The notes under the pieces were generated by a model, which did not search any database, had not been told where the DNA came from, and was given only the letters and a program-made list of their open reading frames with translations. Shown here one piece after another: positions 1 to 64,000 of a stretch of 64,000 nucleotides of DNA. The position numbers and the translations under genes were made by a program. How positions within the stretch are numbered: position 1 is the stretch's first letter; each line of letters starts with the position of its first letter. The DNA comes from an uncultured Candidatus Saccharibacteria bacterium (GTDB lineage: Bacteria > Patescibacteriota > Minisyncoccia > UBA6257 > UBA11618): the NCBI GenBank assembly GCA_964373915.1, contig CAYJWP010000001.1, positions 51,860 to 115,859 of the forward strand, given 5' to 3'.

Positions 1-840
1 GGCCAATCTCATTCCACTATTGATATGCGTAAGGTAATGGATGAGGGGAAGATTCTGATAGTCAATCTATCCAAAGGAAAAATAGGCGAGGATAATTCAG
101 CTTTGCTGGGAGCGATGATTATTACCAAGTTGCAATTGGCCGCCATGTCCCGGGTTAATATACCCGAAAGCGAACGGCGCGATTATTTTCTTTTTGTTGA
201 TGAGTTTCAGAATTTTGCCACCGAATCTTTTGCTAATATTTTATCCGAGGCGCGCAAATACCGCCTTTCCTTGGTTTTGGCCAATCAGTATCTTGACCAG
301 CTGGACTATGGGGATAAGACTGCGGTTCGGTCGGCTATCTTCGGCAACGTGGGCACCATTGTTATTTTTAGGGTGGGCGCCAAAGACGCCGAGTTTTTAG
401 AGACCGAATTTGAGCCGGAATACGAAGCCAACGATCTGGTAAATTTAGCCAAGTACAACATCTACATTAAATTGATGATCGACGGAATTGCTTCGCGCCC
501 TTTCGCCGCTACTACGCTTTCTCCCTCTGAAAAGCCCGCGGAAAGCTTTAAAGACGTTATCGTTCTCAACACTCGCAGCCACTATGCCATACCGCGGCAA
601 AAAGTTGAGGAAACTATTGCCAGCCAGTGGATGCCGGAGGGAAAATCAACCGCCGAAAGAGCCGCTCGTCGCGAGGAAAAACCGCTTAGCCAAGCGTTAA
701 AACCTGAACTGGGCTTGAGGCACAGTTCGCCAAGAGAAGAACGCCAGCGGCAGGAGCATCAGCGTAAAACGGAAGTTAATATCGGCGAACTGAAAAAGGC
801 CCTTGAGGGCGCTCTAAATAAAGAGGAAAAAAAGAGTTAG
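1..840 (+). CDS. C-terminal part of a HerA/FtsK-like ATPase of the TraG/TraD/VirD4 coupling-protein family (5' end lies outside the window)
   Basis: In-frame from window start. Walker-B-like 'YFLFVDEFQNF' and 'LVLANQ' sensor motifs typical of type IV secretion / conjugal coupling ATPases. Charged low-complexity C-terminal tail. Confidence 0.55.
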   Translation, partial: GQSHSTIDMRKVMDEGKILIVNLSKGKIGEDNSALLGAMIITKLQLAAMSRVNIPESERRDYFLFVDEFQNFATESFANILSEARKYRLSLVLANQYLDQLDYGDKTAVRSAIFGNVGTIVIFRVGAKDAEFLETEFEPEYEANDLVNLAKYNIYIKLMIDGIASRPFAATTLSPSEKPAESFKDVIVLNTRSHYAIPRQKVEETIASQWMPEGKSTAERAARREEKPLSQALKPELGLRHSSPREERQRQEHQRKTEVNIGELKKALEGALNKEEKKS

Positions 841-1406
841 TTCTTTTCCACTCTCTCGGCGTACTCTCCCGTTTCAGTGTTAATTCTGACTATGTCGCCC
901 TCTTTAACAAAAAGAGGCACGGTGATTTTTGCTCCGGTTTCCAAGGTAGCTATTTTCTTGCCTCCGGCGGCGGTGTCGCCACGATCTCCCGGAGGAGTCT
1001 CGGTTACTTTCAAATCAATTTTAATCGGAGGTTTAACACTGACTATCTTGCCGTTGAAAATAATAGCTGTGACCTCTGAATTAGGTTTTAAAAAAACATT
1101 GGAGGAACCGATAGCTTCTTCTTTGATAGAAAAACGGTTGGAAGGATTGTCTATGTCGGAAAACCAATATTCTTCTCTGTGGTTATACAGATATTTAACG
1201 GATTTTTTCTCAACATCGGCTTCTTCAAAACTTTCACTTTGATGGATATTGCGGCTGATTATTTTGCCGTTTAAAATATGCCTGAATTTTACCTGCACCA
1301 CTGCCTTGCGCTGTTGCATGCGTAGAAAAGACGCCTCTATTATCTCATAGGGCTGGCCGTCTATAACCACCATTCTTCCGGGCCTTAGTTCGGTGTAAGA
1401 AAGCAT
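837..1406 (-). CDS. efp: translation elongation factor P
   Basis: 189 aa. N-terminus 'MLSYTELRPGRMVVIDGQPYEI' and overall length are classic EF-P. Convergent 4-bp stop-codon overlap ('TTAG') with the upstream gene. Confidence 0.95.
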   Translation of the reverse strand: MLSYTELRPGRMVVIDGQPYEIIEASFLRMQQRKAVVQVKFRHILNGKIISRNIHQSESFEEADVEKKSVKYLYNHREEYWFSDIDNPSNRFSIKEEAIGSSNVFLKPNSEVTAIIFNGKIVSVKPPIKIDLKVTETPPGDRGDTAAGGKKIATLETGAKITVPLFVKEGDIVRINTETGEYAERVEKN

Positions 1407-1451
1407 AATCTTGTGAAAAAGTAGTTTTCATATTAAAATACAAGCCTGATT

Positions 1452-2495
1452 ATGTCAAATAAAAACCAGAAAGTTTTTGTTGCTTTAAGCGGCGGAGTGG
1501 ATAGCTCCGTAGCCGCCGCTTTGCTAAAAAAAGATGGCTTTAGAGTTGTTGGTTGCCACATTAAATGTTTCAACTTGGATGGTTGCGGCGAAAAAGATAT
1601 TGAAGATGCCCGCAGAGTTGCCGAAAAATTGGCAATTCCTTTCTATGTTTTTGATTTAGAAAAGGAGTATAAAGACAAAGTTGTCCGGTATATGGTTGAT
1701 GGTTATAAAAACGGGCTTACCCCCAATCCCGACGTAATGTGCAACAGCCAGATTAAGTTTGGTTTGTTTTTGAAACGCGCCTTGGAGTTAGGGGCGGATT
1801 ACATCGCTACTGGGCATTATGTTAGATTGTGCCAGTTGGCATCGGCAGGCCCCGTTTTTTCTCTTAAAGTCGCTAAAGATAAAAATAAAGACCAAAGCTA
1901 TTTTCTCTGGACGCTGACTCAAGATCAGCTTAAACGTTGCCTGTTTCCTATAGGCGACTACACCAAAAAAGAAGTTCGGCAAATGGCTAAAAAATTCGGC
2001 TTGCCGACCGCTGAAAAAAAAGATTCCCAAGGCATTTGTTTTCTCGGCAAAATAACTTTGGCCAATTTTCTTGGCAAATATATTCCTCAAAAAAAAGGGT
2101 TAATTTTAAATGTCGCTGGCGAAAAGATGGGCAACCACCAGGGCGCTCATCTTTATACCATTGGCCAAAGGCACGGATTAAAGTTGCGCGGTGGCACCAA
2201 GCCTTATTATGTGGCGGACAAAGACGTGAAAAATAACATTATCACTATCGCTGAAAATAATGACAATTCCAATCTCTACAAATCCGAAGTTAAATTAAAA
2301 GATATTAATCTTATTTCACCAAAAATGGTCACTTCTGTTTGCGCTCGTCTTCGCTATCGCCAGCCGTTGTTTAAAGCGACGCTTTCCGGCTCTCGGCTCG
2401 TCTTCAATGAGCCCCAAAAATTCATCGCTCCCGGCCAGTCGGCGGTTTTTTACAATACCAAAGGTGAGTTGCTGGGTGGGGGAGTTATGGAGTAA
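1452..2495 (+). CDS. mnmA: tRNA 2-thiouridine(34) synthase MnmA
   Basis: PP-loop 'VALSGGVDSSVAA' and conserved Cys residues. 347 aa. Confidence 0.93.
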   Translation: MSNKNQKVFVALSGGVDSSVAAALLKKDGFRVVGCHIKCFNLDGCGEKDIEDARRVAEKLAIPFYVFDLEKEYKDKVVRYMVDGYKNGLTPNPDVMCNSQIKFGLFLKRALELGADYIATGHYVRLCQLASAGPVFSLKVAKDKNKDQSYFLWTLTQDQLKRCLFPIGDYTKKEVRQMAKKFGLPTAEKKDSQGICFLGKITLANFLGKYIPQKKGLILNVAGEKMGNHQGAHLYTIGQRHGLKLRGGTKPYYVADKDVKNNIITIAENNDNSNLYKSEVKLKDINLISPKMVTSVCARLRYRQPLFKATLSGSRLVFNEPQKFIAPGQSAVFYNTKGELLGGGVME

Positions 2496-3489
2496 AAATA
2501 AATTTTTCCAATTCTTCTAGGATTACTTCTTCAAACTTTATTTCTGGCTTAACTTTTCTTTTCGGCATTTTTCCAAATCTTCCTTCGAAATACATATCAA
2601 TAGCAATCGTAAAAGAATCATCTTCTTTTGTTAGGTTTTTAAATTGCTGTTGACAAAGATCTGATATCCAGTTCTTAACCTGATTAATATCAAGGCTTCT
2701 TCCTGGGTTAAGTCTTGCTATAGCAAGTTTTATAGGGGGGAGACCCCCACACTTTCTATAAGCGGCATTAATCTTATCCAAAATAATATTCCTAGGATCC
2801 AATAATTCATTCACTTTTTCGCTTATAGTTACAGCAGTACCGGCGCCACTGATAATTTTAACTAGAGGTCCTGCACACCTGCAAATACTTTTAAGCCGAT
2901 TGACCCGTCTGGTGGCTTTTGCAATTATGGAGTTACTAATTTTTAGTCCCCTAATATGTGCCTTTCCGGTTAAAATATCAGGGAGGGATTCACCGCTTAT
3001 AGTAAGAACATTGTTTCTATTGGCTATATGAGCTGCGTGAAATTGGTACGTTAAATTTCTTTCTTTAAACAAAGAAAAAAGCCCCTTTTCTCTATATTTA
3101 TTAAAAATACGCACCAAAGATTCTACTTTGATTTCCCTGACTCGCTTTGAATCTTCTAATGCTTTCTTACCCCATCTTTTTATATATGCTGCTTCTAGTT
3201 TATCCTCATCCGTTACCCCTAAAAAATTCATCAATTCTTCATTAAAATCTCCTATAAGAGGAGTGCCGGTATTAGGGTTAATTGGTAAAGATGTGGTTCC
3301 CGGATAAGCACAACTACCACCATAAGTATTAAAAATATTATCAAGCTCATCTTGAAGAGCAAACAACATATTAATTAATTCTTTATCCGTACCGGCATCT
3401 ATTAATGTGAGGGGTTTAAAATAAAAACCCACTAGTAATAAAATTATCAAAACTAATAACCAACTGCCAAAACTTCCTCTCCACATCAA
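2485..3489 (-). CDS. hypothetical membrane-anchored protein
   Basis: 334-aa ORF with an N-terminal TM helix ('SWLLVLIILLLVGFYF') and a soluble domain carrying several Cys. No motif recognised. Confidence 0.5.
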   Translation of the reverse strand: MMWRGSFGSWLLVLIILLLVGFYFKPLTLIDAGTDKELINMLFALQDELDNIFNTYGGSCAYPGTTSLPINPNTGTPLIGDFNEELMNFLGVTDEDKLEAAYIKRWGKKALEDSKRVREIKVESLVRIFNKYREKGLFSLFKERNLTYQFHAAHIANRNNVLTISGESLPDILTGKAHIRGLKISNSIIAKATRRVNRLKSICRCAGPLVKIISGAGTAVTISEKVNELLDPRNIILDKINAAYRKCGGLPPIKLAIARLNPGRSLDINQVKNWISDLCQQQFKNLTKEDDSFTIAIDMYFEGRFGKMPKRKVKPEIKFEEVILEELEKFIFTP

Positions 3490-3550
3490 ATTTATTATAA
3501 CACAATAGAATGGATTGTTATACCCCTGTTTTTATACTACAATTTTTTCT

Positions 3551-4945
3551 ATGAGAACTTATGCTAACAAAATTGGCGACGAGGAGGGTAAAAAAGTAAC
3601 TTTAATGGGCTGGGTAGGCGCTCGCCGTGATCACGGCAAGCTCATTTTTATTGATTTAAGGGACGGCTCCGGCTTATGCCAGTGTGTTTTTTTAGGTAAG
3701 GACAAAAAACTTTTCAGCCAAGCCGAGCAATTGCGTCCGGAGTGGGTGGTCAAAATCACCGGCTTGGTGGGCGTGCGTCCGGAAAAATTAATCAATCCAG
3801 ACCTGCCTAGCGGCCGGTGGGAAGTGCTGGTAGATGGTTTGGAAGTTTTAAACGAAGCCGAAACTCCGGCTATTGCTGTTGATACTGATGGCTATGAGAT
3901 TGGCGAAGAGAGCCGCCTTAAATATCGCTATCTTGATTTACGCCGCCCCCGGCTTCATAAAAATATCAAAATTCGCCACCGGATTGCCAAATTTATTAGG
4001 GACTATCTTAACAGCGAAGATTTTGTTGAGGTGGAAACTCCCATTCTTACCAAGTCCACTCCCGAGGGCGCGCGCGATTTTCTTGTGCCATCAAGAATGT
4101 ATCCGGGAAAATTTTATGCCTTGCCCCAGTCTCCCCAGCAATATAAACAGCTTCTGGCGGTCGGTGGTGTGGAAAAATATTTTCAGATAGCTCGTTGTTT
4201 TCGGGACGAAGACACTCGCGGCGATCGCCAGCCGGAATTCACTCAACTTGACCTTGAGATGGCGTTTACCGACAAAGAGATGATTATGGGTCTGGTAGAA
4301 AATCTTTATATCAAGCTAGTAGGAAAAATTTTTCCAGACAAAAAAATCAGCAAAAAGCCTTTTCCTCGGCTTACTTATGGGGAGGCGACAAAAAAGTATA
4401 AAAGCGATCGGCCGGACTTAAGAAAAAATAAAAAAGATGATAATGAGCTGGCATTTGTTTGGATAACAGATTTTCCTTTTTTTGAAAAAAACAAAGAGGG
4501 TCGGTGGACTTTTACCCATAATCCATTTTCTTCTCCGTTAGACGAACATTTGGGCTGGCTTACGCAGGAGAAGAATGTCGGCAAAATCATCGCCAATCAA
4601 TATGATTTGGTTCTTAACGGCAACGAGATAGGCGGCGGCAGTATCCGCGCCCACAAACCGGAGATTTTAAAAAAAGTGCTTCAAATTATAGGTTTAAACG
4701 ATAAAAATATTGAGGAGAATTTCGGTCACATGTTAAAAGCGCTGGCTTCCGGCGCTCCGCCCCATGGAGGCATTGCTATCGGCTTAGATCGGTTTGTTTC
4801 TGTTTTGGCCGGTGAACCCAATATTCGAGAAGTCATTGCTTTTCCAAAGACGGGAGATATGCAAGACATGATGATGTCTGCTCCTAGCGCTGTTGCTAAA
4901 GAGCAGTTAGATGAGTTAGGATTGTCCTTTAAAAAAGGAAAATAA
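3551..4945 (+). CDS. aspS: aspartate--tRNA ligase, short (archaeal/non-discriminating-type) form
   Basis: Class IIb motifs 'QSPQQYKQLL...ARCFRDEDTRGDRQPEFTQLDLEMAF' and 'GGIAIGLDRFV'. N-terminal OB fold 'VTLMGWVGARRDHGKLIFIDLRD'. About 464 aa, lacks the bacterial GAD insertion. Start taken at ATG 3551 (MRTYANK...) rather than 3515. Confidence 0.9.
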   Translation: MRTYANKIGDEEGKKVTLMGWVGARRDHGKLIFIDLRDGSGLCQCVFLGKDKKLFSQAEQLRPEWVVKITGLVGVRPEKLINPDLPSGRWEVLVDGLEVLNEAETPAIAVDTDGYEIGEESRLKYRYLDLRRPRLHKNIKIRHRIAKFIRDYLNSEDFVEVETPILTKSTPEGARDFLVPSRMYPGKFYALPQSPQQYKQLLAVGGVEKYFQIARCFRDEDTRGDRQPEFTQLDLEMAFTDKEMIMGLVENLYIKLVGKIFPDKKISKKPFPRLTYGEATKKYKSDRPDLRKNKKDDNELAFVWITDFPFFEKNKEGRWTFTHNPFSSPLDEHLGWLTQEKNVGKIIANQYDLVLNGNEIGGGSIRAHKPEILKKVLQIIGLNDKNIEENFGHMLKALASGAPPHGGIAIGLDRFVSVLAGEPNIREVIAFPKTGDMQDMMMSAPSAVAKEQLDELGLSFKKGK

Positions 4946-4946
4946 A

Positions 4947-5549
4947 ATGGACAACAAAAAAGAAAAGACTCTGGTCATTATTAAGCCAGACGGTGTTCAG
5001 CGCAGCCTTATAGGAGATATCATGAGTCGTTTTGAAAGAACCGGCTTGAAATTAGTGGGTTTAAAAATGCTAGTGCCGTCGCCGGATTTTATTGAAAGTC
5101 ATTATACTCTTGATCTTGGATGGCGCCGTAAAACTGGCGAAAAAACCATTGAGTCTTATAAAAGTAAAGGCAAGCAGCTGCCAACGGAAGATCCATTGAA
5201 AATTGCCGAGATAGTTTTAAATAATTTGAAAAAATTTATGTCTTCTGGACCGGTAGTGGTAATGGTCTGGCAGGGGATGAATGCCGTGGGTGTGGTTAGA
5301 AAAATTACAGGCGCCACCGAGCCGCTGACATCGGATGTCGGCACCATCCGCGGCGATTTGACCATAGACTCTTATGAGGTTTCCGATTTGGACGGCCGCT
5401 CCGTGCGCAACCTTATCCACGCCTCGGGCAATATTGAAGACGCGAAAAAAGAGATTCAGCTTTGGTTTAGCGAAAAGGAGTTGATTAGTTATCGACTTGT
5501 TCAGGAGGAGATTCTTTACAACGTTAATTTGGACGGAATTTTGGAATAA
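4947..5549 (+). CDS. ndk: nucleoside diphosphate kinase (long form with an internal insertion)
   Basis: 'TLVIIKPDGVQRSLIGDIMSRFE' and active-site His in 'NLIHASG'. A roughly 35-aa insertion relative to canonical 140-aa NDKs. Confidence 0.88.
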   Translation: MDNKKEKTLVIIKPDGVQRSLIGDIMSRFERTGLKLVGLKMLVPSPDFIESHYTLDLGWRRKTGEKTIESYKSKGKQLPTEDPLKIAEIVLNNLKKFMSSGPVVVMVWQGMNAVGVVRKITGATEPLTSDVGTIRGDLTIDSYEVSDLDGRSVRNLIHASGNIEDAKKEIQLWFSEKELISYRLVQEEILYNVNLDGILE

Positions 5550-5575
5550 GATTCTAAATACGCTACAATAAAAAC

Positions 5576-5697
5576 GAAGCCTTGTTTTTTAGATTCCGGG
5601 TCAAGTAGTATTTCAAGTGGAGTCAATATCGCTTAGTTCTGTGGAATCAAGTTGAGACTTCAAAATTAATTCAAGCCGGAATTCTCAAAAACAAGGC
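5576..5697. repeat. long inverted repeat / predicted extended stem-loop between ndk and lepA
   Basis: 'AAGCCTTGTTTTT' (5576-5588) is the perfect reverse complement of 'AAAAACAAGGCTT' (5685-5697). It is extended by 'AGATTCCGG' / 'CCGGAAT' and encloses about 75 nt. Confidence 0.6.
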
Positions 5698-5705
5698 TTT
5701 TTAAT

Positions 5706-7493
5706 ATGGAAAACATTCGTAATTTTGTTATTATCGCTCATATTGACCACGGCAAGTCCACTCTAGCCGACCGCCTGCTGGAAATAACCGGCACGGTGGA
5801 CAAAAGGCATCTCCAACCTCAACATTTAGACCGATTAGAATCGGAAAGAGAAAGGGGAATTACCATTAAAATGGCGCCAGTGCGGATGATTTTTGGGGAT
5901 TATATACTGAATCTCATAGATACTCCCGGCCACAGTGATTTCGCTTATGAAGTTTCCCGAGCTCTGGCAGCCGTGGAGGGGGCGATATTGTTAGTTGATA
6001 TTTCCCAAGGCATTCAGGCGCAGACTTTGGCTAATTTTGAAACGGCTAAAAAAACTGGCCTTAAAATCATCGGCGCTGTTTCTAAAATAGACCTTAATTT
6101 GCCTCAAATAGAAGAAGTTGTTCAGTCCTTGGCCGAATTATTAGAAGTTAGAGAGGATGAAATTCTTAGAGTTTCCGGCAAAACGGGACAGGGCGTGGAA
6201 GAATTATTAGCAGCTGTTATTAAACGGTTTCCGCCGTCGCGCATTATTCCATCAAAAGAAGAAATTTCCCGCGCTCTCATTTTTGATTCTCTTTATGACG
6301 AACATAAGGGAGTAATTGCCTTTATAAGAATTTTTAACGGCAGTTTTAAAGGTAACGAGCAAATATCATTTCTAGCCACAAAATCAACCATTAAAGCTAA
6401 AGAGGTTGGATATTTTAATCCTCAATTGAAACCAGCTAAAGAATTATTCACGGGCGAGATTGGCTATATTGCCACTGGCCTTAAACAGCCGGAAAAAATA
6501 AAAATAGGTGATACAATTATTAATGTCAAAAATCAAAATCCAAATGTCAAAACTTTAGCCCTTCAGGGCTATAGAGAGCCTCAACCCGTAGTCTTTGTTT
6601 CTTTTTATCCCGAGGAAAATGATGACTATGATGATTTGAAAATTTCTTTGGCTAAATTAAAGCTTAACGACGCCTCCTTGTTTTTTGAGCCGGAAAGCAG
6701 CGAGCTTTTAGGCAGGGGATTTAAGGGAGGATTTTTAGGGAGATTGCACTTTGAGATTACCGCCGAACGGCTGGAAAAAGAATTTAATTTAAAAACAATC
6801 CAGAGCTTCCCCTCAGTTTCCTATCAGGTTAAGACCAGAAAGGGAGTGGAGGAAATCAGCAGTCCCAAGGATTTTCCCTATGATTATCTTGAAGTTTTAG
6901 AGCCAGTAATTCGGGTGGAAATCATTACCCCGCCTCAGTATTTAGGAGGCGTTTTGTCGCTCAAGCAGTTTTACAGAATAGGGGATTTTGAGACCAGAAA
7001 CATCGGCAATCGGGTAATTATTAAGGCCAAAATGCCCCTTGCCGACCTGATTAGCGATTTTGATGATAAGTTAAAATCCTTGTCAGAGGGCTACAGCTCT
7101 TTGAGTTATGAAATTATCGGTTATGAAAAAAGTAATCTGGCTAAGATGGAAATATTAATAGCCGGTCATCTTGTTCCCGGCCTGACCAGGATTATTCCAG
7201 CCGAGAGAATTGATCGCGAAGCCCGAACTACCGTGGGAAAACTTAAAGAATTTCTGCCTCGCCAGCAGTTCACTCAGGCGATACAGGCCGCCAGCGGCGG
7301 GCGGATTATTGCCCGTGAAACCATTGCTGCCCTTAAAAAAGATGTCACCGGCTACCTTTACGGCGGCGACCGCACCCGCAAGATGAAGCTTTGGAAGAAA
7401 CAGCAAAAAGGCAAGGCCAAACTTAAAGAACGGGCAGAATCTTCAGCTGTTCATATTCCGCCCTCTGTGTTTAAGGAGCTGCTGAAGAAATAA
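5706..7493 (+). CDS. lepA: translation elongation factor 4 (LepA)
   Basis: 595 aa. G-domain 'IIAHIDHGKSTLADRLLE' and a LepA-type C-terminal domain. Confidence 0.95.
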   Translation: MENIRNFVIIAHIDHGKSTLADRLLEITGTVDKRHLQPQHLDRLESERERGITIKMAPVRMIFGDYILNLIDTPGHSDFAYEVSRALAAVEGAILLVDISQGIQAQTLANFETAKKTGLKIIGAVSKIDLNLPQIEEVVQSLAELLEVREDEILRVSGKTGQGVEELLAAVIKRFPPSRIIPSKEEISRALIFDSLYDEHKGVIAFIRIFNGSFKGNEQISFLATKSTIKAKEVGYFNPQLKPAKELFTGEIGYIATGLKQPEKIKIGDTIINVKNQNPNVKTLALQGYREPQPVVFVSFYPEENDDYDDLKISLAKLKLNDASLFFEPESSELLGRGFKGGFLGRLHFEITAERLEKEFNLKTIQSFPSVSYQVKTRKGVEEISSPKDFPYDYLEVLEPVIRVEIITPPQYLGGVLSLKQFYRIGDFETRNIGNRVIIKAKMPLADLISDFDDKLKSLSEGYSSLSYEIIGYEKSNLAKMEILIAGHLVPGLTRIIPAERIDREARTTVGKLKEFLPRQQFTQAIQAASGGRIIARETIAALKKDVTGYLYGGDRTRKMKLWKKQQKGKAKLKERAESSAVHIPPSVFKELLKK

Positions 7494-7509
7494 TAGTGTA
7501 TAATTAATA

Positions 7510-7540
7510 GGGGAAAGAAAAACCCCCTTAATTAAGGGGG
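7510..7540. terminator. bidirectional rho-independent terminator (two adjacent GC hairpins)
   Basis: 'GGGGaaagaaaaaCCCCC' followed by the palindrome 'CCCCCTTAATTAAGGGGG'. T-tract on the minus strand. Overlaps the stop of the minus-strand small ORF. Confidence 0.7.
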
Positions 7541-7719
7541 CGGTCGGCTGGCCTCATCATGTCCAGCAGGTGATCCATCTCGCTAACGAGAGAGTCACTT
7601 TTTTGGATTAAATCGCTGTTCATTCGCTCGATTTGGCTGTGCTGGTCGGTATAAACCAATAACAGCCATCCGGCAGATGCAGCGAAAACGCAAGCCAACA
7701 GCACTAAAAGGTGTTTCAT
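7528..7719 (-). CDS. small signal-peptide/membrane protein (63 aa)
   Basis: Canonical minus-strand promoter (TTGACT-17-TATAAT at 7760-7787) and SD 'AAGGAG' 9 nt upstream of the ATG. Hydrophobic N-terminus 'LLVLLACVFAASAGWLLLV'. Confidence 0.5.
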   Translation of the reverse strand: MKHLLVLLACVFAASAGWLLLVYTDQHSQIERMNSDLIQKSDSLVSEMDHLLDMMRPADRPLN

Positions 7720-7734
7720 CGCTTTTTTCTCCTT

Positions 7735-7763
7735 TTCAAAAACACCACTCTGTCTGGTATTAT
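7735..7763 (+). promoter_or_regulatory. sigma70-like promoter (TTCAAA-17-TATTAT) for the 7800 gene
   Basis: Hexamers seen directly. Face-to-face with the minus-strand promoter, with overlapping -10 elements. Confidence 0.5.
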
Positions 7764-7787
7764 AGCATTATTATTATGATAAGTCAA
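7760..7787 (-). promoter_or_regulatory. sigma70 consensus promoter (TTGACT-17-TATAAT) for the 63-aa ORF
   Basis: Read on the minus strand as 'TTGACTtatcataataataatgcTATAAT'. Confidence 0.6.
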
Positions 7788-7799
7788 TATAAGCAAATA

Positions 7800-9239
7800 A
7801 TGGCGCTTTTAACGGCGGCGGGCATTTTTCTGCTTGTTGGAGCTTGGCTTTTAAATTCTTATACCGTTCAATCTCAAACCGAAGAGGAGCGGCTGATTAA
7901 TTCAATCAATTCCGCTATCAACGATCTCATTAATAATAGTGAAATAAGCCAAAAAATTAGGGATCTGGTCGGCAAGCCCACTGAAAACAAATCTTATTTT
8001 GATGATTACCTTCCTCCCCAGATATTTAATGACCTGATTAGCCATGGCCAAAAAGCTCAGGGTAGTTTTAGTATAATATTTGGCTTATTAAATGAAATTA
8101 GACAATTGTCTGGTAATTGCCAAACAGACGATGATAAAAAAAAGCTTATTAATAAAATTGAAGAACTCAACAACAACCTTTCTTTATTTATTGGTCATTT
8201 AACTAACTATCGCAAAGTTCTTGTGGAGGCGAGCTCCCTACTGGGCGATCCCGGTTTTTTTTCACCTTTTAAAAAGGGCTTTAAGGATAGGTTGAATCAA
8301 TCGGCTAGTGAATTAGGCCAAAGAATTACCGCTCTGCAAAAACGTCAAGCCGATCTTAATAGTCAAGTGCAATTGGGTAATCATATTAAATTAGCCGATA
8401 AATTATGTATAAAAAATGGCAATGGGCCTCCGCCTATTCCTCCGCCGGACAACGATATAAAAAATGAAGATGTCGCTGAGTGCGTTAAAGATTTTAACAA
8501 GCTTGCCGAATTAGCGAGAAAAATTTTATTCCACAGAACAACTCTTGACCAAAACACCTCAACTAATCTTAATTTTTTAATTACTAATCTGGAAGCCGCC
8601 GGCAGAAACTTCCCCTCACATTTTTCTTCATTACAGTCGGCTATTAATCGGCTAAATAAATTACTCTTATCGCCTTCTTTACGCCAAGTGGAAAAAAATG
8701 CTTTGGGGAGTTATTTAGCGTCTCTTAAACAATGCTTAAAAGTGACCAATGGAGAACAGCCTCCACCTCCTGCCGACAATGAAGATAGCGCCAGAATCAA
8801 AGAGTGCCACAAAAAGTACGACCGGCAATTGGTAGATTTTTTAGGGAAACTTCCCGCCTACTTTAGAATCCAGGCTCAAGAGCTAAAGAATAAGGCTGAT
8901 TCATTCCGGCAGGCCGCTTTTAAAGACCATAAAGATAGAATTAATCTGCTGGCGGACGGTCTTTTAAGTCTCGCTGACGAGATTGGGGGTTGGATTAAAG
9001 CTTGGGGAAGTAAGGTTCCTTTTAAAAATACCTACGAATTGATTGACGGCCTTATTGCCAAGTTTGAATACATTAAAGCCTACTATGAAGGCATAATAAA
9101 ATCTTTTCCTCTTCCTCCTAATCATCCTCAATCAATCGCTATGAAAAAGTATTATCAAAAAAAGATAGATTACGCCGATACAGTCATAAATGATCTTAAA
9201 AAATTAAAGGAAGACAAGCGAAAATGCGCCAACTGTTAG
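7800..9239 (+). CDS. hypothetical signal-anchored secreted protein, helical, with an internal duplicated Cys/Pro motif
   Basis: Start taken at ATG 7800 (MALLTAAGIFLLVGAWLL = TM/signal); the 7677 start is an ORF-caller extension. Duplicated module 'C..NG..PPP.PP.DN(D/E)...EC...'. Ends in 'KRKCANC'. Confidence 0.6.
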   Translation: MALLTAAGIFLLVGAWLLNSYTVQSQTEEERLINSINSAINDLINNSEISQKIRDLVGKPTENKSYFDDYLPPQIFNDLISHGQKAQGSFSIIFGLLNEIRQLSGNCQTDDDKKKLINKIEELNNNLSLFIGHLTNYRKVLVEASSLLGDPGFFSPFKKGFKDRLNQSASELGQRITALQKRQADLNSQVQLGNHIKLADKLCIKNGNGPPPIPPPDNDIKNEDVAECVKDFNKLAELARKILFHRTTLDQNTSTNLNFLITNLEAAGRNFPSHFSSLQSAINRLNKLLLSPSLRQVEKNALGSYLASLKQCLKVTNGEQPPPPADNEDSARIKECHKKYDRQLVDFLGKLPAYFRIQAQELKNKADSFRQAAFKDHKDRINLLADGLLSLADEIGGWIKAWGSKVPFKNTYELIDGLIAKFEYIKAYYEGIIKSFPLPPNHPQSIAMKKYYQKKIDYADTVINDLKKLKEDKRKCANC

Positions 9240-9262
9240 TTAACGTGTTATAATTAAAACAA

Positions 9263-10150
9263 GTGGATATTAAATTTTTAAAATGGTTTGCGGTAATCGT
9301 TGTTTTTGTTCTGGCTCTGACGGTGGCTTTTACAAATCTATCCGTTTTGGGACAAGGCGTACCCCGGCAAAATAAGTGCGTTTTGACAATACTTGAGGCG
9401 GTAAGCGTTCCTCCCGATCTCCAAAAATCCGAAGCAAAATTTCATATAAAATACGAGATAAAAAATCACAAAGACGAAGGCCTGTGGTCTATGCCTGCCA
9501 CAGAAATAAAATGGCCGAATATCATATCTCATTTCAAAAATAAATATCCGGATTGTGTTATAGACAATCAGGCGGCGACTGTCACCTATATTAAACCCAG
9601 AACAGGGCAAGATCCCCCCGACCCCCGTCACAGGGGCAATGTTATAATGAATTTTGATATTAAAGATCACAGGCCGGGGAAGAGAACTAGAAGAATTAGC
9701 ACTCCCGGAGGGCGGTCTTTAATTGATTTTTTAAATAAAGAATACCCGGGTTATACTATCAAACTTACCACTCCTGGCTTTAGAGGTCCGGCTTTAGCGC
9801 CTCCGGAAGATCAGGCGCCGGTTTGCCGCTCCATCGGCACCCTTTATACCAGCCCTAACTGGGAAAATGACCCCGACGTTTTTACCTGTCCCCCGTGCAG
9901 GCAATTAGAGAATGATTTAAATAGTTTTACTAAAAAGCTGATTGGAGATAATGCGGATCTTAGAGATTTGCTTGTAAAAACAGGCTTTGACTGGAAAAAA
10001 TTCGTTAACATCAAAATCGGGTTTCCTCCCGATGAACAAGGTATTCCCCATTTAAATGGTGTCAGCGATTCAGGAGTGATAGCATCTCAAATTAAAAAAG
10101 CTATGCAGGATTATATTGCAGAATTACGGCGGTGGAACACAAACAGATAA
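9263..10150 (+). CDS. hypothetical signal-anchored secreted protein (Cys-containing)
   Basis: N-terminal TM 'WFAVIVVFVLALTVAF'. Several Cys including 'FTCPPCRQLEN'. No recognisable domain. Confidence 0.55.
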   Translation: MDIKFLKWFAVIVVFVLALTVAFTNLSVLGQGVPRQNKCVLTILEAVSVPPDLQKSEAKFHIKYEIKNHKDEGLWSMPATEIKWPNIISHFKNKYPDCVIDNQAATVTYIKPRTGQDPPDPRHRGNVIMNFDIKDHRPGKRTRRISTPGGRSLIDFLNKEYPGYTIKLTTPGFRGPALAPPEDQAPVCRSIGTLYTSPNWENDPDVFTCPPCRQLENDLNSFTKKLIGDNADLRDLLVKTGFDWKKFVNIKIGFPPDEQGIPHLNGVSDSGVIASQIKKAMQDYIAELRRWNTNR

Positions 10151-10159
10151 AGAAAATAG

Positions 10160-11233
10160 ATGAGCAAAAATAATTTAAAATGGCTTGTAATTTTCGTGTC
10201 ATTGATTTTGGGGATGGCGATTGTTTTGCCTAAAACTAATTTTATTCTAGCCCAGTTTATTCCCAGTGGAACTATTGTCAGCCAAGAAAAAATACCCGGC
10301 ACTGACAATTATAAAGTAAAGATAGATTACGGCGGCATCACTATAGAAATAACGGCTTCGGCAAGAGAGTCGTCTAGGGAGTTTTTAGAAAACTTTTTAG
10401 GCGTCAAGTTAGTTGTTCCGCCAGCCTCTTCTCCGGAGCCAGTGCCCGCAAAGGATTGCCCGGAAACTTTTAAGATTGATTTAACCAATCGAATTAGGTT
10501 TGGGGTAAACGGAAAAAGAATTGACGAGGAAGTGGCTACATCAAATTTTCAATTATCACACGATAAAAATGACCATGAGGCCAGCCATGGCATCAATAGC
10601 ACGGCTCGCGCTATATACGCAGGCGTTCGTGAGGGTACCGGCGTGCATATTGGTTTTGACGAAAATGGCAAAGCCATTGTTACTTGGGTTGATGAGCCTA
10701 GGGGCAATATTTTGGGACTTATTGCTAGTAATGTTGTTCCCGATTTTTTTAAGAATCCGCCGGGTTTGATGAATCGTTACCGAACTTATTTAACAGGCGC
10801 CCGCCAGCGCAACATTGATGAAATCTCTAATTTGTTTGATGAATGGGGCGCTTACAATGCCGGAGGAGAAGCTCGTTTGAGAATGAGAATCAATGGGCAA
10901 AAAAAAGCTCTCGATGGAACGGATTTGAATCTGGCAAACATAATTGAGGGTCCGGCGGATTATATAATCATTGGTGGATCGGTTGCCCTTTATTTAAGAA
11001 ACAACGACCCAAGGTATTTTCAAAGCGCTCAATTTAAAAACTTTTTTAAATTCCAAATAGAAAAAAGCGCAACGCTTATCAATAAAGGCTTGGCAACCGG
11101 TGATATTTCTGATGCCGGCCATACTAATTTTATGTTAGATAATCTAAGAAAGAATCCCCAAGCGGCTAGGATTCGTCAAGTTTTAGTAGAACTTTACGGC
11201 CGCGACTGGACGCAAAGAGTCTTAGGTTTTTAA
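10160..11233 (+). CDS. hypothetical signal-anchored secreted protein
   Basis: N-terminal TM 'WLVIFVSLILGMAIVL'. 357 aa. No recognisable domain. Confidence 0.55.
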   Translation: MSKNNLKWLVIFVSLILGMAIVLPKTNFILAQFIPSGTIVSQEKIPGTDNYKVKIDYGGITIEITASARESSREFLENFLGVKLVVPPASSPEPVPAKDCPETFKIDLTNRIRFGVNGKRIDEEVATSNFQLSHDKNDHEASHGINSTARAIYAGVREGTGVHIGFDENGKAIVTWVDEPRGNILGLIASNVVPDFFKNPPGLMNRYRTYLTGARQRNIDEISNLFDEWGAYNAGGEARLRMRINGQKKALDGTDLNLANIIEGPADYIIIGGSVALYLRNNDPRYFQSAQFKNFFKFQIEKSATLINKGLATGDISDAGHTNFMLDNLRKNPQAARIRQVLVELYGRDWTQRVLGF

Positions 11234-11254
11234 AATTTATGTTAGCATAAACAT

Positions 11255-12397
11255 ATGCGGGAAAATAAAAAACATTTTTTATTTTTATTATTGCTTTTAG
11301 TAGCGTTCGTCTTAGTTTTATTTTTTATTTTATTTAGTTCCAAGTTACAGTTTTCTTATCAAGCCTTAAATGCAGCGCAAGAAGATCAAAATATATTAAG
11401 AGGAAGTCAATTTGTTAGCGTTGGCGACGGTTTAGGACAGGTTGTCAACGTTGTCAGGGGGGGCGGTGATCAATTTCCTAATGAATCTTACTATTGGCTA
11501 TACATTATTGCTCTATCACAATCATGCCAAAGGGAGGGGGGGTGGTTACCTTGGGTCTTTGGAGGAGGTAGCGGTTCTTCTTTAGAATCCAAACAACTCT
11601 TTGCAAGTATTTTTGATGTTCTATATAGTTTTTTTAATAAAACCAGTAAAGTTTTTGCTCTCCAGGGCGGCGGTTTTGGCCCCCCAGTTGTTGATCCACC
11701 CCCAGATCCGATTCCTATCCCGGCTCCTGCTCCATCTTCAAGAAGAGACATAATAACTATAGGAGTTGGTTTACAATATTGTTGGGGAGGAAGTGCTCCT
11801 ATTCGTCCATTTGTGGATTTTCTTTCGCGGACGGGAAGAAGGCTGTTGCCAATGATTATAGAAGTAGGGGGCAATCTTCGGTATTGGCCCATGGAGGGAA
11901 CTCGGGATGTAGCGTGGCTGGTCAAGCCAGTTGATTCATCAGCTGGCGCTGGGTTGAATATGATAATAGTTAGAGTTGACAAAAGCACACCAGTTAAATC
12001 ATCCAAACGTCCTGGATTTTTCCCAACACTGAAATCGGTAATACCTACCCCAGTTGATCCCCAAACGTTTGCTGATCCAGTAGGTGGTTCTATAACAATT
12101 AGGTTTCCTTTTGGAAAAAGAGATGGAGGTAGATATTTAGCAGAATTTAAGGAGCGTTGCGCTTTGGCTAATGAGCCACTTATAGAAAATGGCGTTGAAT
12201 ACTATAAACTGTCTAGTTTGCCAAATTTAAAAAAATACCGAATGAAAGACCTGCCAATAGGTAGTAAAGTTTACCAGAATGGAAAGGAGGTTGGCGTTTA
12301 TGTAGGCAACGGAAAAGTTTTACCATCCCGATACATTTTGCAGTTTTATAATGCTGTGGCAAAGCAAGTACCCAAGCCTCCTATTATTAGTAGATGA
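11255..12397 (+). CDS. hypothetical signal-anchored secreted protein with a Pro-rich linker
   Basis: N-terminal TM 'FLFLLLLLVAFVLVLFFILF', linker 'PPVVDPPPDPIPIPAPAPS', and a C-terminal 'VYQNGKEVGVYVGNGKVL' segment faintly reminiscent of NlpC/P60-type motifs (weak). Confidence 0.55.
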   Translation: MRENKKHFLFLLLLLVAFVLVLFFILFSSKLQFSYQALNAAQEDQNILRGSQFVSVGDGLGQVVNVVRGGGDQFPNESYYWLYIIALSQSCQREGGWLPWVFGGGSGSSLESKQLFASIFDVLYSFFNKTSKVFALQGGGFGPPVVDPPPDPIPIPAPAPSSRRDIITIGVGLQYCWGGSAPIRPFVDFLSRTGRRLLPMIIEVGGNLRYWPMEGTRDVAWLVKPVDSSAGAGLNMIIVRVDKSTPVKSSKRPGFFPTLKSVIPTPVDPQTFADPVGGSITIRFPFGKRDGGRYLAEFKERCALANEPLIENGVEYYKLSSLPNLKKYRMKDLPIGSKVYQNGKEVGVYVGNGKVLPSRYILQFYNAVAKQVPKPPIISR

Positions 12398-12660
12398 GGC
12401 TTGCTATCTCTTTAGTTACAATAATCAGTATAACCGTGATGGGCTTTCAGCTTTTCCGCCTTTATGGCCAGAAATCAAACTTAGAAAAAAAATTAGAAGC
12501 TATTAACTCCCAAATCAAGCCTTTAGTTGATGAAAATAAAAATGTTTTAGCCGACATCAATTATTTTCAGAATCCTAACAATCTTGAAAAAGAAGCGCGC
12601 GCGCAGTTAAACTATGTTCGGCCGGGAGAAAAGATGATTATCGTGATTCCTCAACCATGA
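12394..12660 (+). CDS. septum formation initiator family protein (FtsB/DivIC-like)
   Basis: 88 aa: TM helix, coiled coil, then 'EKEARAQLNYVRPGEKMIIV', the characteristic FtsB/DivIC C-terminal motif. Confidence 0.65.
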   Translation: MRLAISLVTIISITVMGFQLFRLYGQKSNLEKKLEAINSQIKPLVDENKNVLADINYFQNPNNLEKEARAQLNYVRPGEKMIIVIPQP

Positions 12661-13205
12661 AAAAGTTTTACGCGGCTTTTATTCTGATAATTCTTGCGGC
12701 GGCTGGTTTGGTTTTCCTTTTTCGCGCCGGTTGGCATCCTCTGGCTCTAGTTAACTCTCGCCTTGTCTGGGCGTGGCAATTTGAGAAAGAATATCAGTCG
12801 GCTCTCAAGTATTATGACAAACTTTCTTCTGTCTATAAGCTTCCCAAGCCGGAGGGGGATATAAAATTGGCAGTGCTTGATAAATTAATAGAAAAAATCA
12901 TAATATCAGAAAGTTTGAAAGATATATTTGGCGAAGAGGGCCAGGTATTAGTAAGCCAAAAAGTGTCAACTTCCTTAAAAAATACCAATCTAGAAGCCGC
13001 GGTTTCTTCGTTGCTTAGCATTGATTTTAAAGATTTTCAGGAAATGGTGCTTATCCCTCAAGCCGAAAAAGAGATAATTGAAGAAAAATTAAAAAGTGAA
13101 AGCCGCGACTTCTCTAATTGGCTGAAAAACAAAAAAAATCAGGCAAAAGTTTATCTTTTTACTAACGAATTTAATTGGATTAAAGGGGGGATAAATAGAA
13201 AGTAA
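12657..13205 (+). CDS. hypothetical membrane-anchored protein
   Basis: 182-aa ORF with an N-terminal TM helix. Translationally coupled to the upstream gene (ATGA overlap). Confidence 0.5.
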   Translation: MKKFYAAFILIILAAAGLVFLFRAGWHPLALVNSRLVWAWQFEKEYQSALKYYDKLSSVYKLPKPEGDIKLAVLDKLIEKIIISESLKDIFGEEGQVLVSQKVSTSLKNTNLEAAVSSLLSIDFKDFQEMVLIPQAEKEIIEEKLKSESRDFSNWLKNKKNQAKVYLFTNEFNWIKGGINRK

Positions 13206-13208
13206 CCG

Positions 13209-13282
13209 GCGAGATTAGTACAGTGGCAGTACGCTTGCTTCCCAAGCAAGAGACGCGAGTTCGATTCTCGTATCTCGCTCCA
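13209..13282 (+). tRNA. tRNA-Gly (anticodon CCC)
   Basis: Cloverleaf folded by hand. Acceptor GCGAGAT/ATCTCGC, D-arm GTAC-AGTGGCA-GTAC, anticodon loop TTCCCAA, T-arm GCGAG-TTCGATT-CTCGT, discriminator U, encoded CCA. Confidence 0.9.
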
Positions 13283-13285
13283 AGC

Positions 13286-13313
13286 AAAAGGGGGCTGACA
13301 GCCCCCTTTTTTT
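13286..13313 (+). terminator. rho-independent terminator after tRNA-Gly
   Basis: 'AAAGGGGGCTGACAGCCCCCTTTTTTT'. Confidence 0.75.
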
Positions 13314-13336
13314 GTGCTATAATTCAATCTATTCTA

Positions 13337-13408
13337 GCCGGAGTAGCTCAGTGGCAGAGCGGTGCTTTCGTAAAGCAAAGATCGCGAGTTCGATTCTCGC
13401 CTCCGGCT
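13337..13408 (+). tRNA. tRNA-Thr (anticodon CGT)
   Basis: Acceptor GCCGGAG/CTCCGGC, D-arm GCTC-AGTGGCA-GAGC, anticodon loop TTCGTAA, T-arm GCGAG-TTCGATT-CTCGC. CCA not encoded. Confidence 0.85.
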
Positions 13409-13435
13409 CAAAATTCCTACGGAATTTTGCAATAT

Positions 13436-14158
13436 ATGCGTCCACTATCAGATAAATACGACCAAAACAACGCCCATCTTTCTGTTCATGCCGGTGCTGG
13501 CGGAGACGATGCTAAGGATTGGGCCGGCATGCTTTTTAAAATGTATTTCAAATATGCCGGACGCAGGGGTTGGCAAACTATGGCGATTGATGATTTAACT
13601 ATGGATATCAAAGGAGATTATGCTTATGGAACTTTAAAAAAGGAAGCTGGCGTCCATCGGCTAGTGCGCATCTCTCCTTTTTCTACAAAAAAACTGCGCC
13701 ACACCTCATTTGCTTTAGTGGAAGTCCTGCCGGAGCTTCCGGAAATAGAAAGAAAAAAATTGGTTATCCCGGAAGATGATTTAAGGGTGGAAATGTTTCG
13801 CTCCAGCGGACCGGGCGGGCAAAATGTAAATAAGCGGGAAACCGCCGTCAGGGTCATCCACATGCCTAGCGGTTTGAGCGCCGCTTCGCAGGTAGAGCGC
13901 TCGCAAGCGCAAAATAAGGAAAAGGCGGTTAATCTGCTCAAAGCTCGCCTCATTAAGGTTATGGAGGAAAGGCGCATGCAGGAATTAAGTAATTTACAAA
14001 CTAAAATTGTGCCGGAGTGGGGTAGCCAGATTCGCTCTTATGTCCTGCACCCCTACAAGCAGGTTAAAGACCATCGCACCAAGGCTGTTAGCCACAATCC
14101 GGACAATGTTTTAGACGGTGACTTGGATAAGTTTATTGAATCGGAACTGGAAATTTGA
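13436..14158 (+). CDS. prfB: peptide chain release factor 2, N-terminally truncated (domains 2-4 only; domain 1 absent)
   Basis: 'HAGAGGDDAKDW', codon-recognition tripeptide 'SPF', 'SGPGGQNVNKRETAVRVIHMPSG' (GGQ), 'WGSQIRSYVLHPY'. The first ATG after tRNA-Thr sits about 15 aa before the 'HAGAGG' block. TTG 13427 is an alternative start. The 13223 ORF extension runs through the tRNAs and is spurious. Confidence 0.8.
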   Translation: MRPLSDKYDQNNAHLSVHAGAGGDDAKDWAGMLFKMYFKYAGRRGWQTMAIDDLTMDIKGDYAYGTLKKEAGVHRLVRISPFSTKKLRHTSFALVEVLPELPEIERKKLVIPEDDLRVEMFRSSGPGGQNVNKRETAVRVIHMPSGLSAASQVERSQAQNKEKAVNLLKARLIKVMEERRMQELSNLQTKIVPEWGSQIRSYVLHPYKQVKDHRTKAVSHNPDNVLDGDLDKFIESELEI

Positions 14159-14183
14159 TTATAATAAAACCTATTACCCCCCC

Positions 14184-14864
14184 ATGATAAATTTCATCAA
14201 TGTTTCTAAAGTCTACTCCAATAAATCCACTGCTCTAAATAATGTCAGTTTTAAGATAGACCCCAAGGAATTTGTAACCATTGTCGGTAAATCAGGGGCG
14301 GGTAAATCAACTATTATTAAACTTATTATTGGAGAAGAAAAACCTACCAGAGGCAAGGTTTTGTTTGCCAACCAGGAGGTGAATAAATTAACTTACAAAG
14401 AATTGCCTCTGTTAAGGAAAAGAATAGGTATTATTTTCCAAGACTTTCGCCTTTTACCGGCAAAAAATGCTCATGAGAATGTTGCTTTTGCGATGGAGGT
14501 CAGCGGTAAGTCGCAATTAGAAATTAATGAAGTAGTGCCTCAAATTTTAGATATGGTCGGATTGGGGGATAAAGCCGATCGCTTTCCCCATGAACTATCT
14601 GGAGGGGAGAGGCAGAGAGTGGCTATTGCTAGGGCGATGGTCAATCGGCCGGCGTTGATTATTGCCGATGAACCGACTGGCAATCTTGACCCAAGCAATA
14701 CGTGGGAGATAGTGGATATTCTCCTGAAAATTAATGAATTAGGCACCACGGTTATTCTAGCCACCCACAACAAGGATATTATTAACAACTTAGGCAGGCG
14801 CGTTATCAGCCTGGATGATGGTAAAATGATAAGAGACGAGAAAAAAGGCAGATATATTTTGTAA
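14184..14864 (+). CDS. ftsE: cell division ATP-binding protein FtsE
   Basis: ABC ATPase with Walker A 'GKSGAGKST', signature 'LSGGERQRVAIARA', and the FtsE-like 'MINFINVSKVY' N-terminus. Conserved prfB-ftsE-ftsX synteny. Confidence 0.9.
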   Translation: MINFINVSKVYSNKSTALNNVSFKIDPKEFVTIVGKSGAGKSTIIKLIIGEEKPTRGKVLFANQEVNKLTYKELPLLRKRIGIIFQDFRLLPAKNAHENVAFAMEVSGKSQLEINEVVPQILDMVGLGDKADRFPHELSGGERQRVAIARAMVNRPALIIADEPTGNLDPSNTWEIVDILLKINELGTTVILATHNKDIINNLGRRVISLDDGKMIRDEKKGRYIL

Positions 14865-15775
14865 TGGCCACTACTCTTTTTAGAATAATTAAATATGGCT
14901 GGCATAATTTTCGCCGCAATAGTTGGCTTTCTGTTGCCACTATTAGCATTTTACTTCTAACACTAATAGTTTTTCAGGGCTTGATTATTTTTCGGGTTAT
15001 CACTGGCGCGGCTATTGAAAGCTTAAAAGACAAAATAGATGTCAGTATATATTTTGCCACTGATGTTAGCGAGGAAAATATTTTAGAAATTCAAAAAAAG
15101 ATAGAGGTGCAAGACAAAGTTAAAAAAGTTGAATATATTTCCAGGGAAAAGGCTCTTGGAATATTTAAAGAAAAACATAAAGACGATCCCACTATTACTC
15201 AAGCTCTCCAAGAACTTGAGGACAATCCTCTTTCTGCCTCTTTAAATATTAAAGCCAACGAACCCAGCGATTACCCCGAGATCGCCTCGTTTTTAGACCA
15301 GCAAAAAAGCTGGCAGCCATTAATGGAAAAAGTTACTTATCGCCAAAACCAGCTGGTTATTGAGCGATTAGGCAAGATAGTGGATACCACCGAGAAATTA
15401 GGCTTAGCTTTGACTTTTTTCCTATCTTTAGCGGCTATTTTAGTAACTTTCAACACTATAAGCTTAGCTATCTACTCTAATCGTGAAGAAGTTAAAATTA
15501 TGCGATTAGTCGGCTCTTCTAACAGGTTAATAGTTGGCCCTTTTATAGTAACTGGCATTATCTACAGCGCCATCGCGGCCGTTTTAAGCCAGCTGATTAT
15601 CTGGCCCGTGGTTGTCACCACTTCTCCCTATCTCAAATTTTTTCTTTCAGAAACCGATTTAGCCTCCTATTACATGGATAATTTTTGGAAGCTTTTAGCC
15701 TACCAACTTTTATTTGGAGCTATTCTTGGCGCCGTCTCTGGCAAAATAGCTATTAGAAGGTATTTAAAAACTTAG
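14864..15775 (+). CDS. ftsX: cell division permease FtsX
   Basis: FtsX topology: TM1, large periplasmic loop, three C-terminal TMs. Immediately downstream of ftsE. Confidence 0.85.
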   Translation: MATTLFRIIKYGWHNFRRNSWLSVATISILLLTLIVFQGLIIFRVITGAAIESLKDKIDVSIYFATDVSEENILEIQKKIEVQDKVKKVEYISREKALGIFKEKHKDDPTITQALQELEDNPLSASLNIKANEPSDYPEIASFLDQQKSWQPLMEKVTYRQNQLVIERLGKIVDTTEKLGLALTFFLSLAAILVTFNTISLAIYSNREEVKIMRLVGSSNRLIVGPFIVTGIIYSAIAAVLSQLIIWPVVVTTSPYLKFFLSETDLASYYMDNFWKLLAYQLLFGAILGAVSGKIAIRRYLKT

Positions 15776-15795
15776 TTGGAGCAAGTTGGTATTAA

Positions 15796-17238
15796 CTAAA
15801 ACCAACCCAGCAGGAATTGAGCTACCAACCCTAAAAATTCTTTTGATTCTATTCTCTTTGATTGAGGTTGTTGCAACTGCATCTGTAATTCTATAGAACG
15901 GAAATCTATATTTTCAGGAATTAATGACCTGAATTGTTCCGGTATTTGTGTAGGCGCTCCTTCAAGCAGGAAATTATTTAATCCTTCAAGGCTGGGCGGA
16001 GGAGGCCCCTGATAGTCCTTATCCGGAAATGAGTCTTGTCTTCCCGGAAACTCTTCCTGTCTGCTCGGGAAAGACCTGTCTTCTAAGCCCGGCGGCGTAA
16101 AATCAGCAAAACAACCTCGCATAATTTCCGGCATTTTAGTCCTCATTTCGAAAGGATTAAAATCAGGGCTATTCAGCAACTCTTCCAGTTTGGGCCCGAC
16201 GCACTCTGTAATCCCCGGCGGAGCATTTCCAGTTTCTTCATTAATCCGGCGGCGCACCTCCTCTTTTATTCGTCCACTTTCTCCTTTGGGGATGATTTTA
16301 TTAAAATTAAAATCTGGATTTTCTTTTTTAATCTCCTCAAAGAATTGTTCCGCTAATTCCGGCTTTGCATCAAAAACTTTTTCGCACTCCTGCCGGTTGC
16401 GACAACCTGTTTTTTCTTTGATTTTACGGGCAAACCGCGCTTCTTCTTGGCCGATAATCCCGTGCTCTATAGCAAAGGCGAAACAGACTTCCTCGTTGGC
16501 CGGATTGTCACAGTGTTTTTCACAAGCCCTTCCCCGACAACCTCCGGGACCCACTCCGCCGGTCTTTTTGACGATGCTGGCCTCTTGTTCTGTCATAAAA
16601 CCGGCGGCCACGCCGAACTTTATGCACTCATCCATTCTCTCCGGTTTAAAATCTCCGCCATCCGGCCCGCCGGCGCCAAAACAATAAGTCTCGCACTCCT
16701 CTTTATTGCGGCAACTGCCGGGAGTTTTAACGCCTCTTGCTAGAGCATCCCTGATTTTTTTCGCCTCTTCTAACTCTTGCCTGTCCATCACGTCATACTT
16801 TTCAGCGTAAGCCACACACTCATTAATATTGGCGACATCATCACAATAAGCGCGGCATTCATCAAAGCCTTGGCATCCGCCCGGCCCAGCGCCGCCTCTT
16901 AGCGATTGCGATAATTTCTCTACCTCGCTAGCCTCCTTGTTAGCGATAGGCCCCTCTAATAAGTTGTGTTTTTTAGCGAAAGCAAAACAAGCGGCAAAAT
17001 TATCGGGCTGGTCGCAATATAATCGGCACTCCTTTTCATTTTTACAGCCGCCTAATTCCTCTACGGGATAAACAATATCGTCCTTGGTGGCGGCTCCTGC
17101 CAGCGGCAACATCAGGAACAGAAAAAACAAAACTGCTAAAGTCGTAATAATTTTATTGTCCAGCTTATTACTCAAAGGGATTTTGATAAGTGTTTGAAAA
17201 TGGATTGGCTTTTTCCACCGGATTGACATCTTGGACAT
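15796..17238 (-). CDS. secreted cysteine-rich tandem-repeat protein (five C-x5/6-C-x3-C-x7/9-C modules) with a Pro-rich C-terminus
   Basis: Signal/TM 'IITTLAVLFFLFLMLPLAGAA'. Repeats 'GGCKNEKECRLYCDQPDNFAACFAFAKKH', 'GGCQGFDECRAYCDDVANINECVAYAEKY', 'GSCRNKEECETYCFGAGG...', 'GGCRGRACEKHCDNPANEEVCFAFAIEHG', 'TGCRNRQECEKVF'. Confidence 0.6.
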   Translation of the reverse strand: MSKMSIRWKKPIHFQTLIKIPLSNKLDNKIITTLAVLFFLFLMLPLAGAATKDDIVYPVEELGGCKNEKECRLYCDQPDNFAACFAFAKKHNLLEGPIANKEASEVEKLSQSLRGGAGPGGCQGFDECRAYCDDVANINECVAYAEKYDVMDRQELEEAKKIRDALARGVKTPGSCRNKEECETYCFGAGGPDGGDFKPERMDECIKFGVAAGFMTEQEASIVKKTGGVGPGGCRGRACEKHCDNPANEEVCFAFAIEHGIIGQEEARFARKIKEKTGCRNRQECEKVFDAKPELAEQFFEEIKKENPDFNFNKIIPKGESGRIKEEVRRRINEETGNAPPGITECVGPKLEELLNSPDFNPFEMRTKMPEIMRGCFADFTPPGLEDRSFPSRQEEFPGRQDSFPDKDYQGPPPPSLEGLNNFLLEGAPTQIPEQFRSLIPENIDFRSIELQMQLQQPQSKRIESKEFLGLVAQFLLGWF

Positions 17239-17416
17239 CTCCCAGGGGATTAATCGCCTTAATATCTACCCTAACGCCAAAATCTTCCGCTTTGGGAATT
17301 AACTCCGGCGCTAGTTGCGGAGTTGTTCCCGAATATGGCTGTTTAAAGACATAAAAAAACAAGAATCCCAATAACAACAAAACAGCAATAGCAATCCAAA
17401 GATAATATTGCTTCAT
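17168..17416 (-). CDS. possible small membrane protein (82 aa); overlaps the downstream gene start by 71 nt
   Basis: N-terminal TM 'LWIAIAVLLLLGFLFFYVF'. The overlap and lack of a recognisable RBS lower confidence. Confidence 0.3.
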   Translation of the reverse strand: MKQYYLWIAIAVLLLLGFLFFYVFKQPYSGTTPQLAPELIPKAEDFGVRVDIKAINPLGDVQDVNPVEKANPFSNTYQNPFE

Positions 17417-17452
17417 TAGCTTTTATTATATAGTATCCCTTTAAATTTTACT

Positions 17453-18592
17453 GTGGATAAGTTTGCTCGGTACGACATCTTTTTTTACGGAGTGGCAATG
17501 TTTCTAGCCGGAGTTTTGCTTTCTAGTTTAGGCATAAGTTTTTGGATTATTGCCGGCCTGGTAATTTTTTTAGCTTTAGCTTCCCGAATGTCATCTTTAA
17601 GCCCGTTGCTGATATTAGTTTTAGCCGGCTCTCTTTATTACTCATGGCGCATCTCTATGCCTCTGGAAATCTCTTTTGGCAAAGAAATTTTTGGATGGCT
17701 TTTAAACATTAAAGAGGGGATTATTGAGGCGCATCGGCGGCTCTTAGGCTCGGAGCAAGCGGCTTTTTTATCCGGCATTACCATCGGCCATCGTTATGGA
17801 TTTTCTCAAAATTTTCTGGAACGGCTTTCTTTAAGCGGCACCCGCCACGTAGTAGTGCTTTCGGGCTCTAATCTTACAATTCTCATTCTTATAATTATGC
17901 GGCTCCGCAGCTCTTTTCTTTCAAAAAAGTTTGCTTTTGCCCTTTCTTTTTTAACCGTTCTGGCCCTTGTGGCTATGACCGGCTTTGAAGTTTCCGCCGT
18001 GCGCGCCTCCTTAATGGCTTTTGTTTTCGGTATAGCCACTCAAAGCGAGCGCCTTTACAGCCCCCGTAATTCTATAGCTCTGGCAGGTTTAATTTTAATT
18101 CTCGTCAATCCTCAAAACCTTGTTTTTGATATCGGCTTCCAGCTTTCCTTTATGGCTATTCTTGGAGTAGCCTATATTTTACCTGCTTTAAAAAACGCTC
18201 TGCGGATAAAAACTTTTGGCGGGCTTGATTGGCGTGAAGCGGCCCTTGGAACAATCGCCGCCCAAACAGCAGTCGCGCCTATTTTAATCGCTAACTTCTC
18301 TAACTTCACTTTGACATCCTTTATCGCTAACGCTCTTATTTTGGCGGTGGTGCCGCCAACAATGATTGTTGGTTTTATTCTGGCGCTAGCCTACTGGCTG
18401 TTTTATCCGGCGGCGATTGTTTTAAGCTGGCTGGCGTCTTTCTTGCTCGGTTATCAGATTTTTGTTATAAATATTTTTTCTCGGATTTATCTGCCCTTTA
18501 ATCCTGATTTAGGATTTTTAGGAATCGCTATTTATTACGCCGTTGTTTTTATTTTTATCGCCAAGTTTTATGGAAAAAGAGCCGAATTATAA
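17453..18592 (+). CDS. comEC: ComEC/Rec2 DNA-internalization competence protein, membrane competence domain
   Basis: Multi-TM protein. 'LSGITIGHRYGFSQNFLERLSLSGTRHVVVLSGSNLTIL' matches the ComEC competence-domain signature. Confidence 0.8.
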   Translation: MDKFARYDIFFYGVAMFLAGVLLSSLGISFWIIAGLVIFLALASRMSSLSPLLILVLAGSLYYSWRISMPLEISFGKEIFGWLLNIKEGIIEAHRRLLGSEQAAFLSGITIGHRYGFSQNFLERLSLSGTRHVVVLSGSNLTILILIIMRLRSSFLSKKFAFALSFLTVLALVAMTGFEVSAVRASLMAFVFGIATQSERLYSPRNSIALAGLILILVNPQNLVFDIGFQLSFMAILGVAYILPALKNALRIKTFGGLDWREAALGTIAAQTAVAPILIANFSNFTLTSFIANALILAVVPPTMIVGFILALAYWLFYPAAIVLSWLASFLLGYQIFVINIFSRIYLPFNPDLGFLGIAIYYAVVFIFIAKFYGKRAEL

Positions 18593-19403
18593 AATTTATT
18601 TTTATTTTACTCTTATTATCCTTGCCGGCTTTAACCTATGGTTGTGGCGAGCCGTATTTTTTTCTAGTGGAGACATCAAACCGGCGGTTTATTTTTTTAA
18701 TGTAGGGCAAGGCGACAGCCAACTGATTGCCTTGCCGCCGGTTAACATTCTCATTGATGGAGGGAGAGGAAAAAGAGTTTTAGGAGAATTGGACAAAGTC
18801 TTCAGCGAGTTCAATGGCAAATATATTGATTTAGTAATTGCTACCCATGCCGATATTGACCATTTTGGCGGTCTCAGGGAGGTTGTGAAAAATTATCAAG
18901 TAGGCGCTTTTTTATTTAACGGCAAAGCCAGCAATAATTCCGCTTATTTAGAATTAGTATCGTTAGTAAATAGGGCGGGTATTCCCATTATCAATCTAGC
19001 CGCCAAAGATAAAATAAAATACAACAATGATTATCTAGCCGTTCTTTCTCCGGAAGCTAAAGAAATTTTTTATAACGATGATAATAATTCCAGCTTGGTT
19101 TTAATGTTGAACGCGGGCGGAGAAAAAGCCCTTTTTACTGGAGATATCAGTCTTAAAACTGAGGATAAATTAGCGAGCCGTTACGATTTAACCGCTGATA
19201 TTCTCAAGGTTTCCCATCACGGTTCCAAAAACTCATCCGGCGCTAATTTCTTAAATGATGTTTTGCCTAGAATTAGCGTTATCGGAGTTGGCAGAAACAG
19301 CTACGGCCATCCCCATCCTCTAACTATTGAACGTCTGCAAAAAGCCGGCTCTAAAATCTTTAGAACCGACACGGACGGCGCCATTAAAATTGTTTTAGAT
19401 TAA
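18570..19403 (+). CDS. ComEC C-terminal metallo-beta-lactamase domain protein (separate gene)
   Basis: MBL motifs 'VGQGDS', 'ATHADIDHFGG' (HxHxDH), 'KVSHHGS'. Start taken at ATG 18570 (MEKEPNY...). Overlaps the upstream comEC by about 23 nt. Confidence 0.8.
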   Translation: MEKEPNYKIYFYFTLIILAGFNLWLWRAVFFSSGDIKPAVYFFNVGQGDSQLIALPPVNILIDGGRGKRVLGELDKVFSEFNGKYIDLVIATHADIDHFGGLREVVKNYQVGAFLFNGKASNNSAYLELVSLVNRAGIPIINLAAKDKIKYNNDYLAVLSPEAKEIFYNDDNNSSLVLMLNAGGEKALFTGDISLKTEDKLASRYDLTADILKVSHHGSKNSSGANFLNDVLPRISVIGVGRNSYGHPHPLTIERLQKAGSKIFRTDTDGAIKIVLD

Positions 19404-19409
19404 TTACTT

Positions 19410-20381
19410 ATGAATCGCTGGTTAAAAATATTAATTATTTTGGCGGCTGCCGCCCTGTTTATCCAGGCCTCTGTTTATCTGGCTGTCAATCGGCGAGAGG
19501 CGGGGGAATTGGCGGCGCCCAGCCAGTTTAAAGAGTTGCATCTGGCGGATATTTCTAAAGAAACTAAACCGCCGTCAAAACTGGCAAACTTTCGCCTCTG
19601 TTCTTTTCAGACAAACTCTTTGCCATCCCATCAAGGAGCGGTTTTTAGCAGGATTGCCTGGGCGGGCTCCAGCGAGAACGCCAATGATGAGTGGTTTGAG
19701 ATAAAAAAAATATCAGCGGGGGAGATTAATATTTCCGGCTGGCAGGCTGTTAACAAGAACGAAAGATTAAAAGCGGTGGTCGCTCAAGAAACATTTTTAA
19801 CTGAAAGCAATCCCCTCTATCTCTTGAAAAGAAGCGTCCATTACACAGGGGCGCTGAAAAACAACAACGAAGGACTCCGGCTCTTTGATAAGAATTGCCA
19901 GCTTATTGATGAAGTTTTTGCTGATTCTGATTGGCCGGCAGGGGATAACGAATTAAAACTGGTGATGAAAAGAGCCGGGGACTTATCTTGGTATGATGAC
20001 AGAATAATTCCAGCTTCCCAGCAGGCCCAGAATATAAATAACGGCGCCGCTTCTGTCGTTATTTATGAAATTCAAGCCGGTTCCGAAGTATCCACGAATA
20101 ATGAATATATAAAACTGCGCAATCTCACCGAACAAACTATTAGTTTGGATGGCTGGTCATTAAAGAAAAAGACAGCTTCCGGTAAAGAATATACCCTGGT
20201 TTCTAGCTCAAAATTTACCGGATTGATAACGGCTCAAGGTTTTTTTGTTATTGCCCACAAAGATTATGAAGGCGAGGCAAATTTAAGATACTCCAACACT
20301 TCTAATTCTTTGGCTAATTCCAACAATACAGCAATTATTTACAATAAGAGCGGAAATTTAATCAGCGAGTTTAAGTATTAA
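19410..20381 (+). CDS. lamin-tail-domain (LTD) protein, two LTD copies, signal-anchored
   Basis: 'ANDEWFEIKKISAGEINISGWQ' and 'NNEYIKLRNLTEQTISLDGWSL' match the LTD signature (NE[WY][IV]E[IL]xN ... GW). Immediately downstream of comEC, as is common. Confidence 0.7.
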   Translation: MNRWLKILIILAAAALFIQASVYLAVNRREAGELAAPSQFKELHLADISKETKPPSKLANFRLCSFQTNSLPSHQGAVFSRIAWAGSSENANDEWFEIKKISAGEINISGWQAVNKNERLKAVVAQETFLTESNPLYLLKRSVHYTGALKNNNEGLRLFDKNCQLIDEVFADSDWPAGDNELKLVMKRAGDLSWYDDRIIPASQQAQNINNGAASVVIYEIQAGSEVSTNNEYIKLRNLTEQTISLDGWSLKKKTASGKEYTLVSSSKFTGLITAQGFFVIAHKDYEGEANLRYSNTSNSLANSNNTAIIYNKSGNLISEFKY

Positions 20382-20800
20382 TTATTATAAGTAAGCTCCA
20401 CTCGATCTTTATCTTTCATTAAATAATCGCCAAACTCCGGAGCTTCTTTGCCGTTTACCAGCATTTTTAAATCATTTTTATCTAACTCTTCCCCCCAAAT
20501 CTCAAAAAACTTGGCAAGTTTTGTGTCTTCTTTTCTTACCAATCCGGAAAATTCCATATGGATGGTGCCGTCCGTTTCATGAGTGTGCATTTGTTGGTGC
20601 ACCACTCCCAATCCGATGCCGGCTGGTATCACTCTCGGCACCCCTTTATCGGTGATAGAGAGTTTAGGATGCCAATGTATGCCGTTTTTTGAGACGATAT
20701 CTTCCTCTGGAATAGGCGGGATATTAACCAGATACCAAATAAACCAGCCAACACCCCCCAAAACAATCACCGCCAATAAAACCTTGATAAAAAATCTCAT
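20378..20800 (-). CDS. hypothetical membrane-anchored His-rich protein (paralog of 26079-26642)
   Basis: N-terminal TM, then 'GIHWHP...IPAGIGLG...HTHETDGTIHMEF...FFEIWGEEL'. Last gene of the DsbA/VKOR-like operon. Confidence 0.5.
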   Translation of the reverse strand: MRFFIKVLLAVIVLGGVGWFIWYLVNIPPIPEEDIVSKNGIHWHPKLSITDKGVPRVIPAGIGLGVVHQQMHTHETDGTIHMEFSGLVRKEDTKLAKFFEIWGEELDKNDLKMLVNGKEAPEFGDYLMKDKDRVELTYNN

Positions 20801-20804
20801 ATTT

Positions 20805-21362
20805 TTAATTTAGATTATTATTAATGTTACAAACTTGCAGATTATTAATTTTTTTTGCTGTAAAAATAATTGATGTGCCTAGAATGCCCACGCTCAGCAA
20901 GCCGAACTCACCGCCATTGAGCGGCAGAACATAGATTAGTCCGCCGGCGCCGATTAAAGCTAGTAACGGCCCCAGAACTAATGTGCCGCAAGCGGCGCAA
21001 CCGACGCCAAAGACGCCGCTGACAAAACCCGCTAGACTGCCGGTCACGCCGCTCCTTATAGGCGCGCTTTTTTTCTGCCTCATATAATAAACAACCATAG
21101 CCGTATTAATGCCCAGTAAAACTGCAATCGCTACAGTGTAAGAGGCAGAAAGGGCGGTAAAATTCGTTCCGATGGACGTCATCAAGTTGGCCAAAAAAAT
21201 AACTTTTTCGGAAAAAACCACCATTGGGGAGCTTGTTATCTGCCAGATAAGTCCTAAATTGGGTAACCAAGTGGATAGCGCGAGCATTAACAAAGCAACC
21301 AACGCGGCTAGCGCCAGATAGGTGGCTTTTCTGAAAACCTTATTCAACGCCGAAAAAAGCAT
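20805..21362 (-). CDS. integral membrane protein with an intramembrane CxxC (VKOR/DsbB-like thiol-oxidoreductase partner, inferred)
   Basis: Four to five TM helices. 'GVFGVGCAACGTLVLG' (C-A-A-C) inside a TM helix. Directly downstream of a DsbA-like thioredoxin gene. Confidence 0.45.
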   Translation of the reverse strand: MLFSALNKVFRKATYLALAALVALLMLALSTWLPNLGLIWQITSSPMVVFSEKVIFLANLMTSIGTNFTALSASYTVAIAVLLGINTAMVVYYMRQKKSAPIRSGVTGSLAGFVSGVFGVGCAACGTLVLGPLLALIGAGGLIYVLPLNGGEFGLLSVGILGTSIIFTAKKINNLQVCNINNNLN

Positions 21363-21367
21363 CAGGT

Positions 21368-22090
21368 CTATTTCTCTTTTAGCGCCAACTCAACAACTTG
21401 CCTGATCGCTTCATAGGGCTGAGCGCCGTTGACAGGAAATTTTTTACCGTTAGAGGCAACAACAATACTCCACGGTGTGCCATTGCCGCCGGTAGCTATC
21501 GCGTCTTGCGCATCAGCCTCAATGTGGCCGGCAAACTTACCGCCCTTACTATCATTATCTTTAACCAATTTTTCAAAAGGAACGGGATTAAGCCCGACAT
21601 CTTTGGCTATTTGTACCAATTGAGAAAGTTCTAACTGGTCATTAGATGGCGTAATCTCAAATAACCTGTCTAAATAAGCCCAGAACTTGTCATTACCGCC
21701 CAATTCGCCTGCCAACTCCGCAGCCGCCGCCTCCATGCGGGCTTTGGAATGCAGCTGGTCAAGAGGGAAATGGCGGTAGACCCAAGCCACTTTGCCGTTG
21801 TATTCCTTAACTATTTGCTGGAGAGTCGGGTGAATTCTCTTGCAGAACGGGCACTCGGTATCGGAAAACTCCACTATTTTCACCGGAGCTTTTGAATCGC
21901 CTTTGATATGGTCTTTGCCGGTTATCGGTTTCAAATCATCAAGATTGCCCGTTGGCGGAGGTTCTTGGGGTAAAGCCCCAAGATTAGCTGAGGAACGGCC
22001 GACAGAATACACCACCGCCCCCGAAATAAGCACTCCCGCTATCAAAATTGATATGGGGAGAAAATAATTTCTCTTTTGTTGATTTTCCAT
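21368..22090 (-). CDS. DsbA-family thiol:disulfide oxidoreductase (thioredoxin fold)
   Basis: Active site 'ECPFCKRIHP' (CPFC), signal-anchor N-terminus, thioredoxin-like length. Start taken at internal ATG 22090 (MENQQ...). Confidence 0.8.
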   Translation of the reverse strand: MENQQKRNYFLPISILIAGVLISGAVVYSVGRSSANLGALPQEPPPTGNLDDLKPITGKDHIKGDSKAPVKIVEFSDTECPFCKRIHPTLQQIVKEYNGKVAWVYRHFPLDQLHSKARMEAAAAELAGELGGNDKFWAYLDRLFEITPSNDQLELSQLVQIAKDVGLNPVPFEKLVKDNDSKGGKFAGHIEADAQDAIATGGNGTPWSIVVASNGKKFPVNGAQPYEAIRQVVELALKEK

Positions 22091-22146
22091 TTTGATTTTG
22101 ATGTTAATTTTTATATTATGACTTTTAAAATACCAGCTTATCAAAA

Positions 22147-22509
22147 TTAAGCTAAATTGTACAACCGGCTATGCATAATGCCTTGGCTCAATAAATTACG
22201 AAGCGGGTTAAACAACTTTGAAATTAATTCTTTTTCCCTTGATTGTTTTGCTGGTAATAACTTAAAAATTTTATTTTTTAATTTTTCTTGGTAAAAATAA
22301 AGATTAGTAACCAATAAAAATAATAGGCCAATTATACCAAACAACAAAAACTGATTTTTTGAAGAAATTAAATTAATCGGCGCCAGTTTAAAGAGGCAAG
22401 CCGAATGTTCGGTGCTGATATTTTGTCCAACTGGCTGCAAAAAAGCGCAAAAAGCAACTATTACCAATACAGAAATAAATATGCTTAGAAGTAAGTGATT
22501 ATTAGCCAT
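22147..22509 (-). CDS. hypothetical small membrane protein
   Basis: Two hydrophobic segments. First gene of the minus-strand operon ahead of the dsbA-like gene. Confidence 0.4.
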   Translation of the reverse strand: MANNHLLLSIFISVLVIVAFCAFLQPVGQNISTEHSACLFKLAPINLISSKNQFLLFGIIGLLFLLVTNLYFYQEKLKNKIFKLLPAKQSREKELISKLFNPLRNLLSQGIMHSRLYNLA

Positions 22510-22567
22510 TTAATTTTATATTAAATAATATAACTGATTATGCTGTTCAGCAAATAATGTTGCAAGC

Positions 22568-22595
22568 TTGAACAAAGAGACATTAAGCGTAAAAT
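22568..22595 (+). promoter_or_regulatory. sigma70-like promoter (TTGAAC-16-TAAAAT)
   Basis: Hexamers about 40 nt upstream of a strong SD 'AAAGGAGGGTGA' and the ATG at 22634. Confidence 0.5.
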
Positions 22596-22633
22596 TAAAT
22601 CGGCATCTTATTTTTAATAAAGGAGGGTGATTT

Positions 22634-22888
22634 ATGAATGGTAACGATTTCAACTGGATGTTGAGGCAGATTTTAGATGAATTAAGAAAATATATCAGCT
22701 CTCCGGCAGTCATTGCTTTTACCTTGCAGAAAAAGCGCTGGCTCTATCCCACCGCTGGCTTTCAGGTGAGCATTATTGACTGCTTATTGCTTTACGGCCG
22801 AGGTGGCTTTGACAGTGTTAAAGTGAAATTGCCGGAAATTATTAAAGAAAGCCAAAAATACCAAGAGCACATTTTAAATAATCATTAA
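22634..22888 (+). CDS. hypothetical small protein (84 aa)
   Basis: Strong SD 'AAAGGAGGGTGATTT' immediately before the ATG. Followed by the hairpin terminator at 22889-22918. Confidence 0.5.
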   Translation: MNGNDFNWMLRQILDELRKYISSPAVIAFTLQKKRWLYPTAGFQVSIIDCLLLYGRGGFDSVKVKLPEIIKESQKYQEHILNNH

Positions 22889-22918
22889 AAACCCCCGAGT
22901 CTGACTAGGGGGCTTTAA
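22889..22918 (+). terminator. rho-independent terminator
   Basis: 'CCCCCGAGTCTGACTAGGGGGCTTTAATT'. Confidence 0.6.
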
Positions 22919-22992
22919 TTACTGGATAAATATAGTTATTAGTGTTATAAGTATCTATTGAAAAGCACCTTAACATATAAAAAGGAGGGTGA

Positions 22993-23826
22993 ATGTCCAA
23001 GATTAATCTGATTAACGCTAAAGAGTATGATTACACAGTCACTCAATTGAGAAAATTTTTCAGGGACAGGAGATTTATTGAGGTGGGCGTCCAGCACCGG
23101 CTAAGCATTTTGGCGGCCTGCGAAGACCCGCGGACTATCGGCACTTACAATTATGCCGGCCAGCTTTGGCCCTTGCCTCAGACCGGCCAGATGTGGCTGG
23201 AATACGAATTACTTAACTGGCCTGACGCCGCTGGCTATTATTGCGTCAGCACCAGCTATCGGCAGGAGCCTAATCCCGTTCCGGGCAGGCATGATCTAGT
23301 GTTCCCGATGTTTGAATTTGAAACCCACGGCAATATGGATGATTTAATCCGGCTGGAAATGGATTTGTTGGAACATCTGGCATTTGGTTCGGCAAGCAAT
23401 TACGCTGTCAGAGAATACAGCGAACTGGCCCAGCGGTATGGAGTTAAAGAATTAGGCATCAAAGAAGAAGAAGCGCTGGGCAAGGATTATGGGCCGGTCT
23501 GTTTTGCCACGAAGTTTCCCCTCTATACCTCGCCTTTTTGGAATATGAAAAAATCCGGCGGCTACGCCAATAAAGTTGACGTCATGCTCTACGGCGTGGA
23601 AACAATCGGTTCGGCAGAACGAAGCACGAATCCGACAGAAATGAGAGATTTATTTCATACCATCAGCGACGGCATGTACGCCGACATTCTTTATTCGCAA
23701 TTCAGCAAGAAAAGGGTGGAGGAGGAGCTGGAATCATTTTTGGCTCTCAATATGATTCCCCGTTGCGGCGGCGGAATCGGAATTACCAGAATGATTCGGG
23801 CTCTGAAACTAGCCAAGAAACTCTAA
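22993..23826 (+). CDS. stand-alone class II aminoacyl-tRNA-synthetase-like catalytic core (archaeal-type asparagine synthetase A / AsnRS-paralog-like)
   Basis: Motif 1-like 'LRKFFRDRRFIEVGVQ', motif 2-like 'YRQEPNPVPGRHDLVFPMFEFE', 'SPFWNMKK', motif 3 'RCGGGIGITRMIRAL'. No anticodon-binding domain. 277 aa. Near-identical SD context to the upstream small ORF ('AAAGGAGGGTGA'). Confidence 0.7.
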   Translation: MSKINLINAKEYDYTVTQLRKFFRDRRFIEVGVQHRLSILAACEDPRTIGTYNYAGQLWPLPQTGQMWLEYELLNWPDAAGYYCVSTSYRQEPNPVPGRHDLVFPMFEFETHGNMDDLIRLEMDLLEHLAFGSASNYAVREYSELAQRYGVKELGIKEEEALGKDYGPVCFATKFPLYTSPFWNMKKSGGYANKVDVMLYGVETIGSAERSTNPTEMRDLFHTISDGMYADILYSQFSKKRVEEELESFLALNMIPRCGGGIGITRMIRALKLAKKL

Positions 23827-23839
23827 TAAATATCAACGG

Positions 23840-23866
23840 AAAACCCCGACGCTGTCGGGGTTTTTT
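23840..23866. terminator. bidirectional rho-independent terminator
   Basis: 'AAAACCCCGACGCTGTCGGGGTTTTTT'. The T-tract overlaps the stop codon of the convergent minus-strand gene. Confidence 0.75.
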
Positions 23867-24152
23867 AAAGGCCAACCTTATCTTTAATACGCTTGATGTC
23901 TTTCTGCATCTCAGCAACCTCCGCTTTTAAGTCAGGATAACAAGCTACCCTGTCTTCTATGCCATCAAGTCGATAGTTAATAGAAATAATCTCTTTTCTT
24001 ATTTCTTTTACTTCTGCTCTTATTTCTTTTACTTCTGCTCTTATTTCTTTAACCCCCCCCTCTATTTTATCAAGTCTTTTATTGGTAACAGAAAACTCAC
24101 TCTGAATCATTATTGCTAAACCATTAATTGTCATGCCTTTATTTTTTATCAT
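23865..24152 (-). CDS. small coiled-coil protein with in-frame 21-bp tandem repeats (heptad 'AEVKEIR' x ~3) and a G8 homopolymer
   Basis: 'EIRAEVKEIRAEVKEIRKEI' encoded by 2.5 copies of 'CTTATTTCTTTTACTTCTGCT' (23998-24050). A C8 run on the plus strand at 24053-24060 encodes 'GGV'. Confidence 0.5.
   Translation of the reverse strand: MIKNKGMTINGLAIMIQSEFSVTNKRLDKIEGGVKEIRAEVKEIRAEVKEIRKEIISINYRLDGIEDRVACYPDLKAEVAEMQKDIKRIKDKVGL
23998..24050. repeat. 21-bp tandem repeat, about 2.5 copies, inside a CDS
   Basis: Direct repeat visible in the sequence. Confidence 0.8.
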
Positions 24153-24197
24153 GTTTTAATCCTAAACTCATGAAGCAAAAAAATCAATTTTATATAG

Positions 24198-25166
24198 TCA
24201 TACCTCTAGCTTTGCTTTAATACCGTTCAAAATCCTTTTCACATTCTTGATGCTTTCTGCGTTGTTTAGGGAAATTGCGATTGCGTTAGAGTCTATTTTT
24301 TTGAGCGCCGATAATTTTTCCTTGATTTCTCCAGCGGTTGCAAGATCGCTCTTTGTAAGAAAAAGACGCTCCGGTTTTTTAAGAAGGGCGCTATTCCATG
24401 CGCCTAATTCTTTACGAATGATTTTGTAATCTTTGGAAGGATCGGGGGACTCTGCCGAAATAAAATGGAAGAGAATGTGAGTCCGCTCAATATGGCGGAG
24501 GAATTTAAAGCCTAAGCCTTTGCCGCTTGAAGAGCCTTCTATCAGTCCGGGGATATCCGCAAGGATAAGTTCGTAATAAGCTCCCAGATTCGGCTCAAGG
24601 GTGGTGAATGGATAATTTGCCACTTTGCCTTGGGCGCTCGTGAGCTTATTTAATAAGCTGGATTTTCCGACATTAGGAAGGCCCACAAAGCCGATATCAG
24701 CAATAAACTTTAGCTCTAGCCGAAATGCGAAAGACTCTCCCGGCCTACCTGGTTGGGACTGCTTAGGAGAAGTGTTCTTCGGAGAACGAAACTGGAAATT
24801 GCCCTTTCCGCCGATGCCGCCCTTCGCCAGAAGAATTCGTTCGCCGGTATGGTCAATACTAGTTTCGCTGCCAGTTGTGAGATTGTGGACTACCGTCCCG
24901 ACTGGAAGCTTAAGGATAAGGTCGTCGCCATTCTTGCCGTCGCGAAACTGGCCTCGGCCATACTGGCCATCCTCGGCAGAAAATTCTTTTTTGAAACGAA
25001 ATTGCGAAAGCCGAGTAAGGTCAGGGACGCCTTCGGCATAAACACTGCCACCTTTGCCTCCAGACCCTCCGACAGGCCCGAGACTTTTCATGTTTTTATT
25101 AAATGCCACCGCACCTCTGCCTCCATGGCCTGCGTTTATTTTTATTTTAATATCGTCTACAAGCAT
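24198..25166 (-). CDS. obg: GTPase Obg (short form lacking the C-terminal OCT domain)
   Basis: Gly-rich Obg fold 'HGGRGAVAFNKNMKSLGPVGGSGGKGGSVY'. G-domain 'GLPNVGKSSLL' and 'DIPGLIEGSS'. 322 aa. Confidence 0.9.
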   Translation of the reverse strand: MLVDDIKIKINAGHGGRGAVAFNKNMKSLGPVGGSGGKGGSVYAEGVPDLTRLSQFRFKKEFSAEDGQYGRGQFRDGKNGDDLILKLPVGTVVHNLTTGSETSIDHTGERILLAKGGIGGKGNFQFRSPKNTSPKQSQPGRPGESFAFRLELKFIADIGFVGLPNVGKSSLLNKLTSAQGKVANYPFTTLEPNLGAYYELILADIPGLIEGSSSGKGLGFKFLRHIERTHILFHFISAESPDPSKDYKIIRKELGAWNSALLKKPERLFLTKSDLATAGEIKEKLSALKKIDSNAIAISLNNAESIKNVKRILNGIKAKLEV

Positions 25167-25284
25167 AATATTTGCAGTGTAGCATATTGCTAACCAAAGC
25201 TGTCCCTCCTGAATGAAATCCGATTAGAAGCAAAAATTAGGCGCACGCAAAACCAGAAAAGATCTTTAAGGGTTGTATCTCTTT

Positions 25285-25824
25285 TTATTTCATTTCTTTC
25301 TCAATGTCCTTTATTTCTTTTTTCACGAATTTTTCCGCATCGCCCAAATCTTTCTTAAGTCGTTTAATAACTTTTTCTTCTTCTTTGGTGAGTTCGCGCC
25401 TCGTCTTAGTTTTCTCAAGCATTTTTACTTGTTCTCGTATATCTTCTCTCAGTAAATCAAATGCTTTATGCAATGCTTGCTCGGCTTCGTTGACTTCTTT
25501 TCGGAGTCGATTTCTCATATGTTTGAATTTATTCCAGAAATACCAAACAAGAATAAGTAAAAGTATAATCAAGGCAATAAGCGGAATAATAACAGCAAGG
25601 AATGTTACTGCTCTGGCCGCTACTTCCAAAATTGCCGGCCGCTGAACAACAATAGTTAATTTGTCTGATGGACCGCTTCTTGCGCCCCTCTTGTCAATTA
25701 CTTCAGACCATAATTGATAAATGCCATCCTTTGGTTTTTCACCTGCGATAAAGATAAAGTTTCCCTCTTTGTCGCTTTCTACATCATAACTTTGGGCATT
25801 TTCTTTTTCTTTTTGAAGCCACAA
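25285..25824 (-). CDS. hypothetical protein: possible C-terminal remnant of a surface protein (Ig-like segment, TM anchor, charged coiled-coil tail)
   Basis: No signal peptide at the N-terminus but an internal TM 'VTFLAVIIPLIALIILLLILVWYFW' followed by a K/E-rich tail. Lies next to tRNA-Gln. Confidence 0.4.
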   Translation of the reverse strand: MWLQKEKENAQSYDVESDKEGNFIFIAGEKPKDGIYQLWSEVIDKRGARSGPSDKLTIVVQRPAILEVAARAVTFLAVIIPLIALIILLLILVWYFWNKFKHMRNRLRKEVNEAEQALHKAFDLLREDIREQVKMLEKTKTRRELTKEEEKVIKRLKKDLGDAEKFVKKEIKDIEKEMK

Positions 25825-25977
25825 GACAACTTTAGAATAAGGAAATAGCTTCTGATTAATTCTTTGACTACTTTCTCATCTTCACCATTGCCCTGTATTT
25901 GATGTTTGACGTGAGAGAGCAAGTGACTTTCGAGAAGGAATACCCCATATTCTATTTGTCAAACAACTGCTCTGTAG

Positions 25978-26048
25978 CTGCGGGACTAGGGCTCGAACCT
26001 AGATTACTTGATTCAGAGTCAAGCGTCCTACCATTAGACGATCCCGCA
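25978..26048 (-). tRNA. tRNA-Gln (anticodon CTG)
   Basis: Minus strand. Acceptor TGCGGGA/TCCCGCA, D-arm GTCT-AATGGTA-GGAC, anticodon stem CTTGA/TCAAG with loop CTCTGAA, T-arm CTAGG-TTCGAGC-CCTAG. Confidence 0.85.
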
Positions 26049-26078
26049 ATTAGATGCTACATTATAGCATAACATCTT

Positions 26079-26642
26079 ATGAAAACCAAGATTATTTTAA
26101 TATTAATAATCGTCGTCTTATTGGCCGGCGGTCTATTCTGGGCCTTTAATAATATACAAAAAAATAAAGAAGAAATTTCCGCCGAGGACCAAGAATTAAG
26201 CGAGGAAGAATTAGTTAATCTTGAAAAATTACTAGGATCGTTGGACGCCGGCCGTGAGCCAGGCACCTCACCTTTTCCCGGTGTTGAATGTTTGGAGGAC
26301 CACTTATTTGCGGAAAGACACATCCACACTTGGCTGGCTATTTTAGTGGATGGTGTTCGCGAGACTATTCCTGCCGATATTGGCATTACCGACAATTGTA
26401 TGGCCGAACTTCATACCCATGCCGACTCGGGACGGATTCATATAGAATCGGTTAAACCCGACATTGAATTCAATCTGGGAGACTTTTTCAGAGTTTGGGG
26501 CGAGCCTTTGGAGAGAAAGGGATACAACCTGCAAATGTCTGTTAAACCGCCCTCTAGTGAAGAGTTTCAATCAAGCTCAGAGTTAGCGGACTTTAAACTC
26601 AAAAACGAGTACCAAATAATCTTAAACTATGCTAAAAAATAG
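26079..26642 (+). CDS. hypothetical membrane-anchored His-rich protein (paralog of 20378-20800)
   Basis: 'RHIHTW...IPADIGIT...ELHTHADSGRIHIE...FFRVWGEPL' aligns with the 20378-20800 product. Confidence 0.5.
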   Translation: MKTKIILILIIVVLLAGGLFWAFNNIQKNKEEISAEDQELSEEELVNLEKLLGSLDAGREPGTSPFPGVECLEDHLFAERHIHTWLAILVDGVRETIPADIGITDNCMAELHTHADSGRIHIESVKPDIEFNLGDFFRVWGEPLERKGYNLQMSVKPPSSEEFQSSSELADFKLKNEYQIILNYAKK

Positions 26643-27444
26643 TATTTTTTGGCCGTTCTCCCTCAAATTGAATTTTTATAATTTTTAATTCTCCAGCAAT
26701 TAATCCTGCCTCTAAAATTTTCATCCGGCGCCCATTGTCCATAGTCCAAACGCCCGGTTCAGGATTGAGCGCTTTTGTTTTTTTCCAGATAGTTTCCGGA
26801 TTATCTTTTCCTAAATCCACAAAAGCGTCCTCAGCGGTTATTTTCTTGGTATAGGATGCTTGGGAATCGTCTTGGGGACGGGGAACAACGCTTCCCGACA
26901 AATATTTAGGCAAAGTCTCTAAAATTAAATCAGCGCTCAAATCAGCCAGTTTTTTAATCAGGGAAGTGTAATTATCTTCGTTGCTTATTGTTAGTTTTGT
27001 CTTTGCTAAAATCAGTCCGTTGTCCATTTTTTCGTCAAGCAGAAATAAAGTGGTACCGGTTTTGGCCTCTCCAGACAAAAGAACGCTTTGGACAGGGGAA
27101 GCCCCTCGATATTTAGGGAGTAAAGAAGGATGAACGCCTATTGTTTTTTTAGGCGGCATTTCAATCAGCCATTTGGGCAGAATTTTTCCATAAGCCGCCA
27201 CCACAAAAAAATCGGCGCCATAACCCTCTATTTTTTGAGCAAAAGAAGCATTGAACGCCTCAGGCTGCAAAACATCGCAGATGCCCTGCGCTAGCTTTTT
27301 AACCGGAGGAGAAGTGATAATCCTCTGGCGGCCGGCCGGTCTGTCGGGATTGGTGACAACCGCCAGCGGTGGCTCGCCCGCCTTGATTAATTTTTCTAAA
27401 ATAATAGCCGCAAATTCTGGGGTGCCAAAAAAAATATACTTCAT
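26632..27444 (-). CDS. fmt: methionyl-tRNA formyltransferase
   Basis: 'MKYIFFGTPEFAA', 'GVHPSLLPKYRGASPVQ'. Immediately downstream of def. Confidence 0.9.
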   Translation of the reverse strand: MKYIFFGTPEFAAIILEKLIKAGEPPLAVVTNPDRPAGRQRIITSPPVKKLAQGICDVLQPEAFNASFAQKIEGYGADFFVVAAYGKILPKWLIEMPPKKTIGVHPSLLPKYRGASPVQSVLLSGEAKTGTTLFLLDEKMDNGLILAKTKLTISNEDNYTSLIKKLADLSADLILETLPKYLSGSVVPRPQDDSQASYTKKITAEDAFVDLGKDNPETIWKKTKALNPEPGVWTMDNGRRMKILEAGLIAGELKIIKIQFEGERPKNTIF

Positions 27445-27932
27445 ACCTTCTTTTCTACTAATTTATAAATCTCTTTAGTCTTATCAATAAATAATTTGCC
27501 TTCAAGATGGTCTAGTTCATGCTGGATAATTCTGGCTAAAAATCCCCAAGCTTTAATTTTTATTTTTTTGCCGCCGGCATCGTACCCTTTTATCCATATC
27601 TTTTCCGCTCTTTTAACTTTTCCGAAATATTCGGGAACGCTTAAGCATCCCTCTTCCATTTCGTCTTCTTCTTTGGATTTTTTTGTCACTTCGGGATTAA
27701 AAATGGCATAAAATTTATTTTCCACCTGCGCCACAAAAACTTTAGCGTTAATACCCACTTGATTAGCGCTTAAACCAATACCGTCCGCCATTTTCATGGC
27801 GATTCTCATATTTTTCAAGATTTCCCTAATTTCTTTTTTAGAATGTTTGCTAAAATCAAAATCATCTGTCTGTTGCCGCAGAAAACTCTCTTCCTTCTTG
27901 TTATTTATTGTAAAAATTGAAAATTTGCTCAT
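27441..27932 (-). CDS. def: peptide deformylase
   Basis: Motifs 'GIGLSANQVG', 'EGCLSVP', 'HELDHLEG'. Confidence 0.92.
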   Translation of the reverse strand: MSKFSIFTINNKKEESFLRQQTDDFDFSKHSKKEIREILKNMRIAMKMADGIGLSANQVGINAKVFVAQVENKFYAIFNPEVTKKSKEEDEMEEGCLSVPEYFGKVKRAEKIWIKGYDAGGKKIKIKAWGFLARIIQHELDHLEGKLFIDKTKEIYKLVEKKV

Positions 27933-27938
27933 TAAAAA

Positions 27939-28229
27939 CTACTTTTTAAACCAGATTTTCATAAAATAAGCGCCTCTGTTTTTTATTTTTTTATTCTCCG
28001 CCACTTTTTGGGCGGTTTCAATCAGCTTTTGATTATCATATTTTTTTGCCAAACGCATGTATAATGATTTGTGCTCATTGTCCTCAAGCAGAGACGCCAA
28101 ACGCAAGCCGGTCAACTGATAAGGGGTATAAACCTTAGAAACTCTTGTCCTTTCAGTTAATGTTTTTATATAATCGGGGACTATTTTTTTAAATTCTTCC
28201 ACTGTCCCTATTATAATGCACCTATCCAT
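27939..28229 (-). CDS. hypothetical protein (96 aa)
   Basis: ORF immediately upstream of def in the same orientation. No recognisable motif. Confidence 0.4.
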   Translation of the reverse strand: MDRCIIIGTVEEFKKIVPDYIKTLTERTRVSKVYTPYQLTGLRLASLLEDNEHKSLYMRLAKKYDNQKLIETAQKVAENKKIKNRGAYFMKIWFKK

Positions 28230-28270
28230 CCCTTTTCAAGATAATAAAAAAAGGGCATAATAATAAAATT

Positions 28271-29491
28271 ATGTCGCCTCAACTAAAAAACTATCTTTTA
28301 GCGGCCGCCGTTATTTTTTTGGTGTTAGCTTCTGGTGTTAATGGCTATTATCTAGGCACTCAACATCCTAAAACAATTATTGTTAAAGGGGTTGATAATA
28401 TAGAAAATGGCGCCATTAATAATAATGACTTTGGAATTTTTTGGCAGACTTGGGATATTATCAAAAAAAATTATCTCAGAACCGACCAGATAAAAAATCA
28501 GGATTTGGTTTATGGTTCGGCCGCTGGTCTAGTTGCCGCTCTTAATGACCCTTATTCTATTTTCCTTCCTCCCTCCGACTCTAAAAAATTTGCCGATGAT
28601 ATTCGGGGAGCTTTTGGCGGTATTGGCGCGGAAATCGGCACCAAGGGAGATTTTGTGGTTATTATCGCTCCGCTTAAAGATTCTCCGGCTGAAAAATCCG
28701 GTCTGAAAGCGGGGGATAAGATTCTAGAGGTTAATGCTAGTTCTACTATTAACATGGGCATAGAGGATGTTATTAAAAAAATCCGCGGTCCCAGAGGCAC
28801 TAAAGTTATTTTAACAATATTAAGCAATGGTTCCGACAAACCTAAAAAAGTGGAAGTTGTCCGCGACACCATTAAAGTGCCGACTATTAAATGGGAGATG
28901 AAAGATGATAAGATAGCCCACCTTCAGCTTTTTAGTTTTAATGAGGCGGCGCCCCAGCTTTTTGTTAATGCTCTTAACGAGATTCTAGCCGCCGACGCTC
29001 GGGGTCTGGTGTTTGATTTACGCAACAACCCCGGTGGTTTCCTAGAGGTGGCTGTCAGCATGGCTGGAGTTTTTATTGAAAATGGCAAAGAGGTGGTGGC
29101 GGAGGAGTTTGCTTCCGGCAAACGCAATCCTTTTTTTTCTAAAGGCAGCGCCGTCCTTAAAGATTTTCCCATGATTATCCTTATTAATAAGGGCTCGGCT
29201 TCGGCTAGCGAAATATTAGCCGGCGCTATTCGCGACCATAATGGAATTAAATTATTAGGGGAGAAAAGCTTTGGCAAAGGCACGGTTCAGGAATTAAAGG
29301 AGCTACCCGATGGCTCCAGCGTTAAAATAACCGTTGCTCACTGGGTTTTGCCCAAAGGAGGAGTAATTGAGAGCAATGGCCTTGAGCCGGAAGTTGAGAT
29401 TAAAATAACCGATGAAGACATAGAGGCCAAGCGCGACCCGCAACTGGAAAAGGCAATAGAAATTTTAAAAAGCCAGCTTGTAAAAGAATAA
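28271..29491 (+). CDS. C-terminal processing peptidase (S41 family, PDZ-containing)
   Basis: PDZ 'GIGAEIGTKGDFVVIIAPLKDSPAEKSGLKAGDKILEVN'. Catalytic region 'NKGSASASEILAGA' and 'GEKSFGKGTVQ'. Confidence 0.88.
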   Translation: MSPQLKNYLLAAAVIFLVLASGVNGYYLGTQHPKTIIVKGVDNIENGAINNNDFGIFWQTWDIIKKNYLRTDQIKNQDLVYGSAAGLVAALNDPYSIFLPPSDSKKFADDIRGAFGGIGAEIGTKGDFVVIIAPLKDSPAEKSGLKAGDKILEVNASSTINMGIEDVIKKIRGPRGTKVILTILSNGSDKPKKVEVVRDTIKVPTIKWEMKDDKIAHLQLFSFNEAAPQLFVNALNEILAADARGLVFDLRNNPGGFLEVAVSMAGVFIENGKEVVAEEFASGKRNPFFSKGSAVLKDFPMIILINKGSASASEILAGAIRDHNGIKLLGEKSFGKGTVQELKELPDGSSVKITVAHWVLPKGGVIESNGLEPEVEIKITDEDIEAKRDPQLEKAIEILKSQLVKE

Positions 29492-29496
29492 TAACC

Positions 29497-29928
29497 ATGA
29501 GAGTAATCTTGCTGCAAGATGTGAAAAAGTTAGGCAAAAAACTTGACGTCATTAGTGTTAAAGACGGCTTCGCCCGCAATTTTCTTTTTCCCCAAAAATT
29601 AGCAGTGATTGCTGATAGTCAATCTTTGGCGCAGAAAAAATCAGTTGAGAATAAGATTAGCGGCAATCAAAAAAAATATGAGGGCTTTGCCTTAAAATTA
29701 GCGGAAGAAGTTTTGAATTTTCCTGTTAAGGTCGGAGAAAAAGGGGAGGTTTTCGAGCCCGTCAACAAGGAGAAAATCAAGCGGTCGTTGTTATCTTTGG
29801 GATATAGTGACTTTGAAATTAATCTTAACCAATCGTTAAAAAAAGACGGCGATCACTTAGTAGATATCAGCTTTCCTTTTGCTATTAAAAGCAAGGTCAA
29901 GGTTAGACTGACACCGAAACAACCTTGA
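29497..29928 (+). CDS. rplI: 50S ribosomal protein L9
   Basis: '[32 protein letters not shown]'. Confidence 0.9.
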
Positions 29929-30178
29929 AATAACGGCGCGAACGGTCAAAGCGGTTCTTCTTTTTAGAGGTAAACCTGACTATGCCTGTTTTTAATGCGT
30001 AGAGAGTATCATCAGCCCCTCTAGCAACATTATCGCCATTGACATAACGAGTGCCTCTTTGACGCACTATAATCTGGCCGGGTAGAACCCGCTCCCCATC
30101 ATTTTTTTTAATACCCAGGCGCTTTGATTCGGAGTCGCGCCCTAGTTTTGTTGAACCTAGTTGTTTTGTATGCGCCAT
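29903..30178 (-). CDS. rpmA: 50S ribosomal protein L27
   Basis: '[24 protein letters not shown]...[15 protein letters not shown]'. Convergent 26-nt overlap with rplI. Confidence 0.9.
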
Positions 30179-30227
30179 GCCTTTAAAATATCAATTCGCC
30201 TATTATACTATATCATTATGCAAAAAT

Positions 30228-30364
30228 TGTCAAAAATACAGATTATCGCAGCGGCAGTTTTCCTACTGCTTTTTGCCTCCGCCGCCTTCGCCTCTGGTTA
30301 TCTGTATCGCGGCCAAGTTAATCGCGCCCCCATTATCATTGAAAAATGCTCGGATAGCCTATAA
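30228..30364 (+). CDS. possible small signal-peptide protein (45 aa)
   Basis: ATG at 30228, then 'IIAAAVFLLLFASAAFASG'. Immediately upstream of pgk. The 30161 start is an ORF-caller extension. Confidence 0.25.
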
Positions 30365-30375
30365 AATTATTGTTA

Positions 30376-31350
30376 ATGCGTTTTTTGAGCCAGCTAAATA
30401 AAGATTATCTTCAGGGTAAAACCTGCCTTTTGCGTATTAATCTGGATATTAAAGATCCTAAACAGGATTCCATCCGATTAGAAGCCTCCTTGCCCTCTAT
30501 AAAATTATTATCCGGAGCCGGCTCTAAAGTTATTATTCTCAGCCATCGTGGCCGGCCCCAAAAGGTTGAGTTAGAGCTTTCGTTAAAACCGCTCGTTGAA
30601 ATTCTTTCGCAAAAAATCGGCACTAAACTGGATTGGTTGGAGAATCTGCGCTTTGATCCCCGCGAACAGAAAAATAGCGATGAGTTTGGGAAAGAGCTTG
30701 CTTCTAAAGGGGATTTTTTTGTTAATGATGATTTTGCCGTTTCCCACAGAAATAATGCTTCGGTGGTGGCTATCGCCAAACATCTTCCTTCTTTTGCCGG
30801 ACTGCGGCTGGAAGAAGAAATAAAAACACTGACAGCTGTCCGGGATAATTCCCAAAAGCCGCTGGTGGTGATTCTGGGAGGGATTAAAATAGAGGACAAG
30901 ATTGGAGTGATAGAAAATCTGCAAAATCAAGCGGATTATTTTCTTATGGGTAGCGCTTATGTTGATTTAGAACATCCAGCCTTGCAATCGCCCAAGATTA
31001 TTATTCCGGAAGATTGGCTGTCTGGGGAAGGAAAAAAATTAGACATCGGCCCCAAAACAATAAAAAGATTTTCTCAGATAATATCCTCGTCTAAAACTAT
31101 CATCTGGAATGGGCCTTTAGGCCAGTTTGAAAATTACCAATACCTTACCGGTTCCAAAAAAATTGCCGAGGCTATTATCAAATCCGGAGCTTTTTCAGTA
31201 ATTGGCGGAGGAGATACCGACCAGATGCTAAATCAGTTAGGCATTAATAATAAATTTAATTTTGTTTCAACCGGAGGAGGAGCGATGCTGGAATTTTTAG
31301 CGGGCAAAAAACTTCCCGCTTTGGAGGCGCTGGAAAATAATAAATTATGA
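30376..31350 (+). CDS. pgk: phosphoglycerate kinase (compact, 324 aa)
   Basis: 'LLRINLDIKD...IRLEASLPSIKLL', 'ILSHRGRP', 'GGGDT', 'STGGGAMLEFLAGKKLPALEAL'. Confidence 0.85.
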   Translation: MRFLSQLNKDYLQGKTCLLRINLDIKDPKQDSIRLEASLPSIKLLSGAGSKVIILSHRGRPQKVELELSLKPLVEILSQKIGTKLDWLENLRFDPREQKNSDEFGKELASKGDFFVNDDFAVSHRNNASVVAIAKHLPSFAGLRLEEEIKTLTAVRDNSQKPLVVILGGIKIEDKIGVIENLQNQADYFLMGSAYVDLEHPALQSPKIIIPEDWLSGEGKKLDIGPKTIKRFSQIISSSKTIIWNGPLGQFENYQYLTGSKKIAEAIIKSGAFSVIGGGDTDQMLNQLGINNKFNFVSTGGGAMLEFLAGKKLPALEALENNKL

Positions 31351-32189
31351 ATATAAAAAAGATAGTCATTCTTTATCATGGCAACTGTTCGGATGGCTTC
31401 GGAGGCGCTTGGGCTGCTTATAAAAAATTCGGCAATAAGGCGGACTATATTGCTTTTAGCCATTTGAATGAGCCAAAAATTTTTGAAAATAAAGAGATTT
31501 ATTTTATTGATTTTATTTATAAGTCCGAGTCGCTGATAAAAAAACTTCTTAAAACAAATGAAAGGGTTACCGCTATAGACCATCATATCACCGCAAAGAA
31601 TTTAGTGGCATTAACTCAAAATTATTCTTACGACATAAACAGCTCCGGAGCAGTTCTGGCCTGGAAATATTTTCATCCCCAAAAACCAGTGCCAAAATTG
31701 CTGAAATACATAGAAGACTTTGATTTATGGAGATTTTATCTTCCTTACACTAAGGAGGTGATGACTTATTTAGGTTCGGCAGATTTTAGTTTTATTAAAT
31801 GGAATAAGTTGGCGGATGACTTTGAAAAAGCTGGCGCTCGCAAAAAATATATTGAAAAAGGCGGCATTGCTTGGCAACATGAAAAAAAAATAATGGCCGA
31901 GATGGCCGAGGAAAACAAATATCTGGTGAAATTTAATGGCCACAAGGTTTTTGCTATCAACGCTCCTCACCACTTCGCCTCTTATTTGGGGCATAGTTTA
32001 GTAAAGGAAAAACCGCCTCTGGCAATTATTTGGAGTCAAAAAGGAGATGAAATTAAAGTCTCTCTTAGGTCTAGTGGCGAAGTTGATGTCGGTTTGCTGG
32101 CTAAAAAATATGGCGGCGGCGGGCACAAATCAGCCGCCGGTTTTGCTGTTAACGGCTGGAAAAAAATACCATGGACTCCAATAAAATAA
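31347..32189 (+). CDS. DHH/DHHA1 phosphoesterase (NrnA-like oligoribonuclease / pAp phosphatase)
   Basis: 'AIDHH' (DHH motif) and DHHA1 'YGGGGHKSAAGF'. Confidence 0.8.
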   Translation: MNIKKIVILYHGNCSDGFGGAWAAYKKFGNKADYIAFSHLNEPKIFENKEIYFIDFIYKSESLIKKLLKTNERVTAIDHHITAKNLVALTQNYSYDINSSGAVLAWKYFHPQKPVPKLLKYIEDFDLWRFYLPYTKEVMTYLGSADFSFIKWNKLADDFEKAGARKKYIEKGGIAWQHEKKIMAEMAEENKYLVKFNGHKVFAINAPHHFASYLGHSLVKEKPPLAIIWSQKGDEIKVSLRSSGEVDVGLLAKKYGGGGHKSAAGFAVNGWKKIPWTPIK

Positions 32190-32599
32190 TCGTATACACC
32201 GACGGCGGAGCCAGAGGCAATCCCGGCCCAGCGGCAGTTGGCGTTGTTGTTTATATAAAATCTAAAACAAAAAAAGAGCTTTATGAATACAGCCGGTATA
32301 TCGGCGAAAGCACCAACAATATAGCCGAATACCAAGCCGTTATTTTAGCTTTGGAGAATATTAAAAAAATGCTTAAAAGTAAATCCAAAAATAGCGAACT
32401 AGAAATTAATGTTGATAGCGAGCTTTTGTACAGGCAGGTTAGGGGAGAGTATCGGGTCAAAATGCCTCATCTAAAGCCACTTGTTGCAAAGGTAAAAAAA
32501 CTAAGTGAAACTTTTAAAAAAGTTGATTTTAATTTGGTGCGCAGAGAACAGAATAGGGAGGCGGATCAGTTAGTTAATGAAGCATTGGATAAAAACTAA
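32171..32599 (+). CDS. rnhA: ribonuclease HI
   Basis: 'IIVYTDGGARGNPGPAAVGVVVY', 'TNNIAEYQAVILAL', C-terminal 'REQNREADQL'. Confidence 0.85.
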   Translation: MDSNKIIVYTDGGARGNPGPAAVGVVVYIKSKTKKELYEYSRYIGESTNNIAEYQAVILALENIKKMLKSKSKNSELEINVDSELLYRQVRGEYRVKMPHLKPLVAKVKKLSETFKKVDFNLVRREQNREADQLVNEALDKN

Positions 32600-32641
32600 C
32601 AACTAAACCATTTGGACGATCGTCCAAATGGTTTAGTTGTT
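32598..32641. repeat. 44-bp perfect palindrome (22-bp arms centred on GATC) starting at the rnhA stop codon
   Basis: 'AACAACTAAACCATTTGGACGA|TCGTCCAAATGGTTTAGTTGTT'. The right arm abuts or overlaps the rnpB -35 'TTGACA'. Confidence 0.9.
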
Positions 32642-32668
32642 GACAAAACACAAATTTTAGAGTACAAT
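32640..32668 (+). promoter_or_regulatory. consensus sigma70 promoter (TTGACA-17-TACAAT) for RNase P RNA
   Basis: Hexamers read directly. RNA 5' end predicted about 7 nt downstream. Confidence 0.7.
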
Positions 32669-32674
32669 AAAAAA

Positions 32675-33056
32675 GGAAACTTAAATAGCAGCTGTTGTCC
32701 GCCATCGTTAAAGCTATAGCGGATGATAGAGGAAAGTCCGGACACTTGCCCAGCGCATATGCTGTGCGGTGGGAATGGTAGTAGTCGAAAGGCTACCGGT
32801 ATAAGCTGATGCCAGAGACAATAGGCATCGGTGAAGCCAGAGGTGCGAGCAGTGACGCTTTGGAGCGAAAGCTCTGAAGGGGCCCGATCCCAAGCTAGTT
32901 GGCCTAATCCAGTATAGGGATAAAAAACTGGGGTGAAACGGCTAAATCCTTACCTGAGTGCAAGGCCGTATCCTGAGTTTATCGAAGGAGGTGCCGCATA
33001 GATAAATTGCTATTATCCGCCAGCTGGCGGAACAGAATCCGGCTTATTGGTTTCCC
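32675..33056 (+). ncRNA. rnpB: RNase P RNA (bacterial type A-like)
   Basis: Universal elements 'GAGGAAAGTCCGGAC' and 'GGGGTGAAACGGC', plus 'ACAGAATCCGGCTTAT' just before the 3' strand of P1 (ggaaac / gtttcc). About 380 nt. Confidence 0.85.
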
Positions 33057-33102
33057 AAAAACTCCCCTCCGCCGGTTGGCGGAATAGGGGAGTTTTTGTT
33101 TT
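33057..33102 (+). terminator. rho-independent terminator after rnpB
   Basis: 'ACTCCCCT...AGGGGAGTTTTTGTTTT'. Confidence 0.75.
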
Positions 33103-33130
33103 GACTTTTAAATGAAAAAGTGCTTATAAT
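33101..33130 (+). promoter_or_regulatory. sigma70-like promoter (TTGACT-17/18-TTATAAT) for the IDO-like gene
   Basis: Followed by a strong SD 'AAAGGAGAGGG' 6 nt before the ATG at 33175. Confidence 0.55.
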
Positions 33131-33174
33131 TCGTCAGTTTTTAGCACCTTGAATTTTCACAAAGGAGAGGGCAA

Positions 33175-34293
33175 ATGAATGTTTTACAAGGAGAAAGATT
33201 TCAAGGCCTCAATCGCCTAATGGAAAACCTTCCTTATTATTTCTCCACCGGCTTAATCAGGGGAGCTCACTACACCCATCGGCTGGAATCTCATGCCGAA
33301 CTTCACAAGCTTAATATTGATGAATTAAAAAACTTAGAAGCGTTAGCTTTATTTCGTGACTTGGCTTTTGCCTCCGCCGCCTTTTACCATGCTCGTAACG
33401 CTGATCCAATAGAAAATCTGCCGCGGTGCTATGCCGTTCCCTTGCATGAGTTATCCAAAAGATTCGGCGTCAGGCCGACTCTTTCTTACTTCCTTTACGC
33501 TCAAGCCAACTGTTACGCTCCCAATCCTGGCAGGCCGTTCTCTCTAGACAACGCTAGAACTATCCGCCACTTTGTCAGCGTAATGGATGAAGAGTGGTTC
33601 ATTATCATTCACGCTGTCATTGAAGATATTTTTGCCAACTTCGGTAAAACGGGAATTAAAAAAGTTTGTCTTTGCTTGGAACGCAACGATAAAGATTATG
33701 TCCTTTTAGGCTTCCGTAATATTAATTTTGCCCTAAATGAAATCTACAAAGTGTTCCTGCAAATGCCCTTGGGCTGTAATCCGCATGTTTACTTTAAAGA
33801 AGTGCGGCCGCAGATTATGCCTTTCAAAAATTTAATTTACAATGGCGTTGCCGAACTGGAAGAAAAACCGCAGTCATTTGTCGCTGGTGAAACCGGCGCC
33901 CAAAGCACTATTATGCCGATTCTGGATGCCTTTACCGGCACCAAGCACGCCCCGACCGACGGCTTTAATTTCGTCAGAGAGATGAGGAATTATATGCCGC
34001 GCAGAGAACTTCAACTTATTGAATCACTGGAGAGAGGACCTTCGGTAAAAGAGTTTGTTGTTGGAAGCGGGATTCAGCTGCTGGCCGAAGAATTTGATAA
34101 TATTGTTCTGGGGAAACACCGGTTTCGCCAGCTTCATTATAGATACGCCCAAGATTATATATTCCAATTTAAAGAATTAACTCCCCAAGATGGCACAGGG
34201 GGCACTCCGGCTTCTAAGTGGCTGAAGCAAATGGAGGAGGAAACGTTAGATAATCTTATTGACAAAAGCCGTATGCCCACCAACCCCGCCTAG
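33175..34293 (+). CDS. indoleamine 2,3-dioxygenase (IDO)-family heme dioxygenase-like protein
   Basis: Blocks alignable from memory to human IDO1: 'LPRCYAVPLHELSKRF...PTLSY...ANCY', 'FVAGETGAQS', 'FVREMRNYMPRRELQLIESLERGPSVKEFVVGSG', 'GTGGTPASKWLKQMEEET'. Candidate proximal His in 'RQLHYRY'. Confidence 0.8.
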   Translation: MNVLQGERFQGLNRLMENLPYYFSTGLIRGAHYTHRLESHAELHKLNIDELKNLEALALFRDLAFASAAFYHARNADPIENLPRCYAVPLHELSKRFGVRPTLSYFLYAQANCYAPNPGRPFSLDNARTIRHFVSVMDEEWFIIIHAVIEDIFANFGKTGIKKVCLCLERNDKDYVLLGFRNINFALNEIYKVFLQMPLGCNPHVYFKEVRPQIMPFKNLIYNGVAELEEKPQSFVAGETGAQSTIMPILDAFTGTKHAPTDGFNFVREMRNYMPRRELQLIESLERGPSVKEFVVGSGIQLLAEEFDNIVLGKHRFRQLHYRYAQDYIFQFKELTPQDGTGGTPASKWLKQMEEETLDNLIDKSRMPTNPA

Positions 34294-34303
34294 CGGGGTT
34301 TTT
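34284..34303. terminator. bidirectional hairpin terminator overlapping both convergent stop codons
   Basis: 'CCCCGCCTAGCGGGGTTTTT'. Confidence 0.65.
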
Positions 34304-35267
34304 AATATAAAAGCCCGCCCTTTGGCCTTGTTGGATAAAGGTCGGGATCAATAGTTCTCTCAAAGCAAACTTGGCCTTTATTGTGTTCCCAGTTCTGTTG
34401 ATTAGGGTCGCCACGATAGAATTCTTTTGCCGGCACTGGGACAGCTCTATTATTATCGCTCATGCCTAAACTAGCCGTCCTAAAACCAGCGCACAGTTCA
34501 AAAGAAAGAAACTTGCCGACAATAATATTATACTCATAATCAGCTCCCGTTTCTGGGTCCTTAGGCGCAATAAAGCCGCTAATACTGTCTGTTAAATCAA
34601 CCAAATTAGCGGGCAATTTATTCTTGTTCATCCAATAGTTGATAATTTGCCCCTGAATATTCTGCAGATCATTAATTCTCTGCTCATCAATTCGTACCTG
34701 TCTTTGATAAAAAGGGGAGCCAACAACAACAAATCCGGCAACTATCACCGCTAAAATAACAACGGAAACCGTCCAAGCTAGAATTTTAGGCAAACTGGAT
34801 GCTGGAAAACGCCTTATTTTTAAATCCCAAATATAATAACCAAAAACCGAACCAGCGGTAACAAACACCGCCAAAACCTTTAGAAGAAAACGAGCGGTTA
34901 ATTCGCCGCTTAAAAAATTGTAAACCAAACCGACTAAATCGCCAATAATGATTAATGAAGCAACGAAAAGAGTAAAATAGATGAGCCACTTTCTTAGTTT
35001 TAATTCTCTTTTTTCGGGATGTAACTTAAATTCTTTGGCTAAAAGCCACGAAGTCAAAATATAAACGGGAAAAATAACTATCAGCGCCGCCGTTGATTGG
35101 CGGATTGTGTTTAAAATTCCCTGATAATAAAAACCAAGCTGGTCGGGAAAAAGAACGTTTATATACTGAAAAAGCAGGGCCACAAAACTGCCGGCGCTGG
35201 CATAAAGCGCCGCTATCATTAACAAATGGACAAAAATCTCCTTGGGAGACGTCTTTAAATTCATCAC
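34302..35267 (-). CDS. hypothetical polytopic membrane protein (about six N-terminal TM helices plus a C-terminal soluble domain)
   Basis: Hydrophobic helices throughout the N-terminal 200 aa. C-terminal Cys pair 'FELCAG...GQVCFER'. Confidence 0.5.
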   Translation of the reverse strand: MMNLKTSPKEIFVHLLMIAALYASAGSFVALLFQYINVLFPDQLGFYYQGILNTIRQSTAALIVIFPVYILTSWLLAKEFKLHPEKRELKLRKWLIYFTLFVASLIIIGDLVGLVYNFLSGELTARFLLKVLAVFVTAGSVFGYYIWDLKIRRFPASSLPKILAWTVSVVILAVIVAGFVVVGSPFYQRQVRIDEQRINDLQNIQGQIINYWMNKNKLPANLVDLTDSISGFIAPKDPETGADYEYNIIVGKFLSFELCAGFRTASLGMSDNNRAVPVPAKEFYRGDPNQQNWEHNKGQVCFERTIDPDLYPTRPKGGLLY

Positions 35268-35293
35268 AGCATTATATCATACATTGATTTAGT

Positions 35294-35506
35294 TTATCTC
35301 CCTTTCTTAAAACAATGCTCCATCCCATTGGGATGAATAAAGATAAACCCGGAATGTGGGTCATCGGGACTGCTTTCATGGGCGCACTCCTCGCCGCCAT
35401 TTTTTAATTGCCATACAGACTTAGCTCCGGGAGAAGCCAGAGCGGCGGAATAAATTAGGACCATTCCCAACAAAACCATCGCCCACAAACTTGATATTTT
35501 AATCAT
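35294..35506 (-). CDS. possible small secreted His/Cys-containing protein (70 aa)
   Basis: Signal peptide 'LWAMVLLGMVLIYSAALASP' then 'CAHESSPDDPHSGFIFIHPNGMEHC'. Confidence 0.35.
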   Translation of the reverse strand: MIKISSLWAMVLLGMVLIYSAALASPGAKSVWQLKNGGEECAHESSPDDPHSGFIFIHPNGMEHCFKKGR

Positions 35507-35566
35507 TTATTTAAGATAACAAAGCCAATAAAATAATTCCAGACCTCTTCAAAGGCGATCGGGAAT

Positions 35567-35998
35567 TTATTTTTCTTTAATTAACCATAAAGAAATTAGG
35601 CCAGTGATTGGCAACTGCAGTAGAGGGCTTAACCCCAAGCCGAAAACCACCGGCATTAAATCGCTATAAGACCACTGCCTCATAATATAGACCCCCTTTA
35701 TTTCAATAAAAATAGCAAAAGCTAACGCCAACAAAATAAAACCGGCCGCTTTTAACAAATTCAAGCCCGCAAACCATTTTAAATCTCTCCAGATAGCCGC
35801 GCTAATTAAAAACACCGCTGCCAACATCAAGGCATCTATAACAGAGACATAAGTAATCAAAGCGAGATAATCTTTAATTGTAAAATCAAAAAAACTCTGT
35901 CCCGCATGGCCCTGATACAAATAAACGGCATGCCAACTCTCCCAGAAGAAGTTCAATAAAAAAACCGAAGTGGCAAAAACCACAAATTTATATCCCAT
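35567..35998 (-). CDS. hypothetical membrane protein (four TM)
   Basis: Hydrophobicity pattern only. Confidence 0.45.
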   Translation of the reverse strand: MGYKFVVFATSVFLLNFFWESWHAVYLYQGHAGQSFFDFTIKDYLALITYVSVIDALMLAAVFLISAAIWRDLKWFAGLNLLKAAGFILLALAFAIFIEIKGVYIMRQWSYSDLMPVVFGLGLSPLLQLPITGLISLWLIKEK

Positions 35999-36002
35999 GT
36001 TT

Positions 36003-36209
36003 TTATTTTTCCATCTTCAAGTGAATCAGCGTCCCTATGCCAAAAGCAACCGAAACCAGCAGCAAGGCAATAGTATCGTTGTAGAGATGTTCTAAAGAGA
36101 ATGGATTAACGCCTGCTTTCCAAGCAGCAAACCAAAAGAACAAAAGAGCCAATAACCCGATAATTCCTGCGACTGCAGAAATACCATGTAAAATTGGTGA
36201 CCATTTCAT
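36003..36209 (-). CDS. hypothetical small membrane protein (two TM, 68 aa)
   Basis: Hydrophobicity pattern. Tandem with the upstream membrane protein. Confidence 0.4.
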   Translation of the reverse strand: MKWSPILHGISAVAGIIGLLALLFFWFAAWKAGVNPFSLEHLYNDTIALLLVSVAFGIGTLIHLKMEK

Positions 36210-36291
36210 GTTTTTTTATTAATCAATTATTTAACGACCTTTGAAAATAACTTTCTTTATTATATCCTATCATGCTTGGTGATTAAACGTG

Positions 36292-36362
36292 TTGCCAGAG
36301 AAGGAATCGAACCTTCATACTGGGCTTCAAAGGCCCATGTCCTACCATTAGACGACCTGGCA
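36292..36362 (-). tRNA. tRNA-Gln (anticodon TTG)
   Basis: Minus strand. Acceptor TGCCAGG/TCTGGCA (with a G-U pair), D-arm GTCT-AATGGTA-GGAC, anticodon stem TGGGC/GCCCA with loop CTTTGAA, T-arm GAAGG-TTCGATT-CCTTC. Confidence 0.85.
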
Positions 36363-36383
36363 ATAACGGCACATTATAACATA

Positions 36384-37478
36384 TTATTTCAAATTTTCTA
36401 TAATTGCCACCTCTAACGGCACGTGGGGAAAGGGAGAGTAGCGCATCTCGCCATAAGCTCTTATCAGAGATTTTATCAAAGCAATGTTTTTGTCGGCAGG
36501 GATAAGCTGGGAGTATCTTTTGAGAGACTCCAGCTCCTCTTTAGTCAGCTCTCTAGCAAAAACAGCCTCCAAATCCGAATCCATTTTTAAAGACAGCGCC
36601 CGCCGCAAATAGTGGATTAATTCTTTATTAAGATCGGTAACGTTAGCGCCGCTCTCGGTCAAAGCCGATAAAAATTTCAAAGCGCTCTTAAGGTCGGAAG
36701 CGGCTATATAACCAACTAGCTCGGCCACTCTTCTCGATCCCACCCGGCCAATAATGCTCTCCACGCTCTTTAAGTCTGGGTTGTCTGTCAGAGAAGTTAC
36801 CTGGTCCAGAATAGATTCGGCGTCCCGCAAACTGCCCTCGCCCGCGGCGGCTACCAATTCCAAAGCGTCATCCGTAATTTTAATCTTTTCCTCTTTAACA
36901 ACTTTTTTTAGTTTATCCAAAATATCACTGAGAGCTATTTTTTTTAAATGAAAGCGCTGGGCGCGGGAGACAATCGTCGGAGGCACTTTTTCATATTCAG
37001 TGGTCGCTAAAATCATAATAACGTGCTCCGGAGGCTCCTCCATCACTTTAAGCAAAGCATTGAAAGCTTCTTTGGTTAACATATGAGTTTCGTCAATAAT
37101 AAAAACTTTGCGACGGCAGGAAGAGGGAGAGACGCGAATGCTGTCTTTCAGGCTGCGAATCTCGTCTATGCCACGATTGGAAGCGGCGTCTATTTCCACC
37201 ACATCCAGAGCCTTGCCGCTGTCTATTGCTTGGCAGACAGAACACTTATTGCACGGCTCGCCCCGCCAGCGCAGATAATCTTCCGACAAACAATTGGCCG
37301 CTTTAGCAATGAGACGGGCAGTAGTGGTCTTGCCGGTGCCTCTAGGGCCATAAAAAAGATAGGCGTGGGAGAACCTATTCTTCTTGGTGGTGTTTTTAAA
37401 AACCTCAACTAAATAGCTTTGGCCAACTACCTCGCCAAAAGAGCGCGGCCTATATTTGCGATAAAGTGCTAATCCCAT
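36384..37478 (-). CDS. dnaX: DNA polymerase III subunit gamma/tau (short form)
   Basis: 'YRPRSFGEVVGQ', 'LFYGPRGTGKTTTARLIAKAANC', Zn module 'CNKCSVC', 'VFIIDETHMLT'. Confidence 0.9.
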   Translation of the reverse strand: MGLALYRKYRPRSFGEVVGQSYLVEVFKNTTKKNRFSHAYLFYGPRGTGKTTTARLIAKAANCLSEDYLRWRGEPCNKCSVCQAIDSGKALDVVEIDAASNRGIDEIRSLKDSIRVSPSSCRRKVFIIDETHMLTKEAFNALLKVMEEPPEHVIMILATTEYEKVPPTIVSRAQRFHLKKIALSDILDKLKKVVKEEKIKITDDALELVAAAGEGSLRDAESILDQVTSLTDNPDLKSVESIIGRVGSRRVAELVGYIAASDLKSALKFLSALTESGANVTDLNKELIHYLRRALSLKMDSDLEAVFARELTKEELESLKRYSQLIPADKNIALIKSLIRAYGEMRYSPFPHVPLEVAIIENLK

Positions 37479-37524
37479 ATTAGTTGTTATAATACTAAAG
37501 TATTTAGAAAACAGAAAATTAATT

Positions 37525-38220
37525 ATGCCTTACGATAAAATATTAGATTTAGTAGAATCTAAACAGCTGGACATTACCGCTGTCAGCTTATCAGAGATTA
37601 CCAGCGATTTTTTGGACTATGTGCGTAATTTGAGGGAGCCGGCCAGCCGGCGCAGCGATCCTCATGTTTTAGCTGATTTTGTGGCTGTGGCCGCCAAACT
37701 ACTACTCATCAAATCCAAGGCTCTCTTGCCCTCTATCCAACTTTCCCAGGAAGAAGAGTCTGATATTAAAGAATTAGAGGAGCGTTTGAAAATTTACCAG
37801 CGGTTTCGATTAGCCAGCCATCACCTTAAAAATATTCTTGAGACAGAAAACCGCTCTTTTGCCCGACCGTATCTTATTGGTAGCGGCGTTCTTTTTCGCC
37901 CGCCAAAAAAGATTGCCGCCATCCAACTATGGCAGAGCGTAACTTTAGCGGCAGAAAAAATAGGCAGAGACATCGGTAACTGGCAAAAAAATCAGGAGTT
38001 GGTGAAAATTAAAATAATTTCCATAGAAACCAAGATTAAAGAGTTGATGGTCAAATTCACCCAATCGTTAAAAAGCCGAAAGTTCAGCCAACTGATTAAA
38101 GACCGCACCAAAAGTGAGATGGTTGTTGTTTTTTTGGCCGTCCTCCACCTATTAAAAGAAAATAAAGTGACCATCAGCCAACAGAGGCCTTTCCAAGAAA
38201 TTTATGTTGAAAGAGTTTAA
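37525..38220 (+). CDS. scpA: segregation and condensation protein A
   Basis: Typical ScpA length and N-terminus 'ILDLVESKQLDITAVSLSEITSDFLDYV'. Followed by scpB. Confidence 0.85.
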   Translation: MPYDKILDLVESKQLDITAVSLSEITSDFLDYVRNLREPASRRSDPHVLADFVAVAAKLLLIKSKALLPSIQLSQEEESDIKELEERLKIYQRFRLASHHLKNILETENRSFARPYLIGSGVLFRPPKKIAAIQLWQSVTLAAEKIGRDIGNWQKNQELVKIKIISIETKIKELMVKFTQSLKSRKFSQLIKDRTKSEMVVVFLAVLHLLKENKVTISQQRPFQEIYVERV

Positions 38221-38725
38221 TAAGGAAAATCTATCAGCCCAAATAGAAAGCCTGCTTTTTATTCATGGCGAGCCTTTGAAAATCAGCCAGCTGGCTGAAA
38301 TTCTTGAAACCGACGAGGCGGCTATTATAAAAGCCGCTTATGCAATAGTTGAAGAATTAAAAAAGGCAGAAAGGGGGTTAATTCTAATTAATGCCGGTGG
38401 CTCTCTGCAGTTAGCAACCAAACCGGAGCTTGCCCCACTAGTCAAAAAATTCGCTCAAAAAGAATTGGGATCGGAGCTGACACCGGCCGCTTTAGAAACA
38501 ATATCCATTGTGGCTTATACTGGTCCCATTTCCAAAGAAAAAATAGAATTCGTCAGAGGGGTTAACTCTTCTTACACTATAAGAAATCTTCTGGTACGCG
38601 GCCTAATAACTCAAAATAAAAATCTTTTTGAGGTAAGCGCGGATCTCTTACGCAACTTGGGTCTAACCGATATCAGTCAACTGCCAGATTATGAAAAGTA
38701 TAAAAATTTGGCCCAACGGGAATGA
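38204..38725 (+). CDS. scpB: segregation and condensation protein B
   Basis: Winged-helix ScpB 'IESLLFIHGEPLKISQLAEIL'. Overlaps scpA. Confidence 0.85.
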   Translation: MLKEFNKENLSAQIESLLFIHGEPLKISQLAEILETDEAAIIKAAYAIVEELKKAERGLILINAGGSLQLATKPELAPLVKKFAQKELGSELTPAALETISIVAYTGPISKEKIEFVRGVNSSYTIRNLLVRGLITQNKNLFEVSADLLRNLGLTDISQLPDYEKYKNLAQRE

Positions 38726-39543
38726 ACTCCAGATTTTTTTTATTTTCTTTAGCCTTGGTGGCTATAATTCTTATCAGCAACAATCCCCGAGATGGCAGCA
38801 GGGAGATTCTTACTAACAAGCAGATACAAGCCACTAGTGTCAGAGCCGAGTACCAGACGCCAGAACCCCGACAATTGATTGCCAGCATTCCGGATCCACC
38901 CATAGATCTTCACCTTCAATCTGCCTCAGTTAAAAATCTCGGTACTAATTTTTATTTCCTGGAAATTAATACCGACCAGCAATGGCCCATAGCTTCTCTG
39001 ACTAAATTATTAACAGCGGTGGTAGCTCTAGAAAATAAAGAGGCTGACATCCAGGTAATCGATGGGCTGGTGAAGATGATGATGATTATTTCTAGCAACA
39101 AAGCGGCGGAGCGGCTAGCGAGTCTAAAAAATCGGGAGGAGTTCATCCAAAAAATGCAGGCAAAAGCAGTTGATTTGGCTATGAACCACACTGGTATTTT
39201 TGACCCAACCGGTCTATCATTTCTTAATCAATCCACCGTCCGAGACCTGGAAAAATTGATTGGCTATATCATTAAAAACCATCCCAAAATTCTGCAATTC
39301 AGCCGAGAAAAAGAAATAGACGTCAATGGACAAAAAATAGCAAATATCAATCGTTTTGCGGGCCAAAGTAATTTTATGGGGGGCAAAACCGGCTACACCG
39401 ATGAAGCCAGCGGCAACCTTATTTCTATTTTCCAATACCAGGGACAACCGATGCTGATAATCGTTTTGGGAACAACTGACAAATTGGAGCGCTTTGCGCA
39501 GACGGAAAAACTCTTCCAATGGATTTCCAAATTTTACAATTAG
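38722..39543 (+). CDS. D-alanyl-D-alanine carboxypeptidase (peptidase S11, PBP5-like)
   Basis: 'SLTKLLT' (SxxK), 'SSN', 'KTG' motifs. Signal peptide. Confidence 0.8.
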   Translation: MNSRFFLFSLALVAIILISNNPRDGSREILTNKQIQATSVRAEYQTPEPRQLIASIPDPPIDLHLQSASVKNLGTNFYFLEINTDQQWPIASLTKLLTAVVALENKEADIQVIDGLVKMMMIISSNKAAERLASLKNREEFIQKMQAKAVDLAMNHTGIFDPTGLSFLNQSTVRDLEKLIGYIIKNHPKILQFSREKEIDVNGQKIANINRFAGQSNFMGGKTGYTDEASGNLISIFQYQGQPMLIIVLGTTDKLERFAQTEKLFQWISKFYN

Positions 39544-40571
39544 TAAAAACTTTAGGCATCACGGTGGTCTCTTTCGCTATCGCTCTAGGCCTAACACCAA
39601 CGCTAACCCTTCTCCTGCGCCGCTATCAGATGCACAAACAGATCAGAACCAGCGATAGCGCGCCGATCTTTTCCCAACTGCACAAAAAAAAGGCGGGGAC
39701 GCCAACCGCCGGCGGTATTATCATCTGGGTAACAGTATTGGGACTGGCTTTTATTTTTTGGCTGATGAATATTATGTTTGACCAAGTTTGGAGCTATCTC
39801 AATTTTGTTGACCGCGCCCAAACTTATTTACCGTTAGCGGCTATGTTTATCGCCGCTGGCCTCGGCTTATCGGATGATATTTTAGGAATAATGCGTATTG
39901 GCCCTAGGGGCGGGGGACTGCAAGTCAGCCAAAAAATCATCTTGTATTTCTTTGTCGCTCTCATGGGCGCTCTCTGGTTTTATTATCGTCTAGACTGGGA
40001 TGTTATTCATGTGCCTTTTTTTGGTAATTTTGTTATTGGCTGGTGGTACATACCATTTTTTATTTTTGTTCTTACTGCCAGCGCTTTTTCGGTCAACGAA
40101 ACTGATGGCTTGGATGGCTTAGCCGGCGGCGTACTCTTATTTGCTTTTACCGCCCTGACGGTCGTCGCTTTTATTCTTGGCCGTTTTCATTTAGCCGCTT
40201 TTGGAGGCGCTGTTGTCGGAGGCCTGCTGGCTTTTTTATGGTTCAATATCTATCCGGCAAGATTTTTTATGGGGGACACTGGCTCTATGGCTCTCGGCAT
40301 TACCTTAGGCACGATAGCCATGCTCACTAACACCGCCCTGCTGTTGCCGTTTTTTGCTATTATTCCGGTGATAGAATCGCTCTCGGTTATAGTCCAAATG
40401 TCCAGTAAAAAACTTCGGGGAAAGAAAATCTTTCTCTCCACCCCCATTCATCATCACTTTGAAGCCATCGGCTGGGAGGAGAGCCAAATCACTATGCGCT
40501 TTTGGATTATCTCTTCTATTTTCACCACGCTGGGGCTGGTAATATTTTTCTTAGATCGCTTTTTGAGCTAG
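39519..40571 (+). CDS. mraY: phospho-N-acetylmuramoyl-pentapeptide transferase
   Basis: 'GTPTAGG', 'NETDGLDGLAGG', 'MGDTGSMALG'. Confidence 0.92.
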   Translation: MDFQILQLVKTLGITVVSFAIALGLTPTLTLLLRRYQMHKQIRTSDSAPIFSQLHKKKAGTPTAGGIIIWVTVLGLAFIFWLMNIMFDQVWSYLNFVDRAQTYLPLAAMFIAAGLGLSDDILGIMRIGPRGGGLQVSQKIILYFFVALMGALWFYYRLDWDVIHVPFFGNFVIGWWYIPFFIFVLTASAFSVNETDGLDGLAGGVLLFAFTALTVVAFILGRFHLAAFGGAVVGGLLAFLWFNIYPARFFMGDTGSMALGITLGTIAMLTNTALLLPFFAIIPVIESLSVIVQMSSKKLRGKKIFLSTPIHHHFEAIGWEESQITMRFWIISSIFTTLGLVIFFLDRFLS

Positions 40572-40580
40572 AATTCACTT

Positions 40581-42014
40581 GTGCTTCTTATTAAAAACGT
40601 CAAGATAATTGACGGCACCGGCAAACCCGCTTATCCGGCAGATGTTTTGGTCAGCGGTGATAAAATATCCGCCATTGGCAATTTTCCCAGCAAGAAATCC
40701 GACGAAACTATTGAAGGCCTCGGCGGCTATTTAACCCCGGGCTTTATTGATATCAACACGGACTCCGACCACCAACTGACGCTTTTCACCAATCCCGGTC
40801 AGGAAAATTTTCTCTTGCAAGGAGTGACCACCATCATCGGCGGCCACTGCGGCTCTTCGCTGGCGCCGCTTCTTTATGGCTCACTGGAATCAATCCGCAA
40901 GTGGACCGACACTGACCAAGTCAATGTTGATTGGTTAAGCTTTGAAGAGTTCTTAAACGCCCTTAGAAAAAAACGGCTGGGCGTTAATTTTGGCAGTTTG
41001 GTGGGCCACTCCACCATTCGGCGAGCCTTGATAGGCGAAGATAAGCGCGATCTCACAGAAAAAGAAATGAAAATTTTTATGGTTTTAGTGCGCGACTCAC
41101 TAGAACAGGGGGCGTTGGGTTTTTCTACCGGCCTTGGTTATGCCCATTCCCGCCAAACGCCATATAGAGAAATCAAAAGCCTTGTCGGCCTTTTAGCTAA
41201 TTATAACGGTGTTTATACCACCCATCTGCGAGATGAAAAAACAGATGTTTTCAACTCTGTTAATGAAACATTAAAAATATATAAAGAAACCGGCGTGAAG
41301 ACGGTTATCTCCCACTTCCGGCCTCTGATTGGCTTTGAGAAAAATTTTGAATCTGCTATGGAATTGATAGAAAAAAGCGCTGATCGCATGGACTTTCATT
41401 TTGACGTTTACCCTTTTAACACCAGCATTGTTCCCATTTATACCCTTCTGCCTCTTTGGGCCCAGAAAGGCGGCTTAGCGGAAATGTTGGCCGTTATTAT
41501 TGACCCTAATCTTCAAAAAAATATCATTAAAGAATTACCCAGATTTAAAAACGGCGACCTGACAATTGCCTATTCTCCGGCCAATAAAATACTTGCCAAC
41601 AAAATCATTGCCGATAAAAAAGAATTGCTGGAAATTATGATAGCGACCGGCTTGCGGGCCTTGGTCTTTTATAAAAATATAGATTACAAGCGATTAGAGG
41701 AGGCTATTTTTTCTGAAAAATCTCTTATTGCCTCCAACAGCGGCGGACTGGGGGAAAGGGCAACCAGCACTTTTACTAAATTTCTGGAACTGGCGTCTAT
41801 CCGCAAAGATTATCCTTTAGAGGAAGCTATTAAAAAAATCACCTCATCGCCGGCGGCTAAGTTTAATATTAAAAACAGAGGATTTGTTAAAGAGGGCGGC
41901 CAAGCCGATTTAGCGGTTATTCTTAATAATAAAATTCAGCACGTGATAGTTAACGGCATCATAGCCGTCCGCAATGGTAAGTACCAACAATCTCTAGCCG
42001 GAAAAGTTATATGA
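40581..42014 (+). CDS. amidohydrolase-family protein (D-aminoacylase / N-acyl-D-amino-acid deacylase-like) in the position usually held by murD
   Basis: 'LLIKNVKIIDGTG...ADVLVSGDKISAIG...GGYLTPGFIDINTDSDH' (the usual HxH replaced by 'NTDSDH'), 'GGHCG', C-terminal 'GQADLAVI...VIVNGIIAVRNGK'. GTG start. Confidence 0.7.
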   Translation: MLLIKNVKIIDGTGKPAYPADVLVSGDKISAIGNFPSKKSDETIEGLGGYLTPGFIDINTDSDHQLTLFTNPGQENFLLQGVTTIIGGHCGSSLAPLLYGSLESIRKWTDTDQVNVDWLSFEEFLNALRKKRLGVNFGSLVGHSTIRRALIGEDKRDLTEKEMKIFMVLVRDSLEQGALGFSTGLGYAHSRQTPYREIKSLVGLLANYNGVYTTHLRDEKTDVFNSVNETLKIYKETGVKTVISHFRPLIGFEKNFESAMELIEKSADRMDFHFDVYPFNTSIVPIYTLLPLWAQKGGLAEMLAVIIDPNLQKNIIKELPRFKNGDLTIAYSPANKILANKIIADKKELLEIMIATGLRALVFYKNIDYKRLEEAIFSEKSLIASNSGGLGERATSTFTKFLELASIRKDYPLEEAIKKITSSPAAKFNIKNRGFVKEGGQADLAVILNNKIQHVIVNGIIAVRNGKYQQSLAGKVI

Positions 42015-43129
42015 TTTTTAGCAAGAAATTAAGGCGGATTAGAAGGCGGGGGAAAAATGATTATCTGATTATTTTCTGTTTAATTTTTCTAGTGGTGGTT
42101 GGCATAGTTATTTTATCCAGCGCCTCATCCAATATTGGCAAAACAAAATTTGACGATAGTTATTATTATCTTAAGCACCAGTTAATGTTTGGCTTTAGTA
42201 TAGGCCTGTTAGGATTTTTTATAGGCTCTTTTTTCTATTATCGTTATTTAGAAAAAATAGCCGTCCCCATGCTGCTCTTCAGTATTTTTTTATTAGCTCT
42301 AGTTTTTACCCCTTTAGGGATACAAGCTGGCGGAGCCGAACGCTGGTTGGAGTTGGGGCCTATTTCTTTTCAGCCGTCAGAGATTCTTAAAATTTCCCTT
42401 GTCGTTTATCTAGCCGCCTGGTTAAGCAAAAGAAGGGATAGGGTTTCTAGTTTTACCAGAGGCCTTTTACCGCTGTTGGTGGTTGTCGGAACAATAAGTT
42501 TTCTTCTCCTTAAACAGCCCAGCACTACTTCAGCGGCCATTTTTATAGCCATTTCCATGATTGTTTATTTTGTCAGCGGCGCCAGACCTCTTTATATTGT
42601 CACTATAGTTTTAATGGGCCTGTTAGTCTTAGGCGCGACTATTTATCTCACACCCTACCGTTGGGAAAGAATTCAAGCATTCTTAAATCCGGAGGCTAAT
42701 CTGCAGACCAGTGGTTATCACATCAACCAAGCGTTAATCGCTATCGGCAGCGGCGGGTGGTGGGGTGTTGGTTACGGCCAGTCCAATGCCAAAATTCTTT
42801 ATCTGCCGGAGCCGATAGGGGATTCTATATTTGTCATTATTGCTGAAGAACTAGGTTTTGTTGGAGTTTTGGCTGTAATAGGAATATTTGCCTTATTAGT
42901 AATGAGAATTTTTTTGATTGCCGGCAAGGCCAGAGATAAATTTGGCCAACTGCTCTTAATTGGTTTTGGCTCATTGATAGCCATTCAGGTTTTTATTAAT
43001 ATCGCCTCCATTTCCGGCGTTATTCCTCTTACCGGCGCCCCCTTGCCCTTCATCAGCTATGGCGGCACCGCGCTAGCGGTTTTTATGACTATCGCTGGCA
43101 TTATTAACAATGTCTCTAAGTACAGTTAA
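42011..43129 (+). CDS. ftsW: SEDS-family peptidoglycan glycosyltransferase FtsW/RodA
   Basis: Ten-TM SEDS protein with 'GGAERWLELGPISFQPSEILKI'. Confidence 0.9.
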   Translation: MIFSKKLRRIRRRGKNDYLIIFCLIFLVVVGIVILSSASSNIGKTKFDDSYYYLKHQLMFGFSIGLLGFFIGSFFYYRYLEKIAVPMLLFSIFLLALVFTPLGIQAGGAERWLELGPISFQPSEILKISLVVYLAAWLSKRRDRVSSFTRGLLPLLVVVGTISFLLLKQPSTTSAAIFIAISMIVYFVSGARPLYIVTIVLMGLLVLGATIYLTPYRWERIQAFLNPEANLQTSGYHINQALIAIGSGGWWGVGYGQSNAKILYLPEPIGDSIFVIIAEELGFVGVLAVIGIFALLVMRIFLIAGKARDKFGQLLLIGFGSLIAIQVFINIASISGVIPLTGAPLPFISYGGTALAVFMTIAGIINNVSKYS

Positions 43130-43139
43130 TATAAAACCC

Positions 43140-44231
43140 ATGAAGCGCATCTTGCTTACCGGAGGAGGTAGTGGAGGACATGTATTTCCTCTGATAGCCG
43201 TGGCTAAAGAAATTAAAAAAATAGCTGTGGATAAAAATATGGAGGTAGAATTAAGATATTACGGCCCTGCCGATATTTATTCCGGCTACATAACCCAAGA
43301 GGAGATAAAGGCCTATTCTGTGGCGGCATCTAAACTGCGCCGTTATTTTTCTTGGAGAAATTTTATTGATGGGTCCTTGTTTTTAATCAGTCTTTTGCAA
43401 GCGTTATTTAAAGTTTACTGGTTTATGCCCGATATTGCTTTTTCTAAAGGGGGACCGGGAGCTTTGGCCGTTCTTTTTGCCTGTCGTTTTTATCGTATTC
43501 CCTACATTATCCATGAATCGGATTCTATTCCCGGCTTGACCAACACGCTTTCCGCTAAAAAGGCTTTGGTGGTGGAATTGGCTTTCCAATCGGCAAAAAA
43601 ATACTTCCCCAATAAAGAAATAAAAATGGTTGGTAATCCCATTCGCCACGAACTTTTAAATTATGTCAGTTTGGATTCTGCCGGCGCCAAAGGCAGATTA
43701 GGATTAGAAATCGATCGGCCCCTGATTCTTGTAATGGGGGGATCGCTAGGGTCGGTTAGAATCAACCGGTTCATTTTTGAAAATCTTGAGCAGTTTTTAA
43801 AAAAATATCAAATCATCCACCAAACAGGCACCGCCAATTATGAAAACTATGCTCAGCAAGAGCAAAGATATTACAAACCATTCGCTTTTTTGGAGAAAAA
43901 TTATGGAGAGATTCTAGCGGCCAGCGATTTAGTTGTCAGCCGCGCCGGCGCTGGAACTATTTTTGAGTTGGCGGTTTTCGGCAAACCAGCAATTCTGATT
44001 CCCTTACCCGAATCAGCTAATAATCATCAAAAAACCAACGCTTACGAGTATGCCCAAACTGGCGCCGCCGAGGTCATTGAAGAACCCAACCTGCTTGCTA
44101 ATGTAGTTCTAGGAACCATTGATAAAATCCTTAGTAATCCCAACGAACAACAAAAAATGCGCCTCGCCGCCCTCAATTTTGCCAAACCAGAGGCGGCCAA
44201 GATGATAGCGGGGGATATACTTGACATGTAA
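43140..44231 (+). CDS. murG: UDP-N-acetylglucosamine--N-acetylmuramyl-(pentapeptide) pyrophosphoryl-undecaprenol N-acetylglucosamine transferase
   Basis: 'ILLTGGGSGGHVFPLIAVAKE'. C-terminal GT-B domain. Start at ATG 43140. Confidence 0.9.
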   Translation: MKRILLTGGGSGGHVFPLIAVAKEIKKIAVDKNMEVELRYYGPADIYSGYITQEEIKAYSVAASKLRRYFSWRNFIDGSLFLISLLQALFKVYWFMPDIAFSKGGPGALAVLFACRFYRIPYIIHESDSIPGLTNTLSAKKALVVELAFQSAKKYFPNKEIKMVGNPIRHELLNYVSLDSAGAKGRLGLEIDRPLILVMGGSLGSVRINRFIFENLEQFLKKYQIIHQTGTANYENYAQQEQRYYKPFAFLEKNYGEILAASDLVVSRAGAGTIFELAVFGKPAILIPLPESANNHQKTNAYEYAQTGAAEVIEEPNLLANVVLGTIDKILSNPNEQQKMRLAALNFAKPEAAKMIAGDILDM

Positions 44232-44268
44232 GTGACAAAACCCCTTATTTTATGTATAATAAATAGGT

Positions 44269-45642
44269 ATGATGACCCCCACTAAAGAAGTGCGGGTGAG
44301 GATTGCTCCTTCGCCAACGGGTTTTTTCCACATTGGTACTGCCCGGACGGCTCTTTTTAACTGGCTGTTTGCTAGAAAAAACGGCGGCAAGTTTATTTTG
44401 CGCATAGAAGACACCGACCTTGAACGCTCAGATCCTAAATACGAGAAGGATATTATCAGCAGTCTCAAGTGGCTGGGATTGGATTGGGATGAAGGGCCGA
44501 TCCGCCAAAGCGACCGCGCTGGCATTTATGAAAAACATATTAATAAACTCCTTCAAAGGAGCTTGGTTTATTACTGTTTTTGCAGTAAGGAGGATTTAGA
44601 GATAGAACGAGAAGCCCAACTTTCGCAAGGGATACCCCCCCAGTACAGCGGCCGCTGCCGCAATCTGTCCGCAGAAGAAGTTAAAGAAAGATTAGATAAA
44701 AATACGCCTTCGGTTCTTCGCCTAAAAGTGCCGCAGGTAGAGATTACTTTTAAAGACATCATCAGAGATGATGTTACTTTCAACAGCAAACTAATAGGAG
44801 ATGTTGTGGTTGCTAAAGATAAACGGACGCCCCTTTACAATCTGGCAGTGGTTATTGATGACGAAGAAATGGGCATAACCCACGTTATCCGGGGAGAAGA
44901 TCATCTGGCCAACACCCCAAAACAAATAATTATTCAAGAAGCGTTGGAGTTTAACCGGCCCAAATATGCTCATTTGCCTCTAATTCTTGATCCCAACCGT
45001 AGTAAGATGTCAAAAAGATTTCAGGCCACAGCTATTGGCGATTATAAGCAAGATTATCTGCCCGAAGCTTTTTTAAATTTCTTACTCTTGTTAGGATGGC
45101 ACCCGGAAGACGAGAAAGAGATTTTTACTAAAGAGGAAATGATAGAGACTTTTAATTTGGAACGGGTGCAAAAAGGAGGCGCTATTTTTGATATGGAAAA
45201 ACTTAGGTGGCTGAATAGCCAATATATAAAAAAAGCCGACTCCGGCTATCTTGCTGATTTATTAAACTTAGAGCCTACACCGCAAAATATTAAAATAATA
45301 AAATTAGCCCAGCAAAGGATGGCTATCCTAAACGAGTTTAAAGATATCTCTGATTTTTTCTTTGATTTGCCGGAATATTCCCCAGAATTATTAGTGTGGA
45401 AAGAAAGCTCTAAAGAGAAGGCCCTTGAGCATCTAAAAACCATTTACAACCTCGGCGAGGATTTTAATGAGGAAAAAATCAAGGCTCTAGGAGAACAGGA
45501 GGGCAGGGGAGCGGTGTTGTGGCCCCTGCGCGCCGCCCTTTCTGGCAAAGAAGCCTCTCCAGGGCCATTTGAAATTATGGAGATTTTGGGCAAGGAAGAG
45601 TCTTTAAATAGAATTGCCTTGGCGATAAAGAGATTAAGTTAA
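44269..45642 (+). CDS. gltX: glutamate--tRNA ligase
   Basis: 'RIAPSPTGFFHIGTARTALFNW' (HIGH) and 'KMSKR'. Confidence 0.92.
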   Translation: MMTPTKEVRVRIAPSPTGFFHIGTARTALFNWLFARKNGGKFILRIEDTDLERSDPKYEKDIISSLKWLGLDWDEGPIRQSDRAGIYEKHINKLLQRSLVYYCFCSKEDLEIEREAQLSQGIPPQYSGRCRNLSAEEVKERLDKNTPSVLRLKVPQVEITFKDIIRDDVTFNSKLIGDVVVAKDKRTPLYNLAVVIDDEEMGITHVIRGEDHLANTPKQIIIQEALEFNRPKYAHLPLILDPNRSKMSKRFQATAIGDYKQDYLPEAFLNFLLLLGWHPEDEKEIFTKEEMIETFNLERVQKGGAIFDMEKLRWLNSQYIKKADSGYLADLLNLEPTPQNIKIIKLAQQRMAILNEFKDISDFFFDLPEYSPELLVWKESSKEKALEHLKTIYNLGEDFNEEKIKALGEQEGRGAVLWPLRAALSGKEASPGPFEIMEILGKEESLNRIALAIKRLS

Positions 45643-45687
45643 GTTATGAGAGTTGGTTTGGTTTTATAAAAAGCTTATTATAAAAAC

Positions 45688-46953
45688 ATGGTCAAGTTTT
45701 CATTTGCCTTTGTTTTTATCTCTATTTTTATCTTATTTTCCCCGCCCATTACTGTTGCTCAGGAAGTATTTGGCGGCACTTCCCAAGAAATAGACTTGAA
45801 AAGAGCTATTGAGGAGAAAAGTAAAGAATTATTAGAAGTCCATCAAAAAATCCAAGAAACGCAAGACAATCTAATCGCTGCTGAAAATAAATCCAAAAGC
45901 TTATCTCAAGAATTAAAAAAATTTAATTACACTATCGGCCAGCTTAACTTAAGTATTAAATCCAATCTCATTAATATAGACAAACTAGAGTTTGAGATAG
46001 ATTCACTTAATCTGGACATCAATAGAGTAGAGGAGGAGATAAAATTAAAAGAAAAAGCGGTAAATAAAATTTTGCGGGAAATGCAGATTAAAGACGGCGA
46101 GGGCCTAGTGGTTTTGTTTTTAAAAAGCCAAAGTTTATCTGAAGGATTGGCAGAGATTGATAATCTAAATCAGATAAAAAACTCCCTGTCTAAGGAGGTT
46201 GCTGATTTAAGCCAACTAAAAGAAAACCTTGACGGCAATAAAAACCAATCTTTACAGAAAAAGAAAAAAGTTGAGGCGGAACATCAGAATGCCCAAGCTA
46301 GAAAGAGGATAACCGAAGAGCAAAAAATAGAGAGAAATGAATTATTAGCTTTGACTAAAAATCAGCAAAAAATTTACGAGGAATTAATTGACGAACTGTC
46401 AAGGAAGCAAACCGAGATAGCGATAGAGATAGAAAAAATCGAGGCCGAATTACGGCGCAAGATTGACCCCAGCCTCCTGCCTCCGGAAAGGCCGGGAGTT
46501 TTAGAATGGCCGGTAGAAAGCGGTTTTAAAAAAATAACCCAAAATTACGGCGCCACCACTTTTGCCCGTTATGGTTATAAAGGTAAATGGCATAACGGCA
46601 TTGATATCGGTAGTCCATTTGGCACGCCTGTTCTAGCGGCAGGGGAGGGCACCGTAGTCAACATCGGCGACCAGGACCGTTTTTGCCCCAAAGGGGCCTA
46701 TGGCAAATATATAGTCATTCTGCATGGCAATAATTTAGTTACTCTATATGGGCATATTTTTGAGCAATCTGTCAACCCTGGCGATAGAGTCAGCAGGGGA
46801 CAGGTCATTGGCTATATGGGCAGCACCGGCTATTCCACCGGACCGCATCTTCATTTTACCGTTTATGATAGCAACACCTTCGCTATGAGAAAAAGCGCGA
46901 CCTGCGGCCCCATGCCATCAGGCGGTGATATTAATCCCATGATATACTTATAA
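45688..46953 (+). CDS. M23-family peptidase with an N-terminal coiled coil (EnvC-like)
   Basis: Signal peptide, about 250 aa of coiled coil, and a LytM domain 'HNGIDIGSPFGTPVLAAGEGTVV...GSTGYSTGPHLHFTVY'. Confidence 0.85.
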   Translation: MVKFSFAFVFISIFILFSPPITVAQEVFGGTSQEIDLKRAIEEKSKELLEVHQKIQETQDNLIAAENKSKSLSQELKKFNYTIGQLNLSIKSNLINIDKLEFEIDSLNLDINRVEEEIKLKEKAVNKILREMQIKDGEGLVVLFLKSQSLSEGLAEIDNLNQIKNSLSKEVADLSQLKENLDGNKNQSLQKKKKVEAEHQNAQARKRITEEQKIERNELLALTKNQQKIYEELIDELSRKQTEIAIEIEKIEAELRRKIDPSLLPPERPGVLEWPVESGFKKITQNYGATTFARYGYKGKWHNGIDIGSPFGTPVLAAGEGTVVNIGDQDRFCPKGAYGKYIVILHGNNLVTLYGHIFEQSVNPGDRVSRGQVIGYMGSTGYSTGPHLHFTVYDSNTFAMRKSATCGPMPSGGDINPMIYL

Positions 46954-47222
46954 CTATCAAATGAATGATTTCATCACAGAGTCATTGACAGCCCTCACTA
47001 GGATGGCTGAACTGGGAAAGGTGGCTTTTAAGCCGATTATAGAGCTTTTTATTATAATCTTGAGGTTTATCATCAGGTTTCTGGAGTACTTGGTTTCATT
47101 AATCTAACTGCAAGCCAACAGCACGTCTAAGCCGACAGCACGCCTGAGTAAGTGTCGTAAAAGGTATATTGGACGACACTCTTTGATTTTACATTTTTCT
47201 CTTTACACTTTAAGTTTATTTA

Positions 47223-47996
47223 ATGTACTTCTCCTCTGCCGAACAGTTCAAGGAATTATGCGGCTACGACATTGATGGCGTTTGGTATCCCCGTGTCACC
47301 AAGATCGTTGAAATTAAAGCCAAGCCCGCTCTTTATAAATATTATGCTGAATTAGGCAGTTTTCAGGCCGGAGAAGATATTAAGACTAAATCAGCCAACG
47401 AAGGCACAATGATTCATGAAGCTATGGAAAAGATAATGCTTGGAGAAAATCCCGAAATAGACCCCTCAATCAAGCCATCAATTGATGCGGCGGTAAAGTT
47501 CTTGGAACACAACTCTATCCAAATTCTTCCCGAGTTCGTGGAAAAAAGGGTTGTTAACCACAACCATCGTTATGCTGGCACTGTGGATTCACTAGCTTTG
47601 ATTGACGGTAAATTTGGCGTTCTTGACATAAAAACTTCCCAATCAATCTATCGCGACTACTCTCTCCAAACTTCGGCCTATATGGACGCTTTAAAAGACC
47701 AATTTCAAAATCTGCAAACCCGCTGGATATTCCGCATTGACCAATTTAAAAAATGCCCGCGATGCGGCTCCACTCTGCGCTCCAAGGGAGGCCGAGATAA
47801 AATCCGCAAACCCTATCCCCTGCCGACAAAATGGAAAAGCTGCGACGATGACCAACATCAATGGGCAGAACTAACCGGCGATATAGAGATTAAAGAGTTT
47901 CCTTATTGGCAGGAAGACTTCCGGGCCTTTATTGGAGCAAAAAGTTTGTGGGAGTGGGAAAATAGCTACTGGTTGAAAAAAATTGGCTACTTTTAA
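47223..47996 (+). CDS. PD-(D/E)xK (RecB/Cas4-like) nuclease-family protein with a Cys-rich insert
   Basis: Motifs 'GTMIHEAMEK', 'AGTVDSLALID', 'LDIKTS' (D-x-K), 'QTSAY' (Q..Y). Cys cluster 'KKCPRCGS...WKSCDD'. Confidence 0.65.
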   Translation: MYFSSAEQFKELCGYDIDGVWYPRVTKIVEIKAKPALYKYYAELGSFQAGEDIKTKSANEGTMIHEAMEKIMLGENPEIDPSIKPSIDAAVKFLEHNSIQILPEFVEKRVVNHNHRYAGTVDSLALIDGKFGVLDIKTSQSIYRDYSLQTSAYMDALKDQFQNLQTRWIFRIDQFKKCPRCGSTLRSKGGRDKIRKPYPLPTKWKSCDDDQHQWAELTGDIEIKEFPYWQEDFRAFIGAKSLWEWENSYWLKKIGYF

Positions 47997-48045
47997 TTAT
48001 CCACAGCCATATAGCTTTACTTTATTTTTGTTATATAATTAAAGC

Positions 48046-48636
48046 ATGGACGCAACAAAGAATTTTATAAATACGCTTCTAGTGGTCGTTGTTCTTTTGT
48101 TAGTGGTGGTTCTGGTCCAGCAAGGACTTTTAGTGACGCCGGAAAGAAGAATAGAGGCCGCGGTTTCTTTTGTCGGAGATTTTGATATGTCCTGCTACAA
48201 TAAACTTGGAAAAACCAACTTCGGCTATACGGCCTTTATTACGCCCGAAGATTATGATGGCGACGGCCAGACAGACAGGTTTAATTTTGACGCCACCGGC
48301 AGCGGTGATCCTAATTTTTACTTACATACAGGCAATTTCAATCCTAGAAAAGTTTTCTTTGAAACTAATAACCCATCAATGTATGAGACCCTCACCTCCG
48401 TCCTTTTTCATCAATTAGATAATTTGGACAGCAAGATAAACTCCCAGATAGAATTGCTTTTAGCCACCGACGAAGGCGGTCCGTCCGTCCAGGTAATTGA
48501 GGATCAGCTCTCCTTACTTCTTGATGAAGAAGCAACGCTCTCAAAACAATTAAATCTTCTCCCTTATTTAGCGGGGCTTGAGGATGTCTCTCTAAATTGC
48601 CTTGACCTTGGTTTAGAAGAAGAATTTATTTTGTAA
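48046..48636 (+). CDS. hypothetical signal-anchored secreted protein
   Basis: N-terminal TM 'LLVVVVLLLVVVLV'. Acidic C-terminus. Confidence 0.5.
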   Translation: MDATKNFINTLLVVVVLLLVVVLVQQGLLVTPERRIEAAVSFVGDFDMSCYNKLGKTNFGYTAFITPEDYDGDGQTDRFNFDATGSGDPNFYLHTGNFNPRKVFFETNNPSMYETLTSVLFHQLDNLDSKINSQIELLLATDEGGPSVQVIEDQLSLLLDEEATLSKQLNLLPYLAGLEDVSLNCLDLGLEEEFIL

Positions 48637-48679
48637 AAATAGAGTTGAGTTTTTCCTTTGTTTGTTTTAATATCTCTTA

Positions 48680-48922
48680 ATGGATAAAAAAACAAACATA
48701 CTAATCACCTTTATAATAATTCTTTTAATAACAACCATCGCTCTTTGGAGGCAGAATTATGTTTTGAAAAAAACGGCGGAAAACGAAAAATCTAATTCTT
48801 TCGTTGAATCCTTAGAGTCATTAAAATCTTTAACCTCTACTCCTTCCAAAACAAAAGAATTGGAAGTGCTTCAAGAGCAACTTAAAAACCTTTTAGAGTT
48901 ACAGAAATCTTTTGGTCAGTAA
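48680..48922 (+). CDS. hypothetical small signal-anchored protein (80 aa)
   Basis: N-terminal TM 'ILITFIIILLITTIALW', then a coiled-coil-like tail. Confidence 0.45.
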   Translation: MDKKTNILITFIIILLITTIALWRQNYVLKKTAENEKSNSFVESLESLKSLTSTPSKTKELEVLQEQLKNLLELQKSFGQ

Positions 48923-48938
48923 ATCCCGCTACGCGGGA
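48923..48938. terminator. short GC hairpin between convergent genes
   Basis: 'TCCCGCTAGCGGGA'. Weak T-tract. Confidence 0.4.
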
Positions 48939-48942
48939 CAGG

Positions 48943-49932
48943 TTAACCGTGTCGAAAGACCATCACGTCTCCGTCTTTAACAAGATAGTCTTTTCCTTCC
49001 AAACGTATCAATCCCCTACTTTTAGCGTTTAGCCATGATCCGGAAGCAATTAGATTTTCATCACTAACTACCTCCGCTTTAATAAATTTTTTCTCAAAAT
49101 CAGTATGAATAACCCCCGCCGCTTGAGGAGCCTTACTGCCACGCATAATCGTCCAAGCTCTAGTTTCTTCCGGACCAGTGGTAAAAAAACTTATCAAATC
49201 CAAAATCTGATAGGCCTTTTGAATTAAAACCTCTAAAGCTTGCCGGCTTTTTTCTCCGCTGCTTAAATCAGCAATAACAAAACTTCCCTCCGGCAATTGC
49301 TTAGTAATATTAATATCTGTGCCATTCAAAATAAATAATTGTTTTTTAGCGGTTAAAAGGCCAAGATTTTTAATCGCCGACTCATTACAAAAATCCGCCA
49401 ACAACCCCCCTTGATCAAGTTTTTTCTTTACCCGTTCCATCAAAGCTCTCTCTTGTAGAGCAGTTTTATCGCCAGATTTCACCTCTTTTTCCAAGCTGGC
49501 TAATCTTTTTTCCACTGTTACTAAATCCTTTAAAATAAGTTCGGTGTTTATGATTTCCAAATCCCTTAGGGGGTCAACTAATCCCTCAACGTGAACAATA
49601 TTACTATCATTAAAACACCTCAAAACTATTAAAATGGCGTCTACTTCTCTAATATAAGACAAAAATTGATTACCTAATCCCTCTCCCTTGTTGGCGCCTC
49701 TTACTAAACCGGCAATATCATAAAATTCAACAACTGCTGGGATTATTTTCTCCGATTTACTTAAATTAGCTAATTGGGCTAATCTTTCATCAGGCACTTC
49801 CACCACTCCCACGTTGGGGTCAATAGTGCAAAAAGGATAATTGGCTATATTAACTTCTTTTTTGGTTAAAAATTTGAATAATGTGGACTTACCGACATTG
49901 GGAAGACCGACGATGCCGATTGATAGTTTCAT
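48943..49932 (-). CDS. ychF: ribosome-binding ATPase YchF (short form)
   Basis: 'IGIVGLPNVGKSTLF', 'NYPFCTIDPNVG', 'DIAGLVRGA'. Confidence 0.9.
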   Translation of the reverse strand: MKLSIGIVGLPNVGKSTLFKFLTKKEVNIANYPFCTIDPNVGVVEVPDERLAQLANLSKSEKIIPAVVEFYDIAGLVRGANKGEGLGNQFLSYIREVDAILIVLRCFNDSNIVHVEGLVDPLRDLEIINTELILKDLVTVEKRLASLEKEVKSGDKTALQERALMERVKKKLDQGGLLADFCNESAIKNLGLLTAKKQLFILNGTDINITKQLPEGSFVIADLSSGEKSRQALEVLIQKAYQILDLISFFTTGPEETRAWTIMRGSKAPQAAGVIHTDFEKKFIKAEVVSDENLIASGSWLNAKSRGLIRLEGKDYLVKDGDVMVFRHG

Positions 49933-49935
49933 AAA

Positions 49936-50544
49936 TCACTTATAATAAACTCTATTTTCTACCCTTAAGTCAATGTAATCAATATTTTTTAGAGATAGCT
50001 CGCCTTTATCTTGCAGCTGTTTTAAAGCAATTAAATTTATCTCTGGATTAAACCTTAAACTGGTAAAAATTTGAAAACCTGCCACGGCTGTCAATATCAA
50101 TTCCTGCCTATCTCTATCAACCACCATCTGATAAATCATTAAATCTTTTATTAATGGGGTGTTAATTATTTTTTTAAAATTAAACCACAATTTTTCAGGC
50201 AATACCTCACCCCCCAAACCGATTGCCCCATCCCCGCCCGTTAAACTCTCTTCTACTTTAATTACCAAACTTCCCTCGGGCTTTGGAGCGATGTCTATAA
50301 TACTACCCTCTTCGTCAAACCAATAGCACTTTTCATTGCCTGCCAACGAAACACACCAAACGCCCATGGATTTGGATTTTGAAATATTATTTTTTACTAT
50401 TTTTGCCGGTTGATTTTGCCAATTAAAAAAAATATAGCCCGATGCTGCTAACGTCAAAAAAAATAATATCAAAAAAAGCAGAATTTTTACTCTCTTTTTT
50501 ATTTTTTCCTGTCTTGTCTTCTTTTCTGGCCGGTAAATTTTCAT
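49936..50544 (-). CDS. FtsQ/DivIB-like (POTRA) cell-division protein, tentative
   Basis: TM near the N-terminus. C-terminal 'IDYIDLRVENRVYYK' resembles the FtsQ tail. Downstream of alr. Confidence 0.5.
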   Translation of the reverse strand: MKIYRPEKKTRQEKIKKRVKILLFLILFFLTLAASGYIFFNWQNQPAKIVKNNISKSKSMGVWCVSLAGNEKCYWFDEEGSIIDIAPKPEGSLVIKVEESLTGGDGAIGLGGEVLPEKLWFNFKKIINTPLIKDLMIYQMVVDRDRQELILTAVAGFQIFTSLRFNPEINLIALKQLQDKGELSLKNIDYIDLRVENRVYYK

Positions 50545-50550
50545 CCGGAT

Positions 50551-51693
50551 TTATTTAATTAATCTTTTAATAAGAGGATTGATTCTGGTGATAATTTCAT
50601 AATGGACCGTGCCTGTTTTTGCCGCTAGCTCATTAGCAGAAATATAATCGTTCCCCTCCCCGCCAATAATAGTCACGGGATCGCCATAATCACAGTTTAT
50701 GCCTGTAGCATCAACGGCAATGATATCCATGGAAACCCTGCCTAAAACTCTCGCCCTTTTACCTTTTATCAAAACCTCTCCGCCACCGCCCGGCGGACCA
50801 GACAGCCCCCTAGCAAAGCCATGCCAATAACCTATTGGAATAATAGCCAACTTCCCATTTTTGCGAGCTCTTTCGGTTAAATCATAACCAATAAAATCTC
50901 CCTTTTTAAAATTTTTAATCTCGCTAATCGCCGCTCGCCATGATAGAACGGGTTTTATTTTAAAATCACAACATTGCATTTCCAATTCTCTGGAGGGCCA
51001 AAGCCCATAAAGGCCGATGCCTAATCTTACTGCATCTAAGTGATATTTTTTCCCCATTAAAGTTCCTCCAGTAGCCGCCGCATGGACTTTTATTTTTTTT
51101 AGCCCTGTTTTTTTTAAAATAGCCACGCCCTTTTTAAAATTATCAAATTGCAAATCTGTAAAAGTCGGATAATTTAAATCTTTAGCTGAAGCAAAATGAG
51201 TATATGCCCCTTTTAAATAATTTAGAAATTCGAAATTCGAAATTCGAAATTCCCCAATGGCCTTTTTAAGATCATTAGGGAGAAATCCCTGCCTGCGCAT
51301 ACCGGTATCTATCTTCAGATGAAACCCCACAGGCTTGCCAAAATTTACCAGTTGTTTCAAGGCATCGAAATTAGAAATGGTGATAGTGATATTGTTTTCT
51401 AAAGCCAACGGCAACAAGTCTGGCAATGTCGGCCCTAAAACTAAAATATCTTTTTTAATGCCCGCCTTTCTTAATGTTAATCCTTCTAGAACGCTATCCA
51501 CGCAAAAACCATCAACCCCACATTTATCAGCTAAAACAGAAAAGTCTAACAAACCATGGCCATAAGCATTAGATTTAACTACGGACCATAATTCCGTTTT
51601 TTTACCTAATATAGAACGAAAGACCCCAATATTACACCTTAAATTAAACTTATTTATCTCCACCCAAGTTTTATATTTTTTAATCTCAGCCAT
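50551..51693 (-). CDS. alr: alanine racemase
   Basis: PLP-Lys motif 'VVKSNAYGHG', C-terminal 'GRVSMD'. Contains an in-frame (GAATTTC)x4 repeat. Confidence 0.9.
   Translation of the reverse strand: MAEIKKYKTWVEINKFNLRCNIGVFRSILGKKTELWSVVKSNAYGHGLLDFSVLADKCGVDGFCVDSVLEGLTLRKAGIKKDILVLGPTLPDLLPLALENNITITISNFDALKQLVNFGKPVGFHLKIDTGMRRQGFLPNDLKKAIGEFRISNFEFLNYLKGAYTHFASAKDLNYPTFTDLQFDNFKKGVAILKKTGLKKIKVHAAATGGTLMGKKYHLDAVRLGIGLYGLWPSRELEMQCCDFKIKPVLSWRAAISEIKNFKKGDFIGYDLTERARKNGKLAIIPIGYWHGFARGLSGPPGGGGEVLIKGKRARVLGRVSMDIIAVDATGINCDYGDPVTIIGGEGNDYISANELAAKTGTVHYEIITRINPLIKRLIK
51225..51252. repeat. perfect heptanucleotide tandem repeat, (GAAATTC)x4 on the plus strand, inside alr
   Basis: Encodes 'EFRISNFEF' in alr. 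Confidence 0.9.
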
Positions 51694-51721
51694 AATAAAA
51701 TCTTAAATAAGTATAACAAAG

Positions 51722-51750
51722 AAAGCGGCCTAGACGTCAGGGGCCGCTTT
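51722..51750 (-). terminator. rho-independent terminator for the 115-aa membrane-protein gene (upstream of alr)
   Basis: Minus strand reads 'AAGCGGCC...GGCCGCTTTCTTTGTT'. Adjacent to the TGA stop. Confidence 0.6.
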
Positions 51751-52098
51751 TCAATTAAGCGCAACAATTAATGTTCTTTGTAAAACGGCGACGAAACACA
51801 TTGCCCACGCAACCAGCACAAGCGCCTTTATGCCACATATCACCCAAAAAGCTCGCCTTACCCAACTAAATCTATCAAATGCTATAAAGAAGATGTAACC
51901 TGCAAAGAAAAGAAGAACCGGCACAACAACAAAAACGACAGGCTTAACGCCAAAAGAACTCATAGCCCATCTAAGTATGAGGTTAGCCTCAAAGGCAAAG
52001 CTCAATTCACTGTAATTATAAAAAAAATAATAAGTAACTAAAATATCAATCACGGACGCAATACCGAAAAACCAGAACAGAAGCGCCTTTCTTCTCAT
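51751..52098 (-). CDS. hypothetical membrane protein (three to four TM)
   Basis: Hydrophobicity pattern only. Confidence 0.45.
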   Translation of the reverse strand: MRRKALLFWFFGIASVIDILVTYYFFYNYSELSFAFEANLILRWAMSSFGVKPVVFVVVPVLLFFAGYIFFIAFDRFSWVRRAFWVICGIKALVLVAWAMCFVAVLQRTLIVALN

Positions 52099-52263
52099 CG
52101 CCGCAACCTCCTTCTATTATCAAATGGCTAACAAGACTCCGGTTTCATTGTAGCAAGTTTAAATAGTTCTGGCAATAGGGGCAAGTTTTGGCTTTACTAT
52201 CTCTTACTTATTGGTTATATTGCAAACAGTAGGAATAATTCAGCCCTTTAACAAGGAGTTACT

Positions 52264-52806
52264 GTGAAAAAGTTACTGAAAACTCTGGTATTTTTTCTAA
52301 TAGCCAGTTTGCTTTTTGTAATTTTAAGCCACGATTTTATTGTTGCCGCTTTTACGGCTATTACTGAGTTGAATCCGGAAATATTTAAAAATTTCTGGAT
52401 AGCAATCAGCGACTTTAAGCCGGTGCAAAATAGAATCAATTATTCTGTCATAAATATCGGTCTCTTTCAAACGCTACTACTGTTCTGGACAGCGGCTATC
52501 GTAGAAGAGTGGGGTTACCGCGGTTCTGTATTCTTTCTGTCGTTGTTTGGGACCAGTAATCGATCACGCGGCTATTGGGCCTTCGTTTGGATTACTTTGC
52601 TGGCACCTACCTATGTTTGGGCTACAGATCACAATTACCCCCTGCTTTATCAGGCCATTATTTTTCTAGGAGGATTAATTAACGGTTTAGGAATAGTTTA
52701 CTTTTCCGATAATGCCCGCGGTAAAGCTCTCGGCATGATGTTGGCAATTTTTCTTCACGGTTTCGCTAACACTTTCTACCTCTTTCTTTTTCATTATTTC
52801 ATGTAA
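52264..52806 (+). CDS. CPBP-family (CAAX protease / Abi-like) intramembrane metalloprotease
   Basis: 'VEEWGYRG' (EExxxR) and 'FLHGFAN' (FxxxH). SD 'AAGGAG' plus GTG start. Confidence 0.75.
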   Translation: MKKLLKTLVFFLIASLLFVILSHDFIVAAFTAITELNPEIFKNFWIAISDFKPVQNRINYSVINIGLFQTLLLFWTAAIVEEWGYRGSVFFLSLFGTSNRSRGYWAFVWITLLAPTYVWATDHNYPLLYQAIIFLGGLINGLGIVYFSDNARGKALGMMLAIFLHGFANTFYLFLFHYFM

Positions 52807-52807
52807 A

Positions 52808-52835
52808 CGCCCGATCAAACTGGTCGGGTTTTTTT
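52808..52835. terminator. bidirectional rho-independent terminator
   Basis: 'CCCGATCAAACTGGTCGGGTTTTTTT'. The T-tract overlaps the serS stop codon. Confidence 0.7.
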
Positions 52836-54072
52836 ACTTAATCTCCTTAAATCCGCAATACTTCTGCAAAACAACCGGCACTTTAATAGTCCCTTTTTCT
52901 GTCTGGTAATTTTCTATAATAGCAATAATCGTCCGGCCAATAGCTAACGCGGTGGCATTAAGCATATAGACGAACTCCGGCTGGCCAGAATTGGATGCGC
53001 GGCGAAAGCGGACATTGACTCCCCTCGCCTGAAAATCTGTGGTATTGGAAGCTGAGTGAGTCTCCCGGTAAGTCCCTTGAGCAGGCAGCCAAGTTTCAAT
53101 ATCAAATTGGCGGGCATCGGTCCACCCCATATCTCCTGCGCAAACCTCCACCACCCTATAAGGCAGTTTCAGCGCCTTAACCAATTTTTCCTGCATAGCC
53201 ACTAATTTCATTAGTTCTTTTTCGGAATCTTCCGGCCGGCAAAAAACAAACATTTCCACCTTATCAAATTGGTGAACCCGTAAAATACCCTTGGTGTCTT
53301 TACCATAAGAGCCGGCCTCTCTCCGAAAGCAGGTAGAAAAACCGGCGTATCTTATCGGCAAATCTTTTTCAGAAAAAATCTCATCTTTGTGCATGGAACC
53401 GATAGAATGTTCCGAACTGCCCACCAAATAAAGGTCATCTTTAGGCAGATAATAACGCTCCTCCTCCTGGTCAGCCGTCAGCCGGCCCATGCCGCGAAAA
53501 ACATCCGGCTTAATCATTACTGGGGGAATCACGGGTATAAAACCCGCCTTAACAAGATGGCTAAAAGCAAAATTTATTAAAGCCAGTTCCAAAAGAGCTC
53601 CTTCTTTTTTTAGATAGCTAAAGCGGCTGCCGGAAACTTTGGCCGCTCTCTGGACGTCAATGATATCTAATTTTTCAGCCAACTCTAGATAGTCTTTGGG
53701 AGTAAATTTTGTTTTAGTTTTCCTCCCCACCTCCCTAATCACCGCATTATTCATACCGGACTTGCCGTGAGAAACATTATCTTGGGGCAAATTCGGAAGG
53801 CGCTCTAAAATCGCCCTACGGCTTTCAGTTGATTTAGCTAAATCCTCCTCCAAAGCCTTAATTTTTTTCTTGATAGTTTTCGCCTGATTTATTTTCATTT
53901 TAACGCTCAATTCTTTCTGCTGAGCCCTTAAAGAATCAATCTCGGTGGTTAGACGACGCCATTTTTCATCAATTTTAACCAGGTCATCAATCAGAGCTGC
54001 CGGCACTTTTTTGGCCGCCAATTTTTCTTTAACTAATTCAGGATTCTCCCTTAAAAGTTTTATATCTATCAT
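52834..54072 (-). CDS. serS: serine--tRNA ligase
   Basis: N-terminal coiled coil 'MIDIKLLRENPELV' and class II core 'FRREAGSYGKDTKGILRVHQFDKVE'. Confidence 0.95.
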   Translation of the reverse strand: MIDIKLLRENPELVKEKLAAKKVPAALIDDLVKIDEKWRRLTTEIDSLRAQQKELSVKMKINQAKTIKKKIKALEEDLAKSTESRRAILERLPNLPQDNVSHGKSGMNNAVIREVGRKTKTKFTPKDYLELAEKLDIIDVQRAAKVSGSRFSYLKKEGALLELALINFAFSHLVKAGFIPVIPPVMIKPDVFRGMGRLTADQEEERYYLPKDDLYLVGSSEHSIGSMHKDEIFSEKDLPIRYAGFSTCFRREAGSYGKDTKGILRVHQFDKVEMFVFCRPEDSEKELMKLVAMQEKLVKALKLPYRVVEVCAGDMGWTDARQFDIETWLPAQGTYRETHSASNTTDFQARGVNVRFRRASNSGQPEFVYMLNATALAIGRTIIAIIENYQTEKGTIKVPVVLQKYCGFKEIK

Positions 54073-55520
54073 TTTTTTGCTTTCCGCATTAACGGAAAAA
54101 TAACTGTTTCTCTTACGGGCTTATCCATTAAAATAGCAAATAATCTCTCTGAAAAACCAAAACCGGCGGCTGGCGGCATGCCATATTCTAAAGCAGTCAC
54201 AAAATCTTCGTCTATCCGCTGAGCCTCCTTATCCCCCCCGGCGCGTAATTTCATCTGCTCCTCAAAACGCTGCCGCTGGTCAAGAGGATCGTTTAATTCG
54301 GAAAAACCCTTGCCTAATTCCGTGCCGCAAGCCACCACCTGCATTCTCGCCACCCTCTCTAAATCATCTTTTGTCCTCTTGGCTAATGGCTCAATATCAG
54401 TTGGCGGATTTATCAAAAATGCCGGCTGGACAAGATGGGGACGAACTAATTTCTTATAGAGCAAATCAATCAACCGCCCTCTACCCATAATCTTTTCAAC
54501 CTCCAACTTCTCCTCTTTAATCTTTTTCTTAAGATCAGCCACGCCGGCTGTTTTTAAATCCAAACCGGTATGTTTATAGAAGATTTTATAGTAATCAAGT
54601 CTCGGCCATTTTAATCCCCAATTAATATCTTTGCCTTTACAGCGAGTCTTTAAACCTCCTGTGGTTTCTTTGATGATTTTTTTAAATAAAGACTCCACAA
54701 AATCCATCAATTTATTATAATCGCTGTAGGCCCAATAAAACTCGCACTGGGTGTAATCCTGAAGATGCTCCGCGTCTATACCCTCGTTTCTAAAAACTCT
54801 GCCAATCTCAAAAACTCTTTCTAGGCCACCCGCTAACAGCTTTTTTAGGGGTAGTTCTAGAGAAATTCTCAGGTAAAAATCCTCATCTAAAGCATTGTGA
54901 TGGGTGATAAAAGGTTCGGCTTCGGCGCCACCGGGGACTAATTCTAAAACGGGGGTCTCCACCTCTAAAAATCCCTCGCCCTTAAGAAAGGCGCGGCCTA
55001 CCTCCCAAAATTTAGATTTTTTAATAAAAATATCCCTCACTTCCGGCCGCAACAAAATATCCAAGTAACGCTGGCGCAAACGCGCCTCAACATCCTCTAA
55101 ACCCGCCCACTGGTCAGGCAGAGGCCTCAAACTTTTAGCCAACAATTTTAAAGAAACAACCTCAATGCTTTTCTCCCCCCTTTTAGTCTTGAACAGACGG
55201 CCGCCGCATTCAATAAAATCCCCAATATCAAGATTATTTTTATAAAGGTCAAACTTCTTAAAATTATCTTTTTTTATAACAGCCTGCGCTTTTCCGGACT
55301 GATCTTTAATATCAGCAAACATCAACCCGCCTTGAGCTCTTAATCCCAATATCCGACCGGTAATAAAAACTTTCTTGCGGCTCTTTTCTAACTTATTAAA
55401 ATTTAAAACGGCCTCGCCTATAGAATGAGTCCTTTTTGAATCCTCGGGATAGGGGTCAACGCCTGCTTTCTTAAGGCTTTCTATTTTTTTAATCCTATCC
55501 CTAATTAAATCCTCCAACAT
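54069..55520 (-). CDS. lysS: lysine--tRNA ligase (class II)
   Basis: OB fold plus class IIb core 'FLEVETPVLELVPGGAEAEPF', 'GRVFRNEGIDAEH', 'AAGFGFSERL'. Confidence 0.93.
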   Translation of the reverse strand: MLEDLIRDRIKKIESLKKAGVDPYPEDSKRTHSIGEAVLNFNKLEKSRKKVFITGRILGLRAQGGLMFADIKDQSGKAQAVIKKDNFKKFDLYKNNLDIGDFIECGGRLFKTKRGEKSIEVVSLKLLAKSLRPLPDQWAGLEDVEARLRQRYLDILLRPEVRDIFIKKSKFWEVGRAFLKGEGFLEVETPVLELVPGGAEAEPFITHHNALDEDFYLRISLELPLKKLLAGGLERVFEIGRVFRNEGIDAEHLQDYTQCEFYWAYSDYNKLMDFVESLFKKIIKETTGGLKTRCKGKDINWGLKWPRLDYYKIFYKHTGLDLKTAGVADLKKKIKEEKLEVEKIMGRGRLIDLLYKKLVRPHLVQPAFLINPPTDIEPLAKRTKDDLERVARMQVVACGTELGKGFSELNDPLDQRQRFEEQMKLRAGGDKEAQRIDEDFVTALEYGMPPAAGFGFSERLFAILMDKPVRETVIFPLMRKAKK

Positions 55521-55978
55521 TAATCAATGTCTGTAATTTTATAAACCATACTGCCGGCCGGCGCTTGAACCGTCACCTCGTCGCCCACTTTTCTGTCAAG
55601 AAAAACCCTGCCTAAAGGAGACTCGTTAGAAATAAAACCGCTCTCGGGACGAGCCTCGTTAGAGCCGACTATTGTAAAGGAAAAGCTCTTGCCATCTTTT
55701 TCTGCCTTCACAGTAGAACCAATACGCACCACGTCCCTACTGCCGCTTTTCTTAATAAGAGTAGCATTTTTAACCATTTCCTCCAACTCAAAAATTCGAC
55801 CCTCAACTTGTCCCTGCTCCTCTCTTGCCTCAATATATTCAGAGTTCTCGGAAAGATCTCCCAGCTCCTTAGCTCTTTTCAATCTTTCCGCAACCTCTAT
55901 TCTTCTGACTGCTTTTAAAATTTCTAACTCGGCTTTTAATTCCTTCAATCGTTCGGGAGTTAAATAGTATTGCTCCAT
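55520..55978 (-). CDS. greA: transcription elongation factor GreA
   Basis: Coiled coil with 'DLSENSEYIEAREEQ' and an FKBP-like C-terminal domain. Confidence 0.9.
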   Translation of the reverse strand: MEQYYLTPERLKELKAELEILKAVRRIEVAERLKRAKELGDLSENSEYIEAREEQGQVEGRIFELEEMVKNATLIKKSGSRDVVRIGSTVKAEKDGKSFSFTIVGSNEARPESGFISNESPLGRVFLDRKVGDEVTVQAPAGSMVYKITDID

Positions 55979-56676
55979 AATTTTTTACGAATTTTAAAAG
56001 TCTGGCACACAAAACCCCAGTAGTCAATAAAGCGCATTTTTGAACGGCTATCATGATTCCAAAAAATCGGCACCTCTTTTATTTTATAACCAAATTTTTT
56101 CGCCAAAGATAAAATTTCCGTATCCGCCGCCCAGCCGTCTATCGCCGCCACAGAAAAAATCTTGCCAGCCGCCTTTTCGGAAAAGCATTTAAAACCGCAA
56201 AAAACATCCTGAACGCCGCCCGCTAAAAATAAAATTCTGCTTAGCCGGATTAAAAAAAATTCGGCCATTCTTCTTGCCAACGGCAGATTTTTATCTATCC
56301 GGCTGCCCTTAACAAATCTGGAACCGACTACCACGCCATATCCTTTTTTTAATAAAGAAATAGTTTTGTCTATTTCTTCCGCTTTAGTAGAATTGTCGGC
56401 ATCCATACAGACCAAAAAATCTCCCCGGGCCGCCGCCATCCCCAAGCGAATCGCCGCGCCTCTGCCTTTATTGAGGCCATTGCTGGCCAGTTTTATATTT
56501 TTTATAAACTGGCTAAATTTTTTTACTATCTCTCTGGTGTTGTCGGTAGAGCCATCATCGGCTACCACAATCTCCCAGCGATACTTTTTTTTCGAAAGAA
56601 ATCTCTCTATGTCAATTAAGGTCAGCGGCAGCCTTTCCGCCTCATTATAAGCAGGAATAATAACGGACAAGAACAT
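55960..56676 (-). CDS. family 2 glycosyltransferase (polyprenyl-phosphate sugar transferase-like)
   Basis: 'VIIPAYNEAERL', 'VVADDGSTDNT', 'DADNS'. Confidence 0.85.
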   Translation of the reverse strand: MFLSVIIPAYNEAERLPLTLIDIERFLSKKKYRWEIVVADDGSTDNTREIVKKFSQFIKNIKLASNGLNKGRGAAIRLGMAAARGDFLVCMDADNSTKAEEIDKTISLLKKGYGVVVGSRFVKGSRIDKNLPLARRMAEFFLIRLSRILFLAGGVQDVFCGFKCFSEKAAGKIFSVAAIDGWAADTEILSLAKKFGYKIKEVPIFWNHDSRSKMRFIDYWGFVCQTFKIRKKLWSNTI

Positions 56677-56691
56677 TCCATGATTATAGCA

Positions 56692-57450
56692 TTATTCTGT
56701 TAAAACCTCCGGACCCGCTTTTGTTATGGCTATGGTATGTTCAAAATGAGCTGAGAGCGAGCCGTCTTTAGTGGCAAAACTGTCGTCAGGCAATCGAATT
56801 GTTTCTCCTCTGCCGGCGCTAAACATTGGCTCAACAGCTATTACAAGGCCCTCCTCCAACTTCAATCCCTTGCCTTTGACACCCTCATTAAAAACACTAG
56901 GGTCTTCGTGAAGATTTTTACCAATGCCATGGCCGGTCAATCCCTTAGCGGGAGAAAAACCGTTCTTTTTGGCATAATTGCCAATCACCCAGCTAATATC
57001 CCCGATAGCTTTGCCGATATGACACTCCTCTATGGCTAAAGCCAGAGCTTCACGAGTTGCCCTTATTAATTTTTCTGCCAAGGGAGAAATTTTACCAACC
57101 CCGACAGTTAAAGCAGTATCGGTATAAAATCCTTTATACAAAACCCCGAAATCAATCTTGAGCAAATCGCCGTCGCGCAATTTTCTTTTGGTAGGCAAGC
57201 CGTGCACCACCACCTCGTTAACAGAAGCGCAAATTGATGCCGGATAACGCTTGTCACTGCCCGGAGCCAAATAACCCAGAAAAGCGGGCTCGGCGCCCGC
57301 TTCTCTTATCATCTTTTCGGCTAACGCGTCCAGGTCTTCTAATACCACTCCTTCCTTAGAAACCGCCGCTACTTCTCCAGCCACTCTTGCCAAAATCAAA
57401 CCGCCCTCTCTCATCGTCGCAATTTCTTTTCTATTTTTTAAATAAACCAT
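56692..57450 (-). CDS. map: type I methionine aminopeptidase
   Basis: Pita-bread fold. Metal ligands in 'DGDLLKIDFG', 'HGIG', 'EPMF'. Confidence 0.9.
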   Translation of the reverse strand: MVYLKNRKEIATMREGGLILARVAGEVAAVSKEGVVLEDLDALAEKMIREAGAEPAFLGYLAPGSDKRYPASICASVNEVVVHGLPTKRKLRDGDLLKIDFGVLYKGFYTDTALTVGVGKISPLAEKLIRATREALALAIEECHIGKAIGDISWVIGNYAKKNGFSPAKGLTGHGIGKNLHEDPSVFNEGVKGKGLKLEEGLVIAVEPMFSAGRGETIRLPDDSFATKDGSLSAHFEHTIAITKAGPEVLTE

Positions 57451-58027
57451 TTAATTCTTTAAGTACTCTCTGGCTGACTTCATTGACCGAACCCTCGCCG
57501 TTTATCTTAATAATTCTCTTGCCATACCACCTAATAATAGGTAGAACGTGTTTTTTAAAATTACGCATACGCTCTCTGATGGCTTTGGGATGGTCGTCCC
57601 CCCGCCCCCGAGCCAAAAGACGCTTTGTAGCTTCGGCATCGCTAATTTCAAAATAAATAGGTACCGGTCTCGGCCTGCCCATGCTAACCATAACATCATC
57701 CAACTGCTTTGCCTCAGGCATTAATCTAGGAGAGCTAGGGAAAAAAATCACGCCGTCTTTGTCTAATTTATCCTTTAAGACCTCAAACCAAAGGCCGACT
57801 TGCAGCCAATTGGGAAAGAAATCTCCTCTCCTTAAAATACCTCTAACCCATCTCCCCATAAAAGTATTTTTTTCAGCCAGTTTTCTTCCCAATTCTCCGG
57901 TAGATATGCTAATAAAATTTAATTTATTCTTTTTAATATAGCTTTCTAAAAAATGCGCCTGGGTGTCCTTACCCGAACCAGACTTGCCCAAAAAAAGAAA
58001 AGTGCTCCCTTTCAAATTTTTCATCAC
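57431..58027 (-). CDS. adk: adenylate kinase (short form)
   Basis: P-loop 'GKSGSGKDTQA', 'RGRGDDHPKAIRERM'. Conserved secY-adk-map synteny. Confidence 0.75.
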   Translation of the reverse strand: MMKNLKGSTFLFLGKSGSGKDTQAHFLESYIKKNKLNFISISTGELGRKLAEKNTFMGRWVRGILRRGDFFPNWLQVGLWFEVLKDKLDKDGVIFFPSSPRLMPEAKQLDDVMVSMGRPRPVPIYFEISDAEATKRLLARGRGDDHPKAIRERMRNFKKHVLPIIRWYGKRIIKINGEGSVNEVSQRVLKELNGLFKK

Positions 58028-58051
58028 ATTATTATAACCTTAAATGTCCGT

Positions 58052-59332
58052 CTATTGAATACTTTCGTATTCCCGCATTACCAACTGGGAATCTATCTGC
58101 TTCATAGACTCCAGCGCCACCGCTACCACAATCAGCAAGGCCGTACCGCCGATGGTCAAGGTGGCGATGCCGGTGACAATTTGGGTGACAATGGGCAAGA
58201 CTGCCACAATACCCAAAAAGACGGCGCCAAATAAGGTGATTCTATTAACAATTTTAGACAAAAACTCTTTCGTCGGGTCGCCAGGACGAATCCCCGGAAT
58301 AAATCCTCCGGAACGCTGTAAGTTATTGGAGATTTCTTTAGGGTCAAAAGTGACGGCTGTATAAAAATAAGTAAACAAAACCACTAAAGCAAAATATATC
58401 AGGCCATAGAAAACTTGATTATTAAATACTAAAGACACCCAGGAGTTTAACTTTGCTCCAAAACCAGGAGAAACAGCCGCCGCTATCTGCGCTAAAAATT
58501 GGGGAAAAAGCAAAATAGAGACCGCAAAGATTATAGGAATTACTCCGGCTTGGTTGACTCTTAAGGGCAGATAGCTGGAAACACCGCCGTACATTTTCGT
58601 GCCTCTGATTCTTTTAGCATAAGAGACGGGAATTTTGCGCTCACCTTCGGTAACGAACACTACGCCCGCAATAACTACTATGCTTAGTAATAGAAAAGCT
58701 ATATAAGTAGGTAAAACAGCCGGATTATAGGATAAAAAATTGGTCCGCACAATTTGCGGCAGTCCAGCCAAAATACCGGCAAAAATTATTAAAGATACGC
58801 CGTTGCCTATCTTTTGTTCGCTAATCAATTCTCCCAGCCAAACAAGAATCATGGTGCCGGCGGTAGCGATAATGACGCTAATTATAATATTGGAAGTCCT
58901 AAAATCAGTAAAAACCCCCTGCTGGTTGAGCAGTGTCATAAAACCGTAGCCCTGCAGACCGGCTAAGGGCACGGTCAGATAGCGGGAGTAGCGATTAAAT
59001 TTTGCTCTTCCTTCAGCTCCCTCTTCATAATACATAGCCTTAAGGGCGGGAAAAATCATAGTTAAAAGCTGCATGACAATAGTAGCGGTGATATAAGGGC
59101 CGACTCCCAACATCATAATGGATAAATTATCTAAGGCGCCGCCGGAAAATATGTTTAAAAATCCCAAAAGCTGATTGGAAGCAAAAAGATCCTTTAACCG
59201 ATCGACATCTATCCCGGGAATAGGAATAGCCGCCATCAGCCGGAAAACAACCAGCAAGGCAGCAACAATCAAAACCTTCTTGCGCAAGTCGGGAATTTTA
59301 AAAACTTGTAAAAATTTATTCAACATTTTCAA
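58052..59332 (-). CDS. secY: preprotein translocase subunit SecY
   Basis: Ten-TM SecY. Downstream of rplO. Confidence 0.95.
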   Translation of the reverse strand: MKMLNKFLQVFKIPDLRKKVLIVAALLVVFRLMAAIPIPGIDVDRLKDLFASNQLLGFLNIFSGGALDNLSIMMLGVGPYITATIVMQLLTMIFPALKAMYYEEGAEGRAKFNRYSRYLTVPLAGLQGYGFMTLLNQQGVFTDFRTSNIIISVIIATAGTMILVWLGELISEQKIGNGVSLIIFAGILAGLPQIVRTNFLSYNPAVLPTYIAFLLLSIVVIAGVVFVTEGERKIPVSYAKRIRGTKMYGGVSSYLPLRVNQAGVIPIIFAVSILLFPQFLAQIAAAVSPGFGAKLNSWVSLVFNNQVFYGLIYFALVVLFTYFYTAVTFDPKEISNNLQRSGGFIPGIRPGDPTKEFLSKIVNRITLFGAVFLGIVAVLPIVTQIVTGIATLTIGGTALLIVVAVALESMKQIDSQLVMREYESIQ

Positions 59333-59762
59333 AAACTTTACCTCCGGCCGCTTCTATCTTTTTTTGCGCCTCCTTTGAAATACGCAACTGCTGGCCGCCT
59401 GACAACTTTAATTCCACTGTAAAAGCTTTTTTTAACTCACCGCTGCCTAATATTTTAACGCTTCTGTCTTTAACAAAACCGGCCTCTCTCAAAGTTTTAA
59501 TATTGATAGTATTTCCTTTGATTTTCGATAAATAATTAACATTAACGGCTAAAGGCTTCACTTGAAAAGGCTTATTTTTATAACCTCTTAATTTTGGCAG
59601 ACGAGAAATCAACTCATAAATAGCCGGTTTAATCCTCCTGCCAGCATGAGCCTTCTGTCCCTTTTGGCCACGGCCTGAATAAGTGCCCCGCTTGCCTCCT
59701 CGGCCGACACGAGCGCCGCTTCTCTTTCTTTTATTTAATATTTTTATCTGATGTAATTGCAT
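59316..59762 (-). CDS. rplO: 50S ribosomal protein L15
   Basis: 'KRKRSGARVGRGGKRGTYSGRGQKGQKA'. Confidence 0.9.
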   Translation of the reverse strand: MQLHQIKILNKRKRSGARVGRGGKRGTYSGRGQKGQKAHAGRRIKPAIYELISRLPKLRGYKNKPFQVKPLAVNVNYLSKIKGNTINIKTLREAGFVKDRSVKILGSGELKKAFTVELKLSGGQQLRISKEAQKKIEAAGGKVFENVE

Positions 59763-59766
59763 ATAG

Positions 59767-60276
59767 TTACTCTTCGTCTTCGTTTCGGCTAGCCGGCTGT
59801 TGTTTAACTTCCTTTACCATCACTCCCTCCGATTTAATGTTTTTCAGCGCCTCAATAACCGCCATAGCATTAGTAAGCTTGTTAGAAGTAGTTCCTAAAT
59901 TTTTAGCGGTGCAATCTTTGACGCCCGCCAAAAACAAAACGGCTCTTGCCGAACCGCCGGCGCGCAGGCCGTGGCCGGGAATAGCCGGTTTTAATTTAAT
60001 TTTAGCGGCGCTGAACTTAGCGTCTACCTCATGGGCAATAGTGCCATTTTTTAGATTAACCCTAATTATATTTTTTTTGGCGGCAGAACGCGCTTTATCA
60101 ATAGCTTGAGCAACATCCAAACCTTTGGCAATGCCAACGCCCACTTGACCTTTCTCATCGCCCACCACCACCGTGGCGCGAAAACGAAAACGCTTGCCCC
60201 CGGCAACCACTCTAGTCACCCGACGAATTTCCAAAACACGCTCCTCAAATCCGTCTCCTTTTTTTACTATTCTCAT
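59767..60276 (-). CDS. rpsE: 30S ribosomal protein S5
   Basis: 'VTRVVAGGKRFRFRATVVVGD', 'GAGIIAG'-type motif 'GHGLRAGG'. Confidence 0.9.
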   Translation of the reverse strand: MRIVKKGDGFEERVLEIRRVTRVVAGGKRFRFRATVVVGDEKGQVGVGIAKGLDVAQAIDKARSAAKKNIIRVNLKNGTIAHEVDAKFSAAKIKLKPAIPGHGLRAGGSARAVLFLAGVKDCTAKNLGTTSNKLTNAMAVIEALKNIKSEGVMVKEVKQQPASRNEDEE

Positions 60277-60291
60277 AGATATGAAAAATGA

Positions 60292-60660
60292 TTAAAATTT
60301 TAAACCGCTCTGGCGAAAACCATCGGCTACCGCCTCCACCCGGCCGTGATATTTGTAGGCGCCCTTGTCAAAAATCAGAGCACTAACTCCAATTTTTTTT
60401 ACCTTTTCCGCCATCAACTCCCCCAATTTTCTGGCCCTGTCAGTTTTGCTTAAATGTTCCTTGGCATCGCCATTAATTAAATCCTTAGTTGAGCCGGCCA
60501 GCAAAGTCTTCTGATTTTTATCATCAATCAGTTGAACGTATATAAACTTATTGCTTCTGAAAATTGAAAGCCTGGGCCTTTCTTTAGTGCCAAAAATCTT
60601 GGCTCTCGCCCTAGCCCCTCTTAATCTCCTTTGAAAATTTAATCTTTTTTGATTTCTCAT
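60292..60660 (-). CDS. rplR: 50S ribosomal protein L18
   Basis: 'ERPRLSIFRSNKFIYVQLIDD'. Confidence 0.9.
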   Translation of the reverse strand: MRNQKRLNFQRRLRGARARAKIFGTKERPRLSIFRSNKFIYVQLIDDKNQKTLLAGSTKDLINGDAKEHLSKTDRARKLGELMAEKVKKIGVSALIFDKGAYKYHGRVEAVADGFRQSGLKF

Positions 60661-60687
60661 GTTGAATTTTAAGTATTTAATATTTTA

Positions 60688-61233
60688 TTAGCCGGTGACG
60701 CCCACCGCTTTCTTGCCGGCTTTTCTTCTTACGATTTCATCTTCGTATCTAATTCCTTTTCCTTTGTAAGGTTCTGGTTTTTTAATCCGGCGAATACGGG
60801 CGGCCGCCTCCCCTACCAAAGCTTTATCTATGCCGCTGATTTTTATTATGTTTTTCTCCACACTAATCGCCACTCCTTCGGGAGATTCAAACTTAACCGG
60901 ATGGCTGAAACCAACGTTTAAAACAAGATTCTTACCTTCCATGCTGACACGAAAACCAATGCCTTCCAATTTTAAAACTTTAGAAAATCCCTCTTTGACC
61001 CCCTCTATAGCGTTTTTAGTCAAAGCCACCGCGGTGCCCTGGTTGGCCGAAGCTTGGGTTGATTTGTCTTGAGCGCTTATAGACAAACTTCTATCTTTTG
61101 AATCAATTTTAATCAAGGGCGGCAACTTTAAAGAGAGCTCCCCTTTGGGCCCCCTCACTTTAACAACGCCCTCCTCAACCGCCACTTCAACTCCCTCGGG
61201 AATAATAATTGGTTTTTTACCTAATCTAGACAT
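60688..61233 (-). CDS. rplF: 50S ribosomal protein L6
   Basis: 'MSRLGKKPIIIPEGVEVAVEEGVVKVRGPKGEL'. Start taken at the internal ATG (61231-61233). The upstream 59 in-frame codons lack a stop but lie in the structured insert. Confidence 0.88.
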   Translation of the reverse strand: MSRLGKKPIIIPEGVEVAVEEGVVKVRGPKGELSLKLPPLIKIDSKDRSLSISAQDKSTQASANQGTAVALTKNAIEGVKEGFSKVLKLEGIGFRVSMEGKNLVLNVGFSHPVKFESPEGVAISVEKNIIKISGIDKALVGEAAARIRRIKKPEPYKGKGIRYEDEIVRRKAGKKAVGVTG

Positions 61234-61558
61234 AAAAACAACAGAGAAAAGGCTATCACATTTAAATAAATTAGGCAATAAAAATCCCTCCAACTTTATC
61301 CGAGTGAATATATGTTTGGCTGATCCGCCCGCTGGCTCCGCCAGCTGGCGGAGAAAACAACGAAGCGAAGCGAAGATTTTCTTTAGTAAATTAAACTGTT
61401 TGAGTTCCAATCCGCCGAAGGCGGAGTGGGCGAGTTTTTAAATTTACTTAGAAAAGCGAGCGTAGCGAGTTGGCTTTCTATCAGACAAACATCATGAAGG
61501 AGGGTAAGGTTGGAGGGATCTGAAGAATGAGGAAATAGTTTTGATTAAATTTTTATTC
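61234..61558 (-). other. about 325-bp non-coding, structured insert between rpsH and rplF in the spc operon
   Basis: Contains (CGAAG)x3 and 'GCGAGCGTAGCGAG' repeats. Contains hairpins 'CCGCCAGCTGGCGG' and 'CCGCC-TTCG-GCGG' (tetraloop). Confidence 0.6.
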
Positions 61559-61939
61559 TCACCAAATCTCAAAAAGAAGCTCTCCGCCAAGTTTTTGTTT
61601 TCTAGCTTCTTTGGTAGTCATTACTCCTTTGGGAGTGGAAATGACTCCGATGCCATAGCCGCTCTTAACCGTCTTCAGAGAATTATACCCGGCATAAATC
61701 CTCCTGGAAGACTTACTAATCAGCTTAATGCCGTTGATGGCGCCCTTGCCATCGCTATATTTCAGCTTTATCTCTATTATTCTCTTGGGCATCCTGCCTT
61801 TTTTGACCGCCTCCTCCACAAAACCATTTCTTTCTAAAATTTCCGCCACTCCCATATCAAAATGAGAGTAACCGGTTTTCAGCCCCTCTTTCTTAACTTT
61901 TTGCGCATTATTTATTTTAGTCAGCAGATCTATATACAT
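61559..61939 (-). CDS. rpsH: 30S ribosomal protein S8
   Basis: 'MYIDLLTKINNAQKVKKEGLKT...GYGIGVISTPKGVMT'. Confidence 0.9.
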   Translation of the reverse strand: MYIDLLTKINNAQKVKKEGLKTGYSHFDMGVAEILERNGFVEEAVKKGRMPKRIIEIKLKYSDGKGAINGIKLISKSSRRIYAGYNSLKTVKSGYGIGVISTPKGVMTTKEARKQKLGGELLFEIW

Positions 61940-61942
61940 AAT

Positions 61943-62128
61943 TTACCACGATGCTTTTTTAATTCCCGGAATCTCCCCCCGGCCTGCCAATTCCCGAAAA
62001 CATATCCGGCAAAGGCCAAACTTCCTCATATAACTCCTGCGCCGGCCGCAACGAAAACAGCGCCGCACAATACGGGTGGAAAATTTGGGTTTTTTTTTCG
62101 CTCTCGCGATTACCGATTCTTTTGCCAT
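61943..62128 (-). CDS. rpsZ: 30S ribosomal protein S14, type Z (zinc-binding)
   Basis: 61 aa with '[20 protein letters not shown]'. Confidence 0.9.
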
Positions 62129-62133
62129 AAAAA

Positions 62134-62637
62134 TTAGGGGTTTTCCTTCTTCAGCGGCACACCCGCTTTCCTGTAAAACTCTATCGCCTCCTTGCGGCTT
62201 TTAACTCTTTTTGGCACTAAAGTCACCTGTAGGCCAAAATTTATTTTGGAAGTTTCGGGATTGATTTCAGGAAAAACTATTTGATCCCTTATTCCAATTG
62301 ATAAGTTACCGCCCCCATCGACGTTTTTCAAGTCAATGCCCCGAAAATCTCTTAGACGGGGGAAAACAACTTTATTCAGCCTTTCTACAAAATCAACCAT
62401 TTTTTTACCTCTTAAGGTGGTTTTAAAGCCGACAATCATCCCCTTTCTTAACTTGAAGCCGGCAATGGACTGTTTGGCGGCTGTGTGAGCCGGCTTTTGG
62501 CCGGTAATCAAGGACAGCTCTTTGATTAATTCAGGCATAACCTTACTCTCAAAATTTGGATTGGTTGTCGCCATTCTGCCCACGCCAACATTAATCACAG
62601 CTTTCTCTAAATTTTCTCTTAAATTGATTCCTGGCAT
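62134..62637 (-). CDS. rplE: 50S ribosomal protein L5
   Basis: 'VINVGVGRM...', '[28 protein letters not shown]'. Confidence 0.9.
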
Positions 62638-62924
62638 TTTTTACAATATCTTTTTTTAATCTTACCTTCGACGCGGTAACCAACTCGCACTCCTTTCCTG
62701 CAGGAAGAACAGAAAAGCATGACGTTGGAAATATTCATTGGCCTGGGCACCTGCACCAGCTGCCCCTTTTCTCCCTGACGTTTCGGCTTAACATGCTTTT
62801 TATACAAGTTCAGGCCGTCAATCAATACCTTGTTCTTATCAATAACGAGGCTTAAAACCTTGCCGGTTTTGCCAGAATCTTTACCAACCATTATTTTTAC
62901 GGTGTCGCCTTTGTGGATATTCAT
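62619..62924 (-). CDS. rplX: 50S ribosomal protein L24 with a C-terminal zinc-ribbon (CxxC...CxxC)
   Basis: KOW 'GDTVKIMVGKDSGKTGKV'. C-terminus '[26 protein letters not shown]'. Confidence 0.9.
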   Translation of the reverse strand: MNIHKGDTVKIMVGKDSGKTGKVLSLVIDKNKVLIDGLNLYKKHVKPKRQGEKGQLVQVPRPMNISNVMLFCSSCRKGVRVGYRVEGKIKKRYCKKCQESI

Positions 62925-62932
62925 AGATACAA

Positions 62933-63301
62933 TTAAACTATTTCCTGAGCCAAAGAAAATACTTTATCATAATTTTTCTCTTTTATTTCTCGAGGCATCG
63001 GCCCAAAAATTCTAGTGGCTCGCGGCTCATTTTTATCATCTACTAAAACAACAGCATTATTATCAAAACGGACATAAGAGCCATCCGGCCTCCTAATGGG
63101 CTTTTGAGTTCTGATAATTAGGCATCTGACTATGTCTTTTTTCTTTACCTGCTTTCTCGGCTCAGCCACTTTAACCGAAGCGATAACTACCTCGCCCACT
63201 CTAGCGTAACGTTTGCGAGTGCCGCCCAAGATACGAAAAACCTTAACCAGCCTCGCTCCCGAGTTGTCAGCCACTTTCACATATGTGCCGTCCTGTAGCA
63301 T
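62933..63301 (-). CDS. rplN: 50S ribosomal protein L14
   Basis: 'MLQDGTYVKVADNSGAR'. Confidence 0.95.
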   Translation of the reverse strand: MLQDGTYVKVADNSGARLVKVFRILGGTRKRYARVGEVVIASVKVAEPRKQVKKKDIVRCLIIRTQKPIRRPDGSYVRFDNNAVVLVDDKNEPRATRIFGPMPREIKEKNYDKVFSLAQEIV

Positions 63302-63335
63302 AAATTCAAATGATTAACTTTAAATCTTTAAATAT

Positions 63336-63596
63336 CTAAATTTTGCGAAGCACCTGCCACCGTTTCTCTTTAGATAGCGGCCTTGACTCCTGAATAACAA
63401 CCTTGTCGTCTTCTTTATATTCATTTTTTTCGTCATGCGCCTTAAAACGCCTGCTTACCTTGTAATATTTAAGATACTTGGGATGCTTTTTAAGATAATC
63501 CACCCGCACCACTACGGTTTTATCCATTTTATCTGAAACCACCACCCCCTCTAATTTTCTTCCGCCAACTGGCGGATTTTTCTTATTTTTCTCCAT
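63336..63596 (-). CDS. rpsQ: 30S ribosomal protein S17
   Basis: '[16 protein letters not shown]'. Confidence 0.9.
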
Positions 63597-63786
63597 TTTT
63601 TTGATTAATCAAGGTAAGCTCTCTGGCAATATTTTTCTTTATGGAACGAATCTCCTTGACATTCTTAACTTTGCCGCTGGCTAAATCAATTTTTAATTGC
63701 CACAACCTGTCTCTGTCTGCGCTTAATTTTTTATTTAACTCCGGCAGAGGCTTGTTTTTTAATTGTTCCCAATCTTTCTTTTTCAT
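63583..63786 (-). CDS. rpmC: 50S ribosomal protein L29
   Basis: Coiled coil '[32 protein letters not shown]'. Start taken at ATG 63786, just after the rplP stop. Confidence 0.85.
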
Positions 63787-63790
63787 AAAT

Positions 63791-64000
63791 TTATCTGGCA
63801 ACCACTCTAGTTTTTATGGGTAATTTATAACCGGCAAGAGCAAGGGCTTTCTTAGCTCTCTCATCATCGACTCCGTCTAATTCAAAAAGAATTCTTCCGG
63901 GACGAACTGGAAAAACGTATCCCTCAACCGCTCCCTTGCCGCCGCCCATGGTCACCTCCGGCGGCCTTTTAGTTACCGGCTTATCTGGAAAAATTCTAAT
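63791..64000 (-). CDS. rplP: 50S ribosomal protein L16, 3' portion (gene continues beyond the window)
   Basis: Reverse translation gives '...[52 protein letters not shown]'. Confidence 0.85.

What the first reader, a model, noticed from the sequence alone, without database searches (positions are those of the whole stretch)
7677..12397. Co-directional cluster of four large signal-anchored secreted proteins of unknown function, with a divergently expressed small protein
Four consecutive genes (480, 295, 357 and 380 aa) each begin with a single N-terminal TM or signal anchor. Otherwise they are hydrophilic, with Pro-rich linkers (PPPIPPP, PPPDPIPIPAPAP), scattered Cys pairs, and no housekeeping motifs. 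The first contains an internal duplication of a 'C..NG..PPPP.DN(D/E)..EC' module. Immediately upstream is a tightly arranged divergent promoter pair with overlapping -10 boxes, driving a 63-aa membrane peptide on the opposite strand. The cluster abuts the ftsB-like gene. In an episymbiotic CPR cell such a block is a candidate surface, adhesion or host-interaction apparatus.
Basis: seen in the sequence. Interest (0 to 1): 0.6.

Follow-up and report, generated by a model that had tools for sequence, protein, structure and literature searches.

The report
Variable secreted-protein island upstream of ftsB
Four membrane-anchored secreted proteins in a Patescibacteria (CPR) genome form a lineage-specific, fast-changing insert between lepA and ftsB. 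It is not a conserved apparatus, but it contains a recurring gene pair: a thioredoxin-like protein next to a member of a large undescribed family of probable zinc hydrolases, which phages also carry.

Summary
There are four co-directional ORFs: A 7800-9239, B 9263-10150, C 10160-11233 and D 11255-12397. Each has one N-terminal hydrophobic segment. The Pro-rich linkers, the internal duplication in A, the divergent promoter-like pair and the abutting DivIC/FtsB gene are all present.

In 64 related Patescibacteria loci, lepA is normally followed within about 12-300 bp by ftsB. Only the two closest relatives carry multi-gene inserts there, with mostly unrelated secreted proteins. So this is a variable island, not a conserved four-gene apparatus. 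A and D are orphans.

B and C form a real module.
- C belongs to an unmodelled family: 619 clusters at 50% identity, with no Pfam, NCBIfam, PHROG or PDB match. HExxH, DE, Y and R are near-invariant. AlphaFold confidence is high, but no solved structure shows a similar fold.
- B ends in a CPPC thioredoxin-like domain.
- A secreted CxxC or thioredoxin gene lies just upstream of a C homologue in 7 loci, including a phage-like contig. C homologues also occur on phage and viral contigs.

Most likely mechanism, inferred: a redox partner plus a zinc hydrolase, both anchored outside the membrane, acting on envelope or surface substrates. Interest is moderate.

The parts
7528..7719 (-). Divergent 63-aa ORF with one N-terminal hydrophobic segment. 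It has no homologue.
   Evidence: ORF and hydrophobic segment. AAGGAG lies 8 nt before the ATG. A terminator-like hairpin sits at 7541-7522. No tblastn hit in 80 relatives.
7735..7787 (.). Back-to-back sigma-70-like promoter pair with overlapping -10 hexamers (7758-7764).
   Evidence: Minus strand: TTGACT-17-TATAAT, 11/12 with TG. Plus strand: TTCAAA-17-TATTAT, 9/12 with TG. These are consensus matches only; function was not tested.
7800..9239 (+). Gene A, 479 aa (alternative starts at 7776 and 7677). N-terminal anchor, then a mostly non-hydrophobic protein with a C-terminal CANC motif. Its secondary structure was not predicted. Orphan.
   Evidence: No Pfam, NCBIfam, PHROG, PADLOC or PDB hit. 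No hit in relatives or viral contigs. One weak module match to the first gene of the L004 insert (E = 7e-4, z = 7.7).
8292..8825 (+). Internal duplication in A: residues 165-234 (8292-8501) and 278-342 (8631-8825). Each copy ends in a Cys - Pro-rich loop - Cys element.
   Evidence: local alignment score 76, z = 9.7, 0 of 300 shuffles reach it.
9263..10150 (+). Gene B, 295 aa. N-terminal anchor, a poorly characterised middle region, and a C-terminal CPPC thioredoxin-like domain.
   Evidence: The only hit among 5.8 billion proteins is itself. The single-sequence AlphaFold model was unusable (pLDDT 43).
9818..10147 (+). B-type CxxC domain (residues about 186-295). CPPC is at 9887-9898 and the GIPHL putative cis-Pro loop follows.
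   Evidence: Homologous to the C-terminus of the L004 701-aa protein (E = 3e-9), to the L083 upstream gene (5e-8) and to the L106 502-aa protein (CGPC, 1.4e-9 to L083). A 5-sequence profile against PDB gave 16 thioredoxin-fold proteins among 18 hits. The best was 4fyu_A at E = 0.0019, with CxxC and GIP aligned.
10160..11233 (+). Gene C, 357 aa. N-terminal anchor, a small beta-beta-beta-alpha module, a Pro-rich linker, and a C-terminal HExxH domain.
   Evidence: AlphaFold2 with 77 sequences gave mean pLDDT 82.3, mostly above 90 in the C-terminal domain.
10559..11230 (+). Conserved domain of an undescribed family (residues about 134-357). HEASH is at 10574-10588 and FDEWGAY at residues 226-232.
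   Evidence: Exhaustive profile search: 619 representatives at E <= 1e-3 and 274 at E <= 1e-10. Conservation among aligned members: H139 126/126, E140 125/126, H143 125/126, E228 148/149, D227 141/149, Y232 143/149, R339 141/142. No Pfam, NCBIfam, PHROG or PDB model matches. No structural neighbour.
11255..12397 (+). Gene D, 380 aa. Very hydrophobic N-terminal anchor, Gly-rich and Pro-rich linker (PPPDPIPIPAPAP), and a C-terminal region of unknown fold. Orphan.
   Evidence: Only a self hit among 5.8 billion proteins. No hit in relatives, viral contigs or PDB.
12394..12660 (+). ftsB/divIC-like gene, the conserved right flank of the insert. Its start codon overlaps D's stop codon (ATGA).
   Evidence: Pfam DivIC 1.1e-10. 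Found in 64 of 80 relatives, usually directly after lepA.
5706..7493 (+). lepA, the conserved left flank of the insert.
   Evidence: 57-70% identity to 80 Patescibacteria genomes.

Best explanation
The block is a lineage-specific, rapidly turning-over accessory island inserted at the ancestral lepA|ftsB junction of a Paceibacteria-class Patescibacteria genome.

Expression (inferred): it appears to bring its own promoter at 7735-7763. It is probably read through into ftsB and the next gene, because the intergenic gaps are short, D's stop overlaps ftsB's start, and there is no convincing plus-strand terminator.

Localisation (inferred from one N-terminal hydrophobic segment each): all four products are probably inserted through Sec as N-terminally anchored proteins, with their bulk outside the membrane.

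The functional core is the B-C pair.
- B carries a thioredoxin-like CPPC domain that would carry out thiol-disulfide exchange outside the cell.
- C carries a domain of a large undescribed family. Its invariant H-E-x-x-H, D-E, Y and R residues fit a zinc hydrolase: the two His plus a downstream acidic residue would bind the metal, and the motif Glu would act as general base.
- I infer that the pair acts together on disulfide-containing envelope or surface proteins, either the cell's own or those of a host or competitor.

A is a repeat protein with Cys-bounded Pro-rich loops. D has a Pro-rich stalk and an unknown head. Both are orphan, fast-evolving surface-exposed passengers of unknown specificity.

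Shown here: the insertion polymorphism, the family membership of C, the B-C neighbourhood and the motif conservation. Inferred: export, metal binding, catalysis, substrate and co-transcription.
For: Insertion hotspot:
- The lepA-to-ftsB gap is 12-300 bp in most of 64 relatives.
- It is 8.2 kb in L004, 6.1 kb in L005 and 4.9 kb here.
- Other relatives carry unrelated small inserts at the same junction.
- The L004 and L005 inserts also consist of co-directional genes for N-terminally anchored proteins, with the last gene abutting or overlapping ftsB.

C family:
- 619 representatives in the exhaustive search.
- Near-invariant HExxH, DE, Y and R residues.
- 99 of 142 members have an N-terminal hydrophobic segment and 41 have a lipobox-like motif.
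- Other members carry extracellular domains or protease domains: Big_7, CARDB, FG-GAP, Trypsin, Peptidase_M10, HtrA.
- A trypsin domain is fused to the C domain in P0055, and a trypsin gene is adjacent in L103.

B-C linkage:
- A B-type CxxC domain gene lies directly upstream of a C homologue in the window, L004, L083 and L106.
- L085 has a related protein with CVSC in that position.
- Proteins matching Pfam Thioredoxin lie upstream in L084 and L095.

B fold: the profile search returns thioredoxin-fold proteins almost exclusively.

The genome also encodes a DsbA-like protein at 21368-22144, so extracytoplasmic disulfide chemistry is available.
Against: - I could not inspect metal-site geometry, so the hydrolase assignment rests on motif conservation alone.
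- B matches no Pfam thioredoxin model, and its structure prediction failed.
- The C domain has no conserved Cys, so the reason for a redox partner is unexplained.
- One viral member has HYxxH instead of HExxH.
- A and D contribute no functional evidence.
- Co-transcription and export were not measured.
- Many other orphan membrane-anchored proteins occur in the window, so the clustering may have no functional meaning.
Confidence: 0.5

Rival explanations
1. One reading: a dedicated, conserved surface, adhesion or host-interaction apparatus in which the four proteins work together as one machine.
For: All four are predicted to be exported and anchored. They are tightly packed and co-directional. 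The Pro-rich stalks and Cys-bounded loops look like surface-display architecture. The organism belongs to Patescibacteria, many of which are episymbionts (general knowledge).
Against: The block is not syntenic. 61 of 64 relatives have no multi-gene insert at this site, and the two that do share at most B and C. A and D have no homologues at all. No adhesin, lectin, Ig-like or pilin domain was detected.
Confidence: 0.12
2. An accessory operon for the cell's own envelope or division. The cassette would be expressed with ftsB and supply a wall- or envelope-remodelling hydrolase (C), a redox helper (B) and structural partners for septation.
For: In the window and in L004 the last cassette gene overlaps the ftsB start by 4 nt, and in L005 it directly abuts ftsB. 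No convincing plus-strand terminator lies between A and ftsB. ftsE and ftsX lie 1.5 kb downstream.
Against: Most relatives divide without any such genes at this locus. The cassette contents differ between the three genomes. C shows no similarity to any known peptidoglycan hydrolase family. The coupling to ftsB may simply reflect genome compaction.
Confidence: 0.18
3. Phage-derived or mobile cargo, for example a moron, a superinfection-exclusion set or a lysis-related set, left at an insertion hotspot.
For: C-family genes occur in phage genomes. L100 has a terminase and a portal gene. L090 is a 546-kb contig with phage-type RNR and SbcCD genes. L095 has a ligase, and a thioredoxin gene directly upstream of its C homologue. 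Four IMG/VR contigs also carry the family. The lepA|ftsB junction accepts varied inserts.
Against: There is no integrase, no flanking direct or inverted repeats, and no paralogues elsewhere in the window. GC content (0.38-0.42) matches the genome. A-D have no PHROG or PADLOC hits. tblastn against 50,697 phage records found nothing. Neighbours of the phage copies gave no lysis annotation.
Confidence: 0.1
4. The ORFs, at least A and D, are non-functional or decaying sequence rather than genes.
For: A and D have no homologues. Neither has a Shine-Dalgarno site.
Against: Open frames of 380-479 codons in 41% GC DNA are very unlikely by chance. Shine-Dalgarno sites are rare throughout this genome (10 of 67 genes). 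Each ORF has a well-formed signal-anchor. A contains a conserved internal repeat. B and C have homologues.
Confidence: 0.03

Closest known systems
Flexible ('metagenomic') genomic islands that encode cell-surface proteins, such as the cell-wall-associated island of Haloquadratum walsbyi (PMC4535781, found)
   Same: A fixed chromosomal site between conserved genes carries different sets of secreted or surface proteins in related lineages. There are no obvious mobility genes. The cargo diverges quickly.
   Different: The comparison here is between species or genera (LepA about 70% identity), not strains. The island is only 5-8 kb. It is fused transcriptionally to a cell-division gene. No glycosylation or S-layer genes are present.
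Gluzincin-type zinc metallopeptidases (HExxH plus a downstream Glu, as in thermolysin-like families; from general knowledge)
   Same: An invariant HExxH lies at the start of a confidently predicted helix. An invariant acidic pair (D227-E228) starts a later helix, with invariant Tyr and Arg nearby. The family is secreted or lipoprotein-anchored, and it is associated with other proteases.
   Different: No sequence model and no solved structure matches. The beta-hairpin follows the HExxH helix rather than preceding it. The spacing between the motif and the DE pair is 85 residues. Activity and metal binding are untested.
Membrane-anchored extracytoplasmic thioredoxin-like proteins (ResA/CcmG/TlpA type) and WCPPC tryparedoxin/nucleoredoxin-type thioredoxins (from general knowledge; PDB hits)
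   Same: An N-terminal anchor, a CxxC (CPPC) that aligns with the thioredoxin active-site CxxC, and a GIP loop aligned with the cis-Pro loop of thioredoxin 4fyu_A.
   Different: No Pfam thioredoxin model is matched. The domain is short, sits at the C-terminus of a longer protein, and has an insertion after the first helix. No CcdA/DsbD electron supplier was identified. The partnership with an HExxH protein is not a feature of the known systems.

Membership tests
Zincin / gluzincin metallopeptidases (protein C) | HExxH motif conserved across the family | tested here: met
   Among aligned members, H139 is kept in 126/126, E140 in 125/126 and H143 in 125/126. The motif is also conserved in the 3-, 7- and 77-sequence alignments.
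Zincin / gluzincin metallopeptidases (protein C) | A third metal ligand (Glu or Asp) on a downstream helix | tested here: inconclusive
   D227 (141/149) and E228 (148/149) are near-invariant and lie at the start of helix 223-244. I could not read the model coordinates, so their proximity to the two His residues is unverified.
Zincin / gluzincin metallopeptidases (protein C) | Zincin fold recognisable by structure comparison | tested here: not met
Zincin / gluzincin metallopeptidases (protein C) | Match to a curated peptidase family model | tested here: not met
   C matches no Pfam, NCBIfam or PHROG model, and the core domain of 77 family members matches none in Pfam or NCBIfam.
Zincin / gluzincin metallopeptidases (protein C) | Zinc binding and hydrolytic activity | not testable with these tools
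   This needs biochemistry.
Thioredoxin-fold oxidoreductases (C-terminal domain of protein B) | A CxxC active site following a beta-strand, at the N-terminus of a helix | tested here: met
   CPPC at residues 209-212 follows the IGTLYT segment. It is conserved as CPPC, CGPC or CVSC in 5 homologues and aligns with the WCPPC of thioredoxin 4fyu_A. The strand and helix assignments come from that alignment, not from a structure model.
Thioredoxin-fold oxidoreductases (C-terminal domain of protein B) | A cis-Pro loop downstream of the active site | tested here: met
   GIP is invariant in the window, L004 and L083 sequences. In L106 it is SIP, and the more divergent L085 sequence lacks it. It aligns with the GIPML of 4fyu_A. 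This is evidence at the sequence level only.
Thioredoxin-fold oxidoreductases (C-terminal domain of protein B) | Significant match to thioredoxin family models or structures | tested here: inconclusive
   No Pfam hit. With the profile, 16 of 18 PDB hits are thioredoxin-fold, but the best E-value is only 0.0019. hhalign to the neighbouring thioredoxins gave 84% probability over 18 columns. The AlphaFold model was unusable (pLDDT 43).
Flexible genomic island / insertion hotspot | Presence/absence and content polymorphism between conserved flanking genes | tested here: met
   The lepA-to-ftsB gap is mostly 12-300 bp in 64 relatives, against 4.9, 6.1 and 8.2 kb in three genomes whose cargo is largely unrelated.
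Flexible genomic island / insertion hotspot | Mobility signatures: integrase, flanking repeats, atypical composition | tested here: not met
   No integrase-like ORF, no flanking repeats, and GC content like the rest of the window.
Prophage or phage lysis cassette | Phage structural, replication or lysis genes in the block | tested here: not met
   No PHROG hits for A-D. No match in 50,697 phage records.
Anti-phage defence systems (PADLOC) | Match to a defence protein model | tested here: not met
   The only hit is a chance-level one, E = 0.018.

The most novel reading that the evidence does not exclude
The C domain defines a new fold of secreted zinc hydrolase. Together with a secreted thioredoxin-like partner it would form a two-component 'reduce-then-cut' module that Patescibacteria and phages use to attack disulfide-stabilised cell-envelope or surface proteins. 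The partner is usually encoded next to the C gene, and in one viral contig it may be fused to it. In this reading the lepA|ftsB island is one display site for such weapons in an episymbiont.
Probability: 0.2. Interest if true: 0.65.

Novelty: new variant of a known kind. Interest (0 to 1): 0.4.

Why it matters
The four-gene block itself is ordinary for a CPR genome. These genomes are full of orphan membrane-anchored proteins, and this block is not conserved.

Two things are worth keeping.
- The lepA|ftsB junction is a natural hotspot. Three related lineages have each loaded different sets of exported proteins there, directly upstream of a division gene. That gives a compact place to study how episymbiont surfaces diversify.
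- The block led to a sizeable protein family (at least 619 clusters at 50% identity) found in diverse bacteria and in phages. The family has a catalytic-looking invariant HExxH/DE/Y/R signature, a confident predicted structure with no solved-structure neighbour, and no database model. It also recurs next to secreted thioredoxins.

If the family proves to be a new hydrolase class acting on cell envelopes, it would be relevant to phage lysis, to symbiont-host contact, and to annotating several hundred protein clusters now labelled hypothetical.

Tried and rejected
Searches on A-D that found nothing:
- Pfam, NCBIfam, PHROGs and PADLOC.
- PDB sequence searches for A, D and the C family.

Structure work:
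- The single-sequence AlphaFold model of B failed (pLDDT 43).

Homologue searches:
- The 5.8-billion-protein search returned only self hits for B and D. For C it returned one remote hit besides itself.
- A and D were not found on viral contigs.
- tblastn of C-family members against GenBank phage records found nothing.

Ideas I dropped:
- Positional 'orthology' of D with the last gene of the L004 or L005 inserts, and of A with L4_643 or L5_489: no similarity above shuffles.
- The phage C-family genes sitting in lysis cassettes: their neighbours have no PHROG or Pfam lysis annotation.
- The N-terminal CPAC segment of the L108 fusion protein being a thioredoxin domain: a PDB sequence search did not confirm it.
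- A mobile-element origin: no flanking repeats, no paralogues and no composition shift.
- A DGR or pilin interpretation: there is no reverse transcriptase and no prepilin motif in the block (read from the sequences).

Full report
**1. What is in the sequence**

The region holds four tightly packed plus-strand ORFs:
- A: longest ORF from 7677 (520 aa). The 479-aa form starting at 7800 is the sequence held in the public protein collection. An ATG at 7776 is also possible.
- B: 9263-10150, 295 aa.
- C: 10160-11233, 357 aa.
- D: 11255-12397, 380 aa.

The intergenic gaps are 23, 9 and 21 nt. D's stop codon overlaps the start of the next gene (12394-12660) by 4 nt. That gene matches Pfam DivIC/FtsB at 1e-10. 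Upstream lies lepA (5706-7493).

Each of A-D has exactly one hydrophobic segment, at the N-terminus. The internal duplication in A is real: residues 165-234 against 278-342 give z = 9.7, and none of 300 shuffles reaches the score.

A consensus scan finds a strong minus-strand promoter-like site, TTGACT-17-TATAAT (11/12 matches, with an upstream TG), and a weaker plus-strand one, TTCAAA-17-TATTAT (9/12, with TG). Their -10 hexamers overlap at 7758-7764. The 63-aa minus-strand ORF (7528-7719) has an AAGGAG ribosome-binding site, which is unusual here because only 10 of 67 genes have one. A terminator-like hairpin overlaps its 3' end.

First, 26 of 67 ORFs in the window carry an N-terminal hydrophobic segment, so four in a row is not statistically remarkable. 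Second, the total number of promoter-like matches in the region equals the shuffle expectation.

**2. Database status of the four proteins**

None matches Pfam, NCBIfam, PHROGs or PADLOC. All four are singletons at 90% identity in a 15-billion-protein collection, and they come from one 152.7-kb NCBI contig. D and B find only themselves among 5.8 billion proteins. C finds itself and one remote hit. A has no relatives among 80 related genomes or on viral contigs, and no PDB match.

**3. Synteny test**

I used LepA as an anchor and fetched 80 loci from GTDB species representatives. All are Patescibacteria: MAGs labelled Paceibacteria, Harrisonbacteria or Parcubacteria group. LepA identity is 70% or less.

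Of these, 64 loci carry both lepA and ftsB. In most, ftsB follows lepA after only 12-300 bp, with the 182-aa downstream gene behind it. Four loci have ftsB on the opposite strand, and a few carry unrelated single-gene inserts: a pilin-like gene in L045, a GIY-YIG gene in L077, and others.

Only the two closest relatives have multi-gene inserts at the junction:
- L004 (8.2 kb): proteins of 414, 643, 701, 409 and 423 aa.
- L005 (6.1 kb): proteins of 489, 243, 366, 342 and 492 aa.

All ten of these proteins have one N-terminal hydrophobic segment, and many are Pro-rich. The last gene overlaps or abuts ftsB, as in the window.

The content is largely non-homologous. L4_409 is a C homologue (37% identity, E = 3e-54). 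The C-terminus of L4_701 matches the C-terminal domain of B (E = 3e-9). A shows only a weak shared module with L4_414 (E = 7e-4, z = 7.7). D matches nothing, and L005 shares nothing detectable. L5_366 is a Trypsin_2 protease.

There are no flanking repeats, no paralogues elsewhere in the window and no compositional anomaly. The block is therefore a variable island at an insertion hotspot. It is not a conserved four-gene apparatus.

**4. Protein C**

The alignment of C, L4_409 and the remote hit P0002 shows an invariant HExxH (H139, E140, H143) and an FDEWGAY segment.

An exhaustive HMMER search of 1.84 billion cluster representatives with a two-sequence profile found 619 proteins at E <= 1e-3 and 274 at E <= 1e-10. 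Among the top 150, wherever the position is aligned:
- H139 is kept in 126/126, E140 in 125/126 and H143 in 125/126.
- E228 is kept in 148/149, D227 in 141/149 and Y232 in 143/149.
- Y210 is kept in 147/149 and R339 in 141/142.

Of 142 complete members, 99 have an N-terminal hydrophobic segment and 41 have a lipobox-like motif. No Pfam or NCBIfam model covers the domain. The accessory domains in longer members are extracellular or proteolytic: Big_7, CARDB, FG-GAP, Trypsin, Peptidase_M10, HtrA-type and MYXO-CTERM. A trypsin domain is fused to the C domain in P0055. A trypsin gene sits directly upstream of the 781-aa member in L103.

AlphaFold2 with 77 sequences gave mean pLDDT 82, mostly above 90 across the C-terminal domain. 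HExxH lies at the start of helix 138-152. A beta-hairpin follows, and D227-E228 lie at the start of helix 223-244.

The family also occurs in phage genomes:
- L100 has terminase and portal genes.
- L090 is a 546-kb contig with phage-type RNR and SbcCD genes.
- L095 has a DNA ligase gene.
- Four IMG/VR contigs carry the family.

My reading is that C belongs to an undescribed family of exported hydrolases, probably zinc-dependent. The motif evidence is strong. The fold test for zincin membership was not met, so I do not file C as a member of any known peptidase clan.

**5. Protein B and the B-C pair**

B's C-terminal domain (residues about 186-295) carries CPPC and a GIPHL loop. Related domains with CPPC, CGPC or CVSC lie in the gene immediately upstream of a C homologue in L004, L083 (42%-identical C homologue P0015), L106 (4-nt overlap with P0040) and L085.

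In L084 (two genes upstream) and L095 (directly upstream), the protein preceding the C homologue is a signal-peptide protein that matches Pfam Thioredoxin above threshold (1.4e-9 and about 1e-9).

A five-sequence profile of the B-type domain retrieves almost only thioredoxin-fold proteins from PDB: 16 of 18 hits. The best is 4fyu_A at E = 0.0019, with CxxC aligned to WCPPC and GIP aligned to the cis-Pro loop. B alone matches no Pfam thioredoxin model. Its single-sequence structure prediction failed (pLDDT 43), so I treat the fold assignment as probable rather than proven.

One viral protein (L108, 371 aa) has a signal peptide, a CPAC-containing segment and a full C domain in a single chain. 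A PDB sequence search did not confirm the thioredoxin nature of that segment, and its motif reads HYATH rather than HExxH.

Taken together, seven loci pair a secreted CxxC or thioredoxin protein with a C-family protein. That is the best functional clue in this finding. The C domain has no conserved cysteine, so the redox partner is more likely to act on a shared substrate than on C itself. The window also encodes a DsbA-like protein at 21368-22144.

**6. Mechanism**

Shown here: the insertion polymorphism, the C family and its invariant residues, the B-C neighbourhood, and the predicted anchors.

Inferred:
- Transcription starts at the 7735-7763 promoter, with read-through into ftsB.
- All four proteins are exported through Sec as N-terminally anchored ectoproteins.
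- B carries out thiol-disulfide exchange.
- C carries out metal-dependent hydrolysis.
- The two act jointly on disulfide-containing envelope or surface proteins.

A and D remain orphans.

**7. Novelty and verdict**

The four-gene cluster as such is ordinary for a CPR genome and is not conserved. The hotspot and the thioredoxin-HExxH module from an undescribed, phage-shared family are moderately interesting. I rate the finding as a new variant of a known kind, with interest 0.4.

Noticed in passing
window 13209-14158: A release-factor gene (13436-14158, 240 aa) follows tRNA-Gly and tRNA-Thr directly. It covers only positions 92-194 of the Pfam PCRF profile, plus the RF-1 domain. So it lacks the N-terminal part found in normal RF1/RF2 proteins.
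   Followed up: partly
window 9246-9254 and many gene starts across the window: An extended -10 element (TGTTATAAT) ends 8 nt before B's GTG start. Several other genes also have a TATAAT-like hexamer just upstream of the start codon. Shine-Dalgarno motifs are rare (10 of 67 genes), which suggests widespread leaderless or short-leader mRNAs.
   Followed up: partly
window 21368-22144 (-), with neighbours 20378-22509: A DsbA-like membrane-anchored protein (Thioredoxin_4 3.9e-17, DSBA 1.6e-13) sits in a run of small N-terminally anchored proteins that have no Pfam hit. This suggests an extracytoplasmic disulfide-forming system in this genome.
   Followed up: partly
window 17453-19403: ComEC appears as two overlapping ORFs. 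The Competence domain is in 17453-18592 and the metallo-beta-lactamase domain in 18543-19403. An LTD-domain protein follows at 19410-20381.
   Followed up: no
L045 11820-12533; L077 2031-2315; L021, L064, L076 (lepA|ftsB junction): Other relatives carry unrelated single-gene inserts at the same junction, for example a type IV pilin-like protein (GFTLLELL motif) and a GIY-YIG-like protein. The site therefore looks like a general insertion hotspot.
   Followed up: partly
L108 5245-6360 (IMG/VR UViG_3300005613_000108): A viral 371-aa protein combines a signal peptide, a CPAC-containing segment and a full C-family domain. Its motif reads HYATH, with Tyr in place of the catalytic Glu. It may be an inactive or altered member, or a fusion of the two partners.
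   Followed up: partly
L085 5738-7563; L087 3-1415: C-family domains occur as tandem duplicates, either as two adjacent genes or as two HExxH copies in one protein.
   Followed up: no
L004 11962-17513: Three proteins of the L004 insert (414, 643 and 701 aa) share a paralogous module (E = 5e-5 to 4e-3) that also weakly matches A. Both the 643-aa protein and A end in a C-terminal CxxC.
   Followed up: partly
window 9377-9560 (B residues 39-94) and 10271-10399 (C residues 38-80): Both models show a small beta-beta-beta-alpha unit immediately after the membrane anchor. B appears to have a second copy. This may be a shared anchor-proximal module, but confidence in the B model is low.
   Followed up: no
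L001/L002 1102-5760 and L102: In a non-CPR lineage the C-family lipoprotein P0002 sits at the end of a row of four small Cys-rich or Pro-rich proteins, two of them with lipoprotein-type signals. The flank is conserved (FAD_binding_6/NMO genes) and is shared with L102.
   Followed up: no

Follow-up and report, generated by a model that had tools for sequence, protein, structure and literature searches.

The prfB gene of the window analysed here, that is, the whole 64-kb stretch of DNA, is likely to be an orthologue that has lost the entire domain 1 segment, and its product would still serve as a working UGA/UAA release factor, without contact to RF3 and the ribosomal stalk and without frameshift feedback. 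The group concerned consists of CPR bacteria of the Parcubacteria/Paceibacteria type, Harrisonbacteria- and Jorgensenbacteria-like. With domain 1 cleanly removed, the short RF2 has the appearance of a minimal reader of stop codons of natural origin rather than of a broken gene.

The gene (13436..14158; like its neighbours from ftsB to ftsX, on the + strand) starts with ATG, ends with TGA and encodes a 240-aa RF2 composed of domains 2–4 only, with the SPF codons at 13673-13681 and the GGQ codons at 13814-13822. Its product matched the Pfam profile PF00472 (RF-1) with 118 bits, spanning positions 4-116 of the 116 in the profile, and the PCRF match was restricted to profile positions 92-194 of 194. 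Among the NCBIfam models prfB (TIGR00020) scored best, with 321.2 bits across positions 109-352 of its 353, and prfA reached 195 bits, ∼125 bits below the prfB score. These matches bear out the first-pass annotation, which had described the ORF as an RF2 carrying SPF, GGQ and the C-terminal core. The prfB score falls short of the curated whole-protein cut-off of 370 bits, and this shortfall corresponds to the missing domain 1, as full-length relatives pass the same threshold (421 bits for the fused product of locus L082 and 371 bits for database entry P0121).

To the same effect, phmmer comparison with PDB sequences aligned residues 8-238 with residues 106-344 of Thermus thermophilus RF2 and residues 2-239 with residues 117-362 of Escherichia coli RF2, placing the start of the window RF2 exactly at the domain 1/2 boundary. 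The residues absent from the N-terminus thus number ∼105-116 and make up all of domain 1; the earlier estimate of about 125 missing residues was close, and its claim that domain 1 is wholly absent stood. Relatives of the frameshift type carry 117-137 extra residues compared to the window RF2. In addition, a domain-2 loop of the window RF2 shows a deletion of ∼10 residues, which is also present in full-length sister sequences such as P0121.

The closest homologues start with MxPLxxKYD, and the short proteins all begin with M(F)xxLxGKYD, which in the alignment lines up with ATG 13436; an alternative TTG start at 13427 is accordingly disfavoured. A 311-aa ORF beginning at GTG 13223 (database entry P0001) crosses both upstream tRNA genes and was set aside as a gene-calling artefact.

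UGA is a stop codon in the window, as had been proposed: among 79 crude ORFs, 13 end with TGA, 14 with TAG and 52 with TAA. We analysed the residues that would be needed to read it in an alignment of 45 sequences, comprising the window protein, 34 members of short clusters and 10 longer representatives. Invariant columns were S80, P81, F82, R88, T90, S91, F92, G127, G128, Q129, W195, G196, R200 and Y202, and H89 was nearly invariant (≥90%). The window RF2 keeps the SPF and RHTSF motifs, GGQ at residues 127-129 and the switch-loop WGxQIRSY with its tryptophan; it carries GAGGDDA, and the GGxD at the alpha-5 tip is conserved. An AlphaFold2 model built from this alignment (pLDDT 75.7) found its best matches in free compact RF2 (2ihr, TM 0.74; 1gqe, TM 0.75). 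Judged by its sequence, the window protein keeps every known element of RF2 for reading UGA/UAA and for hydrolysing peptidyl-tRNA.

One might still ask whether the short protein, instead of being the general terminator, has been re-purposed as a specialised PrfH/ArfB-type hydrolase for rescue or quality control, given that PrfH, ArfB and ICT1 likewise come without domain 1 and that the window protein gives weak, sub-threshold HMM matches to PrfH (TIGR03072, 84.9 bits) and ArfB (NF006718, 47.4 bits, limited to residues 107-141). We consider such a re-purposing highly improbable: the PrfH and ArfB cut-offs (166.65 and 100 bits, respectively) are both missed while prfB scores 321 bits, SPF and RHTSF are kept, and the gene sits in the housekeeping prfB position with no RtcB-type partner upstream. 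The use of UGA stops, moreover, requires an RF2.

The first-pass annotation had proposed a comparison with CPR orthologues to see whether the short form is conserved. Considering the best 120 clusters from a search space of ∼5.8 billion proteins, we found proteins 66-74% identical to the window RF2, nearly all of 237-255 aa, originating from MAGs of Patescibacteria, Parcubacteria, Harrisonbacteria and Nomurabacteria. These clusters are labelled "peptide chain release factor-like protein", "PCRF domain-containing protein" or "release factor 2", and the non-committal names of the short forms stem from scores below the prfB HMM threshold. A GTDB scan using one genome per species provided the best 80 loci, from 80 different assemblies and down to ∼49% identity, at which ORFs were re-derived with tRNAs and frameshift sites taken into account.

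Three length classes emerged from the 80 loci. The short class (228-247 aa, 57-70% identical to the window protein) comprises 26 species in addition to the window, so that the short form does prove to be conserved in related genomes. The intermediate class (288-307 aa, with one of 320 aa; ∼34 species) has its start ∼15 residues ahead of the DFW motif, with domain 1 reduced to a ∼50-residue stub. The full-length class spans 336-402 aa and includes 11 loci with a CTT TGA C +1 frameshift site ∼25 codons into ORF1; in L082, for instance, ORF1 reads MINFKEKITNLTEGLQTMKDRL up to its stop, and its fused product is the one that exceeds the prfB cut-off. Among 50%-identity representatives, P0121 is a full-length sister of 347 aa and 64% identity to the window protein, and P0122 is likewise full-length (57-58% identity). 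Entries of ∼260 aa among these representatives could represent the ORF2 of a frameshift gene, called in error, and were left out as evidence.

The short genes occupy an ordinary prfB locus. The order prfB-ftsE-ftsX, which the first-pass annotation had recognised in the window, was found at nearly all 80 loci regardless of length class. In the window, ftsE (14184..14864, ABC ATPase, Pfam ABC_tran 5e-39) and ftsX (14864..15775, Pfam FtsX_ECD and FtsX) follow prfB. Upstream lie lepA (5706-7493), found at this side in short and frameshift classes alike, an ftsB/divIC-like gene (12394..12660, Pfam DivIC 1.1e-10, with a TGA stop), also present upstream in L001 and other loci, and a gene for a SurA_N-like membrane-anchored protein (12657..13205). 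The last of these is part of the conserved upstream synteny by tblastn; its product gave no Pfam match, and the positional homologue in L001 has SurA_N_2/3. Since this synteny is common to all length classes, the short genes are positional orthologues of ordinary prfB.

These data also bear on the possibility that the truncated prfB is a decaying remnant, non-functional or redundant, with UGA handled by a full-length prfB at another site of the genome. Such a reading could appeal to the fact that the window covers 64 kb of a 152.7-kb contig and that its protein scores under the prfB HMM cut-off. However, the short architecture is shared by >100 clusters and by genomes of 26 species, among which none of the residues for catalysis and decoding varies, and it fills the orthologous prfB-ftsE-ftsX slot. 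Furthermore, no genome gave a second RF2 locus among the best 80 GTDB loci (to ∼49% identity), and no second RF homologue was present within the 64-kb window or within ∼1.2 Mb of flanking sequence of its relatives at the 80 loci. Decay therefore seems to us hardly credible, and the suggestion of a lineage-specific minimal RF2, made in the first-pass annotation, is well supported by the same observations.

A further possibility, to which we give even less credence, is that the gene has been split, with domain 1 supplied by a separate small gene and associating with the 240-aa core. Using 21 domain-1 segments as tblastn queries against the window and ±10 kb of the 26 short-form loci, we obtained only short, non-significant matches (E of at least 0.018), most of them covering the domain 1/2 junction that the short protein already contains and the rest being scattered chance matches. 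A domain-1 HMM run on six-frame ORFs of the window and the short-form loci likewise gave nothing at E ≤ 10. The stub of ∼50 residues that remains fused to the core in a related clade points to progressive loss rather than to fission.

The preferred reading, a functional RF2 lacking domain 1, agrees with the layout of the DNA upstream. A tRNA-Gly(CCC) gene (13209..13282; ARAGORN, Rfam RF00005 68.3 bits) is followed by a strong intrinsic terminator at 13286..13316, called by the terminator scan as an 11-bp stem (13286-13310) with 6 GC pairs and a subsequent T run. A promoter scan detected a sigma-70-type promoter, CTGACA-17 nt-TGcTATAAT, at 13295..13323 (11 of 12 positions matched, with an extended -10), which overlaps the tRNA-Gly terminator and ends 13 nt before a tRNA-Thr(CGT) gene (13337..13409; ARAGORN, Rfam 67.1 bits) whose complete CCA is not encoded. 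The 26-nt spacer between tRNA-Thr and prfB contains an AU-rich 9-bp hairpin, CAAAAUUCC-UAC-GGAAUUUUG, at 13409..13429 as predicted by RNA folding, at which the terminator scan called no terminator. The two tRNA genes with the terminator between them had been reported before from the sequence, as had the absence of space for domain 1 or for a +1 frameshift leader, and both points hold. A CTT TGA C motif was not found at the window prfB, where there is no space for one either. That an assembly error, an indel from sequencing or an overlooked frameshift upstream masks a longer true gene can practically be dismissed: although a frameshift prfB is often mis-called as an N-terminally short ORF, as some of the ∼260-aa entries probably were, the 230 nt upstream are taken up by two high-scoring tRNA genes, the terminator and the promoter, independent assemblies produced by many studies show the same layout, and spacers of 0–26 nt are too small for ∼110 codons.

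The position of the tRNA gene is informative with regard to the history of the deletion. A tRNA-Thr(CGT) gene on the same strand lies directly 5' of prfB in the short, stub and full-length classes, with a gap of -1 to 30 nt to the prfB start in ∼29 loci, and tRNA-Gly(CCC) also precedes tRNA-Thr in 19 related loci. Individual gaps amount to 0, 3 and 6 nt in the short class (L029, L012 and L004, respectively), 0 nt in the stub class (L054 and L073) and 0, 1 and 6 nt in front of full-length genes with a frameshift (L056, L082 and L040, respectively); in L021 and L026 the last A of the encoded CCA is the A of the prfB ATG. Across the related loci, an ORF of at least 100 aa begins no more than 30 nt beyond 30 of the 62 tRNA-Thr(CGT) genes; for other tRNAs, such a tight junction is seen in 12 of 121. 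As tRNA-Thr(CGT) also abuts the full-length frameshift prfB genes of L056, L082 and L040, the tRNA-prfB junction predates the truncation, and the alternative raised by the first-pass annotation, a gene clipped by tRNA insertion, was rejected on this ground. The event is best described as the removal of ∼330 coding nucleotides downstream of a start that was kept. This deletion took the frameshift site as well, and the RF2 autoregulatory loop would consequently be gone.

A neighbour-joining tree built on 226 core columns placed all short proteins in one clade nested among the RF2s of Parcubacteria, with P0121/P0122 as sister and the frameshift genes L016/L022 next, and the stub class in a separate clade. 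Bootstrap values were 57/100 for short-class monophyly, 51/100 for the sister relation to P0121/P0122 and 90/100 for the stub clade when at most two intruders were allowed. A single loss of domain 1 in the short class is our best estimate from this tree, though not an established one because of the modest bootstrap support, and two parallel losses of domain 1 are possible.

With respect to expression, the small spacer means that prfB can hardly own a promoter. Transcription would most likely start from the near-consensus promoter 13 nt 5' of tRNA-Thr(CGT) and yield a tRNA-prfB(-ftsEX) co-transcript. This co-transcript appears likely since the sole good promoter precedes tRNA-Thr and perfect TATAAT boxes are similarly found 6-14 nt 5' of tRNA-Thr in L001, L004 and L058. 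Processing of the tRNA 3' end would then leave a prfB mRNA with a 26-nt leader and without a Shine-Dalgarno sequence; both the co-transcription and this mRNA 5' end we infer from the sequence. The idea that an SD-less or leaderless start is a peculiarity of prfB loses weight, as Shine-Dalgarno sequences show no enrichment in the window (8 of 75 starts versus a background of 10.9%) and tight junctions also occur at other tRNAs (the 12 of 121 mentioned above).

At the ribosome, the short RF2 would bind to the A site when this holds UGA or UAA and, as an ordinary RF2 does, hydrolyse peptidyl-tRNA. Lacking domain 1, it would make no contact through that domain with the L11/L7-L12 stalk or with RF3 and would therefore have to depart from the ribosome spontaneously. 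E. coli RF2 is already capable of such spontaneous departure. Loss of the CTT TGA C site would uncouple RF2 synthesis from the efficiency of UGA termination. We would further predict that prfC is absent from short-form genomes; whether RF1 is shortened there as well could go either way, because RF1 leans more on RF3. Domain 1 is the part of a release factor that touches RF3 and the L11 stalk. It is the least conserved RF domain; codon-specific release in vitro does not need it, the interplay with RF3 does, and truncated RF1 is functional in vivo (PMC1586002, summarising Mora et al. 2003). In another study, RF3-free dissociation from the ribosome was at least ten times faster for RF2 than for RF1 (PMC12646239).

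A more far-reaching picture can be offered tentatively, and we regard it as doubtful in its entirety: a whole group of Parcubacteria may terminate at UGA/UAA with a three-domain RF2 that has given up the RF3/L11-stalk contact domain together with the ancient frameshift feedback of prfB, the stub of the neighbouring clade may mark an intermediate stage, the full, stub and missing forms may constitute a natural deletion series of domain 1, and tRNA 3' processing of a tRNA-Thr(CGT)-prfB co-transcript, in which the start codon adjoins or in some relatives overlaps the tRNA 3' end, may yield an essentially leaderless mRNA, which would represent a bacterial analogue of mitochondrial tRNA punctuation.

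To our knowledge, experiments showing that domain 1 is dispensable have so far been limited to engineered E. coli proteins. That a release factor can do without this domain is already known from engineered proteins, as well as from PrfH/ArfB-type paralogues, and what would be new here is a natural, conserved, canonical RF2 without it. In the literature as far as it was covered by our search, no description of a canonical RF2 lacking domain 1 was found for CPR or other bacteria, and none was found in a broad survey of RF evolution (PMC6514570), a paper on the small ribosomes of CPR bacteria (PMC9297842) and a screen for alternative codes (PMC8629427). If the proposed reading is true, a free-living or episymbiotic lineage runs general termination without the stalk/RF3 contact and without the autoregulatory frameshift of prfB. 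Related lineages, in which domain 1 is complete, reduced to a stub or missing, would then offer comparative material on what domain 1 and RF3 contribute to termination. On the practical side, automated surveys based on the curated prfB threshold could wrongly score short-form genomes as lacking RF2 and suspect a reassignment of UGA.

Several known systems share individual features with the window prfB. Units in which a protein gene directly follows a tRNA gene are represented by the thrU-tyrU-glyT-thrT-tufB operon of E. coli and by mitochondrial tRNA punctuation. The likeness lies in the lack of promoter space at the junction and in tRNA processing, which would set the mRNA 5' end. The junction in the tufB operon is far looser, however, compared to 0-26 nt at related prfB loci and the CCA/ATG overlap in L021/L026.

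ArfB is a GGQ domain of ∼140 aa with a basic C-terminal tail and no codon-reading domain. Together with ICT1 and C12orf65 it resembles the window RF2 in having the GGQ domain and no domain 1, but these proteins have neither of the codon-reading domains 2 and 4, and their action does not depend on the codon, whereas the window RF2 has both domains. PrfH (RF-H), which is paired with RtcB2, is likewise a class-I RF homologue that naturally comes without domain 1; it differs in its altered decoding motifs, its RtcB-like ligase partner and its role in ribosome repair or rescue. The motifs of the window RF2 are canonical, and the genes upstream of it are the tRNAs, the SurA_N-like gene and FtsB, with no RtcB-type gene adjacent.

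The canonical RF2 (TIGR00020; 1gqe, 2ihr) is the closest counterpart, being the orthologue by tree and synteny and sharing domains 2, 3 and 4, the SPF, RHTSF and GGQ motifs and the switch-loop tryptophan. Over the shared region, the Thermus and E. coli proteins are 42-48% identical to the window RF2, whose model superposes on free RF2. The window RF2 departs from this counterpart in lacking domain 1 (∼105-135 aa) and the +1 frameshift site and in a domain-2 loop that is shorter by ∼10 residues. The CUU UGA C +1 frameshift itself is common in the RF2 family, though not universal.

Finally, the engineered truncated RF1 and RF2 of E. coli (Mora et al. 2003, summarised in PMC1586002) match the window protein in the removal of domain 1, and these constructs retained codon-specific release in vitro. 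They were made in the laboratory and cause growth defects in a host that contains RF3, whereas the window form is fixed by nature and conserved across a group of species.

In two of the related RF2 loci, L021 (9974) and L026 (9989), the A of the prfB ATG is at the same time the final A of the encoded CCA end of tRNA-Thr(CGT). A single primary transcript cannot deliver an intact AUG together with an intact mature tRNA, except where the CCA end undergoes repair or translation proceeds on the uncleaved precursor. In addition, in several further relatives (L001:9226-9878, as well as L004, L007, L012 and L015) an additional ORF of 192-613 aa begins 2-6 nt past tRNA-Gly(CCC) and occupies the gap between this gene and tRNA-Thr(CGT); this spacing is a further tight tRNA-to-gene junction. 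The product of the additional ORF at L001:9226-9878 has no Pfam match.

At 13286-13323 in the window, the predicted tRNA-Gly terminator overlaps the predicted -35 and -10 elements of the tRNA-Thr promoter, the -35 hexamer CTGACA being located in the loop and descending stem of the terminator, and the layout of this region is very compact.

Between lepA and ftsB in the window lie four consecutive large ORFs on the plus strand (7677-12397; 520, 295, 357 and 380 aa), none of which has a Pfam match. The same holds for a 480-aa protein encoded on the minus strand (15796-17238), which is composed of repeated Cys-rich units resembling GGCxxxxECxxYCDxPxNxxxCFAFA. ComEC is represented by two overlapping plus-strand ORFs (17453-19403), the first carrying the Competence domain (17453-18592) and the second the metallo-beta-lactamase domain (18543-19403), an arrangement which may mean that the gene is split, or may stem from a frameshift or an error in the sequence.

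Towards the end of the window, a spc-type ribosomal protein operon on the minus strand (59316-63801) encodes L29, S17, L14, L24, L5, S8, L6, L18, S5, L15, SecY, Adk and Map. L15 (59316-59762, minus strand) directly follows S5 (59767-60276, minus strand) without an intervening L30 gene, as is typical of CPR bacteria. The L6 ORF (60688-61410, minus strand) encodes 239 aa, with the second L6 domain at residues 149-221 and an N-terminus reaching ~60 residues beyond the usual length, which may represent an N-terminal extension or a mis-called start.

Among the relatives, ~34 loci of Nomurabacteria/Paceibacterota type (e.g. L054:635-1510, L031, L041 and L073) form a separate clade with an RF2 of 288-307 aa (320 aa in one case), in which domain 1 is reduced to a stub of ~50 residues beginning just before the DFW motif, and the frameshift site is absent from their prfB genes. 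The clade thus seems to have undergone a partial reduction of its own, independently of the short forms.

Analysis of 75 ORF starts in the window revealed no Shine-Dalgarno enrichment upstream of the start codons (8/75 versus a background of 10.9%), and translation initiation in this organism seems to be largely SD-independent. Whereas the window genome appears to make no use of SD sequences, the classical programmed +1 frameshift of prfB (CTT TGA C) is retained in 11 Parcubacteria relatives (L082:2497-2566, L056:4463-4535, L035, L080, L032, L050, L040, L016, L022, L049 and L064), where it is positioned ~25 codons into ORF1 and follows a conserved (A/U)GGAC motif.

Follow-up and report, generated by a model that had tools for sequence, protein, structure and literature searches.

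Two adjacent open reading frames on the minus strand of the window, by which we mean the whole 64,000-nucleotide stretch of DNA that was analysed, are described here. The first, gene 1 (ORF82, positions 17168..17416), encodes an 82-aa bitopic membrane protein whose tail carries NPF motifs, and the second, gene 2 (15796..17175), encodes a secreted Cys-repeat protein of 459 aa when read from the TTG start codon that we propose below. An earlier note on this DNA had described the same two frames, as 15796-17238 (480 aa) and 17168-17416 (82 aa), both on the minus strand and overlapping by 71 nt, and had suspected that one of the two might be a wrong call. We confirm both frames, and also the overlap, provided that the first ATG of the Cys-repeat gene is used.

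The two frames are a strictly conserved gene pair across Patescibacteria, which the earlier note had missed. We retrieved 58 loci (the window and 57 others) via a pattern in the large gene only (48-aa N-terminal alignment, metagenome scan), and in all 58 a homologue of gene 1 lies directly upstream on the same strand. The homologues of the 82-aa frame are kept as proteins at every locus, which makes this frame a real gene. Reciprocally, each of the five NPF genes that were looked up adjoins a Cys-repeat gene, as does the NPF gene at the one locus that a scan of a genome collection yielded (L006). The junctions are tight: 14 loci share an 8-nt overlap, and roughly half of the others have gaps of at most 12 nt or overlaps of at most 11 nt. 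Beyond the pair, no conserved neighbour, the window's ftsEX and comEC included, is common to more than five of 32 loci examined, and the neighbours that several of these loci share are housekeeping genes. Natural fusions of the two proteins were not found among the long family members of the Cys-repeat protein. These long members are extended at the N-terminus by another domain, of about 100 aa.

The product of gene 1 has a transmembrane (TM) helix at residues 3-24 (17345..17410, minus strand), which AF2 models as a helix over the same residues with a pLDDT of about 90, and this hydrophobic segment is conserved in the family alignment (A3). The C-terminal tail is predicted to be disordered, AF2 giving it no secondary structure and a pLDDT of 49-67. 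Its last part (17171..17254, minus strand) contains four NP motifs (NPL, NPV, NPF and NPF) and ends in YQNPFE (NPF peptide: KANPFSNTYQNPFE). The family consensus of the tail is 'NPxxxxPExNPxxKTNPFKDxYKNPFE', and N65, N71, P72, N79, P80 and F81 are invariant. The family comprises 291 matches, with lengths of 72-139 aa among the 120 matches listed, and ORF82 itself is identical to a protein (P0146) recorded by NCBI and in a Logan assembly. No significant match to gene 1 turned up in Pfam, NCBIfam, PHROGs or PADLOC. A positive-inside analysis leaves the topology ambiguous, with K/R flanking the TM helix on both sides. We had considered that each NP motif might serve one module of the partner protein, an idea that we dropped because the numbers of motifs and modules are uncorrelated (Spearman 0.10 and 0.27, not significant).

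All features of gene 2 given here likewise lie on the minus strand. The protein begins with a putative signal peptide at residues 1-28 (17092..17175), which reads MSNKLDNK-IITTLAVLFFLFLMLPLAGA and is followed by ATKDD; AF2 models a helix at residues 6-21. The N-terminal hydrophobic leader had previously been taken for a signal anchor. It instead looks like a cleavable Sec-type signal peptide (..LPLAGA|ATKDD), with a predicted cleavage site at AGA|A and no twin-arginine motif, and homologues have the same n/h/c leader layout immediately ahead of the DI motif. This motif, DIVYPVEELGGC (residues 33-44; 17044..17079), would lie at the mature N-terminus. It is the most conserved stretch of the family, occurs in 235 of 292 members and served as our search pattern, and its P37, L41 and C44 are invariant in the protein's family alignment (A1).

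A series of Cys modules follows, which we delimited with a module HMM from whose construction the window protein had been left out. Module 1 (residues 40-74; 16954..17058) has the pattern C44-x5-C50-x3-C54-x8-C63 (i-E 7.5e-19) and is modelled by AF2 with helices at 47-54 and 57-69, at a pLDDT above 90. Module 2 (residues 96-134; 16774..16890) has its cysteines at C101, C107, C111 and C120, which are invariant in A1 (i-E 9e-20). Module 3 (residues 150-198; 16582..16728) has the spacing C-x5-C-x3-C-x18-C, the C3-C4 interval being lengthened by 10 aa, an insertion shared by two homologues (P0014 and P0018), and its HMM match is split in two halves (i-E 7.8e-9 and 1.4e-8). Module 4 (residues 208-245; 16441..16554) is C-x4-C-x3-C-x8-C (i-E 5.2e-16). 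A degenerate half module 5, GCRNRQECEK (residues 257-266; 16378..16407; i-E 0.001), retains C1 and C2 only, with F and Q in place of C3 and C4 ('GCRNRQECEKVF'). The repeats are far above chance, since the HMM recognises modules 1, 2 and 4 with i-E values between 5e-16 and 9e-20 and also picks up each half of module 3. The modules are followed by a helical domain with two cysteines, PPGITEC...MRGCFADF (residues 319-359; 16099..16221), in which C325 is invariant in A1; AF2 places helices at 320-334 and 341-359, and relatives share a 'PPEVxxC...MRxCFE' region. Next come a linker that is Pro-rich and acidic on reading the sequence and probably disordered (residues 360-444; 15844..16098; AF2 pLDDT mostly below 50 from residue 367) and a putative hydrophobic or amphipathic helix (residues 445-459; 15799..15843; AF2 helix at 445-454, low confidence) with the end FLGLVAQFLLGWF. 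At least 126 of 292 family members have a hydrophobic C-terminal tail; it consists of 13-16 hydrophobic residues, and usually ends in R, K or F, often with R or K as the final residue. Since the helix is missing in many members, anchoring through it would not be universal.

This layout agrees with the earlier note as to the N-terminal hydrophobic leader, the tandem four-Cys modules, the Pro-rich acidic C-terminal region and the 'LLGWF' end, and revises it in other respects. The note had counted five tandem four-Cys modules of about 33 aa; there are four complete ones, the fifth being the two-Cys half module ahead of the conserved two-Cys domain, and they recur every 45-58 aa in the window (every 48-54 aa in most homologues), with the 33 aa covering just the conserved core. 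The four-Cys pattern itself stands, with C-x5-C-x3-C-x8-C as the dominant form, from which modules 3 (x18) and 4 (x4) deviate. The cysteines are also kept in orthologues: all four are present in 1017 of 1039 modules, the x5/x3/x8 spacing occurs in 688 of the approximately 810 modules found, and 108 of 120 proteins have an even number of cysteines. Two-Cys half modules occur in two forms, with C1-C2 only, as in module 5 of the window, or with C3-C4 only (P0118 and P0052). The Cys-repeat gene contains no tandem repeat at the DNA level, so the duplication of the modules is old. The AF2 model of the whole protein (mean pLDDT 77.6, pTM 0.60) is helical throughout residues 30-360, mostly at a pLDDT of 85-97, with three helices per module and no beta-strands except one isolated bridge.

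The Cys-repeat family is large. Among 1.84 billion cluster representatives we found 1,963 clusters (50% identity) at E<=1e-3, and 1,249 at E<=1e-30. Its members are multi-module chains of 400-1500 aa, and the organism names attached to them and to the NPF family are all Patescibacteria lineages, among them Jorgensen-, Colwell-, Nealson-, Wolfe-, Sung-, Wildermuth-, Lloyd- and Daviesbacteria, or an unresolved 'bacterium'. The window protein has the traits that define the family, namely a signal peptide, the DIxFPVxELGxC motif and at least four C-x5-C-x3-C-x8-C modules, and directly upstream on the same strand is the small TM protein ending in ..NPF..YxNPFx. The view that the repeat belongs to no known family is borne out: nothing in Pfam, NCBIfam, PHROGs or PADLOC matches the window protein significantly, the PDB yielded no match by sequence (single sequence and profile) and no significant match by fold to the model, and we found no description of the Cys-repeat/NPF family in the literature. 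The best Pfam match is PF25052 (12.5 bits, E=0.19), a family of plant AtDEF-like proteins which, like Nodulin_late (PF07127), combine a signal peptide with a following Cys-rich stretch. Two family members just pass the cut-off of 25 bits; among five homologues tested singly, only two score 27-28 bits, always over the signal peptide and module 1. We nonetheless rejected membership for the window protein, given its score below 25 bits, its model of helices only rather than an alpha/beta fold, and its length of more than 400 aa with many modules. The Cys-repeat protein represents a family that is new but of a generally familiar kind, and two new protein families are defined here, one by the four-Cys three-helix module and the other by the NPF-tail anchor.

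Several known systems resemble the pair in part. Three-helix-bundle surface rods of Gram-positive bacteria (S. aureus Ebh, protein A, GA modules, pneumococcal CbpA/PspC R domains and the GBS beta antigen) are also secreted chains of small three-helix units, in a host cell with a single membrane, and have a C-terminal spacer followed by a hydrophobic end. However, the window protein has no sequence or profile similarity to these rods (Pfam, PDB), and differs from them in the absence of an LPXTG sortase signal and in its obligatory small partner gene with an NPF tail. To our knowledge, the rod families of the Ebh, protein A and CbpA type are Cys-free, in contrast to the four invariant cysteines per module here. 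No sortase, PEP-CTERM or other sorting signal was matched in NCBIfam at E<=1, a library presumed to include such models, reading the translation revealed no LPXTG, and the C-terminal hydrophobic tail, often ending in R or K, bears a loose resemblance to such signals only. A second likeness is to the Helicobacter Hcp and Sel1-like repeat proteins, which are secreted and consist of alpha-helical repeats that are each stapled by a disulfide. Sel1-like repeats have 36 aa, two helices and two cysteines, whereas the modules described here have about 52 aa, three helices and four cysteines. A weak Foldseek match to the SLR protein 4bwr (E=7.3) is not significant, and Sel1 (PF08238) matches neither the window protein at E<=10 nor any of 51 family members at E<=0.01. 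We know of no partner gene for Hcp. The pair also recalls the recognition of NPF motifs by eukaryotic EH domains, in that a disordered tail with several NPF motifs is joined by a helical partner, and this likeness in the motif suggests recognition of a short linear motif. Here the system is bacterial, probably extracellular, and the interaction is a presumed one; a Pfam search detected neither an EH domain nor an EF-hand.

Patescibacteria (the candidate phyla radiation) make up a large part of bacterial diversity, are almost wholly uncultivated and live attached to other cells, and their conserved surface proteins are mostly unannotated. Considering the pair against this background, we tentatively propose, with a confidence slightly short of even, that it is a translationally coupled two-gene cassette for a surface rod that is conserved across Patescibacteria, mainly in Parcubacteria lineages. 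Gene 1 would supply a single-pass membrane protein with a disordered tail of about 55 aa that carries two to five NPx/NPF short linear motifs and always ends in '..NPF..Y(K/Q)NPF(E/K)'. The product of gene 2 would be exported by Sec and, after cleavage, carry 'DIxFPVxELGxC' at its mature N-terminus, followed by a rod of 4-13 three-helix modules, the two-Cys domain, the Pro-rich spacer and the amphipathic C-terminal helix. The organism's membrane-anchored DsbA/MdbA-like oxidoreductase may make the disulfides of the modules. The rod would then be displayed on the cell surface, held or organised by the NPF tail of gene 1, and might serve as an envelope, spacer or attachment structure. The protein is probably at the cell surface, a role that we guess from its architecture. 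This arrangement presumes that the gene 1 tail lies outside; if the tail were cytoplasmic, it could not tether a secreted protein. A bolder version, which we regard as unlikely, is that the pair is a lineage-wide two-component surface device, in which the NPF-motif tail recruits and tethers a disulfide-stapled rod of unseen fold, at the core of the envelope or host-attachment apparatus of these episymbionts. If this were true, the device would be a bacterial extracellular counterpart of motif docking by eukaryotic NPF/EH-domain systems. With its approximately 2,000 clusters (50% identity), a confident predicted fold that lacks a match and a linked partner, the pair is in any case a testable candidate for a core component of the envelope or attachment apparatus.

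The large protein could instead be a released effector, of an antimicrobial defensin-like or a protease-inhibitor-like kind, directed against the host or competitors, with the small protein acting as, for example, an immunity or export helper rather than an anchor. Of 51 family members, 13 match PF25052 with scores of 20-28 bits, a late-nodulin match being weaker, some members contain Kazal domains (P0038, P0039, P0046 and L029), the next gene at one locus (L002) has one as well, and a signal peptide that looks cleavable would leave no N-terminal anchor. However, the AtDEF-like matches span only the signal peptide and module 1, with the window protein at half of the cut-off, and the all-alpha model lacks the beta-sheet of defensin or Kazal folds. 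Chains of 400-1500 aa that combine many modules with a Pro-rich spacer and end in a hydrophobic helix are moreover typical of surface proteins, and the pair, which sits amid housekeeping genes, resembles a lineage-wide gene and not an accessory weapon. We thus consider an effector quite improbable.

We judge it no more probable that the small NPF protein serves the large one as a specialised factor for export, folding or assembly, such as a membrane chaperone or targeting partner, possibly on the cytoplasmic side, and forms no permanent tether. The strict pairing and translational coupling, which imply roughly matched synthesis, would suit such a factor, as would the ambiguous topology with K/R after the TM helix and the lack of correlation between motif and module numbers. 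On the other hand, the small protein is unlike any known chaperone or secretion component, and a tail that is disordered over about 55 aa and repeats short motifs suits docking or tethering somewhat better than it would a folding catalyst.

The surface-rod proposal further presumes that the cysteines are oxidised. The earlier note had suggested either a disulfide-rich or a metal-binding extracellular module; the former fits best, and the latter is disfavoured. Most likely each module contains two disulfides, the pairs probably being C1-C2 and C3-C4. A membrane-anchored DsbA/Thioredoxin_4 protein with a CPFC site is encoded in the window, 4 kb from the pair. MdbA-like oxidoreductases and VKOR are reported to be enriched in CPR bacteria (bioRxiv 10.1101/335083). 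The alternative, that the four cysteines bind Zn, Cu, Fe or an Fe-S cluster and that the protein is an extracellular metal store, metallochaperone or redox wire, draws on the four invariant cysteines per module, which are close in sequence, and a clustered site is geometrically conceivable because C2 and C3 lie one helical turn apart in the AF2 model, with C4 on the next helix. Disulfides are, moreover, less favoured in anoxic groundwater, the habitat of many Patescibacteria, which also counts for metal. We still hold metal binding to be highly improbable. The leader is of the Sec type and lacks a twin-arginine motif, for which reason a fold already loaded with a cofactor would not be exported; half modules with two cysteines persist in the family, and cysteine numbers remain even; a DsbA-like oxidase that acts outside the cytoplasm is encoded in the genome; neither a ferredoxin or zinc ribbon nor any other family or fold with a metal site was matched; and, its generally acidic composition aside, no conserved His/Asp ligands stand out in the module consensus. 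An Fe-S or zinc-ribbon Cys4 site was likewise rejected, as the spacing C-x5-C-x3-C-x8-C is unlike CxxCxxCxxxCP or paired CxxC knuckles. The knottin- or zinc-ribbon-like fold that had been envisaged is not seen in the all-alpha model, which, its isolated bridge aside, has no strands to form the beta-hairpin knuckles of a zinc ribbon.

The 71-nt overlap between the genes probably reflects a miscalled start codon, not a genuine long overlap. The earlier statement that no alternative start removes it was imprecise: an in-frame TTG at 17175 shrinks the overlap to 8 nt (TTGAGTAA), and three later starts (TTG 17130, ATG 17112 and TTG 17109) abolish it entirely, at the price of destroying the signal peptide. 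Starting at TTG 17175 gives a signal peptide of standard length and places 32 aa before the DI motif, compared with 50 for ATG 17229 and 53 for ATG 17238; the family median is 33, and 24-40 aa precede the motif in 81% of 189 homologues. Two loci (L004 and L055) have an ATG in the same 8-nt register, at a third (L007) a TTG is the sole start that retains the signal peptide, and an independent Logan gene call on an identical contig (L061) starts 8 nt before the end of the small frame. ATG 17229, used in the NCBI protein (P0001, 477 aa), and ATG 17238 (480 aa) are less likely starts. That one of the calls is an artefact, with ORF82 untranslated or the long overlap real and unusual, is scarcely credible: the NCBI start, with its 62-nt overlap, does have GGGAG 9 nt upstream, and TTG 17175 lacks a Shine-Dalgarno sequence and is an automatic by-product of 'F-E-TAA' in ORF82, but the conservation of ORF82 homologues as proteins, the register and leader at the three loci, the Logan call and the distance to the DI motif all speak against it. 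The 21-residue N-terminal extension produced by the ATG start is, moreover, the conserved tail of ORF82 read in the +1 frame. The miscall corrected here appears to be recurrent, in that some called homologues have long N-terminal extensions that resemble alternate-frame readings of the partner's conserved tail, an origin that we demonstrated directly for the window and for one further locus (L002).

The Cys-repeat ORF (15796-17238, minus strand; 480 aa counted from the first ATG) has an unmatched fold and belongs to a gene pair that is strictly conserved across the lineage; this gives it more interest than a Cys-rich ORF on its own would have. The other member, directly upstream, is ORF82 (17168-17416, minus strand), which encodes an 82-aa small membrane protein with an NPF-motif tail. 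The pair is flanked on one side by ftsE/ftsX (14118-15775, plus strand) and on the other by a split comEC (17453-19403, plus strand). The earlier note considered that one of the two calls might be wrong, but ORF82 is a real partner gene of the Cys-repeat gene, as an NPF-tail ORF lies upstream in all loci examined. A metagenome scan queried with the motif of the large gene only returned 54 loci, and in all 54, as well as in the window and in three distant genomes, an ORF with an NPF-rich tail ends 65-198 nt ahead of the codons for 'DI', the start of the 'DIxFPVxELGxC' motif at the mature N-terminus. By a rough estimate, chance would place such an ORF upstream in less than 1% of loci. The three distant genomes have a small gene of 76-90 aa called directly upstream, and the sole genome-scan locus (L006, labelled Saccharibacteria) also contains the pair. 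Reciprocally, a Cys-repeat gene came next in five of five cases when NPF genes were looked up by identity; one of these five is in a genome labelled Daviesbacteria, another in a record with Tara among its sources.

The 47 distinct small proteins share an N-terminal transmembrane helix, then a variable linker and then the tail '..NPxxxxPExNPxxKTNPFKDxYKNPFE', with N65, N71, P72, N79, P80 and F81 invariant. A profile search with the small protein gave 291 of these (range 72-139 aa for the 120 listed). Their organism names are all Patescibacteria lineages or the generic 'bacterium', and their only functional names, 'FliL' and 'FtsL', are automatic and spurious. AlphaFold2 predicts a confident transmembrane helix at residues 3-24 of ORF82 and an unstructured tail. 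When all neighbours in 32 loci were clustered, no other conserved neighbour gene was found; the most widely shared ones, in no more than 5 of the 32, are housekeeping genes (fmt, def and PGI among them).

We consider it likely that the large gene starts at TTG 17175, which together with the ORF82 stop forms TTGAGTAA, an 8-nt overlap, and gives 'MSNKLDNK-IITTLAVLFFLFLMLPLAGA/ATKDD'. The 21 residues from the first ATG to this TTG ('MSKMSIRWKKPIHFQTLIKIP') are the +1-frame reading of the conserved ORF82 tail 'DVNPVEKANPFSNTYQNPFE*', which explains their similarity among the few homologues called with long N-termini. The 8-nt register recurs in 14 loci, with ATG as its codon in L004/L005 and L055/L056; in another locus (L007) the start in this register is the only one that keeps the signal peptide, and in a Logan contig with an identical ORF82 the downstream gene is called from 8 nt before the small-ORF end. 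In 189 called homologues, a median of 33 aa separates the start from the DI motif (81% within 24-40); in the window this distance is 32 aa from TTG 17175, 50 from ATG 17229 and 53 from ATG 17238. There are two caveats: the 'F-E-TAA' ending of ORF82 creates a TTG automatically, and TTG 17175 lacks a Shine-Dalgarno sequence, while GGGAG precedes ATG 17229 by 9 nt. The claim that no alternative start removes the overlap was imprecise, since the in-frame TTG 17130, ATG 17112 and TTG 17109, downstream of the ORF82 stop, would do so; we rejected these starts because they truncate the signal peptide.

Counted from TTG 17175, the large protein has 459 residues. It consists of a hydrophobic leader, four complete four-Cys modules (C1-C4), a half module with two Cys, a two-Cys helical domain, a Pro-rich acidic stretch and a hydrophobic end, '...FLGLVAQFLLGWF'. 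Of the five tandem four-Cys modules described before, four are therefore complete and the fifth is only a half module; the unit, described as 33 aa, measures ~52 aa from the successive C1-to-C1 distances (57, 54, 58 and 45 aa). Modules 1 and 2 have the spacing C-x5-C-x3-C-x8-C, module 3 has x18 between C3 and C4, and module 4 has x4 between C1 and C2. An HMM trained on 686 modules taken from other proteins matches modules 1, 2 and 4 at i-E 5e-16 to 9e-20, and module 3 as two halves, each at ~1e-8. No DNA-level tandem repeat was found in the gene.

At least 239 homologues came from a word-indexed search; wherever they carry an organism name, it is that of a Patescibacteria lineage. In an exhaustive profile search, clusters at 50% identity numbered 1,963 at a cut-off of E<=1e-3 and 1,249 at E<=1e-30. 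Members have 4-13 modules (median 6). The Cys spacing, whose loss in orthologues would have spoken against the repeat, is conserved: x5/x3/x8 occurs in 688 of ~810 modules found, and all four Cys are kept in 1017 of 1039 HMM-detected modules. The DI motif is present in 235 of 292 members, and a hydrophobic or amphipathic C-terminal helix in at least 126 of the 292. As the earlier note held, the repeat is not assignable to a known family: none of Pfam, NCBIfam, PHROGs and PADLOC names the window protein, and we found no description of the family in the literature. PF25052 (AtDEF-like) matches 13 of 51 members weakly (20-28 bits) and always across the signal peptide plus module 1; we regard these hits as a precursor-like pattern match. 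Functionally unassigned families such as this one are common in Patescibacteria.

Family variants carry one of three additions. An extra ~100-aa two-Cys domain ('..LKKDxxGLFTLTIRDPxGIxEFSL..DCAGN..'; no family assignment) lies between signal peptide and DI motif in P0309, P0323, P0327, P0344, P0353 and P0374. Kazal-type domains are at the C-terminus of the L029 large protein, P0038, P0039 and P0046; at L002, the gene that follows the pair (6583-7626) also has a Kazal-type domain, together with Gmad2. Twelve of 292 members, including P0065, P0071, P0091, P0105, L052 and L053, have the ending '..CxYxGxxxSxNYxxCKQCFPD(K/R)' instead of the hydrophobic helix. At L067 (2501-4571), the Cys-repeat gene begins 323 nt downstream of the NPF gene, with neither the signal peptide nor the first modules; this copy has probably been disrupted or misassembled.

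AlphaFold2, run with 51 sequences, gives an all-alpha model of the large protein (mean pLDDT 77.6, pTM 0.60; residues 30-360 mostly at pLDDT 85-97), in which residues 367-459 are disordered except for short helices. Of the three helices in each module, the first is short and holds C2 and C3, separated by one turn, the second holds C4 and the third is a linker; C1 is in a 'GPGGC' loop immediately N-terminal of the first helix. The most economical reading is that the pair is translationally coupled and that its products would be a helical rod, secreted and stapled by disulfides, and a small membrane protein whose motif-bearing tail may hold the rod at the cell surface by docking or tethering. 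Secreted helical-repeat surface proteins are already familiar as a general kind. Candidate contacts are the most conserved parts of each protein: in the rod, module 1 together with the mature N-terminus, and in the small protein, the final 15 tail residues. The docking reading is weakened by the number of NP motifs, which does not scale with module number, and by the charge bias, which does not settle the orientation of the small protein. In two less likely alternatives, the large protein would be a released effector or inhibitor, or the small protein would be an export or assembly helper.

Metal binding by the module Cys is the least likely of the remaining rivals, as disulfides are better supported: the signal sequence is of the Sec type without a twin-arginine motif, Cys numbers are even (108 of 120 family proteins) and Cys are lost in pairs. 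Half module 5 retains only C1-x5-C2, and P0118 and P0052 have isolated 'F-C-x6-C' units corresponding to C3-C4, a pattern of loss that suggests C1-C2 and C3-C4 bonds. Disulfides are further favoured by a membrane-anchored DsbA/Thioredoxin_4 protein encoded in the window (21368-22144, minus strand; CPFC active site, E=3.9e-17) and by the reported enrichment of MdbA-like oxidoreductases with VKOR in CPR (bioRxiv 10.1101/335083). The DsbA/Thioredoxin_4 gene is followed by one for a 185-aa polytopic membrane protein (20805-21362, minus strand) with 'GVGCAACGTL' and no Pfam match, which could be its redox partner; both genes are on the strand of the Cys-repeat gene, 4 kb away from it.

ORF82 and comEC start divergently, 36 nt apart (17417-17452). 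The ORF82 ATG has no Shine-Dalgarno sequence and a TATAAT 8 nt ahead of it, hinting at a very short or absent leader. The Competence and metallo-beta-lactamase domains of comEC are encoded by two ORFs (17453-18592 and 18543-19403, plus strand) in different reading frames that share 50 nt, which reflects either a frameshift or a natural split. Directly after comEC, 19410-20381 (plus strand) encodes a protein of 323 aa that carries a lamin-tail domain (PF00932, E=5.7e-20). For ftsE, the listed GTG start (14118) appears too far upstream, and the mechanical ORF at 13223-14158 (plus strand) must start further downstream, because its 5′ end overlaps tRNA-Gly and tRNA-Thr (13209-13409). GC skew is near zero before ~48 kb and strongly negative (-0.1 to -0.28) from there on (~48000-64000), coinciding with a long stretch of minus-strand genes.
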